DNA of 64,000 bases from Bacteroidales bacterium (GCA_015654535.1 JAATGU010000120.1:34515-98514), one strand, 5' to 3'; shown: positions 1 through 64,000, numbered from the stretch's first letter. Numbers and translations are program-made. Notes: generated from the sequence alone by a model not told the origin.

Positions 1-2308
1 GGAGTACTCCTCCATACTGATCTTGCCATCCTCCACCAGTGGTAAGCAATTGTTCGAGAATCAACGTCCGTTGGCAAATTTCATTCTTATCCCATGCTAG
101 TCCACAGAAATCGGATACAGCTCCTAACACTGTGGAAGCAAGGATGGAACTGGTTCCCAATCCTGAACCAGCGGGAATAGCCGCAAGCAAAGTAACTTCT
201 ATTCCTGAGCCAAATTCTTTCAATTGTTCTTCCAGAGAAGCGTATACCTTTCCTGCAAAGGCAGGGGCAAATCCCGCTAAAGTAAGTGCGGCTTTAGGAA
301 TGGAGAAAGGTGAACCTACTTTGGTAAAATAGCTCATTTCCTGGTAAGTGGAGACTACTTCCATTGCTCCCAGATCAATGGAACGAAGGATCACTTTATA
401 CTCTTTGCTAGGCTTTACATATACTTGCAAAGGAGGCTGACCGTTAAGTTCTATCGCTATATTGACCACATTTCCTCCAGAATAAAGGCAGAAAGGTGGT
501 GTATCTGTCCACCCACCGGCGAGATCAATACGAACCGGGCTACGTCCCCATACAATCTGATCGGGATAAACATTGAGAAAAGGTTGTTGTTTTTTTGCTG
601 ATAAAGAGCCAATTAATCCTTCCCGAAGTAAGGAAAAGGCTTTTTGTTCTTCTTCTTTATATTCTTTATGTTGCAATAATAAGGTGCGGGCACGGAACAT
701 TTGATTGTGAATACGTGTCATTAACGGAGCATCTTCTGGTAAAGCTTCAGGCAAGGTTATTTTTTGTCGGGCAAATTCAGCAGCAGCATCAGCCATATTC
801 AACTGATAAAAGATACTTTTCTCATAGTTGGCAGCTAAGGCAGGCCAATTTTTCTTTTGAAACATTTTCCGCTGAGCATAAAGTCTTTTTAAGTTAGCTT
901 TAGCAGACAGTTCATCGGCAGAAAGTCGTAAAGAATGCTCCCAGATTTCCTTCCCTTCAGCTAATGCTGGTTCTGAAATCATCCACCGAAATACAACTCC
1001 TAACTCTTCTATATTGTGGCAAACAGGGAATAACTTTGCCGCCTGAAGATCATCTATCCGTCCAAAGATTAAGTCGTCCAACTCAATTCCTCTCACAGCT
1101 ATCCACTTAGCAAATGCTTTTCCCATAAACATGGTAGTGCTCTCATTGAGAGCACCTTTAAATCCATCATTCAATCCATACGGGCGAGCCGCGTAGTCTT
1201 GTGAATCGATAGGGACCACATCCACACAAATTCCTGCCGGAAGTTTCAACTTCCAGTCATTCACCGGAACGCCAGTTATAATATGTTGATTGGACAAAGT
1301 CCATTGCTTTCCCACGAAGCTATTTTCCACCCACAACTCAGAATTATCAGCGGTAAGAGGCACTTCCAATTCTGCATTTTGAACAAACATAGCCGGATGA
1401 GGTTTCACCTTTCGCTGCATAATCTCTCGTTGGTCCCGCACCAAATTTTGTACTGCAAGTGTGGAAGATATCAGTTCTGTACTTGTTCCGTAGTGATAAA
1501 ATTCTCCACCTGGGAGGGGAAGAATAGCCACAGAAAGAGCATTCAACTCCTTATCTTTAATGCCAGGATGATCACCCAATGCCATTCCAAAATCAGAGTA
1601 TAGATCATAATATTTCAACTCTGTACCTTCGGAGGAGAAAGATCGCTTCATCAATAATTCCACCGCACGGTCACTCAATAGCCAGATGCCAATATCCATT
1701 AGGAACATGTGCGTCTTAGTCAATGCACCAAGCTCTTCAAGAGAAGGTTTCTGTAACATAAAATCCAGTTGATCCGAGCTTTTTCTATCTGAAACAAACA
1801 CACCATGATGAGTAGCCAGAGATGGGTCCACCCATAATCCGTAACAAACTACATCTGCCTGGGGGATGGGTTGCAATGATTTTTCGGAACGTATATAAAC
1901 ATCTCCACTGGCAATAAGCGTATGCAAGGAATCGGGAGCCATTTTCATGATCTGCTCGTAGAGAGGTAATTGAAGGGACAATAGGTTTTGTTTCAGCCGC
2001 TGGCCTCTCTCCCATCTGAAGACAGGTATTGGAGTTAATATTTTACCAGACGGAGCATAGCCAGGCAAACGTCTACTTTGTCCTCCTGCATGAAGTAATA
2101 TCCGTTTTTCCAGAGAAAGCCATTGAGTAAAATAGAGTTCTGGAGCATTCTTCCTTTGGCATTCAGCGAGCAACCAAGCAGTTCCTCCGCCCGAACCTAG
2201 TTTGGTGTCAATAGGATCGGAAGTACAAAACCAGTCCATATGGTCCAGTTCCTCAATTTCGTGGAAGCAATCTACTAAATTAGGAGGAAGCGATAGTAGT
2301 TTTTGCAT
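1..2308 (-). CDS. fkp: Bifunctional L-fucokinase/GDP-L-fucose pyrophosphorylase, 3' end beyond window edge
   Basis: Not in the ORF track because it has no stop in the window. Hand translation from ATG 2308 gives MQKLLSLPPNLVDCFHE...KLGSGGGT...LLHAGGQSRRLPGYAPSGK. The same frame reaches GHMP kinase motifs (SPVRIDLAGGWTD, PAGSGLGTSS, GGGWQDQYGG) at position 1. Confidence 0.95.
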   Translation of the reverse strand, partial: MQKLLSLPPNLVDCFHEIEELDHMDWFCTSDPIDTKLGSGGGTAWLLAECQRKNAPELYFTQWLSLEKRILLHAGGQSRRLPGYAPSGKILTPIPVFRWERGQRLKQNLLSLQLPLYEQIMKMAPDSLHTLIASGDVYIRSEKSLQPIPQADVVCYGLWVDPSLATHHGVFVSDRKSSDQLDFMLQKPSLEELGALTKTHMFLMDIGIWLLSDRAVELLMKRSFSSEGTELKYYDLYSDFGMALGDHPGIKDKELNALSVAILPLPGGEFYHYGTSTELISSTLAVQNLVRDQREIMQRKVKPHPAMFVQNAELEVPLTADNSELWVENSFVGKQWTLSNQHIITGVPVNDWKLKLPAGICVDVVPIDSQDYAARPYGLNDGFKGALNESTTMFMGKAFAKWIAVRGIELDDLIFGRIDDLQAAKLFPVCHNIEELGVVFRWMISEPALAEGKEIWEHSLRLSADELSAKANLKRLYAQRKMFQKKNWPALAANYEKSIFYQLNMADAAAEFARQKITLPEALPEDAPLMTRIHNQMFRARTLLLQHKEYKEEEQKAFSLLREGLIGSLSAKKQQPFLNVYPDQIVWGRSPVRIDLAGGWTDTPPFCLYSGGNVVNIAIELNGQPPLQVYVKPSKEYKVILRSIDLGAMEVVSTYQEMSYFTKVGSPFSIPKAALTLAGFAPAFAGKVYASLEEQLKEFGSGIEVTLLAAIPAGSGLGTSSILASTVLGAVSDFCGLAWDKNEICQRTLILEQLLTTGGGWQDQYGGVL

Positions 2309-2344
2309 AATATGTTGAATATTTTAATATTTTTTCAATGATCT

Positions 2345-3520
2345 CTACCAACCTGTTTGATCCCAGCCGGCAGCAGTATACCAGGAAAGTGTTTTATAAA
2401 AAGAGTTATTTTTAGTTTTTCCTTGTTGAGGGATGTATGTACCTAGTCCACAAAAAACATTGATAGGAATAACATCTTCAGCACCATTAACCACAGAGGT
2501 CAAGTTTGGCGTTTGTAACTTATATATCACAGCATTATTCAATGCAGTACCAAAAGCAATATCAGTATTAGCGGATATAGAATCCATAAACTGCTTTAAG
2601 TCATAAAAATCATGTTGCCCGGTAATATCGCTCGGAGATCCATTGCTATCAAAATATTGAAATCCAGAAGGAGAAAAAGAATTGACTTTTATAATGTTTT
2701 TTCCTATAATGAGCTTCACTTGTGCGGCAAGAGCATCCATTTGATCTAATTTGATGATAGAAACAAGAGCTGATCTACTATCACGACTTTGGCTGTCATA
2801 ATAATTATAATACAAATCTGCAATCTTTTTTAAATTATCTTCCCCTGATTTAAATAAATAAGGAGTTACTTCTTTATATGGAAATCCTGCGGCCATCACT
2901 TCACCCGTTGATGCAATCAAATAGTCAGAAATATCCCGAAACTCATACGCAGGCTCAGCACAGCCCATGAAACAGGCATCAAATAACATAAAATCAAAAT
3001 GATAGTTTGTAGATTTCAATGCGTCAGCCATATCAGTTATATCCATTTGATAGTTACTATCCCAGCCAAAAGATTTTGATTTAACTTTCTTCGTTGCCGG
3101 AAGCCACCCAGTGGCATGAGAGGAAAAAATAGCTCCATATTGTTTAGCTGGACGCAAAGTAAAAGCATCCGAAAAAACTTGAGCCATAACTGTTTTATCT
3201 GTCGATATCTGATCAGGATATGTTTTGATTACTATTTTATCAACAGTACCAATACTATTTTTCACTAGTTCATATAGCAACGGATATCCACCTCTATCAT
3301 AATAGATAAGAAAATGAGTATTACTATCTTGTACCGAAGCATATCCTATTACCATATCGGCTACATTCTTATCCAAATCTTCCGTCAGACCAGTACTTGA
3401 ATCACCCATTACATAAGCCAGTACCGTGCGGTTGACTGTTATAGGCGCAGCGGGTTCATCATCATGCTGACAAGAAGATAGCGCAAATAAAATGAGTAAT
3501 AGTGAAAAGAGCTTTTTCAT
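2345..3520 (-). CDS. Clostripain-family (C11) cysteine peptidase lipoprotein
   Basis: Lipobox LSSC followed by acidic QHDDE. Catalytic His context FSSHATGW and catalytic Cys context LFDACFMG. Confidence 0.9.
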   Translation of the reverse strand: MKKLFSLLLILFALSSCQHDDEPAAPITVNRTVLAYVMGDSSTGLTEDLDKNVADMVIGYASVQDSNTHFLIYYDRGGYPLLYELVKNSIGTVDKIVIKTYPDQISTDKTVMAQVFSDAFTLRPAKQYGAIFSSHATGWLPATKKVKSKSFGWDSNYQMDITDMADALKSTNYHFDFMLFDACFMGCAEPAYEFRDISDYLIASTGEVMAAGFPYKEVTPYLFKSGEDNLKKIADLYYNYYDSQSRDSRSALVSIIKLDQMDALAAQVKLIIGKNIIKVNSFSPSGFQYFDSNGSPSDITGQHDFYDLKQFMDSISANTDIAFGTALNNAVIYKLQTPNLTSVVNGAEDVIPINVFCGLGTYIPQQGKTKNNSFYKTLSWYTAAGWDQTGW

Positions 3521-3549
3521 TGATCATTCAGAAGATTAAATTTCAGCTA

Positions 3550-3945
3550 TTACTGAGGTTTAGTAAATTGGAAATCTTTCTTCTCAATCGGTTGAAAAGA
3601 CGAGGATTTATTCTTCTTATACTTTGCAGATAGTTTTGAAAAATCTTTTGTTATACCGCTTTTACTATCAGAGAAATAGATCATACATGTACGATTTTCA
3701 AGACCTTTTCCTTCCAAATAGTTTTTAAGCTGATAGCTATAAGCCTCTCTTTTAGGGAGAAATCCTTCTTTAGTAAGTTGAGCACTATCCAGTACCTGGA
3801 TGTCTGTATAATAAACCACTGAATCTGTAAAGGAAGCAGAGATGCCAAATGCATAAACTGTTTTCTGGCTTTTCTTAAATAAAGAGAAAGATGAGAGCAC
3901 ACATAGCATCACCACCGCAGATAATAGGACTTTTACAAATTTCAT
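3550..3945 (-). CDS. Small basic secreted hypothetical protein
   Basis: ATG 3945 gives MKFVKVLLSAVVMLCVLSSFS, a signal peptide. The gene lies in tandem between the sigma factor and the C11 protease. Confidence 0.7.
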   Translation of the reverse strand: MKFVKVLLSAVVMLCVLSSFSLFKKSQKTVYAFGISASFTDSVVYYTDIQVLDSAQLTKEGFLPKREAYSYQLKNYLEGKGLENRTCMIYFSDSKSGITKDFSKLSAKYKKNKSSSFQPIEKKDFQFTKPQ

Positions 3946-4022
3946 AGACGCATATATTTTGATAATATTTTCGATACAAAGATAACGAAAAGCATAGAAT
4001 GCCAAAGTAAAATGAAAGAAAA

Positions 4023-4058
4023 ATAAAGCCGATTCACTTTTTGATGAACCGGCTTTAT
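4023..4058 (-). terminator. Intrinsic terminator after the primary sigma factor gene
   Basis: Near-perfect inverted repeat taaagccgattca...tgaaccggcttta with an A-run on the + strand (U-tract on -). Confidence 0.7.
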
Positions 4059-4088
4059 ATACTATTTCTAAGAAATTGAATTTCCTAC

Positions 4089-4949
4089 TTATCCCAAATA
4101 GGACTTGAGTAATTTACTACGCGAATTTTGTCTTAATCTTCTTATTGCTTTTTCCTTAATCTGACGAACGCGCTCACGGGTGAGGCCAAATTTATCGCCG
4201 ATTTCTTCTAAAGTCATTTCTTGCTTTTCAATACCGAAGAACATTTGGATTATCTCCTTTTCTCTGTCGGTTAACGTAGAAAGAGCTCTATCAATTTCCT
4301 TTGCAAGAGATTCATTAACCAGGGCACGATCCGCCATTGGCGAATCATCATTGACTAACACATCTAAAAGGCTGTTATCTTCTCCCTCAACAAATGGGGC
4401 ATCTACTGAAATGTGTCTTCCCGACACTTTCAGTGTATCCGATATTTTGTCTACGGGGATATCTAATTCATCTGCCAGTTCTTCAGGCGAAGGTTTACGT
4501 TCGTTTTCTTGCTCAAATTTAGAGAAGGCTTTACTTATTTTATTCAGAGAGCCTACCTGATTAAGAGGAAGACGAACAATACGAGATTGCTCTGCCAAAG
4601 CTTGAAGGATCGATTGACGAATCCACCATACAGCATAACTGATAAATTTAAATCCACGTGTTTCGTCAAACTTCTCAGCTGCCTTTATCAGTCCCAGGTT
4701 GCCTTCATTTATTAAATCGGGCAAACTTAAGCCTTGGTTTTGATATTGTTTAGCTACAGATACAACGAAACGAAGATTTGCACGTGTCAGTTTTTCTAAT
4801 GCTACACGGTCTCCCTTACGAATGCGTTGGGCAAGTTCTACTTCTTCTTCAACAGTAATAAGGTCTTCACGACCGATTTCCTGTAGATACTTATCAAGAG
4901 AAGCACTTTCCCTGTTAGTGATACTTTTGGTAATCTTTAATTGTCTCAT
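4089..4949 (-). CDS. rpoD: Primary sigma-70 factor of the Bacteroidetes type (no region 1.1)
   Basis: [15 protein letters not shown] start. Region 2 motifs [33 protein letters not shown]. Region 4 motif TLEEIG...[16 protein letters not shown] -7 box at 4974-4981 (-). Confidence 0.95.
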
Positions 4950-5043
4950 GCTTATTAAACAGATTTGAGGGGACAAAGTTACAACAAAATATTCGTTTTA
5001 ACACTAATATAATTCTATTTTGTTTATATTAGTATCTATAAAC

Positions 5044-5106
5044 ATAGTAATACACAGACTTGTTCAAAATGGATCTTCCATTTGATACAAATCTGTGTAT
5101 TACTAT
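5044..5106 (-). terminator. Long hairpin between degP and rpoD (terminator or processing stem)
   Basis: atagtaatacacaga...tctgtgtattactat is a perfect 15-bp outer stem, with an inner aatgga/tccatt stem. Confidence 0.6.
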
Positions 5107-5126
5107 ATTTAAACCTCACTAGAATA

Positions 5127-6626
5127 TCAATCTTTGGTTGATAAATCTACTGCATAATTAACACGTTTGCCTGAAGGGAACATACCTGCCATAAACAAGA
5201 CTTGCTCTGGTGACTGAGTAGCTACTTTAAACAAAGTTTCAAAGTCAGCAACCGACTTAACCGGTTGTCCGTTAACTTTTAAAATGATTAAACCTTTGGT
5301 GATGCCCGCTTGTTGCATTTTACCAGAAGATACACCAGTAACCTGCAATCCATAAGACAGGTTCAATTGCTCTTTTAAATCTTTGGGTAGTTCTCTAAAG
5401 GCAGCTCCTAAAATTTCCATACCAGCATTCTTCACTACTTTGGTATTTCCTTGTGAATTCTTCAAGGTCACATCCAATACCTTTTCTTTCTTGTCACGAA
5501 CCACCTTTACTTTGATTTTGCTTCCAGGAGTCTGACGAGCAATGGTTTCTTGTAATTCGGCCATCGACTTAATGGATTTTCCGTTAATTTCTATAATAAC
5601 GTCTTTAACCTTAAATCCGGCATCGGCGGCAGAACCTCCTTCTATCACTTCGTCCACATAAACGCCATCATTCACGCCTAAGTCTTTATCTTTGGATATC
5701 TCAGCGCTATTGTCACCTCCTTTAATACCCAACAAAGCACGCTGAACGGTTCCATATTGTTTGAGGTCGGCAATAATTTTAGTCATGATACTGGATGGAA
5801 TAGCAAAGCCATAACCTGCATAAGCTCCTGTAGGTGAATAAATAGCAGAGTTAATACCCACCAATTCACCTCGAGTATTGACTAACGCACCTCCACTGTT
5901 TCCTTTGTTAACTGCCGCATCGGTCTGAATAAAGGATTCCACTCCTCCACCTCCCATGCCGAGATTACGAGCTTTTGCACTGACAATACCTGCTGTAACC
6001 GTAGAAGATAAATTGAACGGGTTGCCCACGGCAAGTACCCATTCGCCGATTTTCAGTTCATCCGAATTACCGACCGGAAGAGTAGGGAAATCTTTTCCTT
6101 CTATCTTGATCAAAGCTAAGTCTGTAGGAGCATCCGCACCAATCAAGCGAGCCTTAAATTCGCGCTTATCATTCAGTGTAACTGTTATTTCGTCGCTATT
6201 ATCAATCACATGATTATTGGTCACAATGTATCCATCTTTTGAAATGATCACTCCAGACCCTACTCCTTCTTGTTTGGGTTGCTGAACTTGTCGCTGACCA
6301 CCACCACCACGATTGCCAAAAAAGTCACCAAAGAAATCAGAAAACGGGTCTTGAACATCTACCGTTGTAGTTTTCTCATTAATGGTAGATTTGATATGAA
6401 CCACTGCATGCACAGAATTCTCTGCTGCCATGGTAAAATCTACTGGAGCAGCGGCTGACAGGCTATAACTAGCACGCTGTACATTGGGATTTTGCGGGAA
6501 CAGATCCTCATATGTCTGAGCTGTTTTCTTTGGAGAAATAATTGAGTAAGTCGTAACTCCAGCCACTCCAGAACTTATTGCGATTACAAGCCCTAAACCT
6601 AAGAAGTTTTTTGTTGTCTGTTTCAT
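5127..6626 (-). CDS. degP: Do/DegQ (HtrA) family serine endoprotease with two PDZ domains
   Basis: Motifs VTNNHVI, DLALIKI, QTDAAVNKGNSGGAL and C-terminal PDZ repeats. Likely start ATG 6626 (MKQTTK). Confidence 0.93.
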   Translation of the reverse strand: MKQTTKNFLGLGLVIAISSGVAGVTTYSIISPKKTAQTYEDLFPQNPNVQRASYSLSAAAPVDFTMAAENSVHAVVHIKSTINEKTTTVDVQDPFSDFFGDFFGNRGGGGQRQVQQPKQEGVGSGVIISKDGYIVTNNHVIDNSDEITVTLNDKREFKARLIGADAPTDLALIKIEGKDFPTLPVGNSDELKIGEWVLAVGNPFNLSSTVTAGIVSAKARNLGMGGGGVESFIQTDAAVNKGNSGGALVNTRGELVGINSAIYSPTGAYAGYGFAIPSSIMTKIIADLKQYGTVQRALLGIKGGDNSAEISKDKDLGVNDGVYVDEVIEGGSAADAGFKVKDVIIEINGKSIKSMAELQETIARQTPGSKIKVKVVRDKKEKVLDVTLKNSQGNTKVVKNAGMEILGAAFRELPKDLKEQLNLSYGLQVTGVSSGKMQQAGITKGLIILKVNGQPVKSVADFETLFKVATQSPEQVLFMAGMFPSGKRVNYAVDLSTKD

Positions 6627-6912
6627 TTTATTTATTTCCTTTAATTTGTTAATATTATGTTTATCGCTTAACATTTGCGGTGCTAAAATAACAACAAAAA
6701 GTAGTTTGTTATTCATCTGATCCGTAATTTTTGCTATCTTTTAACACAGTAATTAACAGCTTAACAGCGATTAACGGCAAATGCTTATAAATTTACCTTC
6801 ATTAGATAAATAATTGCGTCCGGTAATTATAGAAGATCCATTCATAAATAAAAAGAATTGATGAATGCCTAGGCAATGTCTGGTGAATGGACAGAGGATA
6901 AAGGCTGATAAA

Positions 6913-8256
6913 TTAAAGAGGGGTTTGAAGATATTCTATGTCCATATTCCAACTCCATTGGTTAAAATAGAGATTACCTTTTCTCCACTCCACTTCCCCG
7001 CGCTGAAAATCCACCGTTTCGCTACGAATGTACTTCTTTGCCGGAAATAAAGGAAAAGAAAAATCATCATTTACAATCATACGATAAGAATCAATGCCAT
7101 TGGTAAAAAAGTATTTTTCATCTTCGTTCTGTGATGGGAAGAGACCAAAAGACTGATCAACAGGTACCCAACCGATACCTTCAAAATAAACCTGAGCCCA
7201 GTCGTGCATATTTTTCCCTCCGGGATGCATCATAAATCCACTTTGAAATTTTGCTGGAATGCCGCTACAGCGGGCAAGAGTGATAAAAAGTAAACTTACC
7301 TGTCCGCAATCACCATGTTTATTATCGAGCACATATTCGGGGATATTCTCTATCGTGGAATATTCACGAGCGGATGCCCAAGGAAACTGATTGATCCATT
7401 CGTAAATACGCTTTACCTTAAGATACGGATTTTGCTCATCACCTACCAACTGCCGAGCCAATGCTTTTATGCGAGGAGTGAAGCGAACTTGAGTCTCTCG
7501 TTCACGCGTGTATTCCTTATATATAGACGAGCTCTTTTGGTAAGGCAGAATATCTTGAGGAGTGAGATGATCCCACTCGGCACGGGAAGTATATTCATAT
7601 TCGGCTGAGAATACGGTGGGTTGACCCTTCACCTGTTTTTTTTCCATGTAGAGTGTGGAGTGTTTATACTTTGAAGGTGATAGCTGATAGCTGGATTCAC
7701 TGGTATGAAGCAACTTTACATTTGTCTGACGAGGCTGATCGGTTCGCGGAAAAGGTAACCAACAACGAATTATTTCTCCCGCGGGCACCGCATCGGGCTT
7801 CACCGTCAAGGTATACTTTATCCGCATGGACACAGGGAGCACTCTGTTTTGGTGTTGTTCCTTTACCGTCCGCACCACCAACGGAACATGCGTGGCATTA
7901 ATCTTTTCAGATCCGTCCACTACTACCCCATCCTTTGCCTTTTTAATGGCAGCCGCTTCTTTATTGATCCGAAAAAGATTGGGAGCGGCATTGTAAAAGT
8001 ATCGCTTCTGTCCGTCTATTAAAATACATTCCAGAGATTTTTCTTTTTCCCACTGCAATAGCTGATCTTCAGTAACATTCGGAATATAAGTACGAATATA
8101 GGAGGTTACTTGCTCTTTCGTCTTGGAAAAGTCCAGCCGGACACGATTCATTCTCTCTTGATCTATGCGCTTCTTAGGCACCGCTGAAACACAAACAGCT
8201 AACAATAAGAATCCACAAAAAATAATCCAGCATTTCTTTTTCATTCTTCTCCTCAT
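6913..8256 (-). CDS. Exported transglutaminase-like domain protein
   Basis: Signal peptide. Triad-like motifs HGDCG (Cys), MHDWAQVY (His) and WVPVD (Asp). Confidence 0.85.
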   Translation of the reverse strand: MRRRMKKKCWIIFCGFLLLAVCVSAVPKKRIDQERMNRVRLDFSKTKEQVTSYIRTYIPNVTEDQLLQWEKEKSLECILIDGQKRYFYNAAPNLFRINKEAAAIKKAKDGVVVDGSEKINATHVPLVVRTVKEQHQNRVLPVSMRIKYTLTVKPDAVPAGEIIRCWLPFPRTDQPRQTNVKLLHTSESSYQLSPSKYKHSTLYMEKKQVKGQPTVFSAEYEYTSRAEWDHLTPQDILPYQKSSSIYKEYTRERETQVRFTPRIKALARQLVGDEQNPYLKVKRIYEWINQFPWASAREYSTIENIPEYVLDNKHGDCGQVSLLFITLARCSGIPAKFQSGFMMHPGGKNMHDWAQVYFEGIGWVPVDQSFGLFPSQNEDEKYFFTNGIDSYRMIVNDDFSFPLFPAKKYIRSETVDFQRGEVEWRKGNLYFNQWSWNMDIEYLQTPL

Positions 8257-8271
8257 TTTATCCTAATAATG

Positions 8272-9423
8272 TTACAGCTTCTGTATTCCAATTCCCGGAA
8301 GATCATTAAGCGTAATCTTTCCTTTCACTACTTCCATGCCTTTGAAAAGATCGTTTGAGATAAGCAGATTACCATCCAGGTCCGCAAAATCCACTGCGGG
8401 AGAGAACTGAGCGGCAGCCGATACGGCGCAAGAAGTTTCTGTCATACATCCCACCATAATCCGCATACCAAGGGCTCTTCCTAAGGTGACCATTTTCCAA
8501 GCTTCCCGCATACCAGTACACTTCATTAGTTTGATGTTGATCCCTGTGAAGGCACCTTTTAACTTTGCCACATCACCTAACCGTTGGAGAGATTCATCAG
8601 CGAAGATAGGAAGAGGGCTCTGTTGAGTAACCCAGGCAATATCATCTAACTGAGTCTTTGACATAGGTTGTTCCACCATCACAATACCTTGTTCTTTTAA
8701 CCACAAAATCATATCCAGTGCCTGATATTTATCTTTCCAACCTTGATTGGCATCCACGGCAATGGGTAATTGGGTAACGGAACGGATAGCATTGATTATC
8801 TCTTTATCATTCTCACGTCCAAGCTTCACTTTTAGAATATTGAATTTACCAGCTACTTCCAGTGTTTTTTCTTTCACCACTTCTGCTGTGTCAATGCCAA
8901 TGGTAAAGGTGGTTGAAGGAGCTTTCTCTTTATCCAGTCCCCAAATTTTATACCAAGGAGCACCAAGCAACTTCCCTACCAAGTCGTGAAGCGCAATATC
9001 CACGGACGCTTTGGCAGCAGTATTTCCAGGCATCACACCATCCACATACGCCAAAATATCTTCTAATTGAAACGGATCGCTGAATTGTTCTATATTCACT
9101 TTCTTGAGGAAAGTCATCACAGAGTCTACTGATTCCCCCAAATAAGGAGGCATGGATGCCTCACCATATCCGGTTACTCCGTCATATTCAATCTCCACCT
9201 GTACATCGGGAGTGGTGGTTCGAGAATAGGAGGCAACGGTAAAAACATGTTTCAGTTTTAAATCATACGGACGAAAAGTTAGTTTCATTTTACCGGAATG
9301 AGTATGTTTGTTAATTGAAAATAACGAGCTTGATTCTTTTGCCAAAGTGGCGTTCAATGCCAATCCGGAGCCTATGGCTGCGAATGCTGCGGTTTTAAGG
9401 AATTGTCTTCTATCCTGACTCAT
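8272..9423 (-). CDS. ykfB: L-Ala-D/L-Glu dipeptide epimerase (enolase superfamily) with Tat-like signal
   Basis: N-terminal DRRQFLK. Motifs KVKLG, DANQGW, VEQP, DESL, INIKLMKCTG, GCMTET and DLDG. Confidence 0.92.
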   Translation of the reverse strand: MSQDRRQFLKTAAFAAIGSGLALNATLAKESSSLFSINKHTHSGKMKLTFRPYDLKLKHVFTVASYSRTTTPDVQVEIEYDGVTGYGEASMPPYLGESVDSVMTFLKKVNIEQFSDPFQLEDILAYVDGVMPGNTAAKASVDIALHDLVGKLLGAPWYKIWGLDKEKAPSTTFTIGIDTAEVVKEKTLEVAGKFNILKVKLGRENDKEIINAIRSVTQLPIAVDANQGWKDKYQALDMILWLKEQGIVMVEQPMSKTQLDDIAWVTQQSPLPIFADESLQRLGDVAKLKGAFTGINIKLMKCTGMREAWKMVTLGRALGMRIMVGCMTETSCAVSAAAQFSPAVDFADLDGNLLISNDLFKGMEVVKGKITLNDLPGIGIQKL

Positions 9424-9434
9424 ATTTTTGTTTA

Positions 9435-10631
9435 TTATTGAGGTTGGTAGTATGGATTCGTTTTTACGGTGCTGATATTGGTTGATCCCACATGACCCAA
9501 TATCCGGGTAGCACTCAGTAATCGATTCAGATTATATTCATCGAAATCCTTATCTTCAGGATTAAAACTACTGATATGAACATATCCCTGAGAATGGATA
9601 AACTTTTGATTGCCAAGATAAAGAGCCACATGAATCACCCGCTCTTTCTGTTCTGGCGTGGCTTTACTTCCAAAGAATAACAGATCGCCCTGTTTCAAAT
9701 GGGAAAACCCATCACTAAGTTCTACTCTCTCTCCTACCAATGCCTGTTGAGAAGCATCCCGTGGCAAGATGATTCCGTGAGCAAACATCACCGTTCGGAT
9801 AAATCCGCTACAGTCCATGCCTTTAGTGGACATTCCTCCCCAAAGGTAGGGAATGCCTAACAGTGTTTTACTTGTACGGATTAGGCCCTCAGCATTTTGA
9901 TCAAAAGCATTCACCCATTTACTTTCGGGTATTCCGGAAGACAATGGAAGATAAGCCTTGTGTCCGTCGGGATAAGAAACTTGGTAATAATTACCTTCCG
10001 TACCTTCCCATTTCAACATATTACCACTCACTACATCGGACACCGTCTGAGAGTCTTCATCGGGCTTTTCGTACGTAAATCCATAAGCAGCAGTCACCAT
10101 GATCTTATCCGCCGCATTCCATGAATTATATTCCGCTTTGGTCATAGGATAAATGCTCGAAGAGGCCACCCAGGCAATGTAATCATCGGGCGTCCGCACT
10201 CTGTACCATTCATCCTCCTGAAGAATTCTCACCGGAGTACCTAGCAAAGCTTGGGTCATCATTTCACTGGCAAAGCTTACTTTCCTGCGGAGATTAACTA
10301 CCGAAAGATTAACCACACCATATGTTTTTGTGCCCAACTGAGCATCGGGTAATAATCGTAGGCTATCTATTATCTTATAATGTTTACTTTTAAGAGCAAT
10401 GATGAGTTCATTTTTTGCCTGAGCAATACTGGTGACACCTATTAATGTAAGGGTTTTCCTTTTCTTCTTTATCTCAAGATCAAACACGGAGTTCCGCTTG
10501 TCCGGTGCATAAGTTTGCTCCACGTGTTCCACAATTTTCGTGATGCCCTTAGAGAGTTTTCCGGCAAATACTTGATGACAAGAGAGGAGACCTATAAATA
10601 AGGTAAAGAATAAAAGGGAACGCTTTTTCAT
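9435..10631 (-). CDS. ykfC: SH3b + NlpC/P60 gamma-D-glutamyl-diamino acid endopeptidase (dipeptidyl peptidase VI)
   Basis: Signal peptide, SH3b-like repeats, PYLWGG...MDCSGF, GDLLFF and HVALY. Adjacent to ykfB. Confidence 0.9.
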   Translation of the reverse strand: MKKRSLLFFTLFIGLLSCHQVFAGKLSKGITKIVEHVEQTYAPDKRNSVFDLEIKKKRKTLTLIGVTSIAQAKNELIIALKSKHYKIIDSLRLLPDAQLGTKTYGVVNLSVVNLRRKVSFASEMMTQALLGTPVRILQEDEWYRVRTPDDYIAWVASSSIYPMTKAEYNSWNAADKIMVTAAYGFTYEKPDEDSQTVSDVVSGNMLKWEGTEGNYYQVSYPDGHKAYLPLSSGIPESKWVNAFDQNAEGLIRTSKTLLGIPYLWGGMSTKGMDCSGFIRTVMFAHGIILPRDASQQALVGERVELSDGFSHLKQGDLLFFGSKATPEQKERVIHVALYLGNQKFIHSQGYVHISSFNPEDKDFDEYNLNRLLSATRILGHVGSTNISTVKTNPYYQPQ

Positions 10632-10763
10632 GTCAAGAGCTGTTTAATGATTTACTTGTAAGCAAAGATAGCTATTATTTCAATAACAGATACATTTTAT
10701 TAAGTTTTTTAAGACTTTTGTTAGATTTCTATTTTTGATCTCAGACACTTTGACATTGACTGT

Positions 10764-11874
10764 TTATTCTCCCCACACTTCTTTTGCAATCTGCTGAACT
10801 AAGCGAATCTTTGCCCACTGTTCTTCTTCTGTGAGCACATTACCTTCTTCGGTAGAAGCAAAACCACATTGAGGACTCAGACTAAGGCGATGGAGAGGCA
10901 CGTATTTGGTGGCTTCCGTAATTCGTTTCTTGATCTCCTCTTTATTTTCCAATTCAGGAGATTTAGAAGTGATAAGTCCCAAAACGACTTGTTGATTCTT
11001 GATAAAACGAAGCGGTTCAAATCCTCCGGCACGATCACTATCATATTCCAGAAAGAAAGCATCCACATCCGTGGAGCCAAAAAGAATTTCCGCTACCGGT
11101 TCATAGCTTCCCGAAGAAGCCCATGCAGAATGATAATTTCCTCTACACACATGCATCGTGATAACCATATCATCAGGTCTGCCTTCAAGAGCAGCATTAT
11201 TTACCCGAGAATATAATTTTGCCACATCTTCCAAATTAACTCCTTCTTTTTGTCGGTTTTCCCAATAATCGCGATTACTCAGCATTCCCCAAGTGCAATC
11301 ATCAAATTGCAGGTATCGGCAGCCAATATTATAAAATGCTCTAATTGCTTTTCGATAAGCTTCGGCAATATCTTGCACTAAATCATCTATATTATCATAT
11401 ACAGCATCCGTATCCGCTTTGTTCTCCCCACGTTGAAGTTCGGCCAAAAACTGTGCAGGAGCAGGAATTGTCTGTTTGGCTATCACATCTCCCTTGGTTA
11501 CAGCGGTTAAATATTTATAATGTTCCAACATCGGATGATCACTAAAGTCTATTTTTCCATTAAGACGCACGGTTTCTGCACGAGTTTCCAACCCATTGAA
11601 CTGATATCCTTTATCAATGGCGCGCTTTTCCACACCATCTAGTCCCCACATAAAGTCCAGATGCCACCACGAACGACGGAATTCACCATCAGTCACTGCT
11701 TTAATACCAGCTTCCTTTTCTTACCAACTCTCTTATTTCCGCATCTTCGATAGCACGGAGAGTCAACTCAGAGATTCCGTCTCTAAGAAACTGTTCCCGT
11801 GCTATTTTTAATGCTTGCGGGCGGAGAAAACTGCCCACAATATCTCCTTTGAATGGAGCATTAATTTTTGCCAT
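10764..11874 (-). pseudogene. metE: Cobalamin-independent methionine synthase II (short MetE/YxjH type), split by a frameshift
   Basis: The N-fragment (DIVGSFLRP...IEDAEIRELVRK) and C-fragment (EAGIKAVTDGEFRRSWWH...MHVCRGNY...FLEYD...LSPQCGF) are in different frames. The junction lies at the A-run 11716-11719. Confidence 0.85.
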
Positions 11875-11974
11875 AATGAACAAATTTATAAATTATAAAA
11901 ATAAAACAATAAAAAATCAATGATTGTTTATTTGAACTTTAATCCCATTCCACGAAGAAAAAAGTTATTCTATG

Positions 11975-12145
11975 AAAGGCAGGTCTTCTGACTAGCTCCC
12001 ATCTTAATTGTCTTCCCGAACTGAATCAGTGACAAATAGTATTATTAAGATGTTACACAGAGCTTCACAGCAGCGGGACTGTTCAGGATTTACACCTGAT
12101 TCCCTTTTAATCACGGTTAATGAAAAATAACAGCGAACCTATTCG
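11975..12145 (-). promoter_or_regulatory. Cobalamin (AdoCbl) riboswitch upstream of the metE-like gene
   Basis: Minus strand reads aggttc...ttaaaagggaatcaggtgtaaatcctgaacagtcccgctgctgtg...gtcactg...gggaag...agtcagaagacctgcc. TATTTTTG -7 box at 12150-12157. Confidence 0.93.
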
Positions 12146-12205
12146 TGCACAAAAATAGTAAATATATTGTGATCCTTCCAATTATTTGTGCTATTTTTGC
12201 AAAGA

Positions 12206-12577
12206 GAAAGCAGCCGACTGGTCTGTCGCACGCACTTTATGTGCGGGAGGAAAGTCCGGGCAACATAGAGCATCCTACTTCCTAACAGAAAGCTATTTGT
12301 GAAAGTGGAGTAACGTAGAAGAAAATAACCGCCACTCTTCGGAGGGGTAAGGGTGAGAAGGTGGAGTAAGAGCCTACCGGTCCCGTGGTGACGCGTGGAG
12401 CCGTACGTCTTAGGAGTTGTAAGGTCATGTAAACCGACGCTATGGAGGGCTGCTCGCCCCATGTCGGAGGGTAGACCGCTAGAACTTAATGGTGACATTA
12501 AGTCCAGATAAATGACAGGCACTTTATACGTTAAAACTATAAAGAACAGAACTCGGCTTATAGGTTGACTGCTTTCT
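12206..12577 (+). ncRNA. rnpB: RNase P RNA (class A)
   Basis: P4 signatures GAGGAAAGTCC and AACAGAACTCGGCTTATA. The 5' gaaagcagccgac pairs with the 3' gttgactgctttc (P1). TATTTTTG -7 box at 12192-12199. Confidence 0.95.
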
Positions 12578-12611
12578 TTTTATATAAACTTAGTAACTCC
12601 GAATTGAAGCT

Positions 12612-13931
12612 ATGAACAAGAAAATAAAAAAGTTTTTTAACTTTATTACTTACGACATCTGGCGCGTTACAGAAGCGGAAGTAACCCGTACAAAGTTTTC
12701 TTTCTATAATATCCTAAAAACAATTATTCTTTCTATCCGGCGTTTCACTGATGATCGTATTGCGGACAAAGCTTCCTCCCTCACTTATAGTACACTGCTT
12801 TCCATTGTTCCTATTTTAGCAATTTTATTTGCTATAGCCAGGGGATTTGGTTTTGCTAATATAATGGAAACTCAAGTGCGTCATGGTTTTGGCTCTCAAA
12901 AGGTAGCCACAGAAGCTATTTTTACGTTTGTTGATTCTTATTTGTCACAGACCAAAAGTGGAGTATTCATTGGCGTCGGTTTGGTGCTATTACTCTGGAC
13001 TGTTGTAAACCTAACAGGAAGCATTGAAACAACCTTTAATAATATCTGGCAGATAAAGAAGCCCAGAACTCTTTATCGAAAAATAACCGATTATTTTTCC
13101 ATGTTCTTGATCTTACCTGTTCTGATTGTTGTTTCGGGTGGACTTTCTATCTTTATGAGCACCATGCTTAAGGAAATGACTGGATTCGTGGTACTTGCCC
13201 CTTTCATGAAGTTCTTTGTACGGTTAATCCCTTTTGCACTCACTAGCTTTATGTTTACTGCTCTTTACATTTTTATGCCCAATACGAAAGTAAAATTTAA
13301 GCCGGCTATCTTTGCGGGAATAATTGCTGGTACAGCCTATCAGGCTTTCCAGTTTTTATATATTAGTGGACAGATTTCTGTATCTAAATATAATGCTATT
13401 TATGGTAGCTTTGCCGCAATTCCATTATTCTTGTTATGGCTCCAAGTCTCATGGACCATTTGTCTCTTCGGGGCCGAACTGACTTATGCCGGACAAAACA
13501 TCAAGAATTTTAGTTTTGAGAAAGATACTAAAAATATAAGCCGCCGTTATAGAGATTTCGCTTCTATCTTGATTATGTCACTCATCTGTAAGCGGTTTGA
13601 AAAAGGCGAAGAAGCATATACTGCGGGAGAAATATCCTTGAAACATAAAATCCCCATCAGGCTCACCGAACAGGTACTCTCTCTGCTACAAGAAATAAAG
13701 GTTATTCACGAAGTGGTAATTGATACTAAAAATGAGAGCATTGCCTATCTTCCATCCATTGATATCAATCAAATCAATGCAGCCTTCTTATTGAATAAGA
13801 TTGATCTCAATGGATCTGAAGATTTTAAGGTAGATATAGAAAATGAATTCAGTGGTCAATGGAAAGCTTTGTTGGAATCACGTGAAATATATTATAATAA
13901 TAACAACAACAAGCTACTCAAGGACCTTTAA
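12612..13931 (+). CDS. YihY/virulence factor BrkB family inner-membrane protein
   Basis: Motifs ASSLTYSTLLSIVP, FNNIW and YNAIYGSFAAIPLFLLWLQ, with multiple transmembrane segments. Confidence 0.9.
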   Translation: MNKKIKKFFNFITYDIWRVTEAEVTRTKFSFYNILKTIILSIRRFTDDRIADKASSLTYSTLLSIVPILAILFAIARGFGFANIMETQVRHGFGSQKVATEAIFTFVDSYLSQTKSGVFIGVGLVLLLWTVVNLTGSIETTFNNIWQIKKPRTLYRKITDYFSMFLILPVLIVVSGGLSIFMSTMLKEMTGFVVLAPFMKFFVRLIPFALTSFMFTALYIFMPNTKVKFKPAIFAGIIAGTAYQAFQFLYISGQISVSKYNAIYGSFAAIPLFLLWLQVSWTICLFGAELTYAGQNIKNFSFEKDTKNISRRYRDFASILIMSLICKRFEKGEEAYTAGEISLKHKIPIRLTEQVLSLLQEIKVIHEVVIDTKNESIAYLPSIDINQINAAFLLNKIDLNGSEDFKVDIENEFSGQWKALLESREIYYNNNNNKLLKDL

Positions 13932-13940
13932 TAATCCTAC

Positions 13941-15146
13941 TTAATAAATCTTGGAACGAGGAGTGCGTTCGCTAAATGATAAGTTCAGATAAAAAGAAAG
14001 ACTTTGCTCTTTTTGTAATCCTGTCTTTCCGCTTTGAGCATTATATTTTGCACCAATGGAAAGAAGATTGCCATTTATAACCGGAATACCTAAACCCAGA
14101 CTGAAATAATAATTTAAAGGCTTCTGATTTTTAATCACTACATAAGGATTGTATACACCTGCCCCCACCATATAATGCCAAGGATTTGTAAATGCTTTGC
14201 CCGAAAGGAAGTCAGCACCAACGCTTGCCTCATTTTGGTTAACAAAGGAGACAGAGCTATTGCTAGAAACCATCTTAGACCATTCCGTATATTTATAATC
14301 TCCTGTAAGTGTAATTCGCTCGTTAGAGAAAGCTACTCCAATACCAAAGTACTGAGGAAGGAATTGTGTTTTTGGATGCAAAGTTTGAGAGGAAGATTCA
14401 CTATTAGATGAATTAGTCACGTTAAGTGTGTTTTCCAAATTCAACTGTTGCTTATAGCCATATACTCCACCCAATGTCATGTTCCAAGTTTTACTTAACG
14501 CTCTATAATACTGCATTCCAAAATCAGCATAAAAAGCTTTTTTGTAAGATACTTCCTCAATGGTAGTATTTCCTTGTATCTCAGACTGGGTTGTATTTCC
14601 CATTATATAAGAGAGATTCACTCCTAAAGAAAGCTGTTTATTCAGTTTAAATGCATTTGAAAGATAAATTTTAGATAAACCTCCGTTGCCCTCAAACAAA
14701 GAAGAAATAGTTTCGTTATTAGTTCCCTCTACTGGTTCTGCAATTGTAATAGCATATCCCATACTACTTACCGGAGTCAGCCCTACCGCTGCATACCAAA
14801 ACGGAAGAAAACGACAACCCATTCCAAGATTATGAACATTTCCTGTTACCGAAGAATTACTTTTCCCAGATGAGGTGTATTTTTGAATGGAAAGATTTGC
14901 TCCAGCTTCATAAATAAACTTCAAACTATCCATAGCCGTCAAGGCGGAAGGATTGCTTCCGTTCAAAAAATTATCTGAACGCAAAGCAATGCCTACACCG
15001 CCCATCCCGACGTATTTACCGACATTTCCCATCGAAACATCTCCTAATCCAAACATTGAATTTGGAGAGTTGGTCGTGTTCTGTGCCAATAGAGTCAATG
15101 AAAGAGAGAGAGAAAAAGAGAGTAATAATAATTTTGACGTATTCAT
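13941..15146 (-). CDS. Outer-membrane beta-barrel, FadL/OmpP1-like
   Basis: Signal peptide and family-typical N-terminus NSPNSMFGLG...GMGGVG...NPSAL. Alternating beta-strand pattern. Confidence 0.7.
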   Translation of the reverse strand: MNTSKLLLLSFSLSLSLTLLAQNTTNSPNSMFGLGDVSMGNVGKYVGMGGVGIALRSDNFLNGSNPSALTAMDSLKFIYEAGANLSIQKYTSSGKSNSSVTGNVHNLGMGCRFLPFWYAAVGLTPVSSMGYAITIAEPVEGTNNETISSLFEGNGGLSKIYLSNAFKLNKQLSLGVNLSYIMGNTTQSEIQGNTTIEEVSYKKAFYADFGMQYYRALSKTWNMTLGGVYGYKQQLNLENTLNVTNSSNSESSSQTLHPKTQFLPQYFGIGVAFSNERITLTGDYKYTEWSKMVSSNSSVSFVNQNEASVGADFLSGKAFTNPWHYMVGAGVYNPYVVIKNQKPLNYYFSLGLGIPVINGNLLSIGAKYNAQSGKTGLQKEQSLSFYLNLSFSERTPRSKIY

Positions 15147-15165
15147 TGTGTAATATATTCTGTGT

Positions 15166-16482
15166 TTAATATGTTTTATAAACCTTATAAAGTACGGATA
15201 ACTTGACCCTACTTTGAGGATGGTTCATATCTCCGAACACCACACTTTGGTAAGACGTGTTTATCTTGCTCTCTGGTAGTACTAGTTGTAAATTCTCTAT
15301 ATTAACGCCCACTTTACCTAAGTTTCCCTTTAAAAAGCTAGTGATATCGAAAGAATAGTATGTATTCTCATTCAAAGCATCATCAGTAACCAGACTTCCT
15401 GTCTGCACGGATGTGCCTAAAATATCGGTTATCTGACTTCCGGTTACATCATTCTGATCTGCTACATAAAGAGCTAAACTGGACGGCAAAGGATTTAACT
15501 TCCCATACGAACCCTTCACCGGATATAGGTAAAGTGTGGCCGATTCTATACTGACGCTCTGACCTAGTAATAACAGATTGTTTAAGAAAGGAAATTCTAT
15601 TTTCGTATAAAGACCGGTAAGCCCTTGCACATAAGAAATATTACTTAACTTATCAGAAGTAATTTCTTTGGTTTGCTTATCAAAAAGTTGTAGAGGAGTA
15701 TTTTCACGATCATGCTTCACTTTATTGAAATGAGGAGTTGTGGGAGCAATCTTAACTGTCAAATCGCTCGAATTAGAGCTAATCTCATGATAGTACATTT
15801 TAATGCACATACTTGAATCACTAATAGCGAATCCTATTATTGACCGGTTGGATGCTTCATCGGGAACAAAAGCAATGCCTTTAAAATATTTTCTAAAGTT
15901 ATCCGATGAGTCAAAATCTTCCGATTTTTCAAGCATTTTATTAAACCAGGCGTTTCCTAATTCATCTGAAATACGATATTCCAAGATGTTTCCACCTTTA
16001 GGTCTCGGTTGAATATTTATGGTAGACAAGGGAGTTGAATTATAAGCAATGCTGGAATTATTAAATAAATAGCCATTATCATTTAAAGTAATATTATCTT
16101 TCAATTCGTACAAGTTGACTTTCACTGTAGAGAGCGTATCTCCTATATAATCACCATTACACTTTAAACTGATAGTGAGTGAATCATACTTGTAAGTTAA
16201 ATTTTCATCAGGTGTAAATGAAGCGGGAGTATATTCAATATAGGAAGAAGCCGCTATTTTTCCCCAAATACCATCTTCATAATATCCAAGCTGAGCAATG
16301 TTCTTATTAGAAGTATTAATGGAATCTAGCAGAATCGTACTTAATTTCACCGTACAAGTATCCGTAAGTACATTTTGCAGATCACTTTCAACCCACTTTC
16401 CGCCCAAATCAGACGTTTCGTCCCGGCAGGATGTACATAATAACAAAGCAATCCATGACAATAAAAAAAGAAGTTGTTTCAT
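15166..16482 (-). CDS. DUF4270-like lipoprotein
   Basis: Lipobox CTSC followed by RDETSD. Beta-rich sequence with YVQGLTG and YSFDIT motifs as I recall them for DUF4270. Start ATG 16482. Confidence 0.7.
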   Translation of the reverse strand: MKQLLFLLSWIALLLCTSCRDETSDLGGKWVESDLQNVLTDTCTVKLSTILLDSINTSNKNIAQLGYYEDGIWGKIAASSYIEYTPASFTPDENLTYKYDSLTISLKCNGDYIGDTLSTVKVNLYELKDNITLNDNGYLFNNSSIAYNSTPLSTINIQPRPKGGNILEYRISDELGNAWFNKMLEKSEDFDSSDNFRKYFKGIAFVPDEASNRSIIGFAISDSSMCIKMYYHEISSNSSDLTVKIAPTTPHFNKVKHDRENTPLQLFDKQTKEITSDKLSNISYVQGLTGLYTKIEFPFLNNLLLLGQSVSIESATLYLYPVKGSYGKLNPLPSSLALYVADQNDVTGSQITDILGTSVQTGSLVTDDALNENTYYSFDITSFLKGNLGKVGVNIENLQLVLPESKINTSYQSVVFGDMNHPQSRVKLSVLYKVYKTY

Positions 16483-16765
16483 ATTCGCTCTATAAAGTTT
16501 ATGCAAAAGAAACAGGTCTACCTATATTATTAAAATAGAATCGACCAATATGGATAAAATCTCTACAGAGCAGTCTATTTTCCCTTTTTTCGGGTAAATT
16601 TGCCAATAAAGCCTCCTTATAGAGTAATTTGCTTGTTACAGCGATAAAACTAGGTAATCTGTCGATTACTTTTGTAGAAAATACTTGGTAACATTACTTT
16701 TGGGCGTAGAAATTAAAATCGTTAAATCGAATAGTAACATTATGAATGTATTGCATTTAAACAAG

Positions 16766-17797
16766 ATGAAAAAGCTATTACTAATAGGTTGTCTCATCGC
16801 CTTCACTCTCTCATCCTGCACAGATAGCAGCTCGTACACCCTTGGCGTATGGAAGAATCGTTCGGATTTTGACGGAGTAGCCAGAAGCGAAGCTGCCTCA
16901 TTTATGATTGATGGAAACGGATATATCTGTTGTGGATATGATGGGAAATATCGTTTGTACGACCTGTGGGAATACAATGTATCAACCAATAGCTGGACAC
17001 AAAGAGCCAGTTTACCGGAAACAGCGAAAAGAAATGCTGGCGTAGGTTTTTCTGTGAACGGCAAAGGGTATATAACTACCGGTTATGATGGAAACGTTAA
17101 CTTGAAAGATACTTGGGAATATGATCCTGTAAATGATAGATGGACTCAAAAAGCTGATTTTGGAGGTACGGCTCGTTATGATGCACTGTCTTTTGCCATA
17201 GGTGATTATGGTTATGTAGGTACCGGTTATGATGGAAATTATTTGAAAGATTTCTACCGATATGATCCGGTAAATGATAAATGGGTTATTATGGACGGAA
17301 CTGCTGGCATGAATGGATTCAGTGGAAAGAAACGTCGCTCGGGAAGTGCCTTTGTAATAGATAATATAGCTTATATTTGTTGTGGACAATCAAATGGAAC
17401 CTATGTAGATGACTTCTGGAAATTTGATCCTAGCACAGGAACATGGACACAATTGAGAGATATAGCCAATAATAATACAGATGAGGATTATGATGATGAC
17501 TATGCAGGCATTGCCCGGGCACAGGCTGTAACTTTTGTAATTGATGGAAAGGGCTATTTGGTAACTGGAGAAAATGGAACACTTAAATCTGATTATTGGG
17601 TATATAATCCTGCAACCGATCTTTGGAGTGGAGATAGTGATGATGACTATACAGCCCTTACGGTAAAGGCCTCAGCACGTAAGAAAGCCGTTGCTTTCTC
17701 TACAGGGACAAGAGGGTTTATTGTGACGGGAGCAAGTAGTAGCCTTTATTTTGATGATATGTGGGAATTATCTCCTTATGAATATTATGAAGAATAA
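16766..17797 (+). CDS. Kelch-repeat beta-propeller lipoprotein
   Basis: Lipobox LSSC. Six repeats of the form F-x-I-x2-3-GY-x3-G...D-x-W-x-Y-x-P...W. Confidence 0.85.
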   Translation: MKKLLLIGCLIAFTLSSCTDSSSYTLGVWKNRSDFDGVARSEAASFMIDGNGYICCGYDGKYRLYDLWEYNVSTNSWTQRASLPETAKRNAGVGFSVNGKGYITTGYDGNVNLKDTWEYDPVNDRWTQKADFGGTARYDALSFAIGDYGYVGTGYDGNYLKDFYRYDPVNDKWVIMDGTAGMNGFSGKKRRSGSAFVIDNIAYICCGQSNGTYVDDFWKFDPSTGTWTQLRDIANNNTDEDYDDDYAGIARAQAVTFVIDGKGYLVTGENGTLKSDYWVYNPATDLWSGDSDDDYTALTVKASARKKAVAFSTGTRGFIVTGASSSLYFDDMWELSPYEYYEE

Positions 17798-18107
17798 AAA
17801 AAAAATAAGTATTTTTGCAATTGCATTTATAGTCATCGCCGCTTTTATTGGAATATGGTTTAATCATTCCCATTCTTCTGCAATGCATGTAGACGTGATA
17901 AGTGTAAAAGGCGGATATGGATATCAGATAAAAGAAGGAGATCGTCTATTGATTGATCAACCTGTTATTCCAGCGGTTACGGGAGGAAGAGCTTTTAAAA
18001 GCCGGGAGGATGCGCAAAAAGTAGGACAGTTAGTCCTTGAGCGTGTCAAGAAACATACGGATTTTTCCGTATCAACGAAGGAGTTGCGAGAACTCAATAT
18101 AGAATAG
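17787..18107 (+). CDS. DUF4907-like small membrane-anchored protein
   Basis: One N-terminal transmembrane segment and the motif GYGYQI...LIDQPVIPAVTG...F...DAQKVGQLV. The start overlaps the Kelch gene's 3' end. Confidence 0.7.
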   Translation: MKNKKKISIFAIAFIVIAAFIGIWFNHSHSSAMHVDVISVKGGYGYQIKEGDRLLIDQPVIPAVTGGRAFKSREDAQKVGQLVLERVKKHTDFSVSTKELRELNIE

Positions 18108-18135
18108 TTTAGTTTAGTTAAGTCTAGTTTAGTTT
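18106..18135. repeat. Degenerate (AGTTT)x6 pentamer tandem repeat
   Basis: agttt agttt agtta agtct agttt agttt. Confidence 0.7.
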
Positions 18136-18140
18136 TTGTA

Positions 18141-18185
18141 GGTTCCCCCATCTGACAGAGGTCAAGTAGGGGGAATCTTTTTTTT
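18141..18185. terminator. Terminator between the convergent DUF4907 and pgl genes
   Basis: ggttccccc...gggggaatc hairpin followed by a T-run. Confidence 0.7.
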
Positions 18186-18882
18186 ATAAAGGACAGTCGG
18201 TAAAAAGTTCGGCATCAGCTGCCCGTGAAACAATGTATCCCGCCGGATATTGATCTTCTCCCTTTATCACTTCCTTTAGAATTGCTAATTTTTCTTTGCC
18301 TGTGGCAAAGAAAATCACTTTATGCGCATGCAAAATTGGTAAGCCGGTCAAGGCAATGCGTTGCTGGCCCGTTTGGGGTTGAACGCTCACCGCATACGTT
18401 TCAGCATAAGTCAGTAAATACTGTTGTCCGGGAAATAAAGAAGAGGTATGTCCATCGACACCAATTCCAAGAAGGATGCAATCAAATTCGGGATAAGTAT
18501 TCCGTTTGATCAGTAAGTCATCAATCAAAGCCGAATATCTCTTTGCCTCCTCTTCGGGGCAATCTTCTCCATGAATGCGATGAATATGTAGATCGGATAA
18601 AGGAACCTTATCGAGAAGAATACGTTTGGTCATTCCAAAATTACTTTCGGGATGGTCGGGAGGTACACAACGTTCGTCTACCCAGTACAGTTGTAACCGA
18701 TTCCAGGGAATAATCTCTTTATATTGATCCACCCACAACTGAAAAAGAGCTGCGGGAGTACTTCCTCCCGACAGTGCCAGATGGAAGTCCTTCTCTGTGC
18801 ACTGGCCAATCTGTTCCAACAAAAGCTTGGTCAGTCCGTGGGCAGCTTCCAAAGAGGTTGAAAAACTATTTATTTTAATCAT
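18184..18882 (-). CDS. pgl: 6-phosphogluconolactonase
   Basis: Motifs LALSGGSTP, WVDERCV, SNFG and LGIGVDGHTSSLFP. Confidence 0.95.
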   Translation of the reverse strand: MIKINSFSTSLEAAHGLTKLLLEQIGQCTEKDFHLALSGGSTPAALFQLWVDQYKEIIPWNRLQLYWVDERCVPPDHPESNFGMTKRILLDKVPLSDLHIHRIHGEDCPEEEAKRYSALIDDLLIKRNTYPEFDCILLGIGVDGHTSSLFPGQQYLLTYAETYAVSVQPQTGQQRIALTGLPILHAHKVIFFATGKEKLAILKEVIKGEDQYPAGYIVSRAADAELFTDCPL

Positions 18883-18893
18883 CTTTACTATAA

Positions 18894-20417
18894 TTATAAC
18901 TCACAATACAAATCCGTATTCGTTAAGTTCTTGCAAGGGTTAGTCCAGTCGGCGCCATGCTCATGCATCATTGCCTCGGATTCCCTAGGGCCCCAAGTCC
19001 CTGCCGGATAACCATAAACAGGTATTTCGGGATGTTCTTTCCAGAAGGTAAGCACTGGAGTAAAGAACTGCCAACTGGATTCCACTGCGTCACTCCGCGT
19101 AAAGAGAGTGGGATCGCCCTGTATACAATCTTCAATCAAACGGGCATAGGCATCTTCCGTTGGAAGTTCGCCCAAACTGCTGTAACTAAAATCCATTGAC
19201 ACACGTTCCACATTGAAGCCTGAGCCAGGCACTTTCATTTCAAATTTGAGTACTATACCTTCATTGGGTTGCAAACGGATAATCAGTTGATTGGCCATCG
19301 GGGATTTCTGTTCCGGAGAATTGAATAGCCGGTAAGGAGTGGGCTTAAAATGCACTACAATCTCACTAACCTTGGTAGGCATTTGTTTCCCCGTACGGAT
19401 ATAAAAAGGTACCCCACTCCACCGCCAATTACTAATGCCAATTTTCATGGCTACATAAGATTCGGTACGAGACAGTGGATCCACATTTTTCTCTTCCCTA
19501 TACCCTTTTCGAGTTTCGGAAGCAGTATATTGTCCACGTATAATGTGCTCATTCATGTCTTCTTCCGTAAGCGGAGTAAGGGATTGATAGACCTTTGCCA
19601 CTTCATCCCGGAAACTATCTGCATTGAAAGCCATAGGAGGTTCCATCGCTGTAAGCGCCACCAACTGAATCAAATGATTTTGCACCATATCCCGTAAGGT
19701 CCCTACTCCGTCAAAGAATCCTCCACGCTGTTCTATACCCATATTCTCTACTGCGGTAACTTCCACATAGTCTACATAGTTCCGATTCCAGATAGGTTCA
19801 AAAATACTATTGGCAAAGCGGAGAGCCAAGATATTCTGTACCGTTTCTTTTCCAAGAAAATGATCGATACGGAAAATCTGATCTTCCCGAAAGGCATCCT
19901 TGTAGATTTTATTCAATTCAATAGCAGATTCCAAATCATAGCCAAAAGGCTTTTCCACAATAATCCGTTTTTTCTTTTCCACTCCCTTGTCCAGGTTTAA
20001 TCCCACTTGCTTAAGATGCTGGGGAATCACTCCATAAAGGGAAGGAGGCGTGGCCAGATAATAAAGATAATTCTCCTGATTTCCAATCAACGCGTCCAGA
20101 CTCAACAATCTGGATTGTAAAGACGGGTAAGCGTCGGCATTGGCAGGATCCATAGGGAAGTAATATAATAAATCAATGAAGGAACGAATCTGAGCTTCGT
20201 CCACCTCTTCCGGTTTTACAAAGTGGGAAAGCTCTTCCCGTATATGCTCACGATACTCCTCATCCTTATATGCCGTGCGCGACACACCAAGAATGGCTAA
20301 ATGCGGAGGCAATCGCTTGTTTTTATGTAACAAATAAAGAGACGGCATCAGTTTGCGACGTGTCAAGTCTCCCGATGCCCCGAATATGACAATTACCAGA
20401 CTATTTGGTTTACTCAT
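18894..20417 (-). CDS. zwf: Glucose-6-phosphate 1-dehydrogenase
   Basis: Motifs IFGASGDL, EKPFG, RIDHFLGKE, DMVQNHL and RWSGVPFYIRTGK. Confidence 0.97.
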   Translation of the reverse strand: MSKPNSLVIVIFGASGDLTRRKLMPSLYLLHKNKRLPPHLAILGVSRTAYKDEEYREHIREELSHFVKPEEVDEAQIRSFIDLLYYFPMDPANADAYPSLQSRLLSLDALIGNQENYLYYLATPPSLYGVIPQHLKQVGLNLDKGVEKKKRIIVEKPFGYDLESAIELNKIYKDAFREDQIFRIDHFLGKETVQNILALRFANSIFEPIWNRNYVDYVEVTAVENMGIEQRGGFFDGVGTLRDMVQNHLIQLVALTAMEPPMAFNADSFRDEVAKVYQSLTPLTEEDMNEHIIRGQYTASETRKGYREEKNVDPLSRTESYVAMKIGISNWRWSGVPFYIRTGKQMPTKVSEIVVHFKPTPYRLFNSPEQKSPMANQLIIRLQPNEGIVLKFEMKVPGSGFNVERVSMDFSYSSLGELPTEDAYARLIEDCIQGDPTLFTRSDAVESSWQFFTPVLTFWKEHPEIPVYGYPAGTWGPRESEAMMHEHGADWTNPCKNLTNTDLYCEL

Positions 20418-20429
20418 GATACTTTCAAT

Positions 20430-21896
20430 TTATGCATTATAACTTCCGGATTTCGTATCTCCTCCCTGTCCGGTCCAGTTCTCGTGAGAGAATACTCCAC
20501 GTGGCTGATCTACTCGTTCAAAAGTATGCGCACCAAAATAATCACGCTGTGCCTGAACAAGATTGGCGGGTAAACGATCAGTCGTTAATGAATAGAAATA
20601 ATTGAGTGCGGATGAGAATGCGGGCACAGGCAGTTCTTCTTTGGCAGCCGAAGCAACCAATCGCTTCCAAGCAGGCAGAGCTGCTGTGATCTCTTGCTTA
20701 AAATAAGGAGACAGCAACAGATTACTCAGCTGCTTATCTTCTTCAAACGCTTTGGCAATGTCGTTTAAGAAAGCCGAACGAATGATACATCCACCTCTCC
20801 AAAGCCGGGCAATAGTTGCCAGATTGAGTTCCCAGCCAAATTGTTCGGAGGCTTGCTTGAGTACATTGAAGCCTTGTGCGTATGACACTAACTTAGAGGC
20901 ATAGAGTGATTGTTCAGTCTCCTCCAGTAACTGATCATTGAAATAATTCACATCAGAGCTCACCCGTTCATACACCTTAGAAGCCTCCACACGGAGCTCT
21001 TTTCGGGAGGAAAGACTTCGTTCAAATACCGCTGTGGCAATCAGATTGAGTGGCATACCCAGTTCCATGGCATTAATTACCGACCATTTACCAGTTCCCT
21101 TTTGTCCCGCGGTATCAAGTATTTTATCAATCAGGTATTCTCCTTTCTCATCTTTGTGTTTCAATATATGTGCAGTGATTTCCACCAGATAACTTTTTAG
21201 CTTTCCTTCATTCCATTTGGAAAAGTAACCGGCCATCTCTTCGTTGGATGCTTTAAGCAATTGCTTCATCACAAAATAAGCTTCGGAAATGAGCTGCATA
21301 TCTCCATATTCAATGCCATTGTGAATCATCTTCACAAAGTGACCCGAACCTCCTCCGCCAATCCATTCGCAGCAAGGAGTACCATCTTCTGCTTTCGCAG
21401 CGATACTTTGTAAGATTGGCTTTACTTGAGGCCATGCTTCTACAGATCCGCCAGGCATGATCGATGCTCCGTTTAAAGCGCCTTCTTCTCCGCCCGAGAC
21501 ACCCGCCCCGATGAAATAAAAACCTTTTTGTTCTACCCGTTTCACTCTTCTGGTAGTATCTTCATAGTTGGAGTTTCCTCCGTCAATCAATATATCTCCG
21601 GGAGAAAGCAATGGCAACAACTGATCGGTTAGTTCATCTACAGGACTGCCTGCACGCACCATCATCATAATCTTACGAGGGGTTGATAGAGAATCTACAA
21701 ATTCATCTATCCCTATAAATCCTGCTATCTTTTTTCCTTTGGCACGCCCAGAAACAAAACGTTTCACTACTCCTTCTTCAAGTCCTTTTACAGTACGGTT
21801 ATATACTGAAACTTGCCATCCTTTATTCTCCATATTGAGTGCGAGATTCTCTCCCATCACTGCCAAGCCAATAAGCCCGATATCAGATTTCTTCAT
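20430..21896 (-). CDS. gnd: NADP-dependent 6-phosphogluconate dehydrogenase (decarboxylating)
   Basis: Motifs GLAVMGENLA, GVSGGEEGA, KMIHNGIEYGDMQ and QAQRDYFGAHT. Confidence 0.97.
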   Translation of the reverse strand: MKKSDIGLIGLAVMGENLALNMENKGWQVSVYNRTVKGLEEGVVKRFVSGRAKGKKIAGFIGIDEFVDSLSTPRKIMMMVRAGSPVDELTDQLLPLLSPGDILIDGGNSNYEDTTRRVKRVEQKGFYFIGAGVSGGEEGALNGASIMPGGSVEAWPQVKPILQSIAAKAEDGTPCCEWIGGGGSGHFVKMIHNGIEYGDMQLISEAYFVMKQLLKASNEEMAGYFSKWNEGKLKSYLVEITAHILKHKDEKGEYLIDKILDTAGQKGTGKWSVINAMELGMPLNLIATAVFERSLSSRKELRVEASKVYERVSSDVNYFNDQLLEETEQSLYASKLVSYAQGFNVLKQASEQFGWELNLATIARLWRGGCIIRSAFLNDIAKAFEEDKQLSNLLLSPYFKQEITAALPAWKRLVASAAKEELPVPAFSSALNYFYSLTTDRLPANLVQAQRDYFGAHTFERVDQPRGVFSHENWTGQGGDTKSGSYNA

Positions 21897-22028
21897 ATTT
21901 TTCTTTCTAAGTTAAAGATCTGTTTTGTATTTGTTCTTTAACAAAGTAACAGGGTGGGATGTTCAGAAGGGAGTGAATTATTGATTAAAGAAAAAGAGAA
22001 AAAAAAGGGAAAAGATAATTTCTGGAAT

Positions 22029-22106
22029 TCTTGTACAGAACAATGCATTCTTTTGTACAAAAAAAATAAATCTCTTGTACAAAAGAATGCGTTGTTTTGT
22101 ACAAGA
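22029..22106. repeat. 78-bp palindromic element with four TTGTACA(A) boxes at 22-bp period
   Basis: 32-bp arms at 22029-22060 and 22075-22106 with 2 mismatches. Boxes start at 22031, 22053, 22075 and 22097. Confidence 0.9.
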
Positions 22107-22133
22107 GAAAAACCATATTTACAGAGGGGTTAG

Positions 22134-23303
22134 TTAGTGGACCTCTACTCTTGAAGCAAGATCTTTAGCTTTGTTTCTTAATGTATCTATGTCCGATCCC
22201 AGAGGAGCATAACAAAGTACCACACCCATTCTACGGTTCACCTTGGTGAATGGTTTACCGAAAATACGCAGGTAAGTATCCTCTTCCTTTAGCACTTCTT
22301 CCATGCCTCTGTACCGGGGCATCTCTTTGCTGGCAATAGGTGAAAGAATCACCGCGCTTACTCCTGCCCGTTCTTGCTTAATGCTTGGAATGGGGAGTCC
22401 AAGTACTGCACGCAAGTGTAATTCAAATTCATTCAGGTTTTGTGTGCCCGCTAATGTTACCATCCCTGTATCATGAGGGCGGGGAGATAACTCGGAGAAG
22501 TAAACTCCATTCTCATGACTCAGGAAGAATTCTACCCCCCAAAGTCCGGCTCCGGTCAATGCCCGGGTTACCTTATCAGCCATCTCCTGAGCTTCTTTTA
22601 AATGAGCGGGATCTATAAGCGCAGGCTGAAAGCTTTCACGGTAATCGCCTCCTTTTTGTACATGCCCGATAGGCGGACAAAAGAGGGTTGGCCCGTTTTT
22701 TTGAGTTACTGTCAGTAAGGTGATTTCACTATCAAAATGAATAAATTCTTCAATAATCAGTTCTTTGATGTCGCCCCGGCTACCGTTGCAGCCATATTCC
22801 CAGGCATTATCAAGCTCTTGAAACGAACGGACCAACGACTGACCTTTTCCGGAAGAAGACATCAGCGGTTTCACTACACAAGGGAAGCCTACGAATGGAG
22901 CGGCGGATTTTAGTTCATCCAACGAAGTTGCATAGAAGTATTTTGCCGTTTTCAGGCCGAGCTCTTTGGCGGCTAAGTCGCGAATGGCTTTACGGTTCAT
23001 AGTAAAGTTGACCGCACGGGCACTCGGTACGACCTGGATTCCTTGCTTTTCAAAATCATAAAGACGTTCGGTGCGGATGGCTTCAATCTCCGGCACAATC
23101 AAGTCAGGCTGATGTTTTTTGATCACACGTTCCAACGCATCTCCATTTAACATATCAAATACTTCACACTCGTCCGCCACTTGCATGGCGGGTGCTCCGG
23201 GATATGAGTCGCAAGCCACGATATATTGTCCTATACGCTGAGCTGCAATAACAAACTCTTTTCCTAACTCTCCGGAACCGAGTAATACAATCTTCTTTGT
23301 CAT
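22134..23303 (-). CDS. purT: Formate-dependent phosphoribosylglycinamide formyltransferase
   Basis: Motifs [29 protein letters not shown] and [20 protein letters not shown] -7 box just upstream. Confidence 0.96.
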
Positions 23304-23383
23304 AATTTTAAGTGATGTCTTTTTAATAGTGCTGCAAAGGTAAACAAATTTAGAAAAAAGGCATAAAAAAATAAAAAGGATTC

Positions 23384-23419
23384 AAAAAAAGCGAAGCAAT
23401 ATTCCATTGCCTCGCTTTT
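23384..23419 (-). terminator. Intrinsic terminator of the xylose operon
   Basis: Minus strand reads aaaagcgaggcaat-ggaat-attgcttcgc followed by a U-tract. Confidence 0.8.
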
Positions 23420-23440
23420 GTATAAAAAGGATAAAACTGG

Positions 23441-25054
23441 TTATTTCTTCCAGAACTTTTCAATTTCCTCGAGTGTTTTTCCTTTCGTTTCCGGCAAAAA
23501 CTTCCAGATAAAGAAGGCAGCCAGAAGTCCCATAACACCATAGATCCAGTAAGCAAAGCCTTGATGGAACAGTTCTGTCAGACCTTTGTTATCGTTCATG
23601 ATGGGGAACGTCCAGGATACAATGAGATTAGCCAGCCATTGTGCGGCTACAGCAATAGACATTGCGCCACGAATGGAATTTGGAAATATTTCCGACAACA
23701 GTACCCACGCCACTGGTCCCCAACTCATTGCAAAAGAAGCGGTGTAGAGTAACATCAGAATGAGTGAACCCAAACCTACAGTCTGGAAATAGAATGTAAA
23801 GCCCAGCAGGATCATACTTACAGCCATGCCCAATGCTCCGATAATCATCAGCGGTTTACGGCCAAACTTATCGACCGTTAGAATTGCCACACAAGTAAAC
23901 GTAAGGTTTACTATTCCCACAATAATGGTCTGCAACAAGGAAGTATCTGTTGTAGCACCCATATTTCGAAATATATTTCCGGCATAATAAAGCACCACAT
24001 TAATTCCCACAAATTGTTGGAAGACAGATAGCAGCACCCCAATGATAATGACTAACCAACCGTAAGATAACCAGGGAGAACTGTGTTCATGCAGAGTTTC
24101 CTTAATTTCGGCTAATTCAGTCTTTGCCTTTTCTTCACCAACAATCTTTTTCAATACACGAAATGCCTGACCGTCTCTTCCTTTCATTGCCAGGAAACGT
24201 GGAGTTTCGGGAACAAAGAAGAGCAGAATAAAGAAGATCCCTGCGGGTATGATTCCTGAAAAGAACATCCATCGCCATCCAAACTCGGTGAGCCATTGGG
24301 AATCACCGGACTTAGCGATGAAATAGTTCACAAAGTAGATCACCAACATACCGAAGATGATGGCAAACTGATTAAAGGAGACTAACTTACCACGGCTTTC
24401 CGCGGGAGCAATTTCGGCAATGTACATAGGAGAAAGCGCAGAAGCCAAACCTACACCCAAACCGCCAATAATACGATAGAACACGAAAGAATAGGCATCG
24501 TTCAAACCAAAGATGTTGAAAAATTCGGGTTGCCAGGCACCAATAGCCGATATGCAGAAGGCAACGGCGCAGACAAGAAGACCATTCTTACGTCCCCATG
24601 AATTAGAGATAAAGCCGGAAAGCGATCCGCCAATGATACATCCTACTAATGCACTGGAAATCACAAACCCTTTGATAGAGTCCGCCATAGATTGAACTTC
24701 TGTCACTTCAGTCGGAACAGCCGCCTTCAAATAATTAACAATCCAGAGAATAGCAAGGATAAATAAGACGACAACCGTTATTCCACCTTTCCTTTTACCT
24801 ACCAGTTTGAATATTTGTGAGGAGAGAATGGCCAATACCAAAAGGATTACTCCACTTACAATGATTTTATACTGGGTAATCATGCTCACAGCGTACACAT
24901 GATCAATATTGATCCGTTTAATGAAGAAATCGACCAAAGACTGTTCGGCTCCGTTCACCACCGCAGTATCATAACCAAATAATAATCCGCCGAATGTAGC
25001 GACCAGAGTCAGTAAAGCAATATAGAGTCCTGCTTGCTTTGTTTTTGATGACAT
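23441..25054 (-). CDS. xylE: D-xylose:H+ symporter (sugar porter MFS)
   Basis: Motifs GGLLFGYDTAV, YIAEIAPAESRG, PETPR, QQFVGINVVLYY and PETKGKTLEE. Follows xylA. Confidence 0.92.
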   Translation of the reverse strand: MSSKTKQAGLYIALLTLVATFGGLLFGYDTAVVNGAEQSLVDFFIKRINIDHVYAVSMITQYKIIVSGVILLVLAILSSQIFKLVGKRKGGITVVVLFILAILWIVNYLKAAVPTEVTEVQSMADSIKGFVISSALVGCIIGGSLSGFISNSWGRKNGLLVCAVAFCISAIGAWQPEFFNIFGLNDAYSFVFYRIIGGLGVGLASALSPMYIAEIAPAESRGKLVSFNQFAIIFGMLVIYFVNYFIAKSGDSQWLTEFGWRWMFFSGIIPAGIFFILLFFVPETPRFLAMKGRDGQAFRVLKKIVGEEKAKTELAEIKETLHEHSSPWLSYGWLVIIIGVLLSVFQQFVGINVVLYYAGNIFRNMGATTDTSLLQTIIVGIVNLTFTCVAILTVDKFGRKPLMIIGALGMAVSMILLGFTFYFQTVGLGSLILMLLYTASFAMSWGPVAWVLLSEIFPNSIRGAMSIAVAAQWLANLIVSWTFPIMNDNKGLTELFHQGFAYWIYGVMGLLAAFFIWKFLPETKGKTLEEIEKFWKK

Positions 25055-25172
25055 ATGTTTTATGTTATTAGAATTAGAAAAAATGTACCAAAGATTCAAT
25101 AGAACCAATATGCCGGAATAAGATTATTCACAAGCATATTGGTCTGTTTATTAAGGTTACGCAACAAAATAA

Positions 25173-26489
25173 TTAGCAATACATATTAACAATTGCCTCA
25201 TATAATTCCTGTTGTCCACTAGTCTGAGCAGGTTCTCCCTTTGCAACAGCATATGCGCGAAGATCTTCGATAGAAAGTTTACCATCTTCAAATTCTTTCC
25301 CTTTACCTCCGTCGAAAGAAGCATAACGTTCTTTCACCATTTTACAAATAGGAGATTCATTGAGCAATGTAGAAGCATTTTCGAGTGCACGGGCAAATAC
25401 ATCCATTCCACTAATGTGAGCAATGAAGATATCTTCCAGATCGGTAGAATTACGACGGGTCTTTGCATCAAAGTTTGTACCTCCGTGACCTAAACCACCG
25501 TTACGAATAATCTGTATCATAGCCTGAATTAGTTCAAAACTATCGACAGGGAACTGATCTGTATCCCATCCGTTCTGATAATCACCGCGATTGGCATCAA
25601 TGGAACCTAACAAACCAGCATCCACAGCGCAAGCCAATTCGTGTTCAAAAGTATGTCCGGCCAAAGTAGCATGGTTCACTTCAATATTTACTTTGAAATC
25701 ATGTTCCAACCCGTGAGCTTTCAGAAAACCAATTACAGTTTCTGTGTCCACGTCATATTGATGTTTCATGGGCTCCATTGGTTTAGGCTCAATTAAGAAA
25801 ACTCCTTTAAAGCCTTTTGCACGGGCATAGTCACGAGCTTTGGTAAGCATCATGGCCAAATGATCTTTCTCACGTTTCTGATCGGTGTTCAATAAAGACA
25901 TATAGCCTTCGCGTCCACCCCAGAATACATAGTTTTCACCGCCTAACTCAATAGTTGCATCTATCGCATTCTTAATCTGAACAGCAGCACGTGCCACGAC
26001 ATCAAAGTCAGGATTAGTTGCCGCGCCATTCATATAACGAGCATGTGAAAATACATTAGCAGTACCCCACAATAATTTGATTCCTGTTTCAGCTTGCTTT
26101 TGTTTGGCATAAGCAACAATCGCTTTCAGATTGGCTTCATATTCTTCAATGTTATCACTTGGATCTACTAAATCCACATCATGAAAACAGTAATGTTCAA
26201 TACCACATTTTTGCATAAACTCAAAACCTGCATCCATCTTGTTTTTTGCAGCTTCAACTACAGAAGAAGCACCATTCCAAGGGAATTGCTTTGTTCCTCC
26301 ACCAAACTGATCTCCACCTTCGGCACAAAGTGTATGCCACCAAGCCATTGCAAATCTCAGCCAATCTTTCATCTTCTTACCATTGATCACCTTTTCAGCG
26401 TCATAATAATGGAATGCCATTGGATTCTTACTCTCTTTACCTTCAAACTTAATTTTTCCTATTCCGGGAAAATACTCTTTTGTTGCCAT
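25173..26489 (-). CDS. xylA: Xylose isomerase (class II)
   Basis: Motifs [24 protein letters not shown] and NIEVNHA. Confidence 0.97.
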
Positions 26490-26513
26490 AATACTTGTGA
26501 TTTAAATTGATTA

Positions 26514-28004
26514 TTACTTAGACATAGACTTTTTCAGTCTGTGTTCCCATTTATTATATGCATCCGCATACTCCTGATGTTTAGCTACATTAGGTTCTAT
26601 TACATCTAGCTTATCAAGTGTAGCAAAGGCTTCCTTGTTATCTTTATAAATTCCTGCACCTATCCCCGCTCCTTTAGCGGCACCTACAGAACCATCGGTA
26701 TCGTATAACTCAATAACCGCTCCGGTTACGCTGGCAAGTGTATCCCTGAAAATAGGACTCAGAAACATGTTTGCATGTCCGGCATGAATCTTCTTCACCG
26801 GAATTCCCATCTTCTCCATGATGTCAATACCATATTTAAAGGAAAAGACAATCCCCTCCTGCGCTGCGCGGATAATATGATGTTTACCGTGTGTATTGAA
26901 ATTAAGTCCGCGGATGGAACATCCTATCTCTTTGTTGCCAAGCATCCGCTCAGCTCCATTGCCAAAAGGAAGAATACTGATGCCACCACTACCAATGGGA
27001 GCTTTAGATGCCAGAACATTCATTTCATTATAAGAGATACCTTCGGGGGCTATATTCTTTTTTATCCAGGAATTCAGGATGCCGGTTCCATTTATACAAA
27101 GCAATACTCCCAAACGAGTTTGTTCATCGGTATGATTTACATGAGCAAAGGTATTGACACGAGACAATGGATCATAATTCACTTCTCCATTTACTCCATA
27201 TACTACACCCGAAGTTCCTGCGGTAGAAGCTATTTCACCGGGGTTGAATACATTTAGAGAAAGCGCGTTGTTGGGTTGATCTCCCGCGCGATAAGTTATA
27301 GGAGTTCCTTCTTTCAATCCAAGCTCTTTGGCTGTGGCGGCGCTCACTCCACCCTGATTAGAGAAGGTAGGTTTTATAGTAGCAATCATTGAAGAATCAA
27401 AACCAAAGTAGTCCATCAAAAAGCTTGCGGGACGGTTTTCTTTAAAGTCCCAGAACATTCCTTCCGAAAGACCGGAAACAGTAGTGCAAATCTCTCCACT
27501 CAACTTCATGGCAATATAATCACCTGGAAGCATCACCTTATAGATTCGTTCGTAGATACTAGGCTCGTTTTCTTTAATCCAAGCTAATTTGGAAGCGGTA
27601 AAATTACCTGGAGAATTCAATAAATGAGAAAGACATTTCTCCTCTCCCAAAGTTTCAAAAGCTTTTTGTCCATAAGGTACCGCCCGTGAATCGCACCAGA
27701 TAATAGCCGGACGCAATACATTTTGATCTTTATCCACACAAACTAATCCATGCATCTGGTAAGAGATGCCAATGGCTTTAATTTCAGCAGCACTGACTCC
27801 TGATTCTTCCAGAATACTCTTGGTAGATAGCTTCAGATTTTCCCACCATGCTTGCGGATCTTGTTCCGCCCAACCAGCTTTTACCGCAGTAATATTCATT
27901 TCCGCTTTCGGGAAAAAAGCACTGGAAATACAATTCCCTGTCTCAGCATTTACCAGACTCGCCTTTACCGACGAACTTCCTATGTCATATCCTAATAGAA
28001 ACAT
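26514..28004 (-). CDS. xylB: Xylulokinase (FGGY family)
   Basis: Motifs GYDIGSSS, YQMHG, IWCDSR, AGDQPNNA and TAGTSG. Confidence 0.93.
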   Translation of the reverse strand: MFLLGYDIGSSSVKASLVNAETGNCISSAFFPKAEMNITAVKAGWAEQDPQAWWENLKLSTKSILEESGVSAAEIKAIGISYQMHGLVCVDKDQNVLRPAIIWCDSRAVPYGQKAFETLGEEKCLSHLLNSPGNFTASKLAWIKENEPSIYERIYKVMLPGDYIAMKLSGEICTTVSGLSEGMFWDFKENRPASFLMDYFGFDSSMIATIKPTFSNQGGVSAATAKELGLKEGTPITYRAGDQPNNALSLNVFNPGEIASTAGTSGVVYGVNGEVNYDPLSRVNTFAHVNHTDEQTRLGVLLCINGTGILNSWIKKNIAPEGISYNEMNVLASKAPIGSGGISILPFGNGAERMLGNKEIGCSIRGLNFNTHGKHHIIRAAQEGIVFSFKYGIDIMEKMGIPVKKIHAGHANMFLSPIFRDTLASVTGAVIELYDTDGSVGAAKGAGIGAGIYKDNKEAFATLDKLDVIEPNVAKHQEYADAYNKWEHRLKKSMSK

Positions 28005-28033
28005 AATAATAAGGTATTAAATATATAAGGTAA

Positions 28034-28792
28034 TTATTTATTAAATGACTTTGTAGTACTATGGAGTTTGTTATAAATCTTGCGGTCAAATTTATAGTAA
28101 TGAGCTGCCCGATGAGGCACTCTCTGCTGTCGCTCTTCTAATAAAACTACGTACTCCATCATTGCTATTTTCTTATGGAAATTACGTACATCAAAAGCTT
28201 TATCATACACTAATTCATATAACACACGCAGTTGGGAAGCAGTAAACTTACGCGGTAACAGATCAAACAAAACAGAAGGATTAGCTTCTACATATTGACG
28301 AATGTAAGTGATGGCTTCCGAAATAATCTGATTGTGATCGAATGCCAACTCCTTCAGATCTTTCACTTCCATCCAGCAAGCTTTATATTTATCTGATAGC
28401 TGCTCCATCTTCTTATCAATTTTAACCATAGAAATGTAAGCAATGGTGACAATCCGCTCAATCTTACTTTTTAGCTGATGAAAACGCTCCAACCATCGTA
28501 CATCTTTTGGATTATGTGTTCTATTCTTTGAGCCGAAAGCTCTGAATTGTAGCAAATTAAGATTCTTAATTCCAGTTAATTCGTAAAGAACTCGTTGAGC
28601 TGCTTCATCCAGATCTTCATCATCATAGATAAGACTTCCGGGAAGTTTGAGATCATTATAGGTATCCAGTCCTTCTTGTTCTAACTGTTTTACCAGCAAA
28701 ACTTTCATCTGCTCTCCATCAAACCCTATCACAACACAGTCTACTGAGACGTGGGGATTGACTAATTTATTTTCATTGGTATCGTATTGCAT
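28034..28792 (-). CDS. xylR: NrtR-family (Nudix + winged HTH) regulator of the xylose operon
   Basis: Motifs SVDCVVIGF, LPGSLI, LAFDH, FTASQL...RNFHKK and RAAHYY. First gene of the xyl operon. Confidence 0.85.
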   Translation of the reverse strand: MQYDTNENKLVNPHVSVDCVVIGFDGEQMKVLLVKQLEQEGLDTYNDLKLPGSLIYDDEDLDEAAQRVLYELTGIKNLNLLQFRAFGSKNRTHNPKDVRWLERFHQLKSKIERIVTIAYISMVKIDKKMEQLSDKYKACWMEVKDLKELAFDHNQIISEAITYIRQYVEANPSVLFDLLPRKFTASQLRVLYELVYDKAFDVRNFHKKIAMMEYVVLLEERQQRVPHRAAHYYKFDRKIYNKLHSTTKSFNK

Positions 28793-28811
28793 ACTATTAG
28801 TTTAAGCGTGG

Positions 28812-28842
28812 CAAATATAAAGCTATTTTTTGTAGATGCAAA
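28812..28842 (-). promoter_or_regulatory. Bacteroides-type promoter of the xyl operon
   Basis: TTTG (28842-28839), 19-nt spacer, TATATTTG (28819-28812). Confidence 0.8.
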
Positions 28843-28925
28843 TAAAAAATGAATTATTTTTATCCTATAAATCTTTATTTATCAATATTATACATATCTT
28901 ATTTACTACAATATGATTTCTGTAT

Positions 28926-28946
28926 ATATTGTAGAATATACAATAT
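28926..28946. promoter_or_regulatory. Candidate NrtR/XylR operator
   Basis: Perfect 21-bp dyad ATATTGTA-gaata-TACAATAT, containing the GT-N7-AC core of NrtR-family sites. Confidence 0.65.
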
Positions 28947-29355
28947 GTATTTTATCAGTATCCATTGCATTGAATGTAATTTCTATCTACTCCTTGTTAA
29001 ATAGCGCCTTTCAATCATTCTTGCTATTTATTGCAAAGGAATACTTATTGTATTTTAGCACGTTGACATTATCATAAAATCAATAGATCTCTTTATTTAA
29101 GTATCATGTGTACATGAGTACTTTTAATTGTTAAAATAATATAAACACGCATTATATATAAAAAATAATCGTTTTTTTATAGTGAACTAATGAAAAGTTT
29201 TTCTTTACTTTGCAAACATAAACAAGAGCTAGTTTACATTGTTCTCGTTCTTCTATCTAATTTTCCGTTCATTCGGAAATATTTGTATGTGAAAACAGAT
29301 CTTTCAAACTTACATTGTTTCAATTTTCAAATTATTTATTTTAATTTTTATTCGT

Positions 29356-29601
29356 ATGAATATTTACATTGGCAACCTTAGCTATAAGGTTAAAGAATCA
29401 GATCTAAATCACGTTTTAGAAGAGTACGGTACAGTAAATTCAGTTAAGTTAATTGTTGACCGCGATACTCGCAGATCAAAAGGTTTTGCTTTTGCAGAAA
29501 TGCCTGATCAAACTGAAGCAGAAAATGTTATTAAGGAATTGAATGGCGCAGAATTTGAAGGCCGTCAAATGGTCGTTAAAGAAGCTCTTCCTAAAGCATA
29601 A
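29356..29601 (+). CDS. Single-RRM RNA-binding protein (Bacteroides Rbp family)
   Basis: RNP2 IYIGNL and RNP1 KGFAFAEM. Confidence 0.93.
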   Translation: MNIYIGNLSYKVKESDLNHVLEEYGTVNSVKLIVDRDTRRSKGFAFAEMPDQTEAENVIKELNGAEFEGRQMVVKEALPKA

Positions 29602-29615
29602 GAGAAATATTACAT

Positions 29616-29660
29616 AAAAAGAGGCAGATATTGCGAAAGCATTATTTGCCTCTTTTTTTT
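29616..29660 (+). terminator. Intrinsic terminator after the RRM gene
   Basis: aaaaagaggcagata...tatttgcctc followed by a long T-run. Confidence 0.85.
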
Positions 29661-29972
29661 TATCTACTTACCAAGAATAATATCAAAAATACTTTTTTAG
29701 ATTCTCTCTTCTCTCCTCCTGCAAATGTCAGCTAAATAAATATACATATAAAAAGATGAGATCTTATACAAAGAAAAATCTATCAATCTTCTAAAAAAAG
29801 CGTATAATAATAATAATTTTATTATTTTTACGCCATTATAGACATCAGATGTTATTTATTATAAAAAAAATATTAATTAGGAAGCAATTAATAGCAATAA
29901 TTATACAAAATGCCTTATATTTGCAATTGAAGAAAACAAAAGGAAATTGATATAGCAAATTATTAATACAAA

Positions 29973-30812
29973 ATGATAAACCTGATTAAATTCACAAAGA
30001 TGCACGGTGCGGGAAATGACTACATTTATGTCAATGCAATGAAGTACCACATAGAACATCCTGAAGAATTAGCTATCAAATGGAGTGCTCCTCATACAGG
30101 AATAGGCTCTGATGGTTTGGTTTTAATTGGAGAATCCACTATAGCAGATTTCAGCATGCGTATTTTTAATGCAGATGGTTCTGAAGCAATGATGTGTGGA
30201 AACGCTTCTCGCTGCATTGGCAAATATCTTTATGATAATAAAATAACGCATAAAACAGAAATTACACTTGATACACTCTCTGGCGTCAAAAACTTAAAAC
30301 TGACTATTGCTGAAGGCGAAGTCTCTAAAGTGACTGTGGGCATGGGCTCTCCAGTTCTGGAAGAAGTTATCATTGACGAAAAACCCGCCAACATGATTGC
30401 AAAAGAAATTACAGTAAACAAACAAACTTATAAAGCGACTGCTATTTCGATGGGTAATCCTCATTTAGTTATTTTCGTAAATGACATTGAACGGATAAAC
30501 TTACCTACCATAGGGCCACTCTTAGAACGTCATCCTCTTTTTCCCGGAAGGATAAACGTGGAATTTGCTCAGAAACTCACTGACAATAAAATAAGAATGA
30601 GGGTTTGGGAGCGTGGCTCAGGCATCACAATGGCTTGCGGAACAGGGGCCTGCGCTACTGCGGTAGCTGGTTCCATTATAGGAGAAACAGGACAAGATGT
30701 AGAAATAATAATGGATGGAGGATCCCTTAATATTAATTGGGACAAACAAACAAACCAGGTATATATGACTGGTGGGGCTACTCATGTCTTTGAAGGAGAG
30801 ATAGCCATTTAG
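29973..30812 (+). CDS. dapF: Diaminopimelate epimerase
   Basis: Motifs [26 protein letters not shown] and [21 protein letters not shown] -7 box upstream. Confidence 0.96.
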
Positions 30813-30844
30813 AAAACCGACAAACTTAACAACAACAGATAGAT

Positions 30845-32074
30845 ATGGCATTGGTTAACGAACATTATTTAAAGCTACCCGGGAGTTATCTTTTCTCGGA
30901 TATAGCAAAAAAAGTAAACACATTTAAAGTGACACATCCTAAACAGGATGTTATCCGTTTAGGAATTGGAGATGTCACTCAACCATTACCCGACGCGGTA
31001 ATAAAAGCAATGCATAAGGCTGTAGACGAAATGGCTATAAAAGAAACCTTTCGTGGATACGGACCTGAGCAAGGCTATAGCTTTTTAATTGATGCAATCA
31101 TTAAGAATGATTTTGCAAATAGAGGCATTTATCTTGATCCCAGTGAAGTTTTTATAAATGACGGAGCTAAAAGCGATACAGGAAATATTGGAGATATTCT
31201 TCGTCATGATAACAGTGTGGGAGTAACAGATCCTATTTATCCTGTCTATATTGACTCAAATGTAATGGCAGGGCGTGCTGGCGTTTTAGAAGACGGAAAA
31301 TGGAGTAACATTGTCTACATTCCTTGCCTGAGTGAAAATGATTTTGTACCACAACTACCTGATCGCAGAATCGATATATTATATCTCTGCTATCCTAACA
31401 ATCCAACAGGAACAACTCTTTCTAAAACTGAGCTTAAGAAATGGGTGAATTATGCTCTGGAAAATGACACCTTAATATTATTTGATGCAGCTTACGAAGC
31501 CTATATTCAGGACCCAGACGTTCCTCATTCAATTTATGAAATTAAAGGTGCAAAAAAAGTTGCTATTGAATTTAGAAGTTTTTCTAAAACAGCTGGCTTT
31601 ACTGGAGTAAGATGTGGATATACTATAGTCCCAAAAGAACTGAATGCAACCACCTTAACGGGAGAGCGCATTCCTTTAAATAAATTATGGAATAGACATC
31701 AATGTACAAAATTTAACGGAACATCGTACATTACTCAGCGAGCAGCGGAAGCAGTTTATTCGCCTGAAGGAAAAGAACAAGTAAAGGAGATTATTAATTA
31801 TTATATGACCAATGCCAAAATAATGAAACAAGGCATTGAGGCTACAGGATTAAAAGTATTTGGCGGTGATAATGCACCCTACCTTTGGGTAAAGACCCCG
31901 AATGGAATGCCATCATGGAAGTTCTTTGAACAGTTGCTCTATGAAGCAAACGTTGTAGGTACACCCGGAGTAGGTTTTGGACCCAGCGGAGAAGGATATC
32001 TTCGTTTAACAGCTTTTGGAGCCCGTGAGGACTGTGTGGAAGCTATGAGAAGATTGAAAAACTGGATTAAATAA
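30845..32074 (+). CDS. dapL: LL-diaminopimelate aminotransferase
   Basis: Motifs [41 protein letters not shown] and [10 protein letters not shown]. Confidence 0.95.
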
Positions 32075-32136
32075 AAAGATAGTAAGCGCGCGACTATATA
32101 TTCCATGATTTTTCTAACTAAAAAAAATGAAGAACG

Positions 32137-32844
32137 ATGAAAAACACAATGAAAAAACGTATCGGTCTTACAGTAGTTCTAGTTGCACTACTTTTACCAT
32201 CTCAAATGATGGGGAAAGACAAAGTAGAGGTATCAACAGGGGCAGATCTAGTAAGTGTTTACTATTGGCGTGGTCAAAACTTGGGCGGTGTAAGTATTCA
32301 ACCGACAATTGCTGTGAAAAGGAGTGGATTTTCTTTAACTGCATGGGGATCTGTTGGGTTTGATAAAGCAGACACCAAAGAGCTTGACCTTACGGCAGGT
32401 TATACTACCGGAGGTTTTAGCTTGGCAGTAACAGACTATTATCTTTCACCAGTGAAGTATTTCAATTACAGTTCACATACTACTTCCCATGTGTATGAGG
32501 CTACAGTGGGTTATGATTTTGGGGCATTGGCATTAAGTTGGAATACAAACTTTGCAGGATATGATTATTACCTGAAAAAAGATGGAAAGAGAGCATACTC
32601 TACTTACATCGAAGCAAGCGCTCCCTTTATATTGGGAGATACAAACTTTAAAGCAGAGATAGGTTGTACTCCATGGGATGGTTCATATACTAAATTTACA
32701 GACAAGTTCGCTGTAGTTAATATTGGAATTAAAGCTTCTAAGGAAATTAAAGTAACAGATACGTTCTCTGTTCCTGCATTTGCAAAAGTTTCAGTGAATC
32801 CTGAGACTGAAGGAGCTTATTTCGTATTTGGATTAACTTTTTAA
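32137..32844 (+). CDS. Outer-membrane beta-barrel protein (TorF-like putative porin)
   Basis: Signal peptide, GADLVSVYYWRG...SIQP, ELDL motif and C-terminal Phe (FVFGLTF). Confidence 0.7.
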   Translation: MKNTMKKRIGLTVVLVALLLPSQMMGKDKVEVSTGADLVSVYYWRGQNLGGVSIQPTIAVKRSGFSLTAWGSVGFDKADTKELDLTAGYTTGGFSLAVTDYYLSPVKYFNYSSHTTSHVYEATVGYDFGALALSWNTNFAGYDYYLKKDGKRAYSTYIEASAPFILGDTNFKAEIGCTPWDGSYTKFTDKFAVVNIGIKASKEIKVTDTFSVPAFAKVSVNPETEGAYFVFGLTF

Positions 32845-33169
32845 AATTAATATAGAGGTACACAAGTTTTTAGAGGTAAAAGAAAGTAAATGGATAAAAG
32901 AGTGTATGGGAATAGTAACCCGTTGTTTATTGATTTTTACTGGTTTGTTGTATGGTAAGGTAACTTGAACAAGGGTTACATTCTATACCTCTTTTCTTAA
33001 TTAAAAAGAAAATATTAGAAATTAAAACATCTAATGATTAAAATAAACTATATGAGAAGGTAGTATGCTTCTCACCTACTCTTCGTGTGGTTCGATAAAC
33101 CTTTCGGAGAATAAGTAAAAAATTTATTTACTCTAACATAATAAAAAAACAACAAATCAAATTGCTATT

Positions 33170-35359
33170 ATGTCAAAACTAAGATTCAGAGTCGTAGAAA
33201 CTGCTTTCCAGAAAAAAGCACTAAATGTGATCGATCCTTCGGAGAGACCTTCTGATTATTTCGGAATGTATGTGTTTAACAAAGCCAAGATGTTCAAGTA
33301 TCTTCCTGACAAAGTATATCAGCAACTTATGGATGCTATGGAAAATGGCACTCCACTCAAAAGAGAAATTGCAGATGCTGTAGCCGCAGGAATGAAAAAA
33401 TGGGCGTTGGAAATGGGTGCTACACACTACACTCATTGGTTCCATCCATTAACAGAAGGCACTGCCGAAAAGCATGATGCTTTTGTAGAGCACGATGGTA
33501 AGGGGGGAATGGTAGAAGAATTTAGTGGCAAATTGCTTATTCAGCAAGAGCCAGATGCTTCCAGCTTTCCTAATGGTGGTATCCGTAATACATTTGAAGC
33601 TCGTGGATATTCTGCATGGGATCCTTCATCCCCTGCGTTCATTGTGGGCGACACATTATGTATTCCAACTATCTTCATCGCTTATACTGGAGAATCATTA
33701 GATTATAAGGCTCCTCTTTTAAAGGCTTTACAGGCTGTAAACAAAGCAGCTGTTGATGTTTGCCACTACTTCAATCCTGAAGTGAAAAAAGTTGTTGCCT
33801 TCCTAGGTTGGGAACAAGAATACTTTTTAGTTGATGAAGGCCTTTACGGAGCTCGTCCTGATTTACTTTTAACAGGTCGTACTTTAATGGGACACGAGAG
33901 TTCTAAGAACCAACAATTGGAAGATCACTATTTTGGTGCAATCCCAACTCGTGTTACTGCATTTATGAAAGATTTAGAAATTGAAAGTTTAAAGTTAGGT
34001 ATTCCTGTGAAAACTCGTCACAATGAAGTAGCTCCTAATCAATTTGAACTTGCTCCAATTTATGAGGAATGTAATTTAGCCAATGACCATAACCTCTTAG
34101 TTATGGCTTTGATGCGTAAAATCGCTCGCCAACATGGATTCCGTGTTTTGCTTCACGAAAAGCCATTTAAAGGAATAAACGGTTCAGGAAAACATAACAA
34201 CTGGTCATTAGGTACAGATACTGGCATCTTATTAATGGGACCAGGCAAGACTTCAGAAGAAAACCTTCGTTTTGTAACTTTCATTGTGAACGTTTTAATG
34301 GCGGTATACCGTCACAACGGATTGTTGAAAGCAAGTATTTCATCTGCTACCAATGCTCACCGTTTAGGCGCCAATGAAGCACCTCCTGCAATTATCTCCA
34401 GTTTCTTAGGTAAACAACTGTCTCAAGTTCTTGACCATTTGGCTGAAAGTACTAAAGATGATTTAATTAGCCTTAGCGGCAAACAAGGTATGAAACTTGA
34501 TATTCCTCAGATTCCTGAGTTGTTGATTGACAATACTGATCGTAACCGTACTTCTCCATTTGCTTTCACAGGTAATCGTTTTGAGTTCCGTGCTGTAGGT
34601 TCTGAAGCAAACTGTGCATCTGCTATGATTGCACTCAATGCTGCTGTAGCAGAACAGTTAATTATTTTCAAAAAAGAAGTAGACGCTTTAATCGAAAAAG
34701 GCGAACCTAAACTTTCAGCTATTCTGGAAATTATTCGTAAAGATATCATTGAATGTAAAGCAATCCACTTTGATGGCAATGGTTATAGCGAAGAATGGAA
34801 AGCAGAAGCTCTGAAACGTGGTTTGGACTGCGAAACAAGTGTGCCTATTATCTTTGATAGCTACTTAACAGAGAGCAGCATCAAAATGTTTGAGAGTACA
34901 GGCGTAATGACAAAAGTAGAATTGGAAGCTCGTAATGAAGTGAAATGGGAAACTTACACAAAAAAGATTCAAATTGAAGCACGCGTATTAGGCGACTTAG
35001 CTTTGAATCATATTAATCCTGTTGCTACAAAATTTCAGTCTGAATTAATCGACAATGTATATAAGATGAAAGAATTGTTCCCAAGCGACAAAGCAAACAA
35101 GCTTTCTGCAAAGAACCTTGAAATTATTGAAGACATTGCTACAAGAACCATTTTCATCAAAGAAAAAGTAGATGAAATGATTGAAATAAGAAAAGTAGCT
35201 AACAAGATTGTGGACGAACGTGAGAAAGCAATTGCATATCATGACAAAATCGTCCCTATGTTGGAAGAAATCCGTTATCACATTGATAAATTAGAACTAG
35301 TGGTTGATGACCAATTATGGCCATTACCTAAATATAGAGAACTTCTTTTTATTAGATAA
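33170..35359 (+). CDS. glnN: Glutamine synthetase type III
   Basis: 729 aa. Motifs THWFHPLT, EPDASSFP, FEARGY, WEQEYF, HNEVAPNQ and NGSGKHNNW. Confidence 0.95.
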   Translation: MSKLRFRVVETAFQKKALNVIDPSERPSDYFGMYVFNKAKMFKYLPDKVYQQLMDAMENGTPLKREIADAVAAGMKKWALEMGATHYTHWFHPLTEGTAEKHDAFVEHDGKGGMVEEFSGKLLIQQEPDASSFPNGGIRNTFEARGYSAWDPSSPAFIVGDTLCIPTIFIAYTGESLDYKAPLLKALQAVNKAAVDVCHYFNPEVKKVVAFLGWEQEYFLVDEGLYGARPDLLLTGRTLMGHESSKNQQLEDHYFGAIPTRVTAFMKDLEIESLKLGIPVKTRHNEVAPNQFELAPIYEECNLANDHNLLVMALMRKIARQHGFRVLLHEKPFKGINGSGKHNNWSLGTDTGILLMGPGKTSEENLRFVTFIVNVLMAVYRHNGLLKASISSATNAHRLGANEAPPAIISSFLGKQLSQVLDHLAESTKDDLISLSGKQGMKLDIPQIPELLIDNTDRNRTSPFAFTGNRFEFRAVGSEANCASAMIALNAAVAEQLIIFKKEVDALIEKGEPKLSAILEIIRKDIIECKAIHFDGNGYSEEWKAEALKRGLDCETSVPIIFDSYLTESSIKMFESTGVMTKVELEARNEVKWETYTKKIQIEARVLGDLALNHINPVATKFQSELIDNVYKMKELFPSDKANKLSAKNLEIIEDIATRTIFIKEKVDEMIEIRKVANKIVDEREKAIAYHDKIVPMLEEIRYHIDKLELVVDDQLWPLPKYRELLFIR

Positions 35360-35401
35360 TTCCAAAATTATCTATTTCTTTTGTTGGTTGTTTTAAGTTT
35401 G

Positions 35402-35431
35402 GAAAGGGGATACCGTGAGGCATCCCCTTTC
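35402..35431. terminator. Terminator between glnN and the convergent response regulator
   Basis: gaaaggggata...catcccctttc hairpin. Confidence 0.7.
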
Positions 35432-35437
35432 ATGTAT

Positions 35438-36157
35438 TTAATATTTTCCAAGAAAGCTTTTACCTAAATAATGATTAAAAGATTCTTTATACTGCTCACC
35501 AATCGGAATATATATTTGCCCTTCCATGATTACACGTCCTTTGGATACTTCTACAATCTTTTGCAAATTAACTATGTAAGAACGGTGTATCCGCATGAAT
35601 TTACTTTTTGGCAACCGTTCTTCCAAAATTTTCATACTCAAAAGAGACATAATTGGTTTACTTTGGATGGTATGTATGCGCACATATTCACTCATACTTT
35701 CAATATAGATAATTGAATCTATTTCAATTCTAACAATTCGGTATTCCGTTTTAATAAACAGATGTTTCTTATCATCCGGTTGATTGTGTGAAGACAGAAG
35801 CAACTCATATTGCTGTTTGGCTTTGTTGGCAGATTTAAAGAAATCACTATATCCAAAAGGTTTAAGCAGATAATCCAAAGCGTCTACTTTAAAACCTTCA
35901 ATGGCATACTCAGAATAAGCTGTAATAAAAATAATAAGAGGTTTATGAATTAAGGATCTAACAAAATCAAGTCCATTAAGATCCGGCATATTGATATCTA
36001 CAAAGATCAGATCAATCTCTTCTCTGGATATTACATTAATGGCTTCAAAAGCACTACTGCAAGATTCTACCAATTTTAAAAAAGGAACTTTTAGAATATA
36101 CCCGGCAAGCTGTGTAAGTGCCAACGGTTCATCATCAATAGCTATACATCTTATCAT
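35438..36157 (-). CDS. LytTR-family response regulator
   Basis: Motifs IAIDDEPLA, FVDINMP, DYLLKP and FMRIHRSYIVN. Confidence 0.93.
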   Translation of the reverse strand: MIRCIAIDDEPLALTQLAGYILKVPFLKLVESCSSAFEAINVISREEIDLIFVDINMPDLNGLDFVRSLIHKPLIIFITAYSEYAIEGFKVDALDYLLKPFGYSDFFKSANKAKQQYELLLSSHNQPDDKKHLFIKTEYRIVRIEIDSIIYIESMSEYVRIHTIQSKPIMSLLSMKILEERLPKSKFMRIHRSYIVNLQKIVEVSKGRVIMEGQIYIPIGEQYKESFNHYLGKSFLGKY

Positions 36158-37302
36158 ATCAGAGGAAGTATTAATAATACACTATATTCTTTTTCAGAGG
36201 AATCTATCTTTAAAGTATAATTATCAGGATAAAGCAAATTCAATCGCTTTCTGACATTATCCAAACCAATGCCCTCTATTTCCGATGGATGTCCGCAATT
36301 ACTATTTGAGATCAAGCATTTCAGATCTTTCTCATTTACCTCAAGGCTAAAATTAATATACGATTCTTGTTGATAACTTATTCCATGTTTAAATGCATTT
36401 TCAAGAAATGATATAAACAACAGTGGGGGAACCTGGACAACCGGAACTATATCTGGAAGAAGCAAGTTTATACTTACTTTATCCGTATATCTGAGTTTCA
36501 TTAAATCAATATAATTATTGATAAATTGAATTTCCTTTTCAAGACTAATAGTTGCCTGACTAGAATCATATAAAACATATCTCATCATTTTAGAAAGTTC
36601 AAGAACCGTCTCTTTTGCTTTTTCAAAATCAATATCTATCAATGCATGAATGTTATTAAGCGTATTCATAAAAAAATGAGGATTGATCTGATGTTTCAAA
36701 TAAGCCAACTCTGTTTGCAAATTATGTTTTTCCAGTTCTTTGAGCTGATGTTCATCTCTGATAGACTGGAAAAGTAATTTTACCGCAATATTAAAACCAA
36801 CCATCAAAACTGCAATTATAAAATTATTCAGAAACGGCTGCATAAAATGAACATGCAAAAATTCATTTCTGGGAGGAATAGAGAATTCATGTTTATTGTT
36901 CTCTGGCATCGGACGGGGAAATGGAGGTTGTGTGTTTTTATCTAAATGATAAGGAATCGGTCTTTTCCATTCACTATTAAAACGCGGATCAAAATTAGGA
37001 CCTTTTACTCTATAGATATGAGGAGTAAAAGAAATTAGGAAACAAATAGTAACAAGTGTTGTCAACAAATAAAGCCATGACTTTTTTTTAATAAGTAGTT
37101 GTGGCATTAAGAGAAAGTTATTTATAAGGAAGATAAGGAAAAATGGAATCATCATTTTCCAAGAGTGAAAAATGTCATTCCAGTCTACCGAAGCATTTTG
37201 CTTATATACATAATCCAAAAGCGGAGCAACAAATAAAATTAGCCAAATAGCCGCATATATTAGATTCTCCAGAATTTGCTGTCGCCTATAAGTATTCCCC
37301 AT
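36154..37302 (-). CDS. LytS/YehU-type sensor histidine kinase
   Basis: N-terminal transmembrane segments, QINPHFFMNTLNNI, ENAFKHG and GIGL. 4-bp overlap with the regulator. Confidence 0.92.
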   Translation of the reverse strand: MGNTYRRQQILENLIYAAIWLILFVAPLLDYVYKQNASVDWNDIFHSWKMMIPFFLIFLINNFLLMPQLLIKKKSWLYLLTTLVTICFLISFTPHIYRVKGPNFDPRFNSEWKRPIPYHLDKNTQPPFPRPMPENNKHEFSIPPRNEFLHVHFMQPFLNNFIIAVLMVGFNIAVKLLFQSIRDEHQLKELEKHNLQTELAYLKHQINPHFFMNTLNNIHALIDIDFEKAKETVLELSKMMRYVLYDSSQATISLEKEIQFINNYIDLMKLRYTDKVSINLLLPDIVPVVQVPPLLFISFLENAFKHGISYQQESYINFSLEVNEKDLKCLISNSNCGHPSEIEGIGLDNVRKRLNLLYPDNYTLKIDSSEKEYSVLLILPLI

Positions 37303-37373
37303 TCTATCACCATGTATTAGAATAACAAAGATACAAGATTTATCTTAGAATTAGTAAAAGAACCTATGATTTA

Positions 37374-38078
37374 CTAAAACTTATGAGAATATCCCATTCC
37401 CAGAATATGCCTGTTTTCTTCATCTTCGTCTTCATTGAAATTAATATATCTGTAATAAATCTGTAAATAGTTCCGCTTGTTTATTTTATATTTCGTACCC
37501 AAAATATAGCTTATTTTATTCATACTATTGCCTGTTTTGTCATTAAGCGTATAATAAAGTTCACAAGAAGTATATGGTTCAAAACCAATTCCTTTTATAT
37601 TATAACTTAGCAAAATTCGGCTACGGAGATAGAGTTTAGGATTAGATCTGGTTGTTGTTTCAGACACTCCTTCACGGTAGGTACTTTGAAATCTTTCACG
37701 TAAAGATAAAGTAAAACGATTAAAAGAATAATATCCTTGTGCGAAAAAATAATATCGATGACGTACTTCCCAATCTTTTTTGGGGTGGTTATAATTTATA
37801 AGATTATATGCCCCTCCTACTCGCAGATAAGAATTAAATTTATAAGAAAGCTCCAATGCAGTAGAAAAACGGTCTATTTCACTAAAATTATCACGAAGAC
37901 GAAAACTTTCTTCTAAGGAGGCTTCTAATTTAGGCAAAATTTTCTTGTTAATTTCCACACTTGCAGACATACCTAAGTTATCACTTTGTGCAAAGGAAAA
38001 AGTGCTCCAAAACAAGGTTACAAGCAAGCCTGTTTTTTTTAATATATTTATCATTCTACGCTCTAATTTATTCATCAC
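37374..38078 (-). CDS. DUF2490-like outer-membrane beta-barrel protein
   Basis: Signal peptide, beta-strand pattern, LSLRERFQ and LYLRSR, C-terminal YSHKF. Start may be ATG 38054. Confidence 0.75.
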   Translation of the reverse strand: MMNKLERRMINILKKTGLLVTLFWSTFSFAQSDNLGMSASVEINKKILPKLEASLEESFRLRDNFSEIDRFSTALELSYKFNSYLRVGGAYNLINYNHPKKDWEVRHRYYFFAQGYYSFNRFTLSLRERFQSTYREGVSETTTRSNPKLYLRSRILLSYNIKGIGFEPYTSCELYYTLNDKTGNSMNKISYILGTKYKINKRNYLQIYYRYINFNEDEDEENRHILGMGYSHKF

Positions 38079-38754
38079 TTTCTCTAGGAAATTTTGTTAA
38101 AGTATCTATTGTATTAATCTCGTCACTTATTGGTTCATAATAAATTTTTATAAAAGCCACATCGCGAAGAAAGTCAATATGACCAATTTCGACCTTTATA
38201 ATATCAATGCCAGTTCTTTTCTTTAAATCTATAATAAGTTCTGATGATTTATCAGGTGTAATCAAATGAATTTTATCATATAATATTAGTTTACACGATG
38301 TATGCTTCAGCCATCGGGCGCTTTCCAATATCCAGGTAGCCAAAACAAAAATAAGATTAGTTGCAATCAGTTCTGCATAACTAATCTGAATCGCAAGCGC
38401 ATTAATAACTGAAACAGCAATAATAACAAATAGATAGGTCATTTCGCGAATAGGCACAGATTCAGTCCGGTATCTGATTATTCCAAATATAGCAAATAGT
38501 CCAAGCGCAAAACCAATTTTTAACTTCACACTACCAAGCAAGAAAATAAGAAAAAAAACGCTAATATTTATGAGAGAAAAAGTAAAATAATAGTCTCTCC
38601 TCCTGCTTTTGGGATAGTAGAAAAAGTGAATAATGATGCCAACAACAATAAAATTAAATAGAAAGCGTAATACTAATTGCCAAAATCCATCAACATCGAG
38701 CAATGGCGATCCAAAGAGGGCTCCATCCTCCGCATATTCAGATAATGTATCCAT
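38068..38754 (-). CDS. DUF4956 family inner-membrane protein
   Basis: Motif GFALGLFAIFGIIRYRTESVPIREMTYLF, with multiple transmembrane segments. Confidence 0.85.
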   Translation of the reverse strand: MDTLSEYAEDGALFGSPLLDVDGFWQLVLRFLFNFIVVGIIIHFFYYPKSRRRDYYFTFSLINISVFFLIFLLGSVKLKIGFALGLFAIFGIIRYRTESVPIREMTYLFVIIAVSVINALAIQISYAELIATNLIFVLATWILESARWLKHTSCKLILYDKIHLITPDKSSELIIDLKKRTGIDIIKVEIGHIDFLRDVAFIKIYYEPISDEINTIDTLTKFPRESDE

Positions 38755-39514
38755 AATGATTATTTGTTAATTTATTCAGTTGCATTAATTTCTTTTTAAA
38801 CCGGTTATATTTCAACAAAGGGTTAGTCAATATAGAACCGACACAATATTTACTAATACTAACCGGTCTGATTCTTTCTTTTGCCAATATTTCTCTTACC
38901 GGAGAAAAAGTCTGGCCATTTTGTTTTACTTCAATAATTACAAGCTCGGGTATAAATTCTTTTTTACCAGTCTCTAAATTTAGAAAACTGATATCATAGT
39001 CCAAAGTGAGTCGCTCTGTCTTACATTGATTGACCAATGTTACTCGGTGGAAATTATTTTCAATCCTTGGTAATAAATCCACTAACTCATATTCTGAATG
39101 AGAATGCAAAAAATCTTCTGTCCCAGCATTTCTTAAAAGTGCTTTACTTTGAATAGCTGTCCTCACTTTTTGAGTTTGTCCTTTATTATTTTTATGCTTA
39201 ACTTCAAGAAAGACAAGATGTGAATCCATATATTCGCGCACTCTTATTTTTTCTCTCACCGATTTTCCGTTTTGGTGAGCAATAAACATCTCTTCCGTGG
39301 GTGTATCTAAATAAGTAGTTTGATAGTTACTTACTTTCAATCCGTTAATATTCTGTGCGAAATAATCATCTTTCAATTTTTCGAGTAAAGCTTCAAAACG
39401 CTCGGAATGGATTATAAACTTAGTGTCAATCCTGTTCATTAGCCGAACAGCATCCATCTCTTCAAGAGAAATGGATGGCATTTCATTTAATAGCTGTATA
39501 ATATAGGAGCTCAT
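38738..39514 (-). CDS. VTC-domain (polyphosphate polymerase-like, triphosphate tunnel fold) protein
   Basis: Motifs RIDTKF, KIRVREY, FLEVKHK, RLTLD, IIEVK and SKYC. Start ATG 39514. Confidence 0.85.
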   Translation of the reverse strand: MSSYIIQLLNEMPSISLEEMDAVRLMNRIDTKFIIHSERFEALLEKLKDDYFAQNINGLKVSNYQTTYLDTPTEEMFIAHQNGKSVREKIRVREYMDSHLVFLEVKHKNNKGQTQKVRTAIQSKALLRNAGTEDFLHSHSEYELVDLLPRIENNFHRVTLVNQCKTERLTLDYDISFLNLETGKKEFIPELVIIEVKQNGQTFSPVREILAKERIRPVSISKYCVGSILTNPLLKYNRFKKKLMQLNKLTNNHYGYII

Positions 39515-39571
39515 AAAATGATAGAAAAAGTGCAAGGTAAGCAATTGCAAAAATGGATCAGCAATAATACA

Positions 39572-39639
39572 TAATGTCTCATCTTATTCATTATACTTTG
39601 ATTAATATTACAAAAGTATTACAATAAGATGAGACATTA
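39572..39639. repeat. Long inverted repeat with a perfect 17-bp outer stem
   Basis: taatgtctcatcttatt (39572-39588) and aataagatgagacatta (39623-39639), with a partial inner stem. Confidence 0.85.
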
Positions 39640-39700
39640 AAAAGTAATCAACGAATCCCGTTTTTTTATCTGTAAAACAAGAGAATACAATGATGAGAAT

Positions 39701-40336
39701 TTAGTATGCCCTAAAAATCAATGCCTTTCCGGTGGTATAAATAATGAAATGGTTGGACAAAGCTGCATTGAGAGTGCCTTGCCACCAACGTCGTAAAGTA
39801 GGAAGCGTATATAGTAATCCCTCTTGAGAAATTATAGCATCAGAAAAATTAAAAATAGAAACTTGCTGACCGGGATAGCTTTCAAACTCACTATTTTCTG
39901 AAATCGGAGTAAAAACTCCATAGTCAGTAACCATCTCAACTTTTGCCTTGTCCATATATTCTGCCAACAAACTAATGTTCCCCAGTGTGTGATCTTCTCG
40001 CTTACCTGTTGCACCTAAAATTAATAACTCCTTTTTGTTCTGCTCTAAGCAAAAGTTGAAAGCTTTGGTTAAATCATTTGTTTCCTGCTCTGCCATTGAA
40101 TGAATGATATCACTAAAACAGGCTCTGTTTTCTTCTGAAAGAGAATCTCCATCGCCAACGATGGCTGACGGAGTTCTTCCAGAACCAACAAACCCGTTAG
40201 TCGCTCCATCACAACAAACCACATAGTCAGTCTTAGCCAAAAGAGCTAATGGAAGTGAATGTATTGGATAATCACCATTTGCTAGTATGATAGCAGAAGG
40301 TATTTTATCAACAGTCAGTAAGGGATACTTTTTCAT
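39701..40336 (-). CDS. thiN: Thiamine pyrophosphokinase
   Basis: Motifs ILANGD, CCDGA, IVGDGDSLS, EQETNDLTKA and GATGKREDHTLGN. Confidence 0.92.
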   Translation of the reverse strand: MKKYPLLTVDKIPSAIILANGDYPIHSLPLALLAKTDYVVCCDGATNGFVGSGRTPSAIVGDGDSLSEENRACFSDIIHSMAEQETNDLTKAFNFCLEQNKKELLILGATGKREDHTLGNISLLAEYMDKAKVEMVTDYGVFTPISENSEFESYPGQQVSIFNFSDAIISQEGLLYTLPTLRRWWQGTLNAALSNHFIIYTTGKALIFRAY

Positions 40337-40904
40337 CGTTCTGAATATTATTCATCATCTTTTTCCATTTAATATAGCCAAAGATGGCTATTATGGCATA
40401 GAGCCCATAAAGTATAGTTGTGGGATAAAGCCCTTTGTAAATATATAAACCACAACAAGCTACATCCACCACCATCCACACCAGCCATTGTTCAATATAC
40501 TTATATGCCAACATCCACATTCCAATCACACTCAGTGCAGTTACAAAACCGTCTCCATAAGGAACAGTACTATCTGTAAACTGAATCAGAAGGAAAACAA
40601 TTCCGGCATAAAGTGCGGCAAAGATAAGAATAACCGGCAAAAGATACCTAACAGGTGTATGTGAAATAGGTTGATCTTCTTCTTTTTGTTTAGGTTTCTT
40701 CATCCACACCATCCATCCATAGATTCCAGCGAATAAATAATAAACATTGATACCCATATCAGCATATAATCCCGCTGAATAGAAAACATAGATGTAGACA
40801 AGTGGCATCACAATTCCGGCAAACCATAAATAGATGCTTGCTTTATACTCCAGATAGAGATAAAGCAAGCCTATAAGTGTGCCTATAATTTCAATATAAT
40901 CCAT
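40308..40904 (-). CDS. pnuC: PnuC-family transporter (PnuT, thiamine)
   Basis: Multiple transmembrane segments, YGWMVW and YKYIEQWLVW. Lies between the thiamine TBDR and TPK. Confidence 0.88.
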   Translation of the reverse strand: MDYIEIIGTLIGLLYLYLEYKASIYLWFAGIVMPLVYIYVFYSAGLYADMGINVYYLFAGIYGWMVWMKKPKQKEEDQPISHTPVRYLLPVILIFAALYAGIVFLLIQFTDSTVPYGDGFVTALSVIGMWMLAYKYIEQWLVWMVVDVACCGLYIYKGLYPTTILYGLYAIIAIFGYIKWKKMMNNIQNDEKVSLTDC

Positions 40905-40921
40905 TATAGTTGGTTCTATTA

Positions 40922-43165
40922 TCAGAATTTCAATGCAATTCCAACCAGTACATTGGTTCCTGCCTGAGCAAAATAACCTGCATCATTAAAGCGATTTTTG
41001 CTTCCATCTGCGTTTACTACATAATAGCTACTTCCCCAGCCATTACTTTCATACTTTTCATTAAACAGGTTATTGACAGAAAGACCTATATGAATGGATT
41101 TCACAGTTGGCAGACTGAAGGTATAACCTAAACGCAGATTATTGACAAAGTAAGCTTTTAGTTTACAATCCTCCAGTTGTGAATTAGTCAGATACTGTTT
41201 ACCCACATAGCTAGATTGCAAAGCAGCATCCCAACTTCCACTATTAATAGAAATAAAACTATTGGCAATGACACTCGGAGAGAAGGCAATAGTCTTTTTC
41301 CCCAAATAAATAGAGGTATACTGGTGCATATCCTCCCCATTTACATCATAAAGTTCCAGATTTTCAGAATAATTCTTAATCTTATTTTCACTAAAAGTAG
41401 CGTTCACATCCCATCTCAACCAAGAAGTAATCTTCGTACCCAAAAGAAATTCGGCTCCAGTACGGTAACTGTCGGGCACATTATTGGCCAATGGCTCACC
41501 TATATCATTATTTTCACCGGTTAGTATCAGTTGATTCTTATACTTCATATAGTAAAGATTCACGCCTGCCATAAACCGGGAGTCATGATAAGTATATCCG
41601 GCTTCATAGTCAAACATTCTTTCGGAAGAAGGAGTTTTGCCAAATTTAGCATCCGTAAAATTATTACGCGTAGGTTCTTTCTGAGCCACGGAGAACGAAG
41701 CATAAGCACTATTAGTTTTATTAATTTGCCAGAACAGACCTGCCTTTGGATTAAAGAAGTTATAAATGTGATCCACAGCTAGCGTTTGCATTTCTCCCGG
41801 AGTTTTAGTTCCATCCCACTTATCATTCACACCATCAATGGTATAGTCTATGCGACGAACCTGTAAATCACCGTAAACATTCAACCCTGTGAATAATTCA
41901 TAGTTTGCCTTCAAATAAACATTAGCATCTGTTTTATTAGAATTATTGCGATAATATTCATGATCAGGATCCAGCTCACCGATATAATTCTTTACCCAGA
42001 TCACTTTTCCAAAGTTGTTACCTTTATATTTATTAGCAGCTCCACCTAAGGAAGCTTGTAAGCGACCAAAAGAATAATTAAAGGAGAATACACCACCTCC
42101 AAAGCCATTGTCCATTTTTTTCTGACGAACCAGGTTACTTTTCTCTGTCAGATCTCCATTGATCATAAAAGGTTGAAGTCCATACTCCTGAAGTACACCT
42201 CTATTCTTGTATTCTTCATAGTAACCTTCTCCATCCGTGTAGTGTAAAGTAAGGTTCAGATTCCATTCGGGAGAAAATACATGTGTGTAAAGTGCCTGAA
42301 AATTAGTTTGCGTATAGTTATCCGTTTGATCCTTATAAAAACCTGTTACATTTCCATCTGCATCTTCAATCTCTCCACAAGGATTATAACGTCGATCTTT
42401 CTCAAGCTGATCAGCGCTGATCCCGTCCCATGCATGATAAGTTTTCTCCTTACCACCGAACACAATGAACTTCAACATATCACGATCTCCATAATACCCA
42501 GCCTGAGCAAAGAAGGACTTTAAATCCGTAGAAGCCCTGTCAACGTATCCGTCCGAACCAATGTCAGAGATACGGACATCAAAAGCCCAATGACTTTTTA
42601 ATAGTCCGGTTCCCACCTTCAACGTCTCTTTGTGCGTATTGAAAGAACCATACGAACCGGAAACTTCTCCATAAGGCAAGGAATACAGGGACTCCGTTTT
42701 CATATTGATGCTTGCGCCAAAAGCACCCGCACCATTAGTAGAAGTTCCCGCTCCACGCTGAATCTGAAGATCTTCAATAGACGATGCAAAATCGGGCAGA
42801 TCCACCCAATATAAATTGTGAGATTCGGCGTCATTCATTGGTACCCCATTGGCTGTGATATTAATACGTGTGGCGTCCGTTCCACGCACCCGCACGCCAG
42901 TATATCCTACTCCTGCCCCGGCATCTGAAGTTGCTACCACCGACGGAGTAAGCGTCAGTAAGAATGGGATATCCATTCCAAAGTTTTGTTTACTAATCTG
43001 ATCTTTACTTACATTGGAGAATGCAACCGGAGTTTTAGCCGTTGCCCGTGTAGAAACTACTTGCACTTCCTGCAATCTGACCAAGCGCAGGCTATCTTTC
43101 ACCTGTGCAAAAGCCGAAGAACCGATTATTGTTAAACCGGCAAGCATCATTACTTTTCTTTTCAT
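40922..43165 (-). CDS. TonB-dependent receptor, probably thiamine uptake
   Basis: TonB box LQEVQVV, plug motif QIQRGAGTS..G..AFG and C-terminal Phe. Preceded by a TPP riboswitch. Confidence 0.9.
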   Translation of the reverse strand: MKRKVMMLAGLTIIGSSAFAQVKDSLRLVRLQEVQVVSTRATAKTPVAFSNVSKDQISKQNFGMDIPFLLTLTPSVVATSDAGAGVGYTGVRVRGTDATRINITANGVPMNDAESHNLYWVDLPDFASSIEDLQIQRGAGTSTNGAGAFGASINMKTESLYSLPYGEVSGSYGSFNTHKETLKVGTGLLKSHWAFDVRISDIGSDGYVDRASTDLKSFFAQAGYYGDRDMLKFIVFGGKEKTYHAWDGISADQLEKDRRYNPCGEIEDADGNVTGFYKDQTDNYTQTNFQALYTHVFSPEWNLNLTLHYTDGEGYYEEYKNRGVLQEYGLQPFMINGDLTEKSNLVRQKKMDNGFGGGVFSFNYSFGRLQASLGGAANKYKGNNFGKVIWVKNYIGELDPDHEYYRNNSNKTDANVYLKANYELFTGLNVYGDLQVRRIDYTIDGVNDKWDGTKTPGEMQTLAVDHIYNFFNPKAGLFWQINKTNSAYASFSVAQKEPTRNNFTDAKFGKTPSSERMFDYEAGYTYHDSRFMAGVNLYYMKYKNQLILTGENNDIGEPLANNVPDSYRTGAEFLLGTKITSWLRWDVNATFSENKIKNYSENLELYDVNGEDMHQYTSIYLGKKTIAFSPSVIANSFISINSGSWDAALQSSYVGKQYLTNSQLEDCKLKAYFVNNLRLGYTFSLPTVKSIHIGLSVNNLFNEKYESNGWGSSYYVVNADGSKNRFNDAGYFAQAGTNVLVGIALKF

Positions 43166-43204
43166 AATTTTAAAAATTAAATAAAACAGAAAAGGGGTCT
43201 TTTC

Positions 43205-43290
43205 TATCTTTGTCCCTCCGCCGGCATTACCCGGATCAGGTTTATGGGTATAATCTCAGCCCGTTATATTAAGGCACCCCTCTAATGAGA
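43205..43290 (-). promoter_or_regulatory. TPP riboswitch
   Basis: Minus strand reads ggggtgcc...gggctgagattataccc..aacctgatccgggtaatgccggcggaggga. TACCTTTG -7 box at 43298-43305. Confidence 0.95.
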
Positions 43291-43620
43291 ATATATGCAA
43301 AGGTAGCGCTTTTTTGTAAATTGCAAGGAAAAGGAAGAAAACTTTTAAAAAAAGATAGGGAATAGGACGTGAAAAATAGCTTTTAAGTTAGATTCAAACA
43401 TTCGTTAAATATCTCATAATTAAGCAATATTACAAGACATAGAACGACGTTCCGTACAAAGATAAACTTTTTTAAAGGAATTTGTATTAAAGATAAATAA
43501 TTGAATAAGATATGATTATTGATATGTTCCACAACCCAAATTAATAGTTTGTCCAATCCTACACGAATTAATATTCCATTTTATTTGTAGTTTCCAGTAA
43601 TTTTATCTAATATTGTAATT

Positions 43621-43707
43621 CGTTTGATATATATCAAACGAATACAATGATATATATCGAAAGGGCCCTTTGATATATGTCAAACTCTTTCTTTAATATA
43701 TATCAAA
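43621..43707. repeat. Array of four 16-bp palindromes TTTGATATATATCAAA at 23-bp period
   Basis: Units start at 43623 (perfect), 43646, 43669 and 43692. Confidence 0.9.
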
Positions 43708-43751
43708 CACAAAATGTATCTTTACTAAAAGAACAATTAAACCTAACTGAA

Positions 43752-44144
43752 ATGGCATTTAGATATAGAGTAAAAACAAAACGTCCGGCTATTAATGGCA
43801 AAGAAATTAAATATTACGCAGTTCCTATACGTAATGAAAAAGTACATATTGACTACTTAGCCGAGGAACTTTCCCAACGCTGCTCACTCACTAAAGGAGA
43901 TATTTTTTCCACGCTGGTGGGATTGGTTGACTTAATGGAGAATCATCTTCACAATGGTGATAGTGTTTATCTCGATAACTTGGGCATTTTCACCCTTTCA
44001 GCTACCAGCGATGGATTTGAATCACTTGAAGAATGTACACCTTCAAAAGTGAGGGCACAAAAGATCTGCTTCCGTGCGGACAATAAACTAAAAAATAATC
44101 TCCAGTTCGTGCAGTTTGAGAGGGATAAACGCGAAGGAGAATAG
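43752..44144 (+). CDS. Bacteroidetes HU-like (histone-like) DNA-binding protein
   Basis: MAFRYRVK start and motifs LAEELS.RCSLTKGDI, GDSVYLDNLGIF and ICFRAD. The upstream in-frame extension runs through the repeat array and is unlikely to be coding. Confidence 0.85.
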   Translation: MAFRYRVKTKRPAINGKEIKYYAVPIRNEKVHIDYLAEELSQRCSLTKGDIFSTLVGLVDLMENHLHNGDSVYLDNLGIFTLSATSDGFESLEECTPSKVRAQKICFRADNKLKNNLQFVQFERDKREGE

Positions 44145-44288
44145 AAATAGATATTACATTAGTAGGAATAATATGGAGCAATTTCATTTAAAGATCACTA
44201 TGTTTAGTATAAAAATATAGGATAGCATATAAAATCAATCTATCTTTGTACTGAAATTTAAAAGTGAAAATTAATCCCTATTCCAACG

Positions 44289-46652
44289 ATGAATATTTTT
44301 TTTTATAAAGCGATCTTGATAGTGTTCTTGCTCGCAGCTAGTTTCCTAACAGCAAATTCGGAAAATTACCATCCTTTTGAAACAAACGTTGTATCTGAAA
44401 GTGGTCCACGTAAACTAAATGTTTCCGGAGTAATTAAAGATACAGAGACAGGAGAACCACTAACTAACGTAAATATCTACATTAAAGAGTTAAACACCGG
44501 AACTTCCACCAATAGTAAAGGTGAATATTTTATGACTCTTCCTAAAGGTACTTTTACTTTCCGGATTTCTTATATCGGATATAAAACCAAAACAGAACGT
44601 ATAGTGATATCCACATCCAATAAGTTCAACTTTAAATTGGATTCTGACGCAAAACTAGATGAAGTAGTGGTTTATGCAAATAAGAAAGACGAGAATATTA
44701 CCCGGACAAACATGGGGGTGGAAAAACTCAGCATCGGGGAAATAAGAAAAATGCCTGCGCTGATGGGTGAAGTGGATGTAATTAAAGCCATACAGTTCCT
44801 GCCTGGTGTTCAAGCTACTTCGGAAGGTGGATCTGGATATAGCGTACGCGGCGGATCTGCTGACCAAAATTTGATTTTGATTGATAACGCAACGGTATAC
44901 AATGCTTCCCACATGTTTGGGTTCTTCTCTGTTTTCAATAATGATGTGGTGGAGAATGTGGAACTTTACAAAGGAGACCTTCCGATGAAATACGGCGGAC
45001 GATTATCTTCCCTGCTGGATGTGCAACTAAAGGATGACTACAGAGGCAAACTTAGTGGTAGTGGTGGACTGGGACTGATTTCCAGCAGATTGATGCTGGA
45101 AGGATCAATAGGAGACAAAACTTCCTGGATGATTGCCGGACGAAGAAGTTATGCGGATCTTTTCCTTAAACTCTCCTCGGATAAGGCTCAAAGAGAAAGT
45201 TCCATCTATTTCTATGATTTAAACGCCAAGATCACTCATCGGTTTTCGGATCAAGATCGACTTTCTTTAAACCTGTATCAGGGAAGAGATAATTTCGGAG
45301 CTTCAATGGGAAAGTTTGATTATGGTAATCTTGTAGCTTCGCTTACCTGGACACATGCTTTCAGAGAGAATCTCCTCTCCAAACTAAGTGTGAACACCAC
45401 TAATTATCACTATATATTAGAATCAAAAATGGATAAGGCGGCGGTGAAATGGAAATCTAACATCACAGACATGACGTTGAGATGGGATTTTGACCATAAC
45501 CTATCGGATGCCTTTAAATTGAATTACGGAGCATCAAGCACGTATCATAATTTCAATCCGGGACTTATCACACGTCCGGATTATCCTGACTACAAAATGC
45601 CTTTATACCATGCATTGGAACATGGAATATACCTCTCTGCCGAACATAAGCTGACCGAAAATCTAAGCTTCAAATATGGCGTTCGCTGGTCTATCTTTCA
45701 GAACATAGGCAGCACTACGGCCTATGTTTATGATGTTAACCACAATGTGAGTGACTCTACTTATTACGGAGCTGGAAAAATATATCATACTTACTATGCA
45801 CTTGAGCCAAGAGTGGGAATGGTTTACAAACTGTCCGACAATTCTTCTGTAAAAGCAAACTATGCTCGCAATACTCAGTTCATTCAGTTGGCCAATAGCT
45901 CCTCATCCGGCTCTCCACTCGACCTCTGGTTTCCTTCCATTCCCAACGTGAAGCCACAAAGAGTAGATATGGTCTCCACCGGATACTTCCGTAACTTCAA
46001 TCGTAATGCAATTGAAACATCTGTAGAGGTTTACTATAAAAAAATGAATAATGTGGTAGACTTTGCAGATCATGCCCAGCTATTGCTGAACTCAAAGCTC
46101 GAAGGAGAAATAAGAACAGGTACCGGTAAGGCTTATGGTATAGAGTTTATGGTGAAAAAAAATACAGGAAAACTAACTGGTTTTATTAATTATACCCTTT
46201 CACGTTCAGAACGTACTATCCCTGAGATCAATAATGGGAAAACATATCTGTCTCCTTTTGATAAAACGCACTGCATAAATATTTCAGCTTCGTACGCGCC
46301 ATCTAAGAAATGGAGTTTCTCGGCAGCTTGGGTCTACTCTACCGGAAATCCAACCACTTATCCTACGGGACGCTTTGAAGTTAACGGAGAATACTTCCCT
46401 ATCTACTCCGGAAGAAATGAATACCGCAGAACGAATTATCACCGATTGGACCTATCAGTAAACTATGTGCCTAAGCACAATCCTGGAAAAGCTTGGACGG
46501 GAGAATGGAATTTCTCACTTTATAATGCGTATGGTCATAAAAATCCATGGATCATCAGTTACGATCAGAATACTCCTACAGGCATACCAGACGCAAAAAT
46601 GACCTATCTCTTTGGAGCTGTTCCTTCTATTACTTACAATTTTAAATTCTAA
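44289..46652 (+). CDS. TonB-dependent receptor with N-terminal carboxypeptidase-like extension
   Basis: SGVIKDTETGEPL, LDEVVVYA, GEVDVIKAIQFLPGV, VRGGSADQN, YGGRLSS and C-terminal YNFKF. TATCTTTG box at 44241. Confidence 0.9.
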   Translation: MNIFFYKAILIVFLLAASFLTANSENYHPFETNVVSESGPRKLNVSGVIKDTETGEPLTNVNIYIKELNTGTSTNSKGEYFMTLPKGTFTFRISYIGYKTKTERIVISTSNKFNFKLDSDAKLDEVVVYANKKDENITRTNMGVEKLSIGEIRKMPALMGEVDVIKAIQFLPGVQATSEGGSGYSVRGGSADQNLILIDNATVYNASHMFGFFSVFNNDVVENVELYKGDLPMKYGGRLSSLLDVQLKDDYRGKLSGSGGLGLISSRLMLEGSIGDKTSWMIAGRRSYADLFLKLSSDKAQRESSIYFYDLNAKITHRFSDQDRLSLNLYQGRDNFGASMGKFDYGNLVASLTWTHAFRENLLSKLSVNTTNYHYILESKMDKAAVKWKSNITDMTLRWDFDHNLSDAFKLNYGASSTYHNFNPGLITRPDYPDYKMPLYHALEHGIYLSAEHKLTENLSFKYGVRWSIFQNIGSTTAYVYDVNHNVSDSTYYGAGKIYHTYYALEPRVGMVYKLSDNSSVKANYARNTQFIQLANSSSSGSPLDLWFPSIPNVKPQRVDMVSTGYFRNFNRNAIETSVEVYYKKMNNVVDFADHAQLLLNSKLEGEIRTGTGKAYGIEFMVKKNTGKLTGFINYTLSRSERTIPEINNGKTYLSPFDKTHCINISASYAPSKKWSFSAAWVYSTGNPTTYPTGRFEVNGEYFPIYSGRNEYRRTNYHRLDLSVNYVPKHNPGKAWTGEWNFSLYNAYGHKNPWIISYDQNTPTGIPDAKMTYLFGAVPSITYNFKF

Positions 46653-46656
46653 AGCA

Positions 46657-47556
46657 ATGTCACATCAAAGTTATTTTTCAACTATATTCAAATTTATCTT
46701 TATCGGTTTATTGCTATCATTATATAGTTGTACCGAGACAATAGATATCAAAACAGATAATTCCAAACCTGTTATCGTAATTTACGGTACTATCACTAAT
46801 ATACCTGCTTATCAGGAAGTGAATATCAGTAGCTCCACTGGATATTTTGACAATAATGCCAATCCAAAAATATCGGGAGCCAAAGTCACCATTTCATCAG
46901 ATAGTGAAACTTATGATTTACAAGAAGTGCCATCTACTCCGGGACTTTATCGAACAAGCAAGCAAATAACCGGCATTCCAGGTAAAAACTATGCCTTACG
47001 CGTAGAAGTAGATTTTGATCAGGATGGAGTGAAAGAAATCTATGAAGCAAACGAAAAAATGGAGAGATCCATACAATTGGATTCTATTGACGTGACCAAA
47101 AGCGTAAAATCAGACTATACTTTTTACTCATTGAATGTTTATGCTCAGGAACCTCCCACAGAAGATCATTACATGTGTCGCTATCAGATTAATGATTCCA
47201 TATATAATAAGATCAGCCGATATATTCTTTTCGACGACGTTAGCATCAATAATCAATACGTAAAAGGTCTATCTATTTGGCATTTCCCCGATACGAAAGA
47301 CAAAGGCCTCTATTCTGACGATGATATAAAGGATATGACATTTATAAGTGCCGGAGATTCTATTACACTGGAAATGTGCATAATTAGTAAGGGCTATTAT
47401 AAGTTCCTAACTCAGTGTCAACAAGAAATGAATGGCGAAGATCCTTTTTTTGGCGGGCCATTGAGTAATATCGATACAAATATCTCGAATGGAGGTGCAG
47501 GCTATTTTGCAGCCTATTATGTTTCCGAAGCAAAGAATATAGTTCCCAAAGATTGA
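46657..47556 (+). CDS. DUF4249-like lipoprotein partner of the TBDR
   Basis: Lipobox LYSC, C-terminal SNIDTNISNGGAGYF motif, 4 bp downstream of the TBDR. Confidence 0.8.
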   Translation: MSHQSYFSTIFKFIFIGLLLSLYSCTETIDIKTDNSKPVIVIYGTITNIPAYQEVNISSSTGYFDNNANPKISGAKVTISSDSETYDLQEVPSTPGLYRTSKQITGIPGKNYALRVEVDFDQDGVKEIYEANEKMERSIQLDSIDVTKSVKSDYTFYSLNVYAQEPPTEDHYMCRYQINDSIYNKISRYILFDDVSINNQYVKGLSIWHFPDTKDKGLYSDDDIKDMTFISAGDSITLEMCIISKGYYKFLTQCQQEMNGEDPFFGGPLSNIDTNISNGGAGYFAAYYVSEAKNIVPKD

Positions 47557-47713
47557 GATTGGAAAAGAAATGAAAACTAAAACTAATACGAACAATTACC
47601 GCAAAATATTTTTTTAATGAGTTCATAACCAAAAAGATATTGAACGGAAAATCTTAATACGCTTTAAGATAATATAAAGAAAAAATATTTTATAAAAATG
47701 AATAGATTTTTAT

Positions 47714-47744
47714 TTTGAAATCTAATTTTATATATGTATGTTTG
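47714..47744 (+). promoter_or_regulatory. Consensus Bacteroides promoter for the small secreted peptide
   Basis: TTTG (47714-47717), 19-nt spacer, TATGTTTG (47737-47744). Confidence 0.8.
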
Positions 47745-47827
47745 CACTTGGAGTTTTGTAACATATCAATACTTTGTCAAAAAAGTATATACATTAAAAA
47801 CATTACTAACAATAAAAAAAAAGAAGA

Positions 47828-48082
47828 ATGAAAAAATTATTTTTATGCGCCGCTATAATTGCAGCAGTAAGTTTCAGCACCTCATCAACCAGTGCACAGA
47901 CAACTAAGAAAGTAGCTAAAACAGAACAGGCTACCAAAGCAACAACTAAAAGTGATGCAAAAGAGTGCTGTAAAAAAGGAGAAAGCACAAAAGAATGTAA
48001 AGCTAAAAAGGGTACTTGCCCAAAAGAAAGTGCTAAAAAAGGAGCTGTAAAAGCAACTAAAACAACTGTTGACAAAAAGTAA
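47828..48082 (+). CDS. Small secreted Lys/Thr/Ala-rich, Cys-containing protein
   Basis: 23-aa signal peptide ending in T-S-A. Has its own promoter and a downstream hairpin terminator (48108-48148). Confidence 0.8.
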   Translation: MKKLFLCAAIIAAVSFSTSSTSAQTTKKVAKTEQATKATTKSDAKECCKKGESTKECKAKKGTCPKESAKKGAVKATKTTVDKK

Positions 48083-48177
48083 GGTTTTTGTCTTAGAATA
48101 GAAAAGAAATGGGCGGAAAGGGAAACTTGTTTGCCCATTATCTTTTTTGATTTTCCCTAGAATAAAAAATAGTATAC

Positions 48178-49221
48178 TTATTCTGGTTTCCTAATAATCA
48201 CGTCCTTTACTTCTTTTCTTGGAGAATAAGGCATGGAATTAGCATAACCAATGCGTAAAAGTAAAGTGGGAACTTCTCCATTGATAGAAAGTTTAGTCTG
48301 CAATTCCGTAGCTAAAGAATATACCTCACAAGGTTGATTCATATATGCATTTGCTATTCCCATACGAGTAGTCTCAAGAAGGAAACGTTCTAGTGATCTG
48401 CCTAATGAAATCCATTCCTCGGGGGTATTATTGCATGTAGTAAAAAGAACCAGATGAGAAGAAGAAGCTATCTTCTTACTATCAGATTTATTTTGTGCTT
48501 TAGGTTTTAAGAAAGACTTAATAATTGGCTTCCCAATGAATGTAGGTATAGAAGGTGAGCCCATTGTACTGTAAGTAAGTCCGTCCCTAGTCTTAGCCAC
48601 CTGCTTTTTATTAAGACGAATCCATCCGGTGAGTTCCTCTTTAAAATTCTTGTCTGTCATTTGAATCTCATTTCCTCGAAAAACGAATTCTTTCAATAGA
48701 TTAAAACTCGCATTACCATTCTTATAGTAATAAACATGCACCTCTTTTTCATAAGGAATTTTTTTCAAATAAGCCAATGTATCTTCATCCACTAACTTTC
48801 CCGTATAAACTCTTCTATTTGTTTGACGTTTAACTATTTGTGCGAAAAGAGGGCAGAAAAGCGTCTGTTCACTCTTCACTAGTGCCACATGAATATAACA
48901 TTCACCTTTAGTATTAGTAAGCAGACTCACCTCCTCTTTATAGCCAAGTTCACGAGCAGTAATACATAAATTTTCAGTCGCTGCACCAATACTAACATAT
49001 AATTCACGGTGAGTACCGTCCACCACTGGCAATGAGCGATCAAAGTTAGGAAGAATATCAATCCCTTTTTCCGTAAACTTAAATTTCCAAGGCTGAGTAT
49101 TGTGCCCGGATGGAGCTTTGATTGCATACTCCACCATTTTTTCAAAATCGGGAGTCTGAGCACTTATACTCACCCCCATTAAAAGACTCTGCATCATTAC
49201 TATAAAAGTTAAGATTCTCAT
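48178..49221 (-). CDS. Acg-type nitroreductase-family FMN-binding protein, probably exported
   Basis: Motifs APSGHNTQPW, SIGAATENL, RQTNR and LLRIGY. Hydrophobic N-terminal signal. Confidence 0.8.
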   Translation of the reverse strand: MRILTFIVMMQSLLMGVSISAQTPDFEKMVEYAIKAPSGHNTQPWKFKFTEKGIDILPNFDRSLPVVDGTHRELYVSIGAATENLCITARELGYKEEVSLLTNTKGECYIHVALVKSEQTLFCPLFAQIVKRQTNRRVYTGKLVDEDTLAYLKKIPYEKEVHVYYYKNGNASFNLLKEFVFRGNEIQMTDKNFKEELTGWIRLNKKQVAKTRDGLTYSTMGSPSIPTFIGKPIIKSFLKPKAQNKSDSKKIASSSHLVLFTTCNNTPEEWISLGRSLERFLLETTRMGIANAYMNQPCEVYSLATELQTKLSINGEVPTLLLRIGYANSMPYSPRKEVKDVIIRKPE

Positions 49222-49582
49222 TTTATATTCATTTATTTATCAGGTACAAATATATGTAACCATCAGGTAACATAATAATAAAAAATGAGCTATTTTATTA
49301 AATAACACTATTATTGTAGATATATATAAAATTGGACGTAAGAAATAAATAATATAGTTTTGTCGCAATTAACCTAAAGAGCAGAAATGGATAATAATTA
49401 AGCTGTATTTTGATGACAAATAAAATCAACAATAATTTAAAGATAAAATAATATAGTACTCCCTAATTTATAAGTTATCCTTTACATGAATTATTTATAT
49501 AATATCAAAGGACCGACTAAAAAATGTTGTACAGGAGAATATCATTAACTCTATATAGATAATAGCTTTCACACAGGCGGCT

Positions 49583-51838
49583 TTAATTGCATGTATTTGC
49601 AATTTTTTCCAGTAGATGAATATTTTCCTCTTCCCCTACTACCCATACCAGGTCTCTGATCTGAAAAATTGTATAAATATCGGGATTCATTAAAGAATGA
49701 TTATCGCGTTCAATGCCGATAACCAAAAAACCTGTTGCTTCACGTATACCTGAATCAAGAATACTATGGCCTATTAAACGAGAGTTTTCTTCTATAGTAA
49801 ACGAGCGTAAAGTCATCTCTTTTTGAAACGAGTCAGAATATTCGTTAACAGATTTTTCTATTTTATTCATAAAATGATTAATTTGTTCATCCGTTCCCAA
49901 GACAACCAATTTATCTTGTGGGTAAATAAATTCAGCGCCACCAGGCAGATTGATCTGTTTACTTCCTCTCAAAATTTTAACTACATTTATACCAAAGTCT
50001 TTCTTAAAAGAAGAAGTGGCCAATGTCTTTCCTACATAAAATGAATCTGCTGATACGGTAATCTTTGACAAATGAATATCTTGATTAAAAAGATGAGTCT
50101 CCAAGCCTGTGGTCAAAGGTTTATTTTTTCTATCCTCTTCTTTATGATTCAGATTCTCAAAAAAACGAGCTTCCATTTTTGAATGCCGTCTCAAAAGTTT
50201 ACGAAGGATAAAAACCATTAAAACTACGATCAAAGCTATAATTATCACTACGAGATAATTAAAATCAAATAATTTGAAAAGAACTATACATACAAAAAAA
50301 ACAGCTACAGAAATCTGAAAAAGAATAAGAGATACTAACCCTCCTCTGTTGAATTTATTATCGTTCCAAAGTTTCTGAAATAATTCAGAAAAGACTCCTT
50401 TATCCAATAAACCGTGCAAAAAAGGAATCATAGCAAGAATAGTGATTATTGCACAAAATAGAACAGCTATTAATTCTGAAAAATTTGCCAAAAGAAATGG
50501 CAATAACAAATTAAACGATGCAAGTATAATGGCTGTCAGCATTACCGAATACATCAATATCCTGAGAGATATACTCTTCAATAGTGCTTTCCATTCACTC
50601 TCGTGATTCACGGTTTTAGAACCAGACGAATAACGTTCTATGGCGTCAAGTACACGTTTAGGCAAATGACGGGAAAGCCAAAGGTAAAATGGCTCCGATA
50701 TACGGATAAAATAGGGAGTAGTAAAAGTTGTAATAACAGATACTGCTACAATGATAGGATAAATAAATTCACTGATAACTCCCAGACTATAACCTAATGA
50801 AGCAATAATAAAAGCAAATTCTCCTATTTGAGCCAGGCTAAAGCCAGATTGAATAGAGATTTTTAGTGATTTTCCGGATAATAAGACTCCAAACGAAGAA
50901 AAAAGAGACTTTCCTATGATGGTGACCAAAGAAATCACAAGAACAGGAACAGCATATTTGTATAATACTTCAGGATCAACCATCATCCCAACAGAAACAA
51001 AAAACACTGCACCGAAAAAATCTTTTAAACCTTTAATTAAATGTTCTATTCGTTTGCCCTCTATGGTTTCCGCCAATATAGAACCCATAATAAATGCTCC
51101 GAGTGCTGCGGAAAAACCTGTATACGTAGCCAACACCACCATTCCAAGACATAATCCCAAGGCAATTATTAACAGAGTCTCATCATTCATCAACGGTTTA
51201 ACTTTCTTAAGGAAAGAAGGTAGAATATAGATTCCCACCAAAAACCAAAGAATAAGAAAAAATCCCAATTTCAATAAACTGCCAACCATTGCTTCCCCTA
51301 CAAAATGTTGACTTACAGACAAAGTGGAAAGCATTACCATCATTAAAATAGCAACCAAATCTTCCACTACCAACGTACCAAATACAATACTGGTAAATTT
51401 TTGATTCCTGAGACCTAAATCATCAAAGGCTTTAATAATAATTGTAGTGGAAGACATGGACAACATGCCTCCTAAAAAAAGACTGTCCATCGTTGTCCAG
51501 CCCAGTATTTGCCCCAACGAAAAGCCTATTAAAAGCATACATATCACTTCCGTGATAGCAGTGATTAAAGCAGAGCTTCCCACATTCACCAATTTTTTAA
51601 AACTAAATTCCAATCCCAGAGAAAAGAGTAAGAAAACAACGCCGATTTCCGCCCATATAGTAATACTCTCCGAATCAGCTACAGTAGGAAACAGATGGAA
51701 ATAAGGACCGGCAAGTACCCCTGCTACAATATAACCTAAAACCAAAGGTTGTTTTAGCCATTTAAATATGAGAGTTGTGATTCCGGCGGAAATAAGAATT
51801 AAAGCCAGATCTGTTATTAAACCAGGCAAATGTGACAT
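49583..51838 (-). CDS. CPA2 cation:proton antiporter with two C-terminal RCK_C (TrkA-C) domains
   Basis: Motifs GVVFLLFSLGLEFS, SSTTIIIK, LVVEDL and LAQIGEFAFII. Confidence 0.9.
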   Translation of the reverse strand: MSHLPGLITDLALILISAGITTLIFKWLKQPLVLGYIVAGVLAGPYFHLFPTVADSESITIWAEIGVVFLLFSLGLEFSFKKLVNVGSSALITAITEVICMLLIGFSLGQILGWTTMDSLFLGGMLSMSSTTIIIKAFDDLGLRNQKFTSIVFGTLVVEDLVAILMMVMLSTLSVSQHFVGEAMVGSLLKLGFFLILWFLVGIYILPSFLKKVKPLMNDETLLIIALGLCLGMVVLATYTGFSAALGAFIMGSILAETIEGKRIEHLIKGLKDFFGAVFFVSVGMMVDPEVLYKYAVPVLVISLVTIIGKSLFSSFGVLLSGKSLKISIQSGFSLAQIGEFAFIIASLGYSLGVISEFIYPIIVAVSVITTFTTPYFIRISEPFYLWLSRHLPKRVLDAIERYSSGSKTVNHESEWKALLKSISLRILMYSVMLTAIILASFNLLLPFLLANFSELIAVLFCAIITILAMIPFLHGLLDKGVFSELFQKLWNDNKFNRGGLVSLILFQISVAVFFVCIVLFKLFDFNYLVVIIIALIVVLMVFILRKLLRRHSKMEARFFENLNHKEEDRKNKPLTTGLETHLFNQDIHLSKITVSADSFYVGKTLATSSFKKDFGINVVKILRGSKQINLPGGAEFIYPQDKLVVLGTDEQINHFMNKIEKSVNEYSDSFQKEMTLRSFTIEENSRLIGHSILDSGIREATGFLVIGIERDNHSLMNPDIYTIFQIRDLVWVVGEEENIHLLEKIANTCN

Positions 51839-51946
51839 AAATTAAATATAATTTGGGTATTTCTCTTTAAACAAAAAAATATATTACCTTGTTCACAAAA
51901 AAATAATTTTAGTACCTTAGCAAACTAATGATAAAACAAACAAATT

Positions 51947-52990
51947 ATGAAGCAAATTAATGCAGCCTTACTCTCTTTCGGAATGAGTGGAAGAGTATTT
52001 CATGCACCCTTCATTCATTTGCATGAAGGATTTCACCTAGCAGGTGCATGGGAAAGAAGTAAAAAGAAAATAAGGGAAATCTATCCCGATGTTCAATCTT
52101 ACGATTCACTGGAAACGATACTGAAGGATGATTCCATTGATCTTGTGATAGTAAACACACCCACCTATACTCATTTCGGCTACGCTTCCCAAGCTTTACA
52201 AGCAGGAAAAAATGTAGTGGTGGAGAAAGCCTTTACCACAACAGTAGCCGAGGCCGAAGCTTTGAAAGTTCTGGCCATGCAACATCATAAGCAAATTGCA
52301 GTCTTTCAGAACCGTCGTTGGGATAGTGACTTTAAAACAGTAAAGCAAGTGATTGACAGTAGAATTATTGGTGAACTAAATGAAATGGAAATACATTATG
52401 AGCGCTATAATATGCAATTGAGCCCAAAGAAACATAAAGAAAGTCCAAATGCTGGCGCAGGTATCTTGAAAGATCTAGGGCCACACGCAATTGACCAAGC
52501 CCTTTATCTTTTCGGAATGCCACAAGCTGTATTTGCCGATGTACGCATTACCCGACCCACTTCGCTAGTAGACGACTATTTTGATATTCTTCTTTATTAC
52601 CCTAGCCTCAGAGTCCGGGTAAAAGGAGGATACATTGTGAAAGAGGCCCTGCCTGCCTATATTGTTCACGGAACAAAAGGTTCTTTCTTAAAATCCCGTG
52701 CAGACGTACAAGAAGCCAATCTTCAAAAAGGACTTTCACCTAATATTGCCTCCTGGGGAATAGAACCAGAATCCGAAAAAGGGCTAATCAATTATGAAAA
52801 AAACGGGACGAACATCCGTACTAAGATCCAAACTTTGCAAGGCAACTATATTGAATTCTACAATGGCGTTTATTCCGCTTTGACGCAAAATAACCCAATG
52901 CCTGTTACTGTAGATGATGGAATACGAGTGATGAGAATTATTGAATCCGCCTTCAAGAGCAATAAGGAGAAAAGAGTGATAGAATTATAA
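51947..52990 (+). CDS. Gfo/Idh/MocA family oxidoreductase
   Basis: Motifs SFGMSG, VVEKAF, FQNRRWDSDF and DLGPHAIDQ. Confidence 0.9.
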   Translation: MKQINAALLSFGMSGRVFHAPFIHLHEGFHLAGAWERSKKKIREIYPDVQSYDSLETILKDDSIDLVIVNTPTYTHFGYASQALQAGKNVVVEKAFTTTVAEAEALKVLAMQHHKQIAVFQNRRWDSDFKTVKQVIDSRIIGELNEMEIHYERYNMQLSPKKHKESPNAGAGILKDLGPHAIDQALYLFGMPQAVFADVRITRPTSLVDDYFDILLYYPSLRVRVKGGYIVKEALPAYIVHGTKGSFLKSRADVQEANLQKGLSPNIASWGIEPESEKGLINYEKNGTNIRTKIQTLQGNYIEFYNGVYSALTQNNPMPVTVDDGIRVMRIIESAFKSNKEKRVIEL

Positions 52991-53016
52991 AAACATTATT
53001 CCATCATAACCTTTTT

Positions 53017-53610
53017 TCAAAAATGAGACAGGAATGAGTGGATTAACGAAGGTTGCAGCAGTAGGGGAAAGATAAAACCATATACCGCCCCGTAAAAGTG
53101 TGCGTTATGATTAATGTTGTCCCCTGTCTGTTTGGCCATATACTGACAGTAAATCAAATAAAGTACACCAAATATAATTCCTGGTATAGGAACGATGGCA
53201 AACAATAATATTTTTCCAAAAGGGTCAAAGAATATAGAAGTAAACAGTACTGCCGAGATAGCCCCGGAAGCTCCGATCGACGCATAATACGGATCATTCC
53301 GTCGTTTTATCAAATCATAAAGCGAAGCTGCAATCATCCCTCCAAAATAAAGAGCCAGATAACCTCCTATACCAAATCCCAGGTATTGAAAACCTTCTTC
53401 TATATAAGTTCCGAACGACCAGTAAGTAAACATATTCACGAAGAGGTGTGTCATGTCAGCATGTACAAATCCATGAGTAATAAAGCGATACCATTCATTC
53501 GACTTCATTATCCGGTAGGGATTAAACGATAGCCTATCAAACAATACCTTATTATTGAAGCAGAGAAAAGAGACAATCACGGTTATGCCAATAATGATAT
53601 ATGTAATCAT
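53017..53610 (-). CDS. Rhomboid-family intramembrane serine protease
   Basis: Motifs HGFVHAD..HLFVNM, GASG and NAHFYG. Confidence 0.92.
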   Translation of the reverse strand: MITYIIIGITVIVSFLCFNNKVLFDRLSFNPYRIMKSNEWYRFITHGFVHADMTHLFVNMFTYWSFGTYIEEGFQYLGFGIGGYLALYFGGMIAASLYDLIKRRNDPYYASIGASGAISAVLFTSIFFDPFGKILLFAIVPIPGIIFGVLYLIYCQYMAKQTGDNINHNAHFYGAVYGFIFPLLLQPSLIHSFLSHF

Positions 53611-53677
53611 ATTTTTTATTTTTGTTTAGCCAGCAAATGTAGTGAATATTTATAAAAAGAATGCTATTTAGTACCGC

Positions 53678-54190
53678 TTATTTCTCCACCTCATAAACCA
53701 CAAACTCTCTCCCGTTCTCAGCCACACCCGAACTGAACAAATTCATCCCAACACTTTCCGCAACTTTTATGGAAGCAACGTTCTCTTTATAGATCCTTGC
53801 TACAACTTTATCTGTAATTAGATGATCAAAACAATAATACAGCAAAGACTTGCAAAGTTCTTTACCATAGCCGTGTCTCCAATAAAGACAATCAATAATA
53901 TAACCGATCTCTATTTTATCTTCCTCATCGAAAGACTCAAATATACCAGCCTCTCCTATTATCTTACCTGTTGATTTCAGTTCCACGAAATAAATGCCAT
54001 AACCATTATTATCACTATTGCATTTATTGATTTTTTGTAACAGCTCATCATGAGTCCATTTACTTTTCCCGCCCGAGATATATTTCATGTTATTGGACTT
54101 GTTATAAATCCGAAGTAGTTCTTTTAATTGCGGGCTAGAGGTTTCTATTGTTTTTATCGTCAGTCGATCAGTTTCCCAAACTTTTTCCAT
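53678..54190 (-). CDS. GNAT (RimJ/RimL-like) N-acetyltransferase
   Basis: Motifs ETDRL, EIGYII...YWRHGYGKE and NVASIKVAESVG. Start ATG 54190. Confidence 0.85.
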   Translation of the reverse strand: MEKVWETDRLTIKTIETSSPQLKELLRIYNKSNNMKYISGGKSKWTHDELLQKINKCNSDNNGYGIYFVELKSTGKIIGEAGIFESFDEEDKIEIGYIIDCLYWRHGYGKELCKSLLYYCFDHLITDKVVARIYKENVASIKVAESVGMNLFSSGVAENGREFVVYEVEK

Positions 54191-54343
54191 TTTCAATATA
54201 TTCCAAAACTTATTTATTATATTGCTTTTATTCTTTACAAAGATAATATACATAAATGTATAATACAACTTTGTATAAAAATGCGTATCAATAATTATAT
54301 AAAAGTACTAAAGAACTTATATTTTTATTGACGATATAAGAAT

Positions 54344-55120
54344 TTATTCCATTATTGCATTATTTGTATCCGAATTTACAATCCATTTTTTAAATTCAGC
54401 AGCTTTATTCCTGCTTACATAAATACGTTCCGGAACAGGTATATCCAAAGAAAGAAGTAAACGACTGTCAAACCAGACAGTAATATCTTCTACAGCCTCT
54501 TTAGCAATAATAAATTGTTTGTTCGCCCGAAAAAAAATAGCTGGATTTAGAGTTTGGAAAATATTATCCAATGTCTTATTGTAAGTATATATATGCCCGT
54601 CTTTGAGCATCACCTGAGTTCTGTCCATGCTTGTATAGAAGCAAGAAACCTCTTTTAATTTTACTGGAATAAGTTTATCATTTACCGAGATAAGTATTTT
54701 TTCAACATATTCAGCAGAAGATACAATCCGAGTCAATTGAGCAATATATTGAAGGGTTTCCTGATGTGTCAATTTGTGGAATTTATCCAAAGCCCGCCTA
54801 ACCTCATGTATATCTGTTGGTTTGAGCAAATAGTCGATGCTGTTAACCTTAAATGCATCAATGGCATATTCATCATATGCCGTTATAAAAATAATAGGGA
54901 CTTCTACTGTTGTACAGCTGAATATATTAAAGGCCGAACCATCGGATAAATGAATATCCATAAAAATTAAATCGGGTACAGGATTCGATTGAAGCCAGTC
55001 AATAGTCTGAGACACACTTTCTGTATTCCCCATTATGTTTATAGCAAGGTCTATTTCCATAAGGATGTCTCTCAAATTAATATAAGCAGCAGTTTCATCT
55101 TCTACAATCAATACTTTCAT
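54344..55120 (-). CDS. LytTR-family response regulator
   Basis: MKVLIVEDE, FMDIHLSDG, DYLLKP and FFRANKQFII. Confidence 0.92.
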   Translation of the reverse strand: MKVLIVEDETAAYINLRDILMEIDLAINIMGNTESVSQTIDWLQSNPVPDLIFMDIHLSDGSAFNIFSCTTVEVPIIFITAYDEYAIDAFKVNSIDYLLKPTDIHEVRRALDKFHKLTHQETLQYIAQLTRIVSSAEYVEKILISVNDKLIPVKLKEVSCFYTSMDRTQVMLKDGHIYTYNKTLDNIFQTLNPAIFFRANKQFIIAKEAVEDITVWFDSRLLLSLDIPVPERIYVSRNKAAEFKKWIVNSDTNNAIME

Positions 55121-56148
55121 ACAGTTTCTTCTATTAAAGGCAAATAAACACAAAATACACCATTTTCTTTTTCAATCCTTATTTGTTTGTTTTGTAACAA
55201 TGCAAAGCGACTGGCCAAATTTGTAAGGCCGACACCTGTTTTAGTAATAACATACGTTTTCTCTCGAATTGGATTTGACACAACAAGTTCGAACCCTTCA
55301 TTTAAGGATACAGAGACGACCATGAAGTGTTCACTGTCAATCACATTATGTTTTATTACATTTTCTATTAATGGAAGAAGCGAAAGGACTGGAATTTTCA
55401 AATGACGTTCTTTCTCATCTATCGTAATCTGAAATGAAATCTTATTCGCATAACGAACTTCTATCAAATAGCGATAAGCATCCAAAAACTGAAGTTCATC
55501 ATTCAGCGTTACTAAACCCTTTTTTTCACTTTGCAGAATATAACGAAATACGCCCGACAGTTTATTGATATACTCTAGTGTGCGCTCCTTCTGATTACAA
55601 CGTACCAGCGCAGTTAAACTATTAAGTGAATTAAAAAAGAAATGAGGATTTATTTGATTTGACAATGCCTCATAACGACTTTGCAAAGTTTCCATTTTCA
55701 GTTGCTCATTCTCTTGTTCTATTTTTAACTGGCGTAATGAAAGTATATAAATGTGCCCTGCCAGTGTACTGATAATCCAAGCTATCACAAACTGCAATAC
55801 CAACATTCCACTGAAACAGTCCATAAATCGGTTGATGGCGTAAGCAATTCCTCCGTAAAATGCATAAGCTAATACAGAAAGGAAAAAGGTTTTTTGCAAG
55901 CGATCCGGCAAGCTGTTATTAGAGAGATAATAAATATTAACTGTAAGCAGCCCCCACGAAACAAACCAAAAAAACAAAAAGCGATAAACAAAATATCCTA
56001 TTAACAAAGGCACACATGTGGATGGTTCTGCACAATTCAATAAATCATGAATCAAACAACTTATATTAGGATAAATAATAATCGCCCCTAGAATTAATCC
56101 TCCGAAGAAAACTACTTTGCGAGGGGTTAGTGAATCAGTCAGTTTCAT
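55117..56148 (-). CDS. LytS/YehU-type membrane sensor kinase
   Basis: Four predicted transmembrane segments, QINPHFFFNSLN, ENVIKHN and GVGL. ATGA overlap with the regulator. Confidence 0.9.
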   Translation of the reverse strand: MKLTDSLTPRKVVFFGGLILGAIIIYPNISCLIHDLLNCAEPSTCVPLLIGYFVYRFLFFWFVSWGLLTVNIYYLSNNSLPDRLQKTFFLSVLAYAFYGGIAYAINRFMDCFSGMLVLQFVIAWIISTLAGHIYILSLRQLKIEQENEQLKMETLQSRYEALSNQINPHFFFNSLNSLTALVRCNQKERTLEYINKLSGVFRYILQSEKKGLVTLNDELQFLDAYRYLIEVRYANKISFQITIDEKERHLKIPVLSLLPLIENVIKHNVIDSEHFMVVSVSLNEGFELVVSNPIREKTYVITKTGVGLTNLASRFALLQNKQIRIEKENGVFCVYLPLIEETV

Positions 56149-56379
56149 AAGAATTACTTTTTTGCAAAGATAAGAGTTTGATTTGTATTTATTTGTATGA
56201 ACATAAAGCTTATCATTTCCTTATTTTTCGTCTTTACCTTGTTTTTTTTCGTTTTAACCGAATAAGCCCATAAATAAAAAATAAAATCACTATTATTGTA
56301 CTCAAAATAATGAAATACATGAAAGTGATAATATTCAAAAGAAGTTTGAATGAAAATTATTCATGTAAGAGCAAAAATT

Positions 56380-57501
56380 ATGGAAGCATCAAAAGTTTAT
56401 TTCACAAACCTACGGACGGACCCAACGAGTAATTTATTGGATAAAATGGAACGCTTAGTAAAAAAGGCGGGGATATCCACTATTGATTTTAGCAACCATT
56501 TTGCTGCGATAAAAATACATTTCGGTGAACCCGGAAATGTAGCTTATATCCGTCCAAATTACGCTGCACGTTTGGCCAATTTACTACGTTCTCTAGGAGC
56601 AAAACCTTTTCTTACGGATTCAAATACATTATATTCTGGCCGTCGGTCCAATGCGGTAGATCATTTACAAAGTGCAATGGAAAATGGATTTAACCCTATC
56701 TCTGCCCAATGTCAAGTAATCATTGCGGATGGATTAAAGGGGACCGAATATCGTGAAATCGAGATTAACGGGCAATATTGCAAGGCTCCTAAAATAGGAG
56801 CTGCCATTGCCGATGCAGATATCATCATTTCAATGAACCATTTTAAAGGACATGAGCAAACTGGATTTGGTGGGGCATTAAAAAACCTCGGTATGGGATG
56901 TGCCAGTGTAGGAGGAAAGATGGAATTGCATTCTGCTTCACAACCATCTATCAATAAAGAAAACTGTAAAAGTTGTGGCATCTGCGTAAAGCATTGTGCA
57001 CATGATGCAATCCATTTGAATGAAGCTCACAAAGCTGAAATTGATTATATCAAGTGTGTGGGATGTGGACAATGTATTGCCCTTTGTCAGTATAATGCTG
57101 CTGTCATCGGAGAAAATGATACGGCTGACCATGTAAGCTATAAAATAGCCGAATATACTAAGGCTGTAATAAAAGATAAACCCAATTTCCATATTAGCTT
57201 TATTATGAATGTGTCGCCTGAATGTGACTGCTGGAATCACAATGATGCAGCTATTGTTCCGGATTTGGGTATATTGGCTTCATTTGATCCTGTAGCGTTG
57301 GACAAAGCCTGTGCAGATATGGTAATCAATGCCCCAGTGGTGAGTGTTAATAACAAATTAACGCAAGATAATTCTAACGCACATCTGGAAGGCGTAGATA
57401 AATTCCATTTACTTCATCCAGACACAAATTGGCTGGCTGGATTAAAGTATGCCGAATTGATAGGAATAGGAACCATGAATTATGAATTAATCAATATCTG
57501 A
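56380..57501 (+). CDS. Cytoplasmic DUF362-domain protein with an inserted 2x[4Fe-4S] ferredoxin
   Basis: Motifs KIHFGE, HFKGH...GGALKNLGMGC, CKSCGIC...C, CVGCGQC...C, ECDC and DPVALD. Confidence 0.85.
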   Translation: MEASKVYFTNLRTDPTSNLLDKMERLVKKAGISTIDFSNHFAAIKIHFGEPGNVAYIRPNYAARLANLLRSLGAKPFLTDSNTLYSGRRSNAVDHLQSAMENGFNPISAQCQVIIADGLKGTEYREIEINGQYCKAPKIGAAIADADIIISMNHFKGHEQTGFGGALKNLGMGCASVGGKMELHSASQPSINKENCKSCGICVKHCAHDAIHLNEAHKAEIDYIKCVGCGQCIALCQYNAAVIGENDTADHVSYKIAEYTKAVIKDKPNFHISFIMNVSPECDCWNHNDAAIVPDLGILASFDPVALDKACADMVINAPVVSVNNKLTQDNSNAHLEGVDKFHLLHPDTNWLAGLKYAELIGIGTMNYELINI

Positions 57502-57525
57502 AAACAAATAAAAAAATAATTAATT

Positions 57526-58035
57526 ATGGAAAGAACAGTAAAACTTTATTCATTGGCATATAGTAATGTAAATACTTATTTATTTGCTTTACTATTTATT
57601 GCAGGAAACGTTGCATTACCTCAGTTGTGCCACTTAATCCCCGGAGGCGGTCCAATGCTGCTGCCGATCTATTTTTTCACCTTGATTGCCACTTACAAAT
57701 ACGGTCTACGAGTAGGACTACTGACTGCCATCCTTTCGCCATTAGTCAATAGTGCCCTGTTTGGCATGCCCACCGTTGCCGTCCTTCCCTCTATTCTTAT
57801 TAAATCAGGGCTACTGGCATTGATTGGTGCCTATATTGCCCATCGTACCGGAAAAGTTTCAATAGCAGCACTTTTTATCATCGTGTTAGCTTATCAACTC
57901 ATTGGTTGCGCGTATGAATGGATGGTTGTGAAAGATTTCTTTATTGCTGTACAAGATTTCCGCATTGGTATCCCTGGTATGTTTCTTCAAATATTTGGTG
58001 GATACGGAGTATTAAAAGCCATTGCTAAAATCTAA
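57526..58035 (+). CDS. ECF-transporter S-component-like membrane protein
   Basis: 169 aa, about 5-6 transmembrane segments, GPMLLPIYFFTL and PGMFLQ motifs as recalled for S components. Confidence 0.65.
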   Translation: MERTVKLYSLAYSNVNTYLFALLFIAGNVALPQLCHLIPGGGPMLLPIYFFTLIATYKYGLRVGLLTAILSPLVNSALFGMPTVAVLPSILIKSGLLALIGAYIAHRTGKVSIAALFIIVLAYQLIGCAYEWMVVKDFFIAVQDFRIGIPGMFLQIFGGYGVLKAIAKI

Positions 58036-58041
58036 ATAAAT

Positions 58042-58440
58042 ATGATAGAAAAGACATTTAACGAAATCATGGACCGGTTTCGTGAAATAACGTTTCAAGA
58101 AGATTTTGATATGATTGTTGCCATAGCTAACGGAGGAATAATTCCTGCGGCAATCCTTAATCAGCGATTGGGCGTAGGCATTCATTTGTTGAAAATAAAT
58201 TTTCGTGATGCCAATCAAAAACCTAGTTATGCTCAACCGCATTTATTGGCTCCCATTGATTTTGAATTTAAAGGCAAAACAATTCTTTTGGTGGAAGACC
58301 GGATTAAAACAGGTGCAACCATTGATTTTGCCTACGATTTGTTACAAGGAGCAAAGTTGATAAAAACATTCGCTGTAAACGGCAATGCTAATTACGCTTT
58401 GTATAATGAAGCATGTTTTAAATTTCCTTGGATCATTTAA
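58042..58440 (+). CDS. Type I phosphoribosyltransferase
   Basis: PPi loop VAIANGG and PRPP-binding loop ILLVEDRIKTGAT. Confidence 0.85.
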   Translation: MIEKTFNEIMDRFREITFQEDFDMIVAIANGGIIPAAILNQRLGVGIHLLKINFRDANQKPSYAQPHLLAPIDFEFKGKTILLVEDRIKTGATIDFAYDLLQGAKLIKTFAVNGNANYALYNEACFKFPWII

Positions 58441-58449
58441 GTGGATTGC

Positions 58450-60324
58450 ATGAAAAAGATAGCAATTTGTATTGTTTCTCTTATGTTGCAATCCATTCAG
58501 GCGGCAAATGTTTCTCCTATGACAATTGTAAAAGATTCTATTCAATTAGATGAAATTATAGTCACAGGTTCCAAACCGGAAGTTAACTTACGCAACCTAC
58601 CGATGAGTGTTTCTGTAATAAGCGGCAAACAAATAGAGAGCCGGTTTGAGCCCTCACTCCTACCTATTATAATGGAAGAGGTTCCGGGGCTGTTCGTTAC
58701 AGGACGAGGCATTATGGGCTATGGAGTCGGATCAGAGGCAGGCGGTGGAATAAGTATCCGTGGAATTGGCGGCAGCCCCACATCGGGAGTATTGGTACTG
58801 ATAGACGGGCATCCACAATATATGGGAATGATGGGACATCCGTTAGCCGATGCATATCAATCGATGATGACAGAACGGATAGAGGTGGTACGCGGTCCAG
58901 CTTCTATCCTTTATGGTTCAAACGCTATGGGAGGAGTCATTAATATCATTACAAAAAAACAATTACAAAATGGTATGAAAACGAATGCGCAGATTATGTA
59001 CGGTTCTTATAACACGCTCAGTACGGAATTTAATAATAGTGTATTGAAAGGAAAATTTAGCAGCTATGTATCCCTGAGCTACAACCGAACAGACGGTCAC
59101 CGAAAAGATATGGACTTCGATCAGTATAGCGGTTATATGAAGTTAGGCTATAACTTTACTTCCAACTGGAAAGCATATACTGATTTGAATCTAACAAACT
59201 TTTCCGCTTCCAATCCGGGAAGTATTACCACTCCAATTATTGACAACGATGCTGATATTACCCGCGGTATGACCTCCTTCTCACTAGAAAATAAATACGA
59301 ACGAACTTCTGGAGCTCTAAAATTCTTTTACAATTTTGGTTCTCATAAAATAAACGATGGATATAACCCGGGAGAAGAACCGCTGAACTATCGTTTTCAT
59401 TCCAAAGATTACATGTTCGGCGTTTCTCTCTATCAATCGTATAGTCTCTTTCAAGGAAATCAAACGACAGCAGGTGTGGACTATCAAGGTTTCGGAGGAC
59501 ATGCTTGGAATAAATATCCTGAACTGAAAACAGACATTGCAGATAAAAGTCTCAATGACATAGCCAGCTATCTGAATATTCAGCAAACATTAGCCGATCG
59601 AATAACTTTCAACTCGGGTATCCGTATCGATCATAACGAACAAAGTGGCACTGAATGGGTCCCGCAGCTTGGATTAAGTTATATCGCTTCCGATGTAACC
59701 GTACTGAAAGCCATTGTGAGCAAGGGGTTTCGTAATCCCACCATCCGTGAAATGTATATGTTTCCAATGCAAAACCCAGACTTGAAACCGGAACGGTTGA
59801 TGAATTACGAACTTTCAGCCTCCCAAAGATTACTTAAAAATGCACTTCGTTTAGATCTTAACCTTTATTATATTCATGGTGATAACAGCATTCAGACTAT
59901 TATGATAGATGGTGCGCCTAAAAATATAAATACTGGAAAAATAGAAAATTACGGACTAGAGTTTGTTACTAATTATCAAATTAATCCTTATCTGAATCTG
60001 TCGGCAAATTATAGTTTATTACACATGGAGTACAAGGTTATTGCAGCTCCTGAACATAAACTATATGCCAGTGTGGATTACTCCCGTGCCAAATGGAGTT
60101 TATCAACAGGTCTACAATGCATTTACCATCTTTATACTGCGGTTGGGAAACAGGAAACGACAGAGAACTTTACTCTCTGGAATATCAGAACTTCCTATCG
60201 CCCGATGAAAATGCTAGAGTTATTTCTAAAAGGTGAAAACCTGCTGGCTCAGAAATATGAGATAAATGCAGGTTATCCAATGCCTCAAGCAACTGTTTTT
60301 GGAGGCATTGACTTGCGATTTTAA
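58450..60324 (+). CDS. Small TonB-dependent receptor (BtuB/CirA-like)
   Basis: Signal peptide, TonB box LDEIIVTG, IEVVRGPASILYGSNAMGGVINIIT and C-terminal LRF. Confidence 0.92.
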   Translation: MKKIAICIVSLMLQSIQAANVSPMTIVKDSIQLDEIIVTGSKPEVNLRNLPMSVSVISGKQIESRFEPSLLPIIMEEVPGLFVTGRGIMGYGVGSEAGGGISIRGIGGSPTSGVLVLIDGHPQYMGMMGHPLADAYQSMMTERIEVVRGPASILYGSNAMGGVINIITKKQLQNGMKTNAQIMYGSYNTLSTEFNNSVLKGKFSSYVSLSYNRTDGHRKDMDFDQYSGYMKLGYNFTSNWKAYTDLNLTNFSASNPGSITTPIIDNDADITRGMTSFSLENKYERTSGALKFFYNFGSHKINDGYNPGEEPLNYRFHSKDYMFGVSLYQSYSLFQGNQTTAGVDYQGFGGHAWNKYPELKTDIADKSLNDIASYLNIQQTLADRITFNSGIRIDHNEQSGTEWVPQLGLSYIASDVTVLKAIVSKGFRNPTIREMYMFPMQNPDLKPERLMNYELSASQRLLKNALRLDLNLYYIHGDNSIQTIMIDGAPKNINTGKIENYGLEFVTNYQINPYLNLSANYSLLHMEYKVIAAPEHKLYASVDYSRAKWSLSTGLQCIYHLYTAVGKQETTENFTLWNIRTSYRPMKMLELFLKGENLLAQKYEINAGYPMPQATVFGGIDLRF

Positions 60325-60361
60325 AAAATATTTCATATTATTAAATGTAAATGAAAAGATT

Positions 60362-61300
60362 ATGGACAGACGAAATTTTTTAAAAGCTGTAGCTATTACA
60401 GGGGCAGCAATAACAATCAAGGAAAGCGGAGCCATGGATATATTGGCTCAGACCGTAAAAAATCCAAAAACAAAAAGAGCAGTAGACCTGGTAGCTGTTA
60501 TGGGCGGTGAACCTGATGTGATGTTCAGAAGAGGCATTGCTGAAATGGGAGGAATAAAAAGGTTTGTAAAACCTGGTTACAAGGTAACGGTGAAGCCCAA
60601 CATTGGTTGGGATAAAACGCCGGAAATGGCTGGAAACACAAATCCCAAACTAGTGGCTGAAATTGTTCGTGAATGTTTTTCGGCAGGAGCCAAAGAAGTG
60701 ATTGTTTTTGATCATACATGTGATGACTGGCATAAATGTTATAAAAACAGTGGCATTGAAGATGCTGCCAAAGCTGCCGGAGCAACAATAATGCCTGCAC
60801 ACGAAGAATCCTATTATCGTACTATTGCTATTCCCAGGGGAAAGAATCTGAAAAGTGCTAAAGTACACGAAGCTATTCTGGACTGTGATGTTTGGATTAA
60901 TGTGCCTATATTAAAAAATCACGGAGGAGCAAATCTTACCATGTCTATGAAGAATCATATGGGCATTGTATGGGATAGAGGAGCATTCCATAAAAACGAT
61001 TTGCAACAGTGCATTGCCGATATTACTACAATGCACAAAAAAGCGGTTCTTAATGTTGTAGACGCATATCGCGTTATGAAAACAAATGGACCACGAGGAA
61101 GATCTATCGCTGATGTAGCTACTCCAAAAGGACTCTTTATCTCACAAGATATTGTTGCCGTAGAAACTGCTGCCGCTACTTTTTTTAACCAGATAAGAAA
61201 GATGCCTCTTGAATCGGTTGGTCACCTGGCTAATGCGCAAGCTTTGCATGTAGGCACTATGGATCTGGAAAAACTAAATATTAAAAGGATAAAGATGTAA
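60362..61300 (+). CDS. Tat-exported DUF362-domain protein
   Basis: MDRRNFLK twin-arginine signal. Motifs KPNIGW, TNP and PILKNH...SMKNHMG. Confidence 0.85.
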   Translation: MDRRNFLKAVAITGAAITIKESGAMDILAQTVKNPKTKRAVDLVAVMGGEPDVMFRRGIAEMGGIKRFVKPGYKVTVKPNIGWDKTPEMAGNTNPKLVAEIVRECFSAGAKEVIVFDHTCDDWHKCYKNSGIEDAAKAAGATIMPAHEESYYRTIAIPRGKNLKSAKVHEAILDCDVWINVPILKNHGGANLTMSMKNHMGIVWDRGAFHKNDLQQCIADITTMHKKAVLNVVDAYRVMKTNGPRGRSIADVATPKGLFISQDIVAVETAAATFFNQIRKMPLESVGHLANAQALHVGTMDLEKLNIKRIKM

Positions 61301-61307
61301 ATTTATT

Positions 61308-62840
61308 ATGCTAAAAAAAATGCGTGTGGGTATCTCTGTAATATTATTTACACTGATAACTTTTTATTTTCTTGACTTTGCTGGGCTATTACCCAACTCT
61401 TTTCACTGGTTGGCACAAATCCAATTTGTACCGGCATTACTGTCATTGAGCGTTATCATACTTGCAATACTGGTGATACTAACATTGTTCTTCGGTCGAA
61501 TTTATTGTTCAACAATTTGTCCAATGGGCTTTTTTCAAGATATCATAAGTCGATTTTCCCGACATTTTGGCAAAAAGAAAAAGAAGTACAGTTATAGCCC
61601 GGCAAAGAATATCCTGCGTTGGTCGGTGACAGGTTTTGTTCTCATTACTTTTTTACTAGGATTTACTCTGTTTCTGAGTCTTCTTGATCCATACAGCGCT
61701 TATGGAAGGATGATTGCAAACGTATTCAAGCCTGTTTATATGTCAGGGAACAATCTACTAGAATCTATCTTTAGCCAATTTAATAATTATACCTTTTACC
61801 GAGTAGATGTACTGATCCGGAGTGTTCTTGCTTTCTGTGTGGGAATGGTAACCTTCTTAGCAATTGGCTTTCTGGCTTGGCAATATGGACGCACCTATTG
61901 TAATACAGTGTGCCCTGTAGGGACAGTTTTAGGCTTTATCAGCAAATATGCTTTCTTTAAGGTAAGAATTGACGCAACAAAATGCAATAAATGCGGTCTA
62001 TGTGCTACAAAATGTAAAGCGTCCTGCATTGATAGTAAAGAGCATAGCATTGATTACAGTCGTTGTGTAGACTGTTTCAATTGTCTGGATAGTTGCAAAC
62101 AAAAAGCCATCAGCTTTGCTCCCGCTTTGCAACAAAAAAGTACAGTTATAAAAGCTGAAGGAATATCCGATGCTTCCCAACGTCAGTTTCTCATAACTAC
62201 CTTTGCTATGGCTGTGATCATGCCAAAGACCTTTGCTCAAAACAAAATAGCTGCTTTTACCAGTCGTGGAAAAGAGTATAAACGAGAACATCCACTCAGC
62301 CCTCCCGGTTCAATAAGCGCAAAGCACTTGCTAAGTCATTGCACTGCGTGTCACCTTTGTGTCAGTAAATGTCCGTCACATATATTGAAACCCGCACTTA
62401 TAGAATACGGTTTGGGAGGGATTATGCAACCAGTGATGAATTATGAAAAAGGATTCTGCAACTTCGACTGCACCGTATGTGGGGATATTTGTCCCAACGG
62501 AGCTATTAAACCACTTACCATCCAAGAAAAACATCTCACGCAAGTGGGAAAAGTAGTTTTTATAAAAGATAATTGTATTGTACATACTGATGGAACCAGT
62601 TGTGGTGCATGCTCGGAACATTGTCCCACACAAGCCGTATCCATGGTTCCTTACAAAAACGGATTGACTATCCCTTCTGTTAATCCGGATATTTGTGTAG
62701 GTTGTGGCGGCTGTGAATATGTCTGTCCGGTACGCCCATACAGAGCCATTCATGTAGAAGGAAATGTTGTGCATAAGCAAGCACTGGCTTTTAAAGAAAC
62801 GGAAAAGAAAACAATCAAAGTAGATGACTTCGGTTTTTAA
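61308..62840 (+). CDS. Membrane-bound polyferredoxin (NapH/MauN-like transmembrane part plus NapF-like cluster domain)
   Basis: GRIYCSTICPMG and GRTYCNTVCPVG, plus several CxxCxxCxxxC(P) motifs. Internal Tat-like SQRQFL segment. Confidence 0.85.
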   Translation: MLKKMRVGISVILFTLITFYFLDFAGLLPNSFHWLAQIQFVPALLSLSVIILAILVILTLFFGRIYCSTICPMGFFQDIISRFSRHFGKKKKKYSYSPAKNILRWSVTGFVLITFLLGFTLFLSLLDPYSAYGRMIANVFKPVYMSGNNLLESIFSQFNNYTFYRVDVLIRSVLAFCVGMVTFLAIGFLAWQYGRTYCNTVCPVGTVLGFISKYAFFKVRIDATKCNKCGLCATKCKASCIDSKEHSIDYSRCVDCFNCLDSCKQKAISFAPALQQKSTVIKAEGISDASQRQFLITTFAMAVIMPKTFAQNKIAAFTSRGKEYKREHPLSPPGSISAKHLLSHCTACHLCVSKCPSHILKPALIEYGLGGIMQPVMNYEKGFCNFDCTVCGDICPNGAIKPLTIQEKHLTQVGKVVFIKDNCIVHTDGTSCGACSEHCPTQAVSMVPYKNGLTIPSVNPDICVGCGGCEYVCPVRPYRAIHVEGNVVHKQALAFKETEKKTIKVDDFGF

Positions 62841-62889
62841 ATTTCATTTCTAAAAAACGTAACTAATTCCAAGAAATTACAGATAAGGA

Positions 62890-62934
62890 AATGCCCGTTT
62901 ACTGAACTATTATCAGTAAACGGGCATTCTTTTC
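62890..62934 (+). terminator. Intrinsic terminator closing the DUF362 operon
   Basis: Perfect 16-bp stem aatgcccgtttactga/tcagtaaacgggcatt followed by cttttc. Confidence 0.85.
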
Positions 62935-63106
62935 GCTCTTTGAAGGTATAGTTTAAAGTTTTCCGGTTTATTGTTAACTGCCAAATCCCGTCTTGTAGTC
63001 GGAAACCGGGGATTGCAATCCCAACCTATTGAAACGTGAGGGCAATATGGAATTTTAAATATCTTATCTCATTCAGCCCATTTTGTAAATGAATATAATG
63101 TTTTTA

Positions 63107-64000
63107 TTATCTAACTATAACTTTCTGAACTATATTGCCTGATTTTACGATATAAACCCCTTTAGTCAGTGCAATAACTTCTTCTGAATTTACAATACAA
63201 TTTTTGACCTGAATACCTGAAAGATTATAAACTATTACCGGGAGTACTTTGTCGGTAATTATACGAATTCCATTTTCAACATTCATGATTTTCAAAGTAT
63301 TCAACTCTGTTTGTTCTATAGCAGATAATACATTAGGAGCAGGTATAAATTCATACAAGAACCTGATAGGAGATGTAGTTTCGTAATTCATTGCAACTGT
63401 TTCGCCACTCACTGTTGCTGAAATGTTTAATGGACTGTTCAATCCCACATCATTTAATCCATAAGCAGATCCATCAAAGTAAACAGTAAAATTATGATAA
63501 ATCCCTTCATCACCAATTTGTGTATCGGCAGTATTTTTATCTCTAAAATATCCGGCTTCGTCCAAGTGACCAACAACTGATGCATTCTCTTCTGTCCAAT
63601 CAGTACTGCCATCAATGCCTGAAACAAATGAATAACGCGGTGGATCAGTAAATCCCGAATTTAGGTTAAATTGGATGCTCCATTTTTGACAATTCTGTAT
63701 TTGAACATTACGGAGAGACTGATAGGTAGTCCTGTTTGAAGGGGTATTCCCTTTTGCCGAAGGAGCTGTCAGATATAAATCGGTTCCTTTAAGTCGAATA
63801 TTATACAACCCTGAAGCAAGTTTAAATTGAGTTGTTGCATTATCAGCAACTATTACCGATGATATATAACTACTTGTAAAAGTTGCGTAGGCAGTACTCA
63901 ATTTTGCTAATTGTGTATTTATATCGGCCTGTTTTGCATCCGGTTGATTTAATACAAAACTTTTAGCTGCAACAAGCGCGTTTTGGAATATAGTGATAGC
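63107..64000 (-). CDS. C-terminal part of a large secreted protein (FIVAR-like helix segment, beta-rich domain, T9SS-like C-terminal domain); 5' end beyond window
   Basis: The frame stays open from 63901 to 64000 (AITIFQNALVAAKSFVLNQPDAKQADINTQLAKLSTAY). The C-terminus reads IVYNLSGIQVK...KGVYIVKSGNIVQKVIVR. Confidence 0.8.
   Translation of the reverse strand, partial: AITIFQNALVAAKSFVLNQPDAKQADINTQLAKLSTAYATFTSSYISSVIVADNATTQFKLASGLYNIRLKGTDLYLTAPSAKGNTPSNRTTYQSLRNVQIQNCQKWSIQFNLNSGFTDPPRYSFVSGIDGSTDWTEENASVVGHLDEAGYFRDKNTADTQIGDEGIYHNFTVYFDGSAYGLNDVGLNSPLNISATVSGETVAMNYETTSPIRFLYEFIPAPNVLSAIEQTELNTLKIMNVENGIRIITDKVLPVIVYNLSGIQVKNCIVNSEEVIALTKGVYIVKSGNIVQKVIVR

Follow-up and report, generated by a model that had tools for sequence, protein, structure and literature searches.

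Organization of the locus

The window, the whole stretch of DNA analyzed here, comprises 64,000 nucleotides from a Bacteroidales bacterium (GCA_015654535.1, JAATGU010000120.1:34515-98514). Six genes on its plus strand, between positions 56380 and 62840, encode two DUF362 proteins (PF04015), a small membrane protein, a PRTase-like protein, a TonB-dependent receptor and a membrane polyferredoxin. The two DUF362 genes are the only ones in the genome, and each has thousands of close relatives in metagenomes.

The first DUF362 protein (56380..57501, +; hereafter the Fdx-type) is cytoplasmic and contains a nested 2x[4Fe-4S] ferredoxin insert (PF04015 at 1.7e-53, with Fer4 families). Its open reading frame as listed (56350-57501, 383 aa) was matched by nearly the whole PF04015 profile (positions 1/2-200) at 182.1 bits against a cut-off of 24, and the protein is thus a DUF362 member. 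Translation probably begins at M11 (56380), which would yield 373 aa, and homologues are 373-380 aa long; in the 383-aa frame the residues of the motif are H168, K178 and H194. Translation of 56851-56931 (+) gave HEQTGFGGALKNLGMGCASVGGKMELH, in which the lysine lies at +10 from the first histidine and the second histidine at +16 from the lysine, the spacing that the first-pass annotation had read there. This H168-x9-K178-x15-H194 motif was delimited by translation, the Lar_N profile and hhalign. Across 100 full-length Fdx-type proteins (35-55% identity), each of H168, K178 and H194 is 97-98% conserved; the same 100 proteins conserve K55, D90, R99, D127, G128, H164, K190, C292-D293-C294 and D313 at 90% or more, R99 being invariant. 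A two-[4Fe-4S] ferredoxin domain (aa 198-252; 56941..57105, +) follows directly, beginning four residues past H194. It was recognized by Fer4, Fer4_7 and Fer4_21 matches and by PDB ferredoxin matches, and its eight cysteines are invariant or nearly so.

The second DUF362 protein (60362..61300, +; hereafter the TAT-type) has 312 aa from its MDRRNFLK start and a TAT signal (PF04015 at 1.6e-48); homologues are 311-312 aa long. Scored as 60266-61300, its open reading frame reached 165.9 bits against the PF04015 cut-off of 24, over the same span of the profile, and is likewise a DUF362 member. Its H187-x9-K197-x12-H210 motif (60920..60991, +) was placed by translation, conservation and hhalign against the Fdx-type. 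Positions 60920-60952 (+) translate as HGGANLTMSMK and the next conserved histidine is at +13 from the lysine (KNHMGIVWDRGAFH), again as the first-pass annotation had it. None of the three residues varies among 31 TAT-type sequences, from genomes with and without lar genes alike, and the same set shows no variation at K78 or R206. By hhalign the two types are homologous over their full length (probability 95%, E=4.7e-8), and TAT-type H187/K197/H210 fall in columns equivalent to Fdx-type H158/K168/H184.

Three genes lie between the two DUF362 genes. The first encodes a 169-aa membrane protein (m169; 57526..58035, +) that matched no family in Pfam or NCBIfam. Its AlphaFold2 model (pLDDT 87) has the six-helix fold of an ECF-transporter S component, a vitamin-type permease; Foldseek aligned it over its full length with RibU, 5edl, 4hzu_S, FolT and PanT at TM 0.59-0.66, with weak E-values of 6.5e-3 to 0.85. 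The second (58042..58440, +) encodes a 132-aa type I PRTase-like protein of the small purine/Gpt-like kind (mini-PRTase; Pfam Pribosyltran, 1.9e-13). Its PRPP loop is intact (LLVEDRIKTGAT), its closest PDB entries are the small purine PRTases 1vdm and Gpt, and one database protein (P0169) is called as a PRTase-DUF362 fusion. The third (58441..60324, +) is a small TonB-dependent outer-membrane receptor of the BtuB/haem/siderophore type, with Plug and TonB_dep_Rec_b-barrel domains and sub-threshold NCBIfam matches to haemin, siderophore and B12 receptors.

BioY and BtuM are examples of solitary S components, and vitamin salvage modules of Bacteroidota combine a TonB receptor, an inner-membrane permease and a trapping enzyme, as in OMthi/PnuT/TPK for thiamine or BtuB for corrinoids. 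The operon in the window resembles these modules in holding an outer-membrane receptor, a small permease of S-component fold and a nucleotide-forming enzyme together. Operons of this type are likewise restricted to genomes without the biosynthetic genes; any cargo here is putative.

The last gene (61308..62840, +) encodes a 510-aa membrane polyferredoxin (Fer4_5 and Fer4 families), a fusion of a NapH-like part, which forms the N-terminal half and has two Fer4_5 motifs, with a multi-cluster domain of NapG/NapF-like type. Its NCBIfam matches to NapH, NapG and NapF were below cut-off (NapH/MauN, 74 bits against 213; NapG, 64 bits against 269), so it is not a member of those families. Quinol-linked pairs of the NapGH, MauMN and NosGH type similarly place a CxxxCP (Fer4_5) membrane protein and a multi-[4Fe-4S] domain beside a Tat-exported enzyme. 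In the window, unlike those pairs, the NapH-like and NapG-like parts form one protein, and the partner is a DUF362 protein rather than a molybdo-, copper- or TTQ-enzyme.

Relationship of the DUF362 proteins to LarA

In LarA, the nickel-pincer nucleotide (NPN) is tethered by K184, its nickel is ligated by H200 and its phosphate is bound by R75, while H108 and H174 are catalytic (PMC11770544). The LarA motif cited in the first-pass annotation is genuine by this residue list and by the PDB sequence of T. thermosaccharolyticum LarA, which reads IEPHFFAGFSGGRKSILPGIASVQCILANH, with the lysine at +10 from the histidine and the next histidine at +16 from the lysine. The H/K/H spacing alone is no better than chance: exact H-x9-K-x15-H occurs twice in window reading frames of 150 aa or more, the other case being in a histidine kinase, and shuffling expects 0.5 cases. 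The significance of the match therefore depends on homology and conservation, not on spacing.

Several lines of evidence indicate homology. Lar_N (PF09861) matched the Fdx-type protein at 15.2 bits (E=0.012), below its gathering threshold of 23.3, so that the protein is not Lar_N proper; the match placed aa 149-197 on profile positions 147-195 without a gap and covered exactly the motif. DUF362 and DUF2088/Lar_N, the N-terminal domain of LarA, belong to one Pfam clan, CL0471 (PMC11770544, PMC7955657). The relation between DUF362 and LarA is thus already published and is not new here: trees in the LarA field take DUF362 as an outgroup, and in the LarA literature searched DUF362 was found in that role only. 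When a profile of 69 Fdx-type proteins was compared with a profile of six LarA homologues, hhalign gave E=1.9e-4 and aligned the H/K/H residues with H170/K180/H196 of a LarA homologue, the counterparts of H174/K184/H200 in LarA. The motifs align without gaps, IEPH-FFAGFSGGR-K-SILPGIASVQCILAN-H in LarA against FKGH-EQTGFGGAL-K-NLGMGCASVGGKMEL-H in the Fdx-type.

Structure prediction pointed the same way. The AlphaFold2 model of the Fdx-type protein (pLDDT 94, pTM 0.91) was searched against the PDB with Foldseek, and the top nine non-ferredoxin matches were all LarA-family entries (2yjg, 6c1w, 8ezf, 5huq, 4nar, 7s91, 6d6z, 9eia and 9q3j; probability 1.0, TM 0.35-0.47, 11-13% identity over 280-333 aligned columns). 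The predicted fold is accordingly not unrelated to LarA, and with the Lar_N match on the motif and the hhalign result this upholds the LarA fold proposed in the first-pass annotation. PDB sequence searches with both DUF362 proteins returned ferredoxin domains only or nothing, and in a search of the PDB with the Fdx-type family profile ferredoxins swamped the matches; no DUF362 structure appears to have been solved.

That the resemblance arose by chance, with no common ancestry or function, would account for the unremarkable spacing statistics and for the same pattern in a histidine kinase. It would leave unexplained a Lar_N match at the exact stretch, the shared clan, the hhalign E-value, nine Foldseek entries at probability 1.0 and a triad conserved in 97-100% of sequences. 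On this profile, fold and conservation evidence chance is exceedingly improbable and was rejected for practical purposes. Both DUF362 proteins are shown to be divergent members of the LarA/DUF362 superfamily that keep a His-Lys-His triad at homologous positions.

By alignment, the predicted equivalents of the K184-type tether and the H200-type nickel ligand are K178/H194 in the Fdx-type and K197/H210 in the TAT-type, and that of H174 is H168 or H187. For the TAT-type, direct comparison of its profile with LarA by hhalign was not significant (E=0.35), though the register was the same; its link to LarA is made through the Fdx-type as intermediate (E=1.9e-4, then E=4.7e-8). Equivalents of LarA R75 and H108 were not placed by global hhalign of the N-terminal halves, in which confidence outside the motif was low. 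Candidate strand ends in the H108 region, where the alignment is unreliable, are ADGLxG (Fdx-type) and FD(H/N)TCD (TAT-type), neither of them with a conserved histidine; R99 in the Fdx-type and K78 and R206 in the TAT-type are candidates for R75 that do not align to it with confidence. LarA homologues with a single histidine are on record (PMC12611868).

The two families share clan CL0471, the fold and the positions of one catalytic histidine, the tethering lysine and the nickel-ligating histidine. LarA has about 420 aa, whereas the DUF362 proteins have 312-373 aa and lack the LarA_C Pfam domain. Unlike LarA, DUF362 proteins are tied to Fe-S clusters, either in a nested ferredoxin or in a partner polyferredoxin, and one type is Tat-exported. 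Racemase-type chemistry is not implied for DUF362 by the kinship.

lar genes in the host genome and in relatives

The genome (4.13 Mb, 160 contigs, 100% complete) was searched for lar genes with profiles that gave the expected matches in control genomes. LarC had no match anywhere. LarB had a single match, PurE-like, which reached 45 bits where the cut-off is 175, and the best LarE score was 31 bits against 150, from weak PP-loop matches only; the sole weak Lar_N match was the Fdx-type DUF362 protein itself (16.2 bits). The absence of larB, larC and larE, which the first-pass annotation had stated for the window, therefore extends to the whole genome, and judged by its gene content this organism cannot make the classical NPN cofactor. 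In this the host differs from the LarA system, and also from relatives in which a sister clade of the TAT-type is linked to larC, larE and larB.

That linkage was seen in Bacteroidota, which the co-occurrence counts cover. Among 121 genera sampled from the order, DUF362 was present in 56 genomes and LarC in 19; DUF362 was found in 17/19 LarC-positive and 39/102 LarC-negative genomes. Across 401 genomes of the phylum the corresponding figures were 33/40 and 36/361; both sets are raw counts that ignore phylogeny. In at least nine LarC-positive genera, larC and a DUF362 gene for a protein of about 310 aa are no more than 0.6-2.7 kb apart. In all eight loci fetched, the Tat-DUF362 gene and the polyferredoxin gene diverge from a neighboring [larC]-([larE])-[larB]-[WbqC-like] cluster, and in one of the eight (L019) larB follows the polyferredoxin gene on the same strand. 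The polyferredoxin of these loci is the orthologue of the gene at 61308-62840 in the window. One more lar-adjacent Tat-DUF362 gene was found in another class (G290). LarC-adjacent DUF362 matches of 493-501 aa in two genomes (G327, G339) were left uncounted, since just the C-terminal half of the profile aligned to them and these proteins are probably LarA-like.

Proteins of 410-460 aa that match Lar_N also occur in 17/19 LarC-positive genomes, and DUF362 as the only possible NPN client in such genomes was rejected on that count. Counting against the uptake reading considered below, these LarA-like proteins already account for the lar genes in most LarC-positive genomes. Among the control genomes, Haloferax and Synechococcus had LarC and DUF362 and no LarA.

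The Fdx-type, in turn, is not enriched in LarC-positive genomes (4/15) and was never adjacent to lar genes in the loci examined; a distant archaeal homologue (P0380, one locus) had none within 10 kb, which carries no weight either way. For this motif-bearing type, an NPN reading is thus weakened by the lack of lar linkage and of assigned R75 and H108 equivalents.

The nickel-pincer cofactor is made by hundreds of prokaryotes that lack LarA, and so far only two non-LarA users, an AKR (NphT) and an ornithine cyclodeaminase, have come to light, in 2025-2026 (PMC13524815). Like the sister clade of the TAT-type, these enzymes combine a His/Lys pair with larB/C/E adjacency in genomes or loci that lack LarA. 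They are cytoplasmic, and their NAD(P)-type scaffolds have no relation to that of LarA, whereas the DUF362 scaffold is LarA-related; cofactor binding in them is experimental, NphT having been loaded in vitro with NPN made enzymatically, whereas DUF362 is described here from sequences and models, and the window's genome has no lar genes.

Two clades of Tat-exported DUF362 and the distribution of the operon

Gene neighborhoods were surveyed in GTDB species genomes for the 80 proteins most closely related to the Tat-DUF362 protein of the window. In none of the 80 loci was a lar gene found within 10 kb. The operon also occurs in B. uniformis. The polyferredoxin was a neighbor in 75/80 loci, m169 in 52/80, the mini-PRTase in 44/80, the TonB receptor at the same position as in the window in 18/80 and the Fdx-type DUF362 gene in 10/80. 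Directly downstream of Tat-DUF362, the polyferredoxin gene was found in 8/8, 19/20 and 75/80 loci; the 19/20 are from LarC-negative genomes, in which the pair is a fixed two-gene unit.

A maximum-likelihood tree split TAT-type proteins into two clades with 100/100 support. Clade I holds all 8 lar-linked rows together with 12 rows from LarC-negative genomes, and clade II holds all 54 permease/PRTase-linked rows, the window among them; proteins of the two clades are 50-57% identical. LarC was found in 0/46 genomes with the permease/PRTase-linked module, for which the probability is about 4e-4 at the order base rate of 16% if genomes are treated as independent, and in 0/9 of the order genomes with m169 (9/121). 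In one clade I locus of a LarC-negative genome (L035) the flanking WbqC-like and x514 genes and the module are kept and the lar genes are gone, which looks like loss in place. Set against each other, the distributions of lar genes and of the uptake and PRTase genes look as if a single cofactor were made in some genomes and salvaged in others. Still, 32 of the 56 DUF362-positive order genomes have neither LarC nor the permease and 12 of the 20 clade I members reside in LarC-negative genomes, so that the module works without a visible NPN supply.

The first-pass annotation had taken the adjacent PRTase as fitting a nucleotide cofactor. Recurrence of the PRTase and the permease in over half of the surveyed loci speaks for this, and the DUF362 genomes that lack both lar genes and permease, the majority, speak against it.

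The clade structure also suits a different account, in which only the lar-linked proteins of clade I use NPN, and those of clade II together with the Fdx-type have switched to a novel, non-nickel nucleotide cofactor made by the PRTase from an imported base. The clean split between lar-linked and permease/PRTase-linked sequences, the mutual exclusion of LarC and the permease/PRTase module, the intact PRPP loop and the different lysine-to-histidine spacings (+13 in the TAT-type, +16 in the Fdx-type) are all in keeping with such a switch. However, clades I and II have the triad, most of their other invariant residues and the polyferredoxin partner in common; the operon carries no biosynthetic gene besides the PRTase; and a third of clade II loci, some of them short contigs, have neither permease nor PRTase. 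We regard such a switch as unlikely.

Discussion

In LarA, the triad comprises one catalytic base, the lysine that tethers NPN and the histidine that ligates its nickel. By homology, the triad site of DUF362 may be the pocket for a pincer-type pyridinium nucleotide, with NPN as the obvious candidate ligand because of the lar linkage of clade I. Both types would be redox enzymes rather than racemases, as suggested by their Fe-S wiring, Tat export and the apparent lack of a second catalytic histidine. A Tat signal directs export of a folded, cofactor-loaded protein, and the TAT-type would accordingly be loaded in the cytoplasm before export; in the periplasm it may exchange electrons with the quinone pool via the NapH::NapG-like polyferredoxin. 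The Fdx-type would use its own 2x[4Fe-4S] wire, located immediately behind the second histidine of its motif.

Since the genome has no LarB, LarC or LarE, such a cofactor would have to come from outside, and a scavenged or related cofactor is plausible for DUF362. Speculatively, NPN, a precursor or an analogue could be taken up via the TonB receptor and the S-component-like permease, and the mini-PRTase could trap an imported base as its nucleotide or handle the nucleotide itself. We know of no description of uptake of NPN or of an NPN precursor. Our best reading, to which we give somewhat less than an even chance, is that the two proteins are redox enzymes of LarA type and that uptake supplies them with a nucleotide cofactor resembling the pincer. 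The nucleotide cofactor proposed in the first-pass annotation, pincer-like or novel, is plausible; it gains from the conservation of the triad and from the place of the sister clade in larC-larE-larB loci, and loses from the missing lar genes of the host.

Requirements of uptake itself can be set beside this. An intact mononucleotide does not require a PRTase, and import of the base only would leave the sulfur and nickel insertion steps missing; both points count against uptake as the source.

A further account retains LarA ancestry and dispenses with the pincer cofactor. The triad, with invariant Asp, Cys and Arg residues, would bind either a plain metal ion or a substrate, the Fe-S clusters would deliver electrons directly, and the uptake genes would import and trap not the enzyme cofactor but a pathway substrate or product, for instance a purine- or vitamin-like base that needs reduction. 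It accords with the absence of lar genes from the window's genome and of LarC from all 46 genomes with the same type of operon, with the lack of a visible NPN source in most DUF362 genomes, and with a PRTase that is purine-PRTase-like and suited to base salvage. Residues conserved in one subfamily only (C292-D293-C294, H164 and R99 in the Fdx-type; C120, C217, D205 and R206 in the TAT-type) fit it as well, as does the failure to find a second catalytic histidine, in an alignment of low confidence. What it leaves unexplained is that the sister-clade module lies head-to-head with or inside larC-larE-larB loci in at least nine genera, with rearrangements, that DUF362 and LarC co-occur strongly, and that the invariant residues are exactly the lysine and histidine with which LarA holds NPN. 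We consider it nearly as likely as the uptake of a pincer-like cofactor.

Returning to a pincer-type cofactor, its widest form would make DUF362 another large branch of enzymes with a nickel-pincer or pincer-like cofactor, beside LarA, with Fe-S-coupled net redox chemistry and the first extracytoplasmic examples, in which Bacteroidales that have lost larBCE scavenge the cofactor or its base from the community via a dedicated TonB receptor, S-component permease and mini-PRTase; taken as a whole, this is improbable.

DUF362 is a very large family with only putative roles, abundant in gut Bacteroidales. If an alternative ligand proves right, the active-site residues of DUF362 are still fixed and a conserved six-gene uptake-and-redox operon is defined. 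Uptake, if true, would constitute the first salvage pathway for a nickel-pincer cofactor. If a cofactor of pincer type does sit on the triad, the chemistry known from LarA would reach beyond internal hydride shuttling to Fe-S-coupled redox reactions and to the periplasm, and the lar-less operon of the window would then point to nickel-cofactor cross-feeding in anaerobic communities.

Flanking genes and variants of the DUF362 cluster

Two regulatory genes were located upstream of the DUF362 operon on the reverse strand, divergent from it, encoding a LytS-type histidine kinase (window 55117-56148) and a LytTR response regulator (window 54344-55153). The kinase also contained the only other match in the window to the H-x9-K-x15-H pattern, which was rejected as a chance match.

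The polyferredoxin (61308-62840) carried an internal segment, SQRQFLITTFAMAVIMPKTFAQ, around residues 285-305, between its NapH-like and NapG-like halves. This segment looks like a degenerate twin-arginine signal that has been retained as a membrane segment, and because of this resemblance the C-terminal Fe-S domain is suggested to face the periplasm.

In B. uniformis contigs (L009-L012, locus positions 1-10508), the cluster comprised the ferredoxin-containing DUF362 protein, the 169-aa permease, the exported Tat-DUF362 paralogue and the polyferredoxin, and both the PRTase and the TonB receptor were absent. A thiG-thiC-thiH-thiF-thiE-thiD thiamine operon lay directly upstream, with a single reverse-strand gene between it and the DUF362 cluster.

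Genes associated with the lar system

In 6 of 8 lar loci, larB was followed by a gene whose product, of about 215-226 aa, is WbqC-like (PF08889; L017:10840-11520, with orthologues in loci L019-L024 and L035). The gene still adjoined the Tat-DUF362 module in L035, which is from a LarC-negative genome. It may have an accessory role in the lar operon that has so far gone unrecognised; alternatively, its position may simply reflect conserved synteny.

Nearly all LarC-positive Bacteroidales genomes in the order sample encoded a divergent protein of 424-462 aa matching Lar_N, the LarA N-domain profile, at E values of 1e-13 to 1e-5 over profile positions of about 50-194 (e.g., G046:C59:4967-5407 and G040:C2:334862-335317). 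These proteins were distinct from canonical LarA and may constitute an uncharacterised subgroup of LarA homologues.

Among control genomes, Synechococcus elongatus and Haloferax volcanii had matches for both LarC and DUF362, and neither had a Lar_N match at E ≤ 0.001. The Haloferax larBCE genes are listed as lacking a known client (PMC8305020). DUF362 proteins could be candidate clients of the orphan lar systems in these two organisms.
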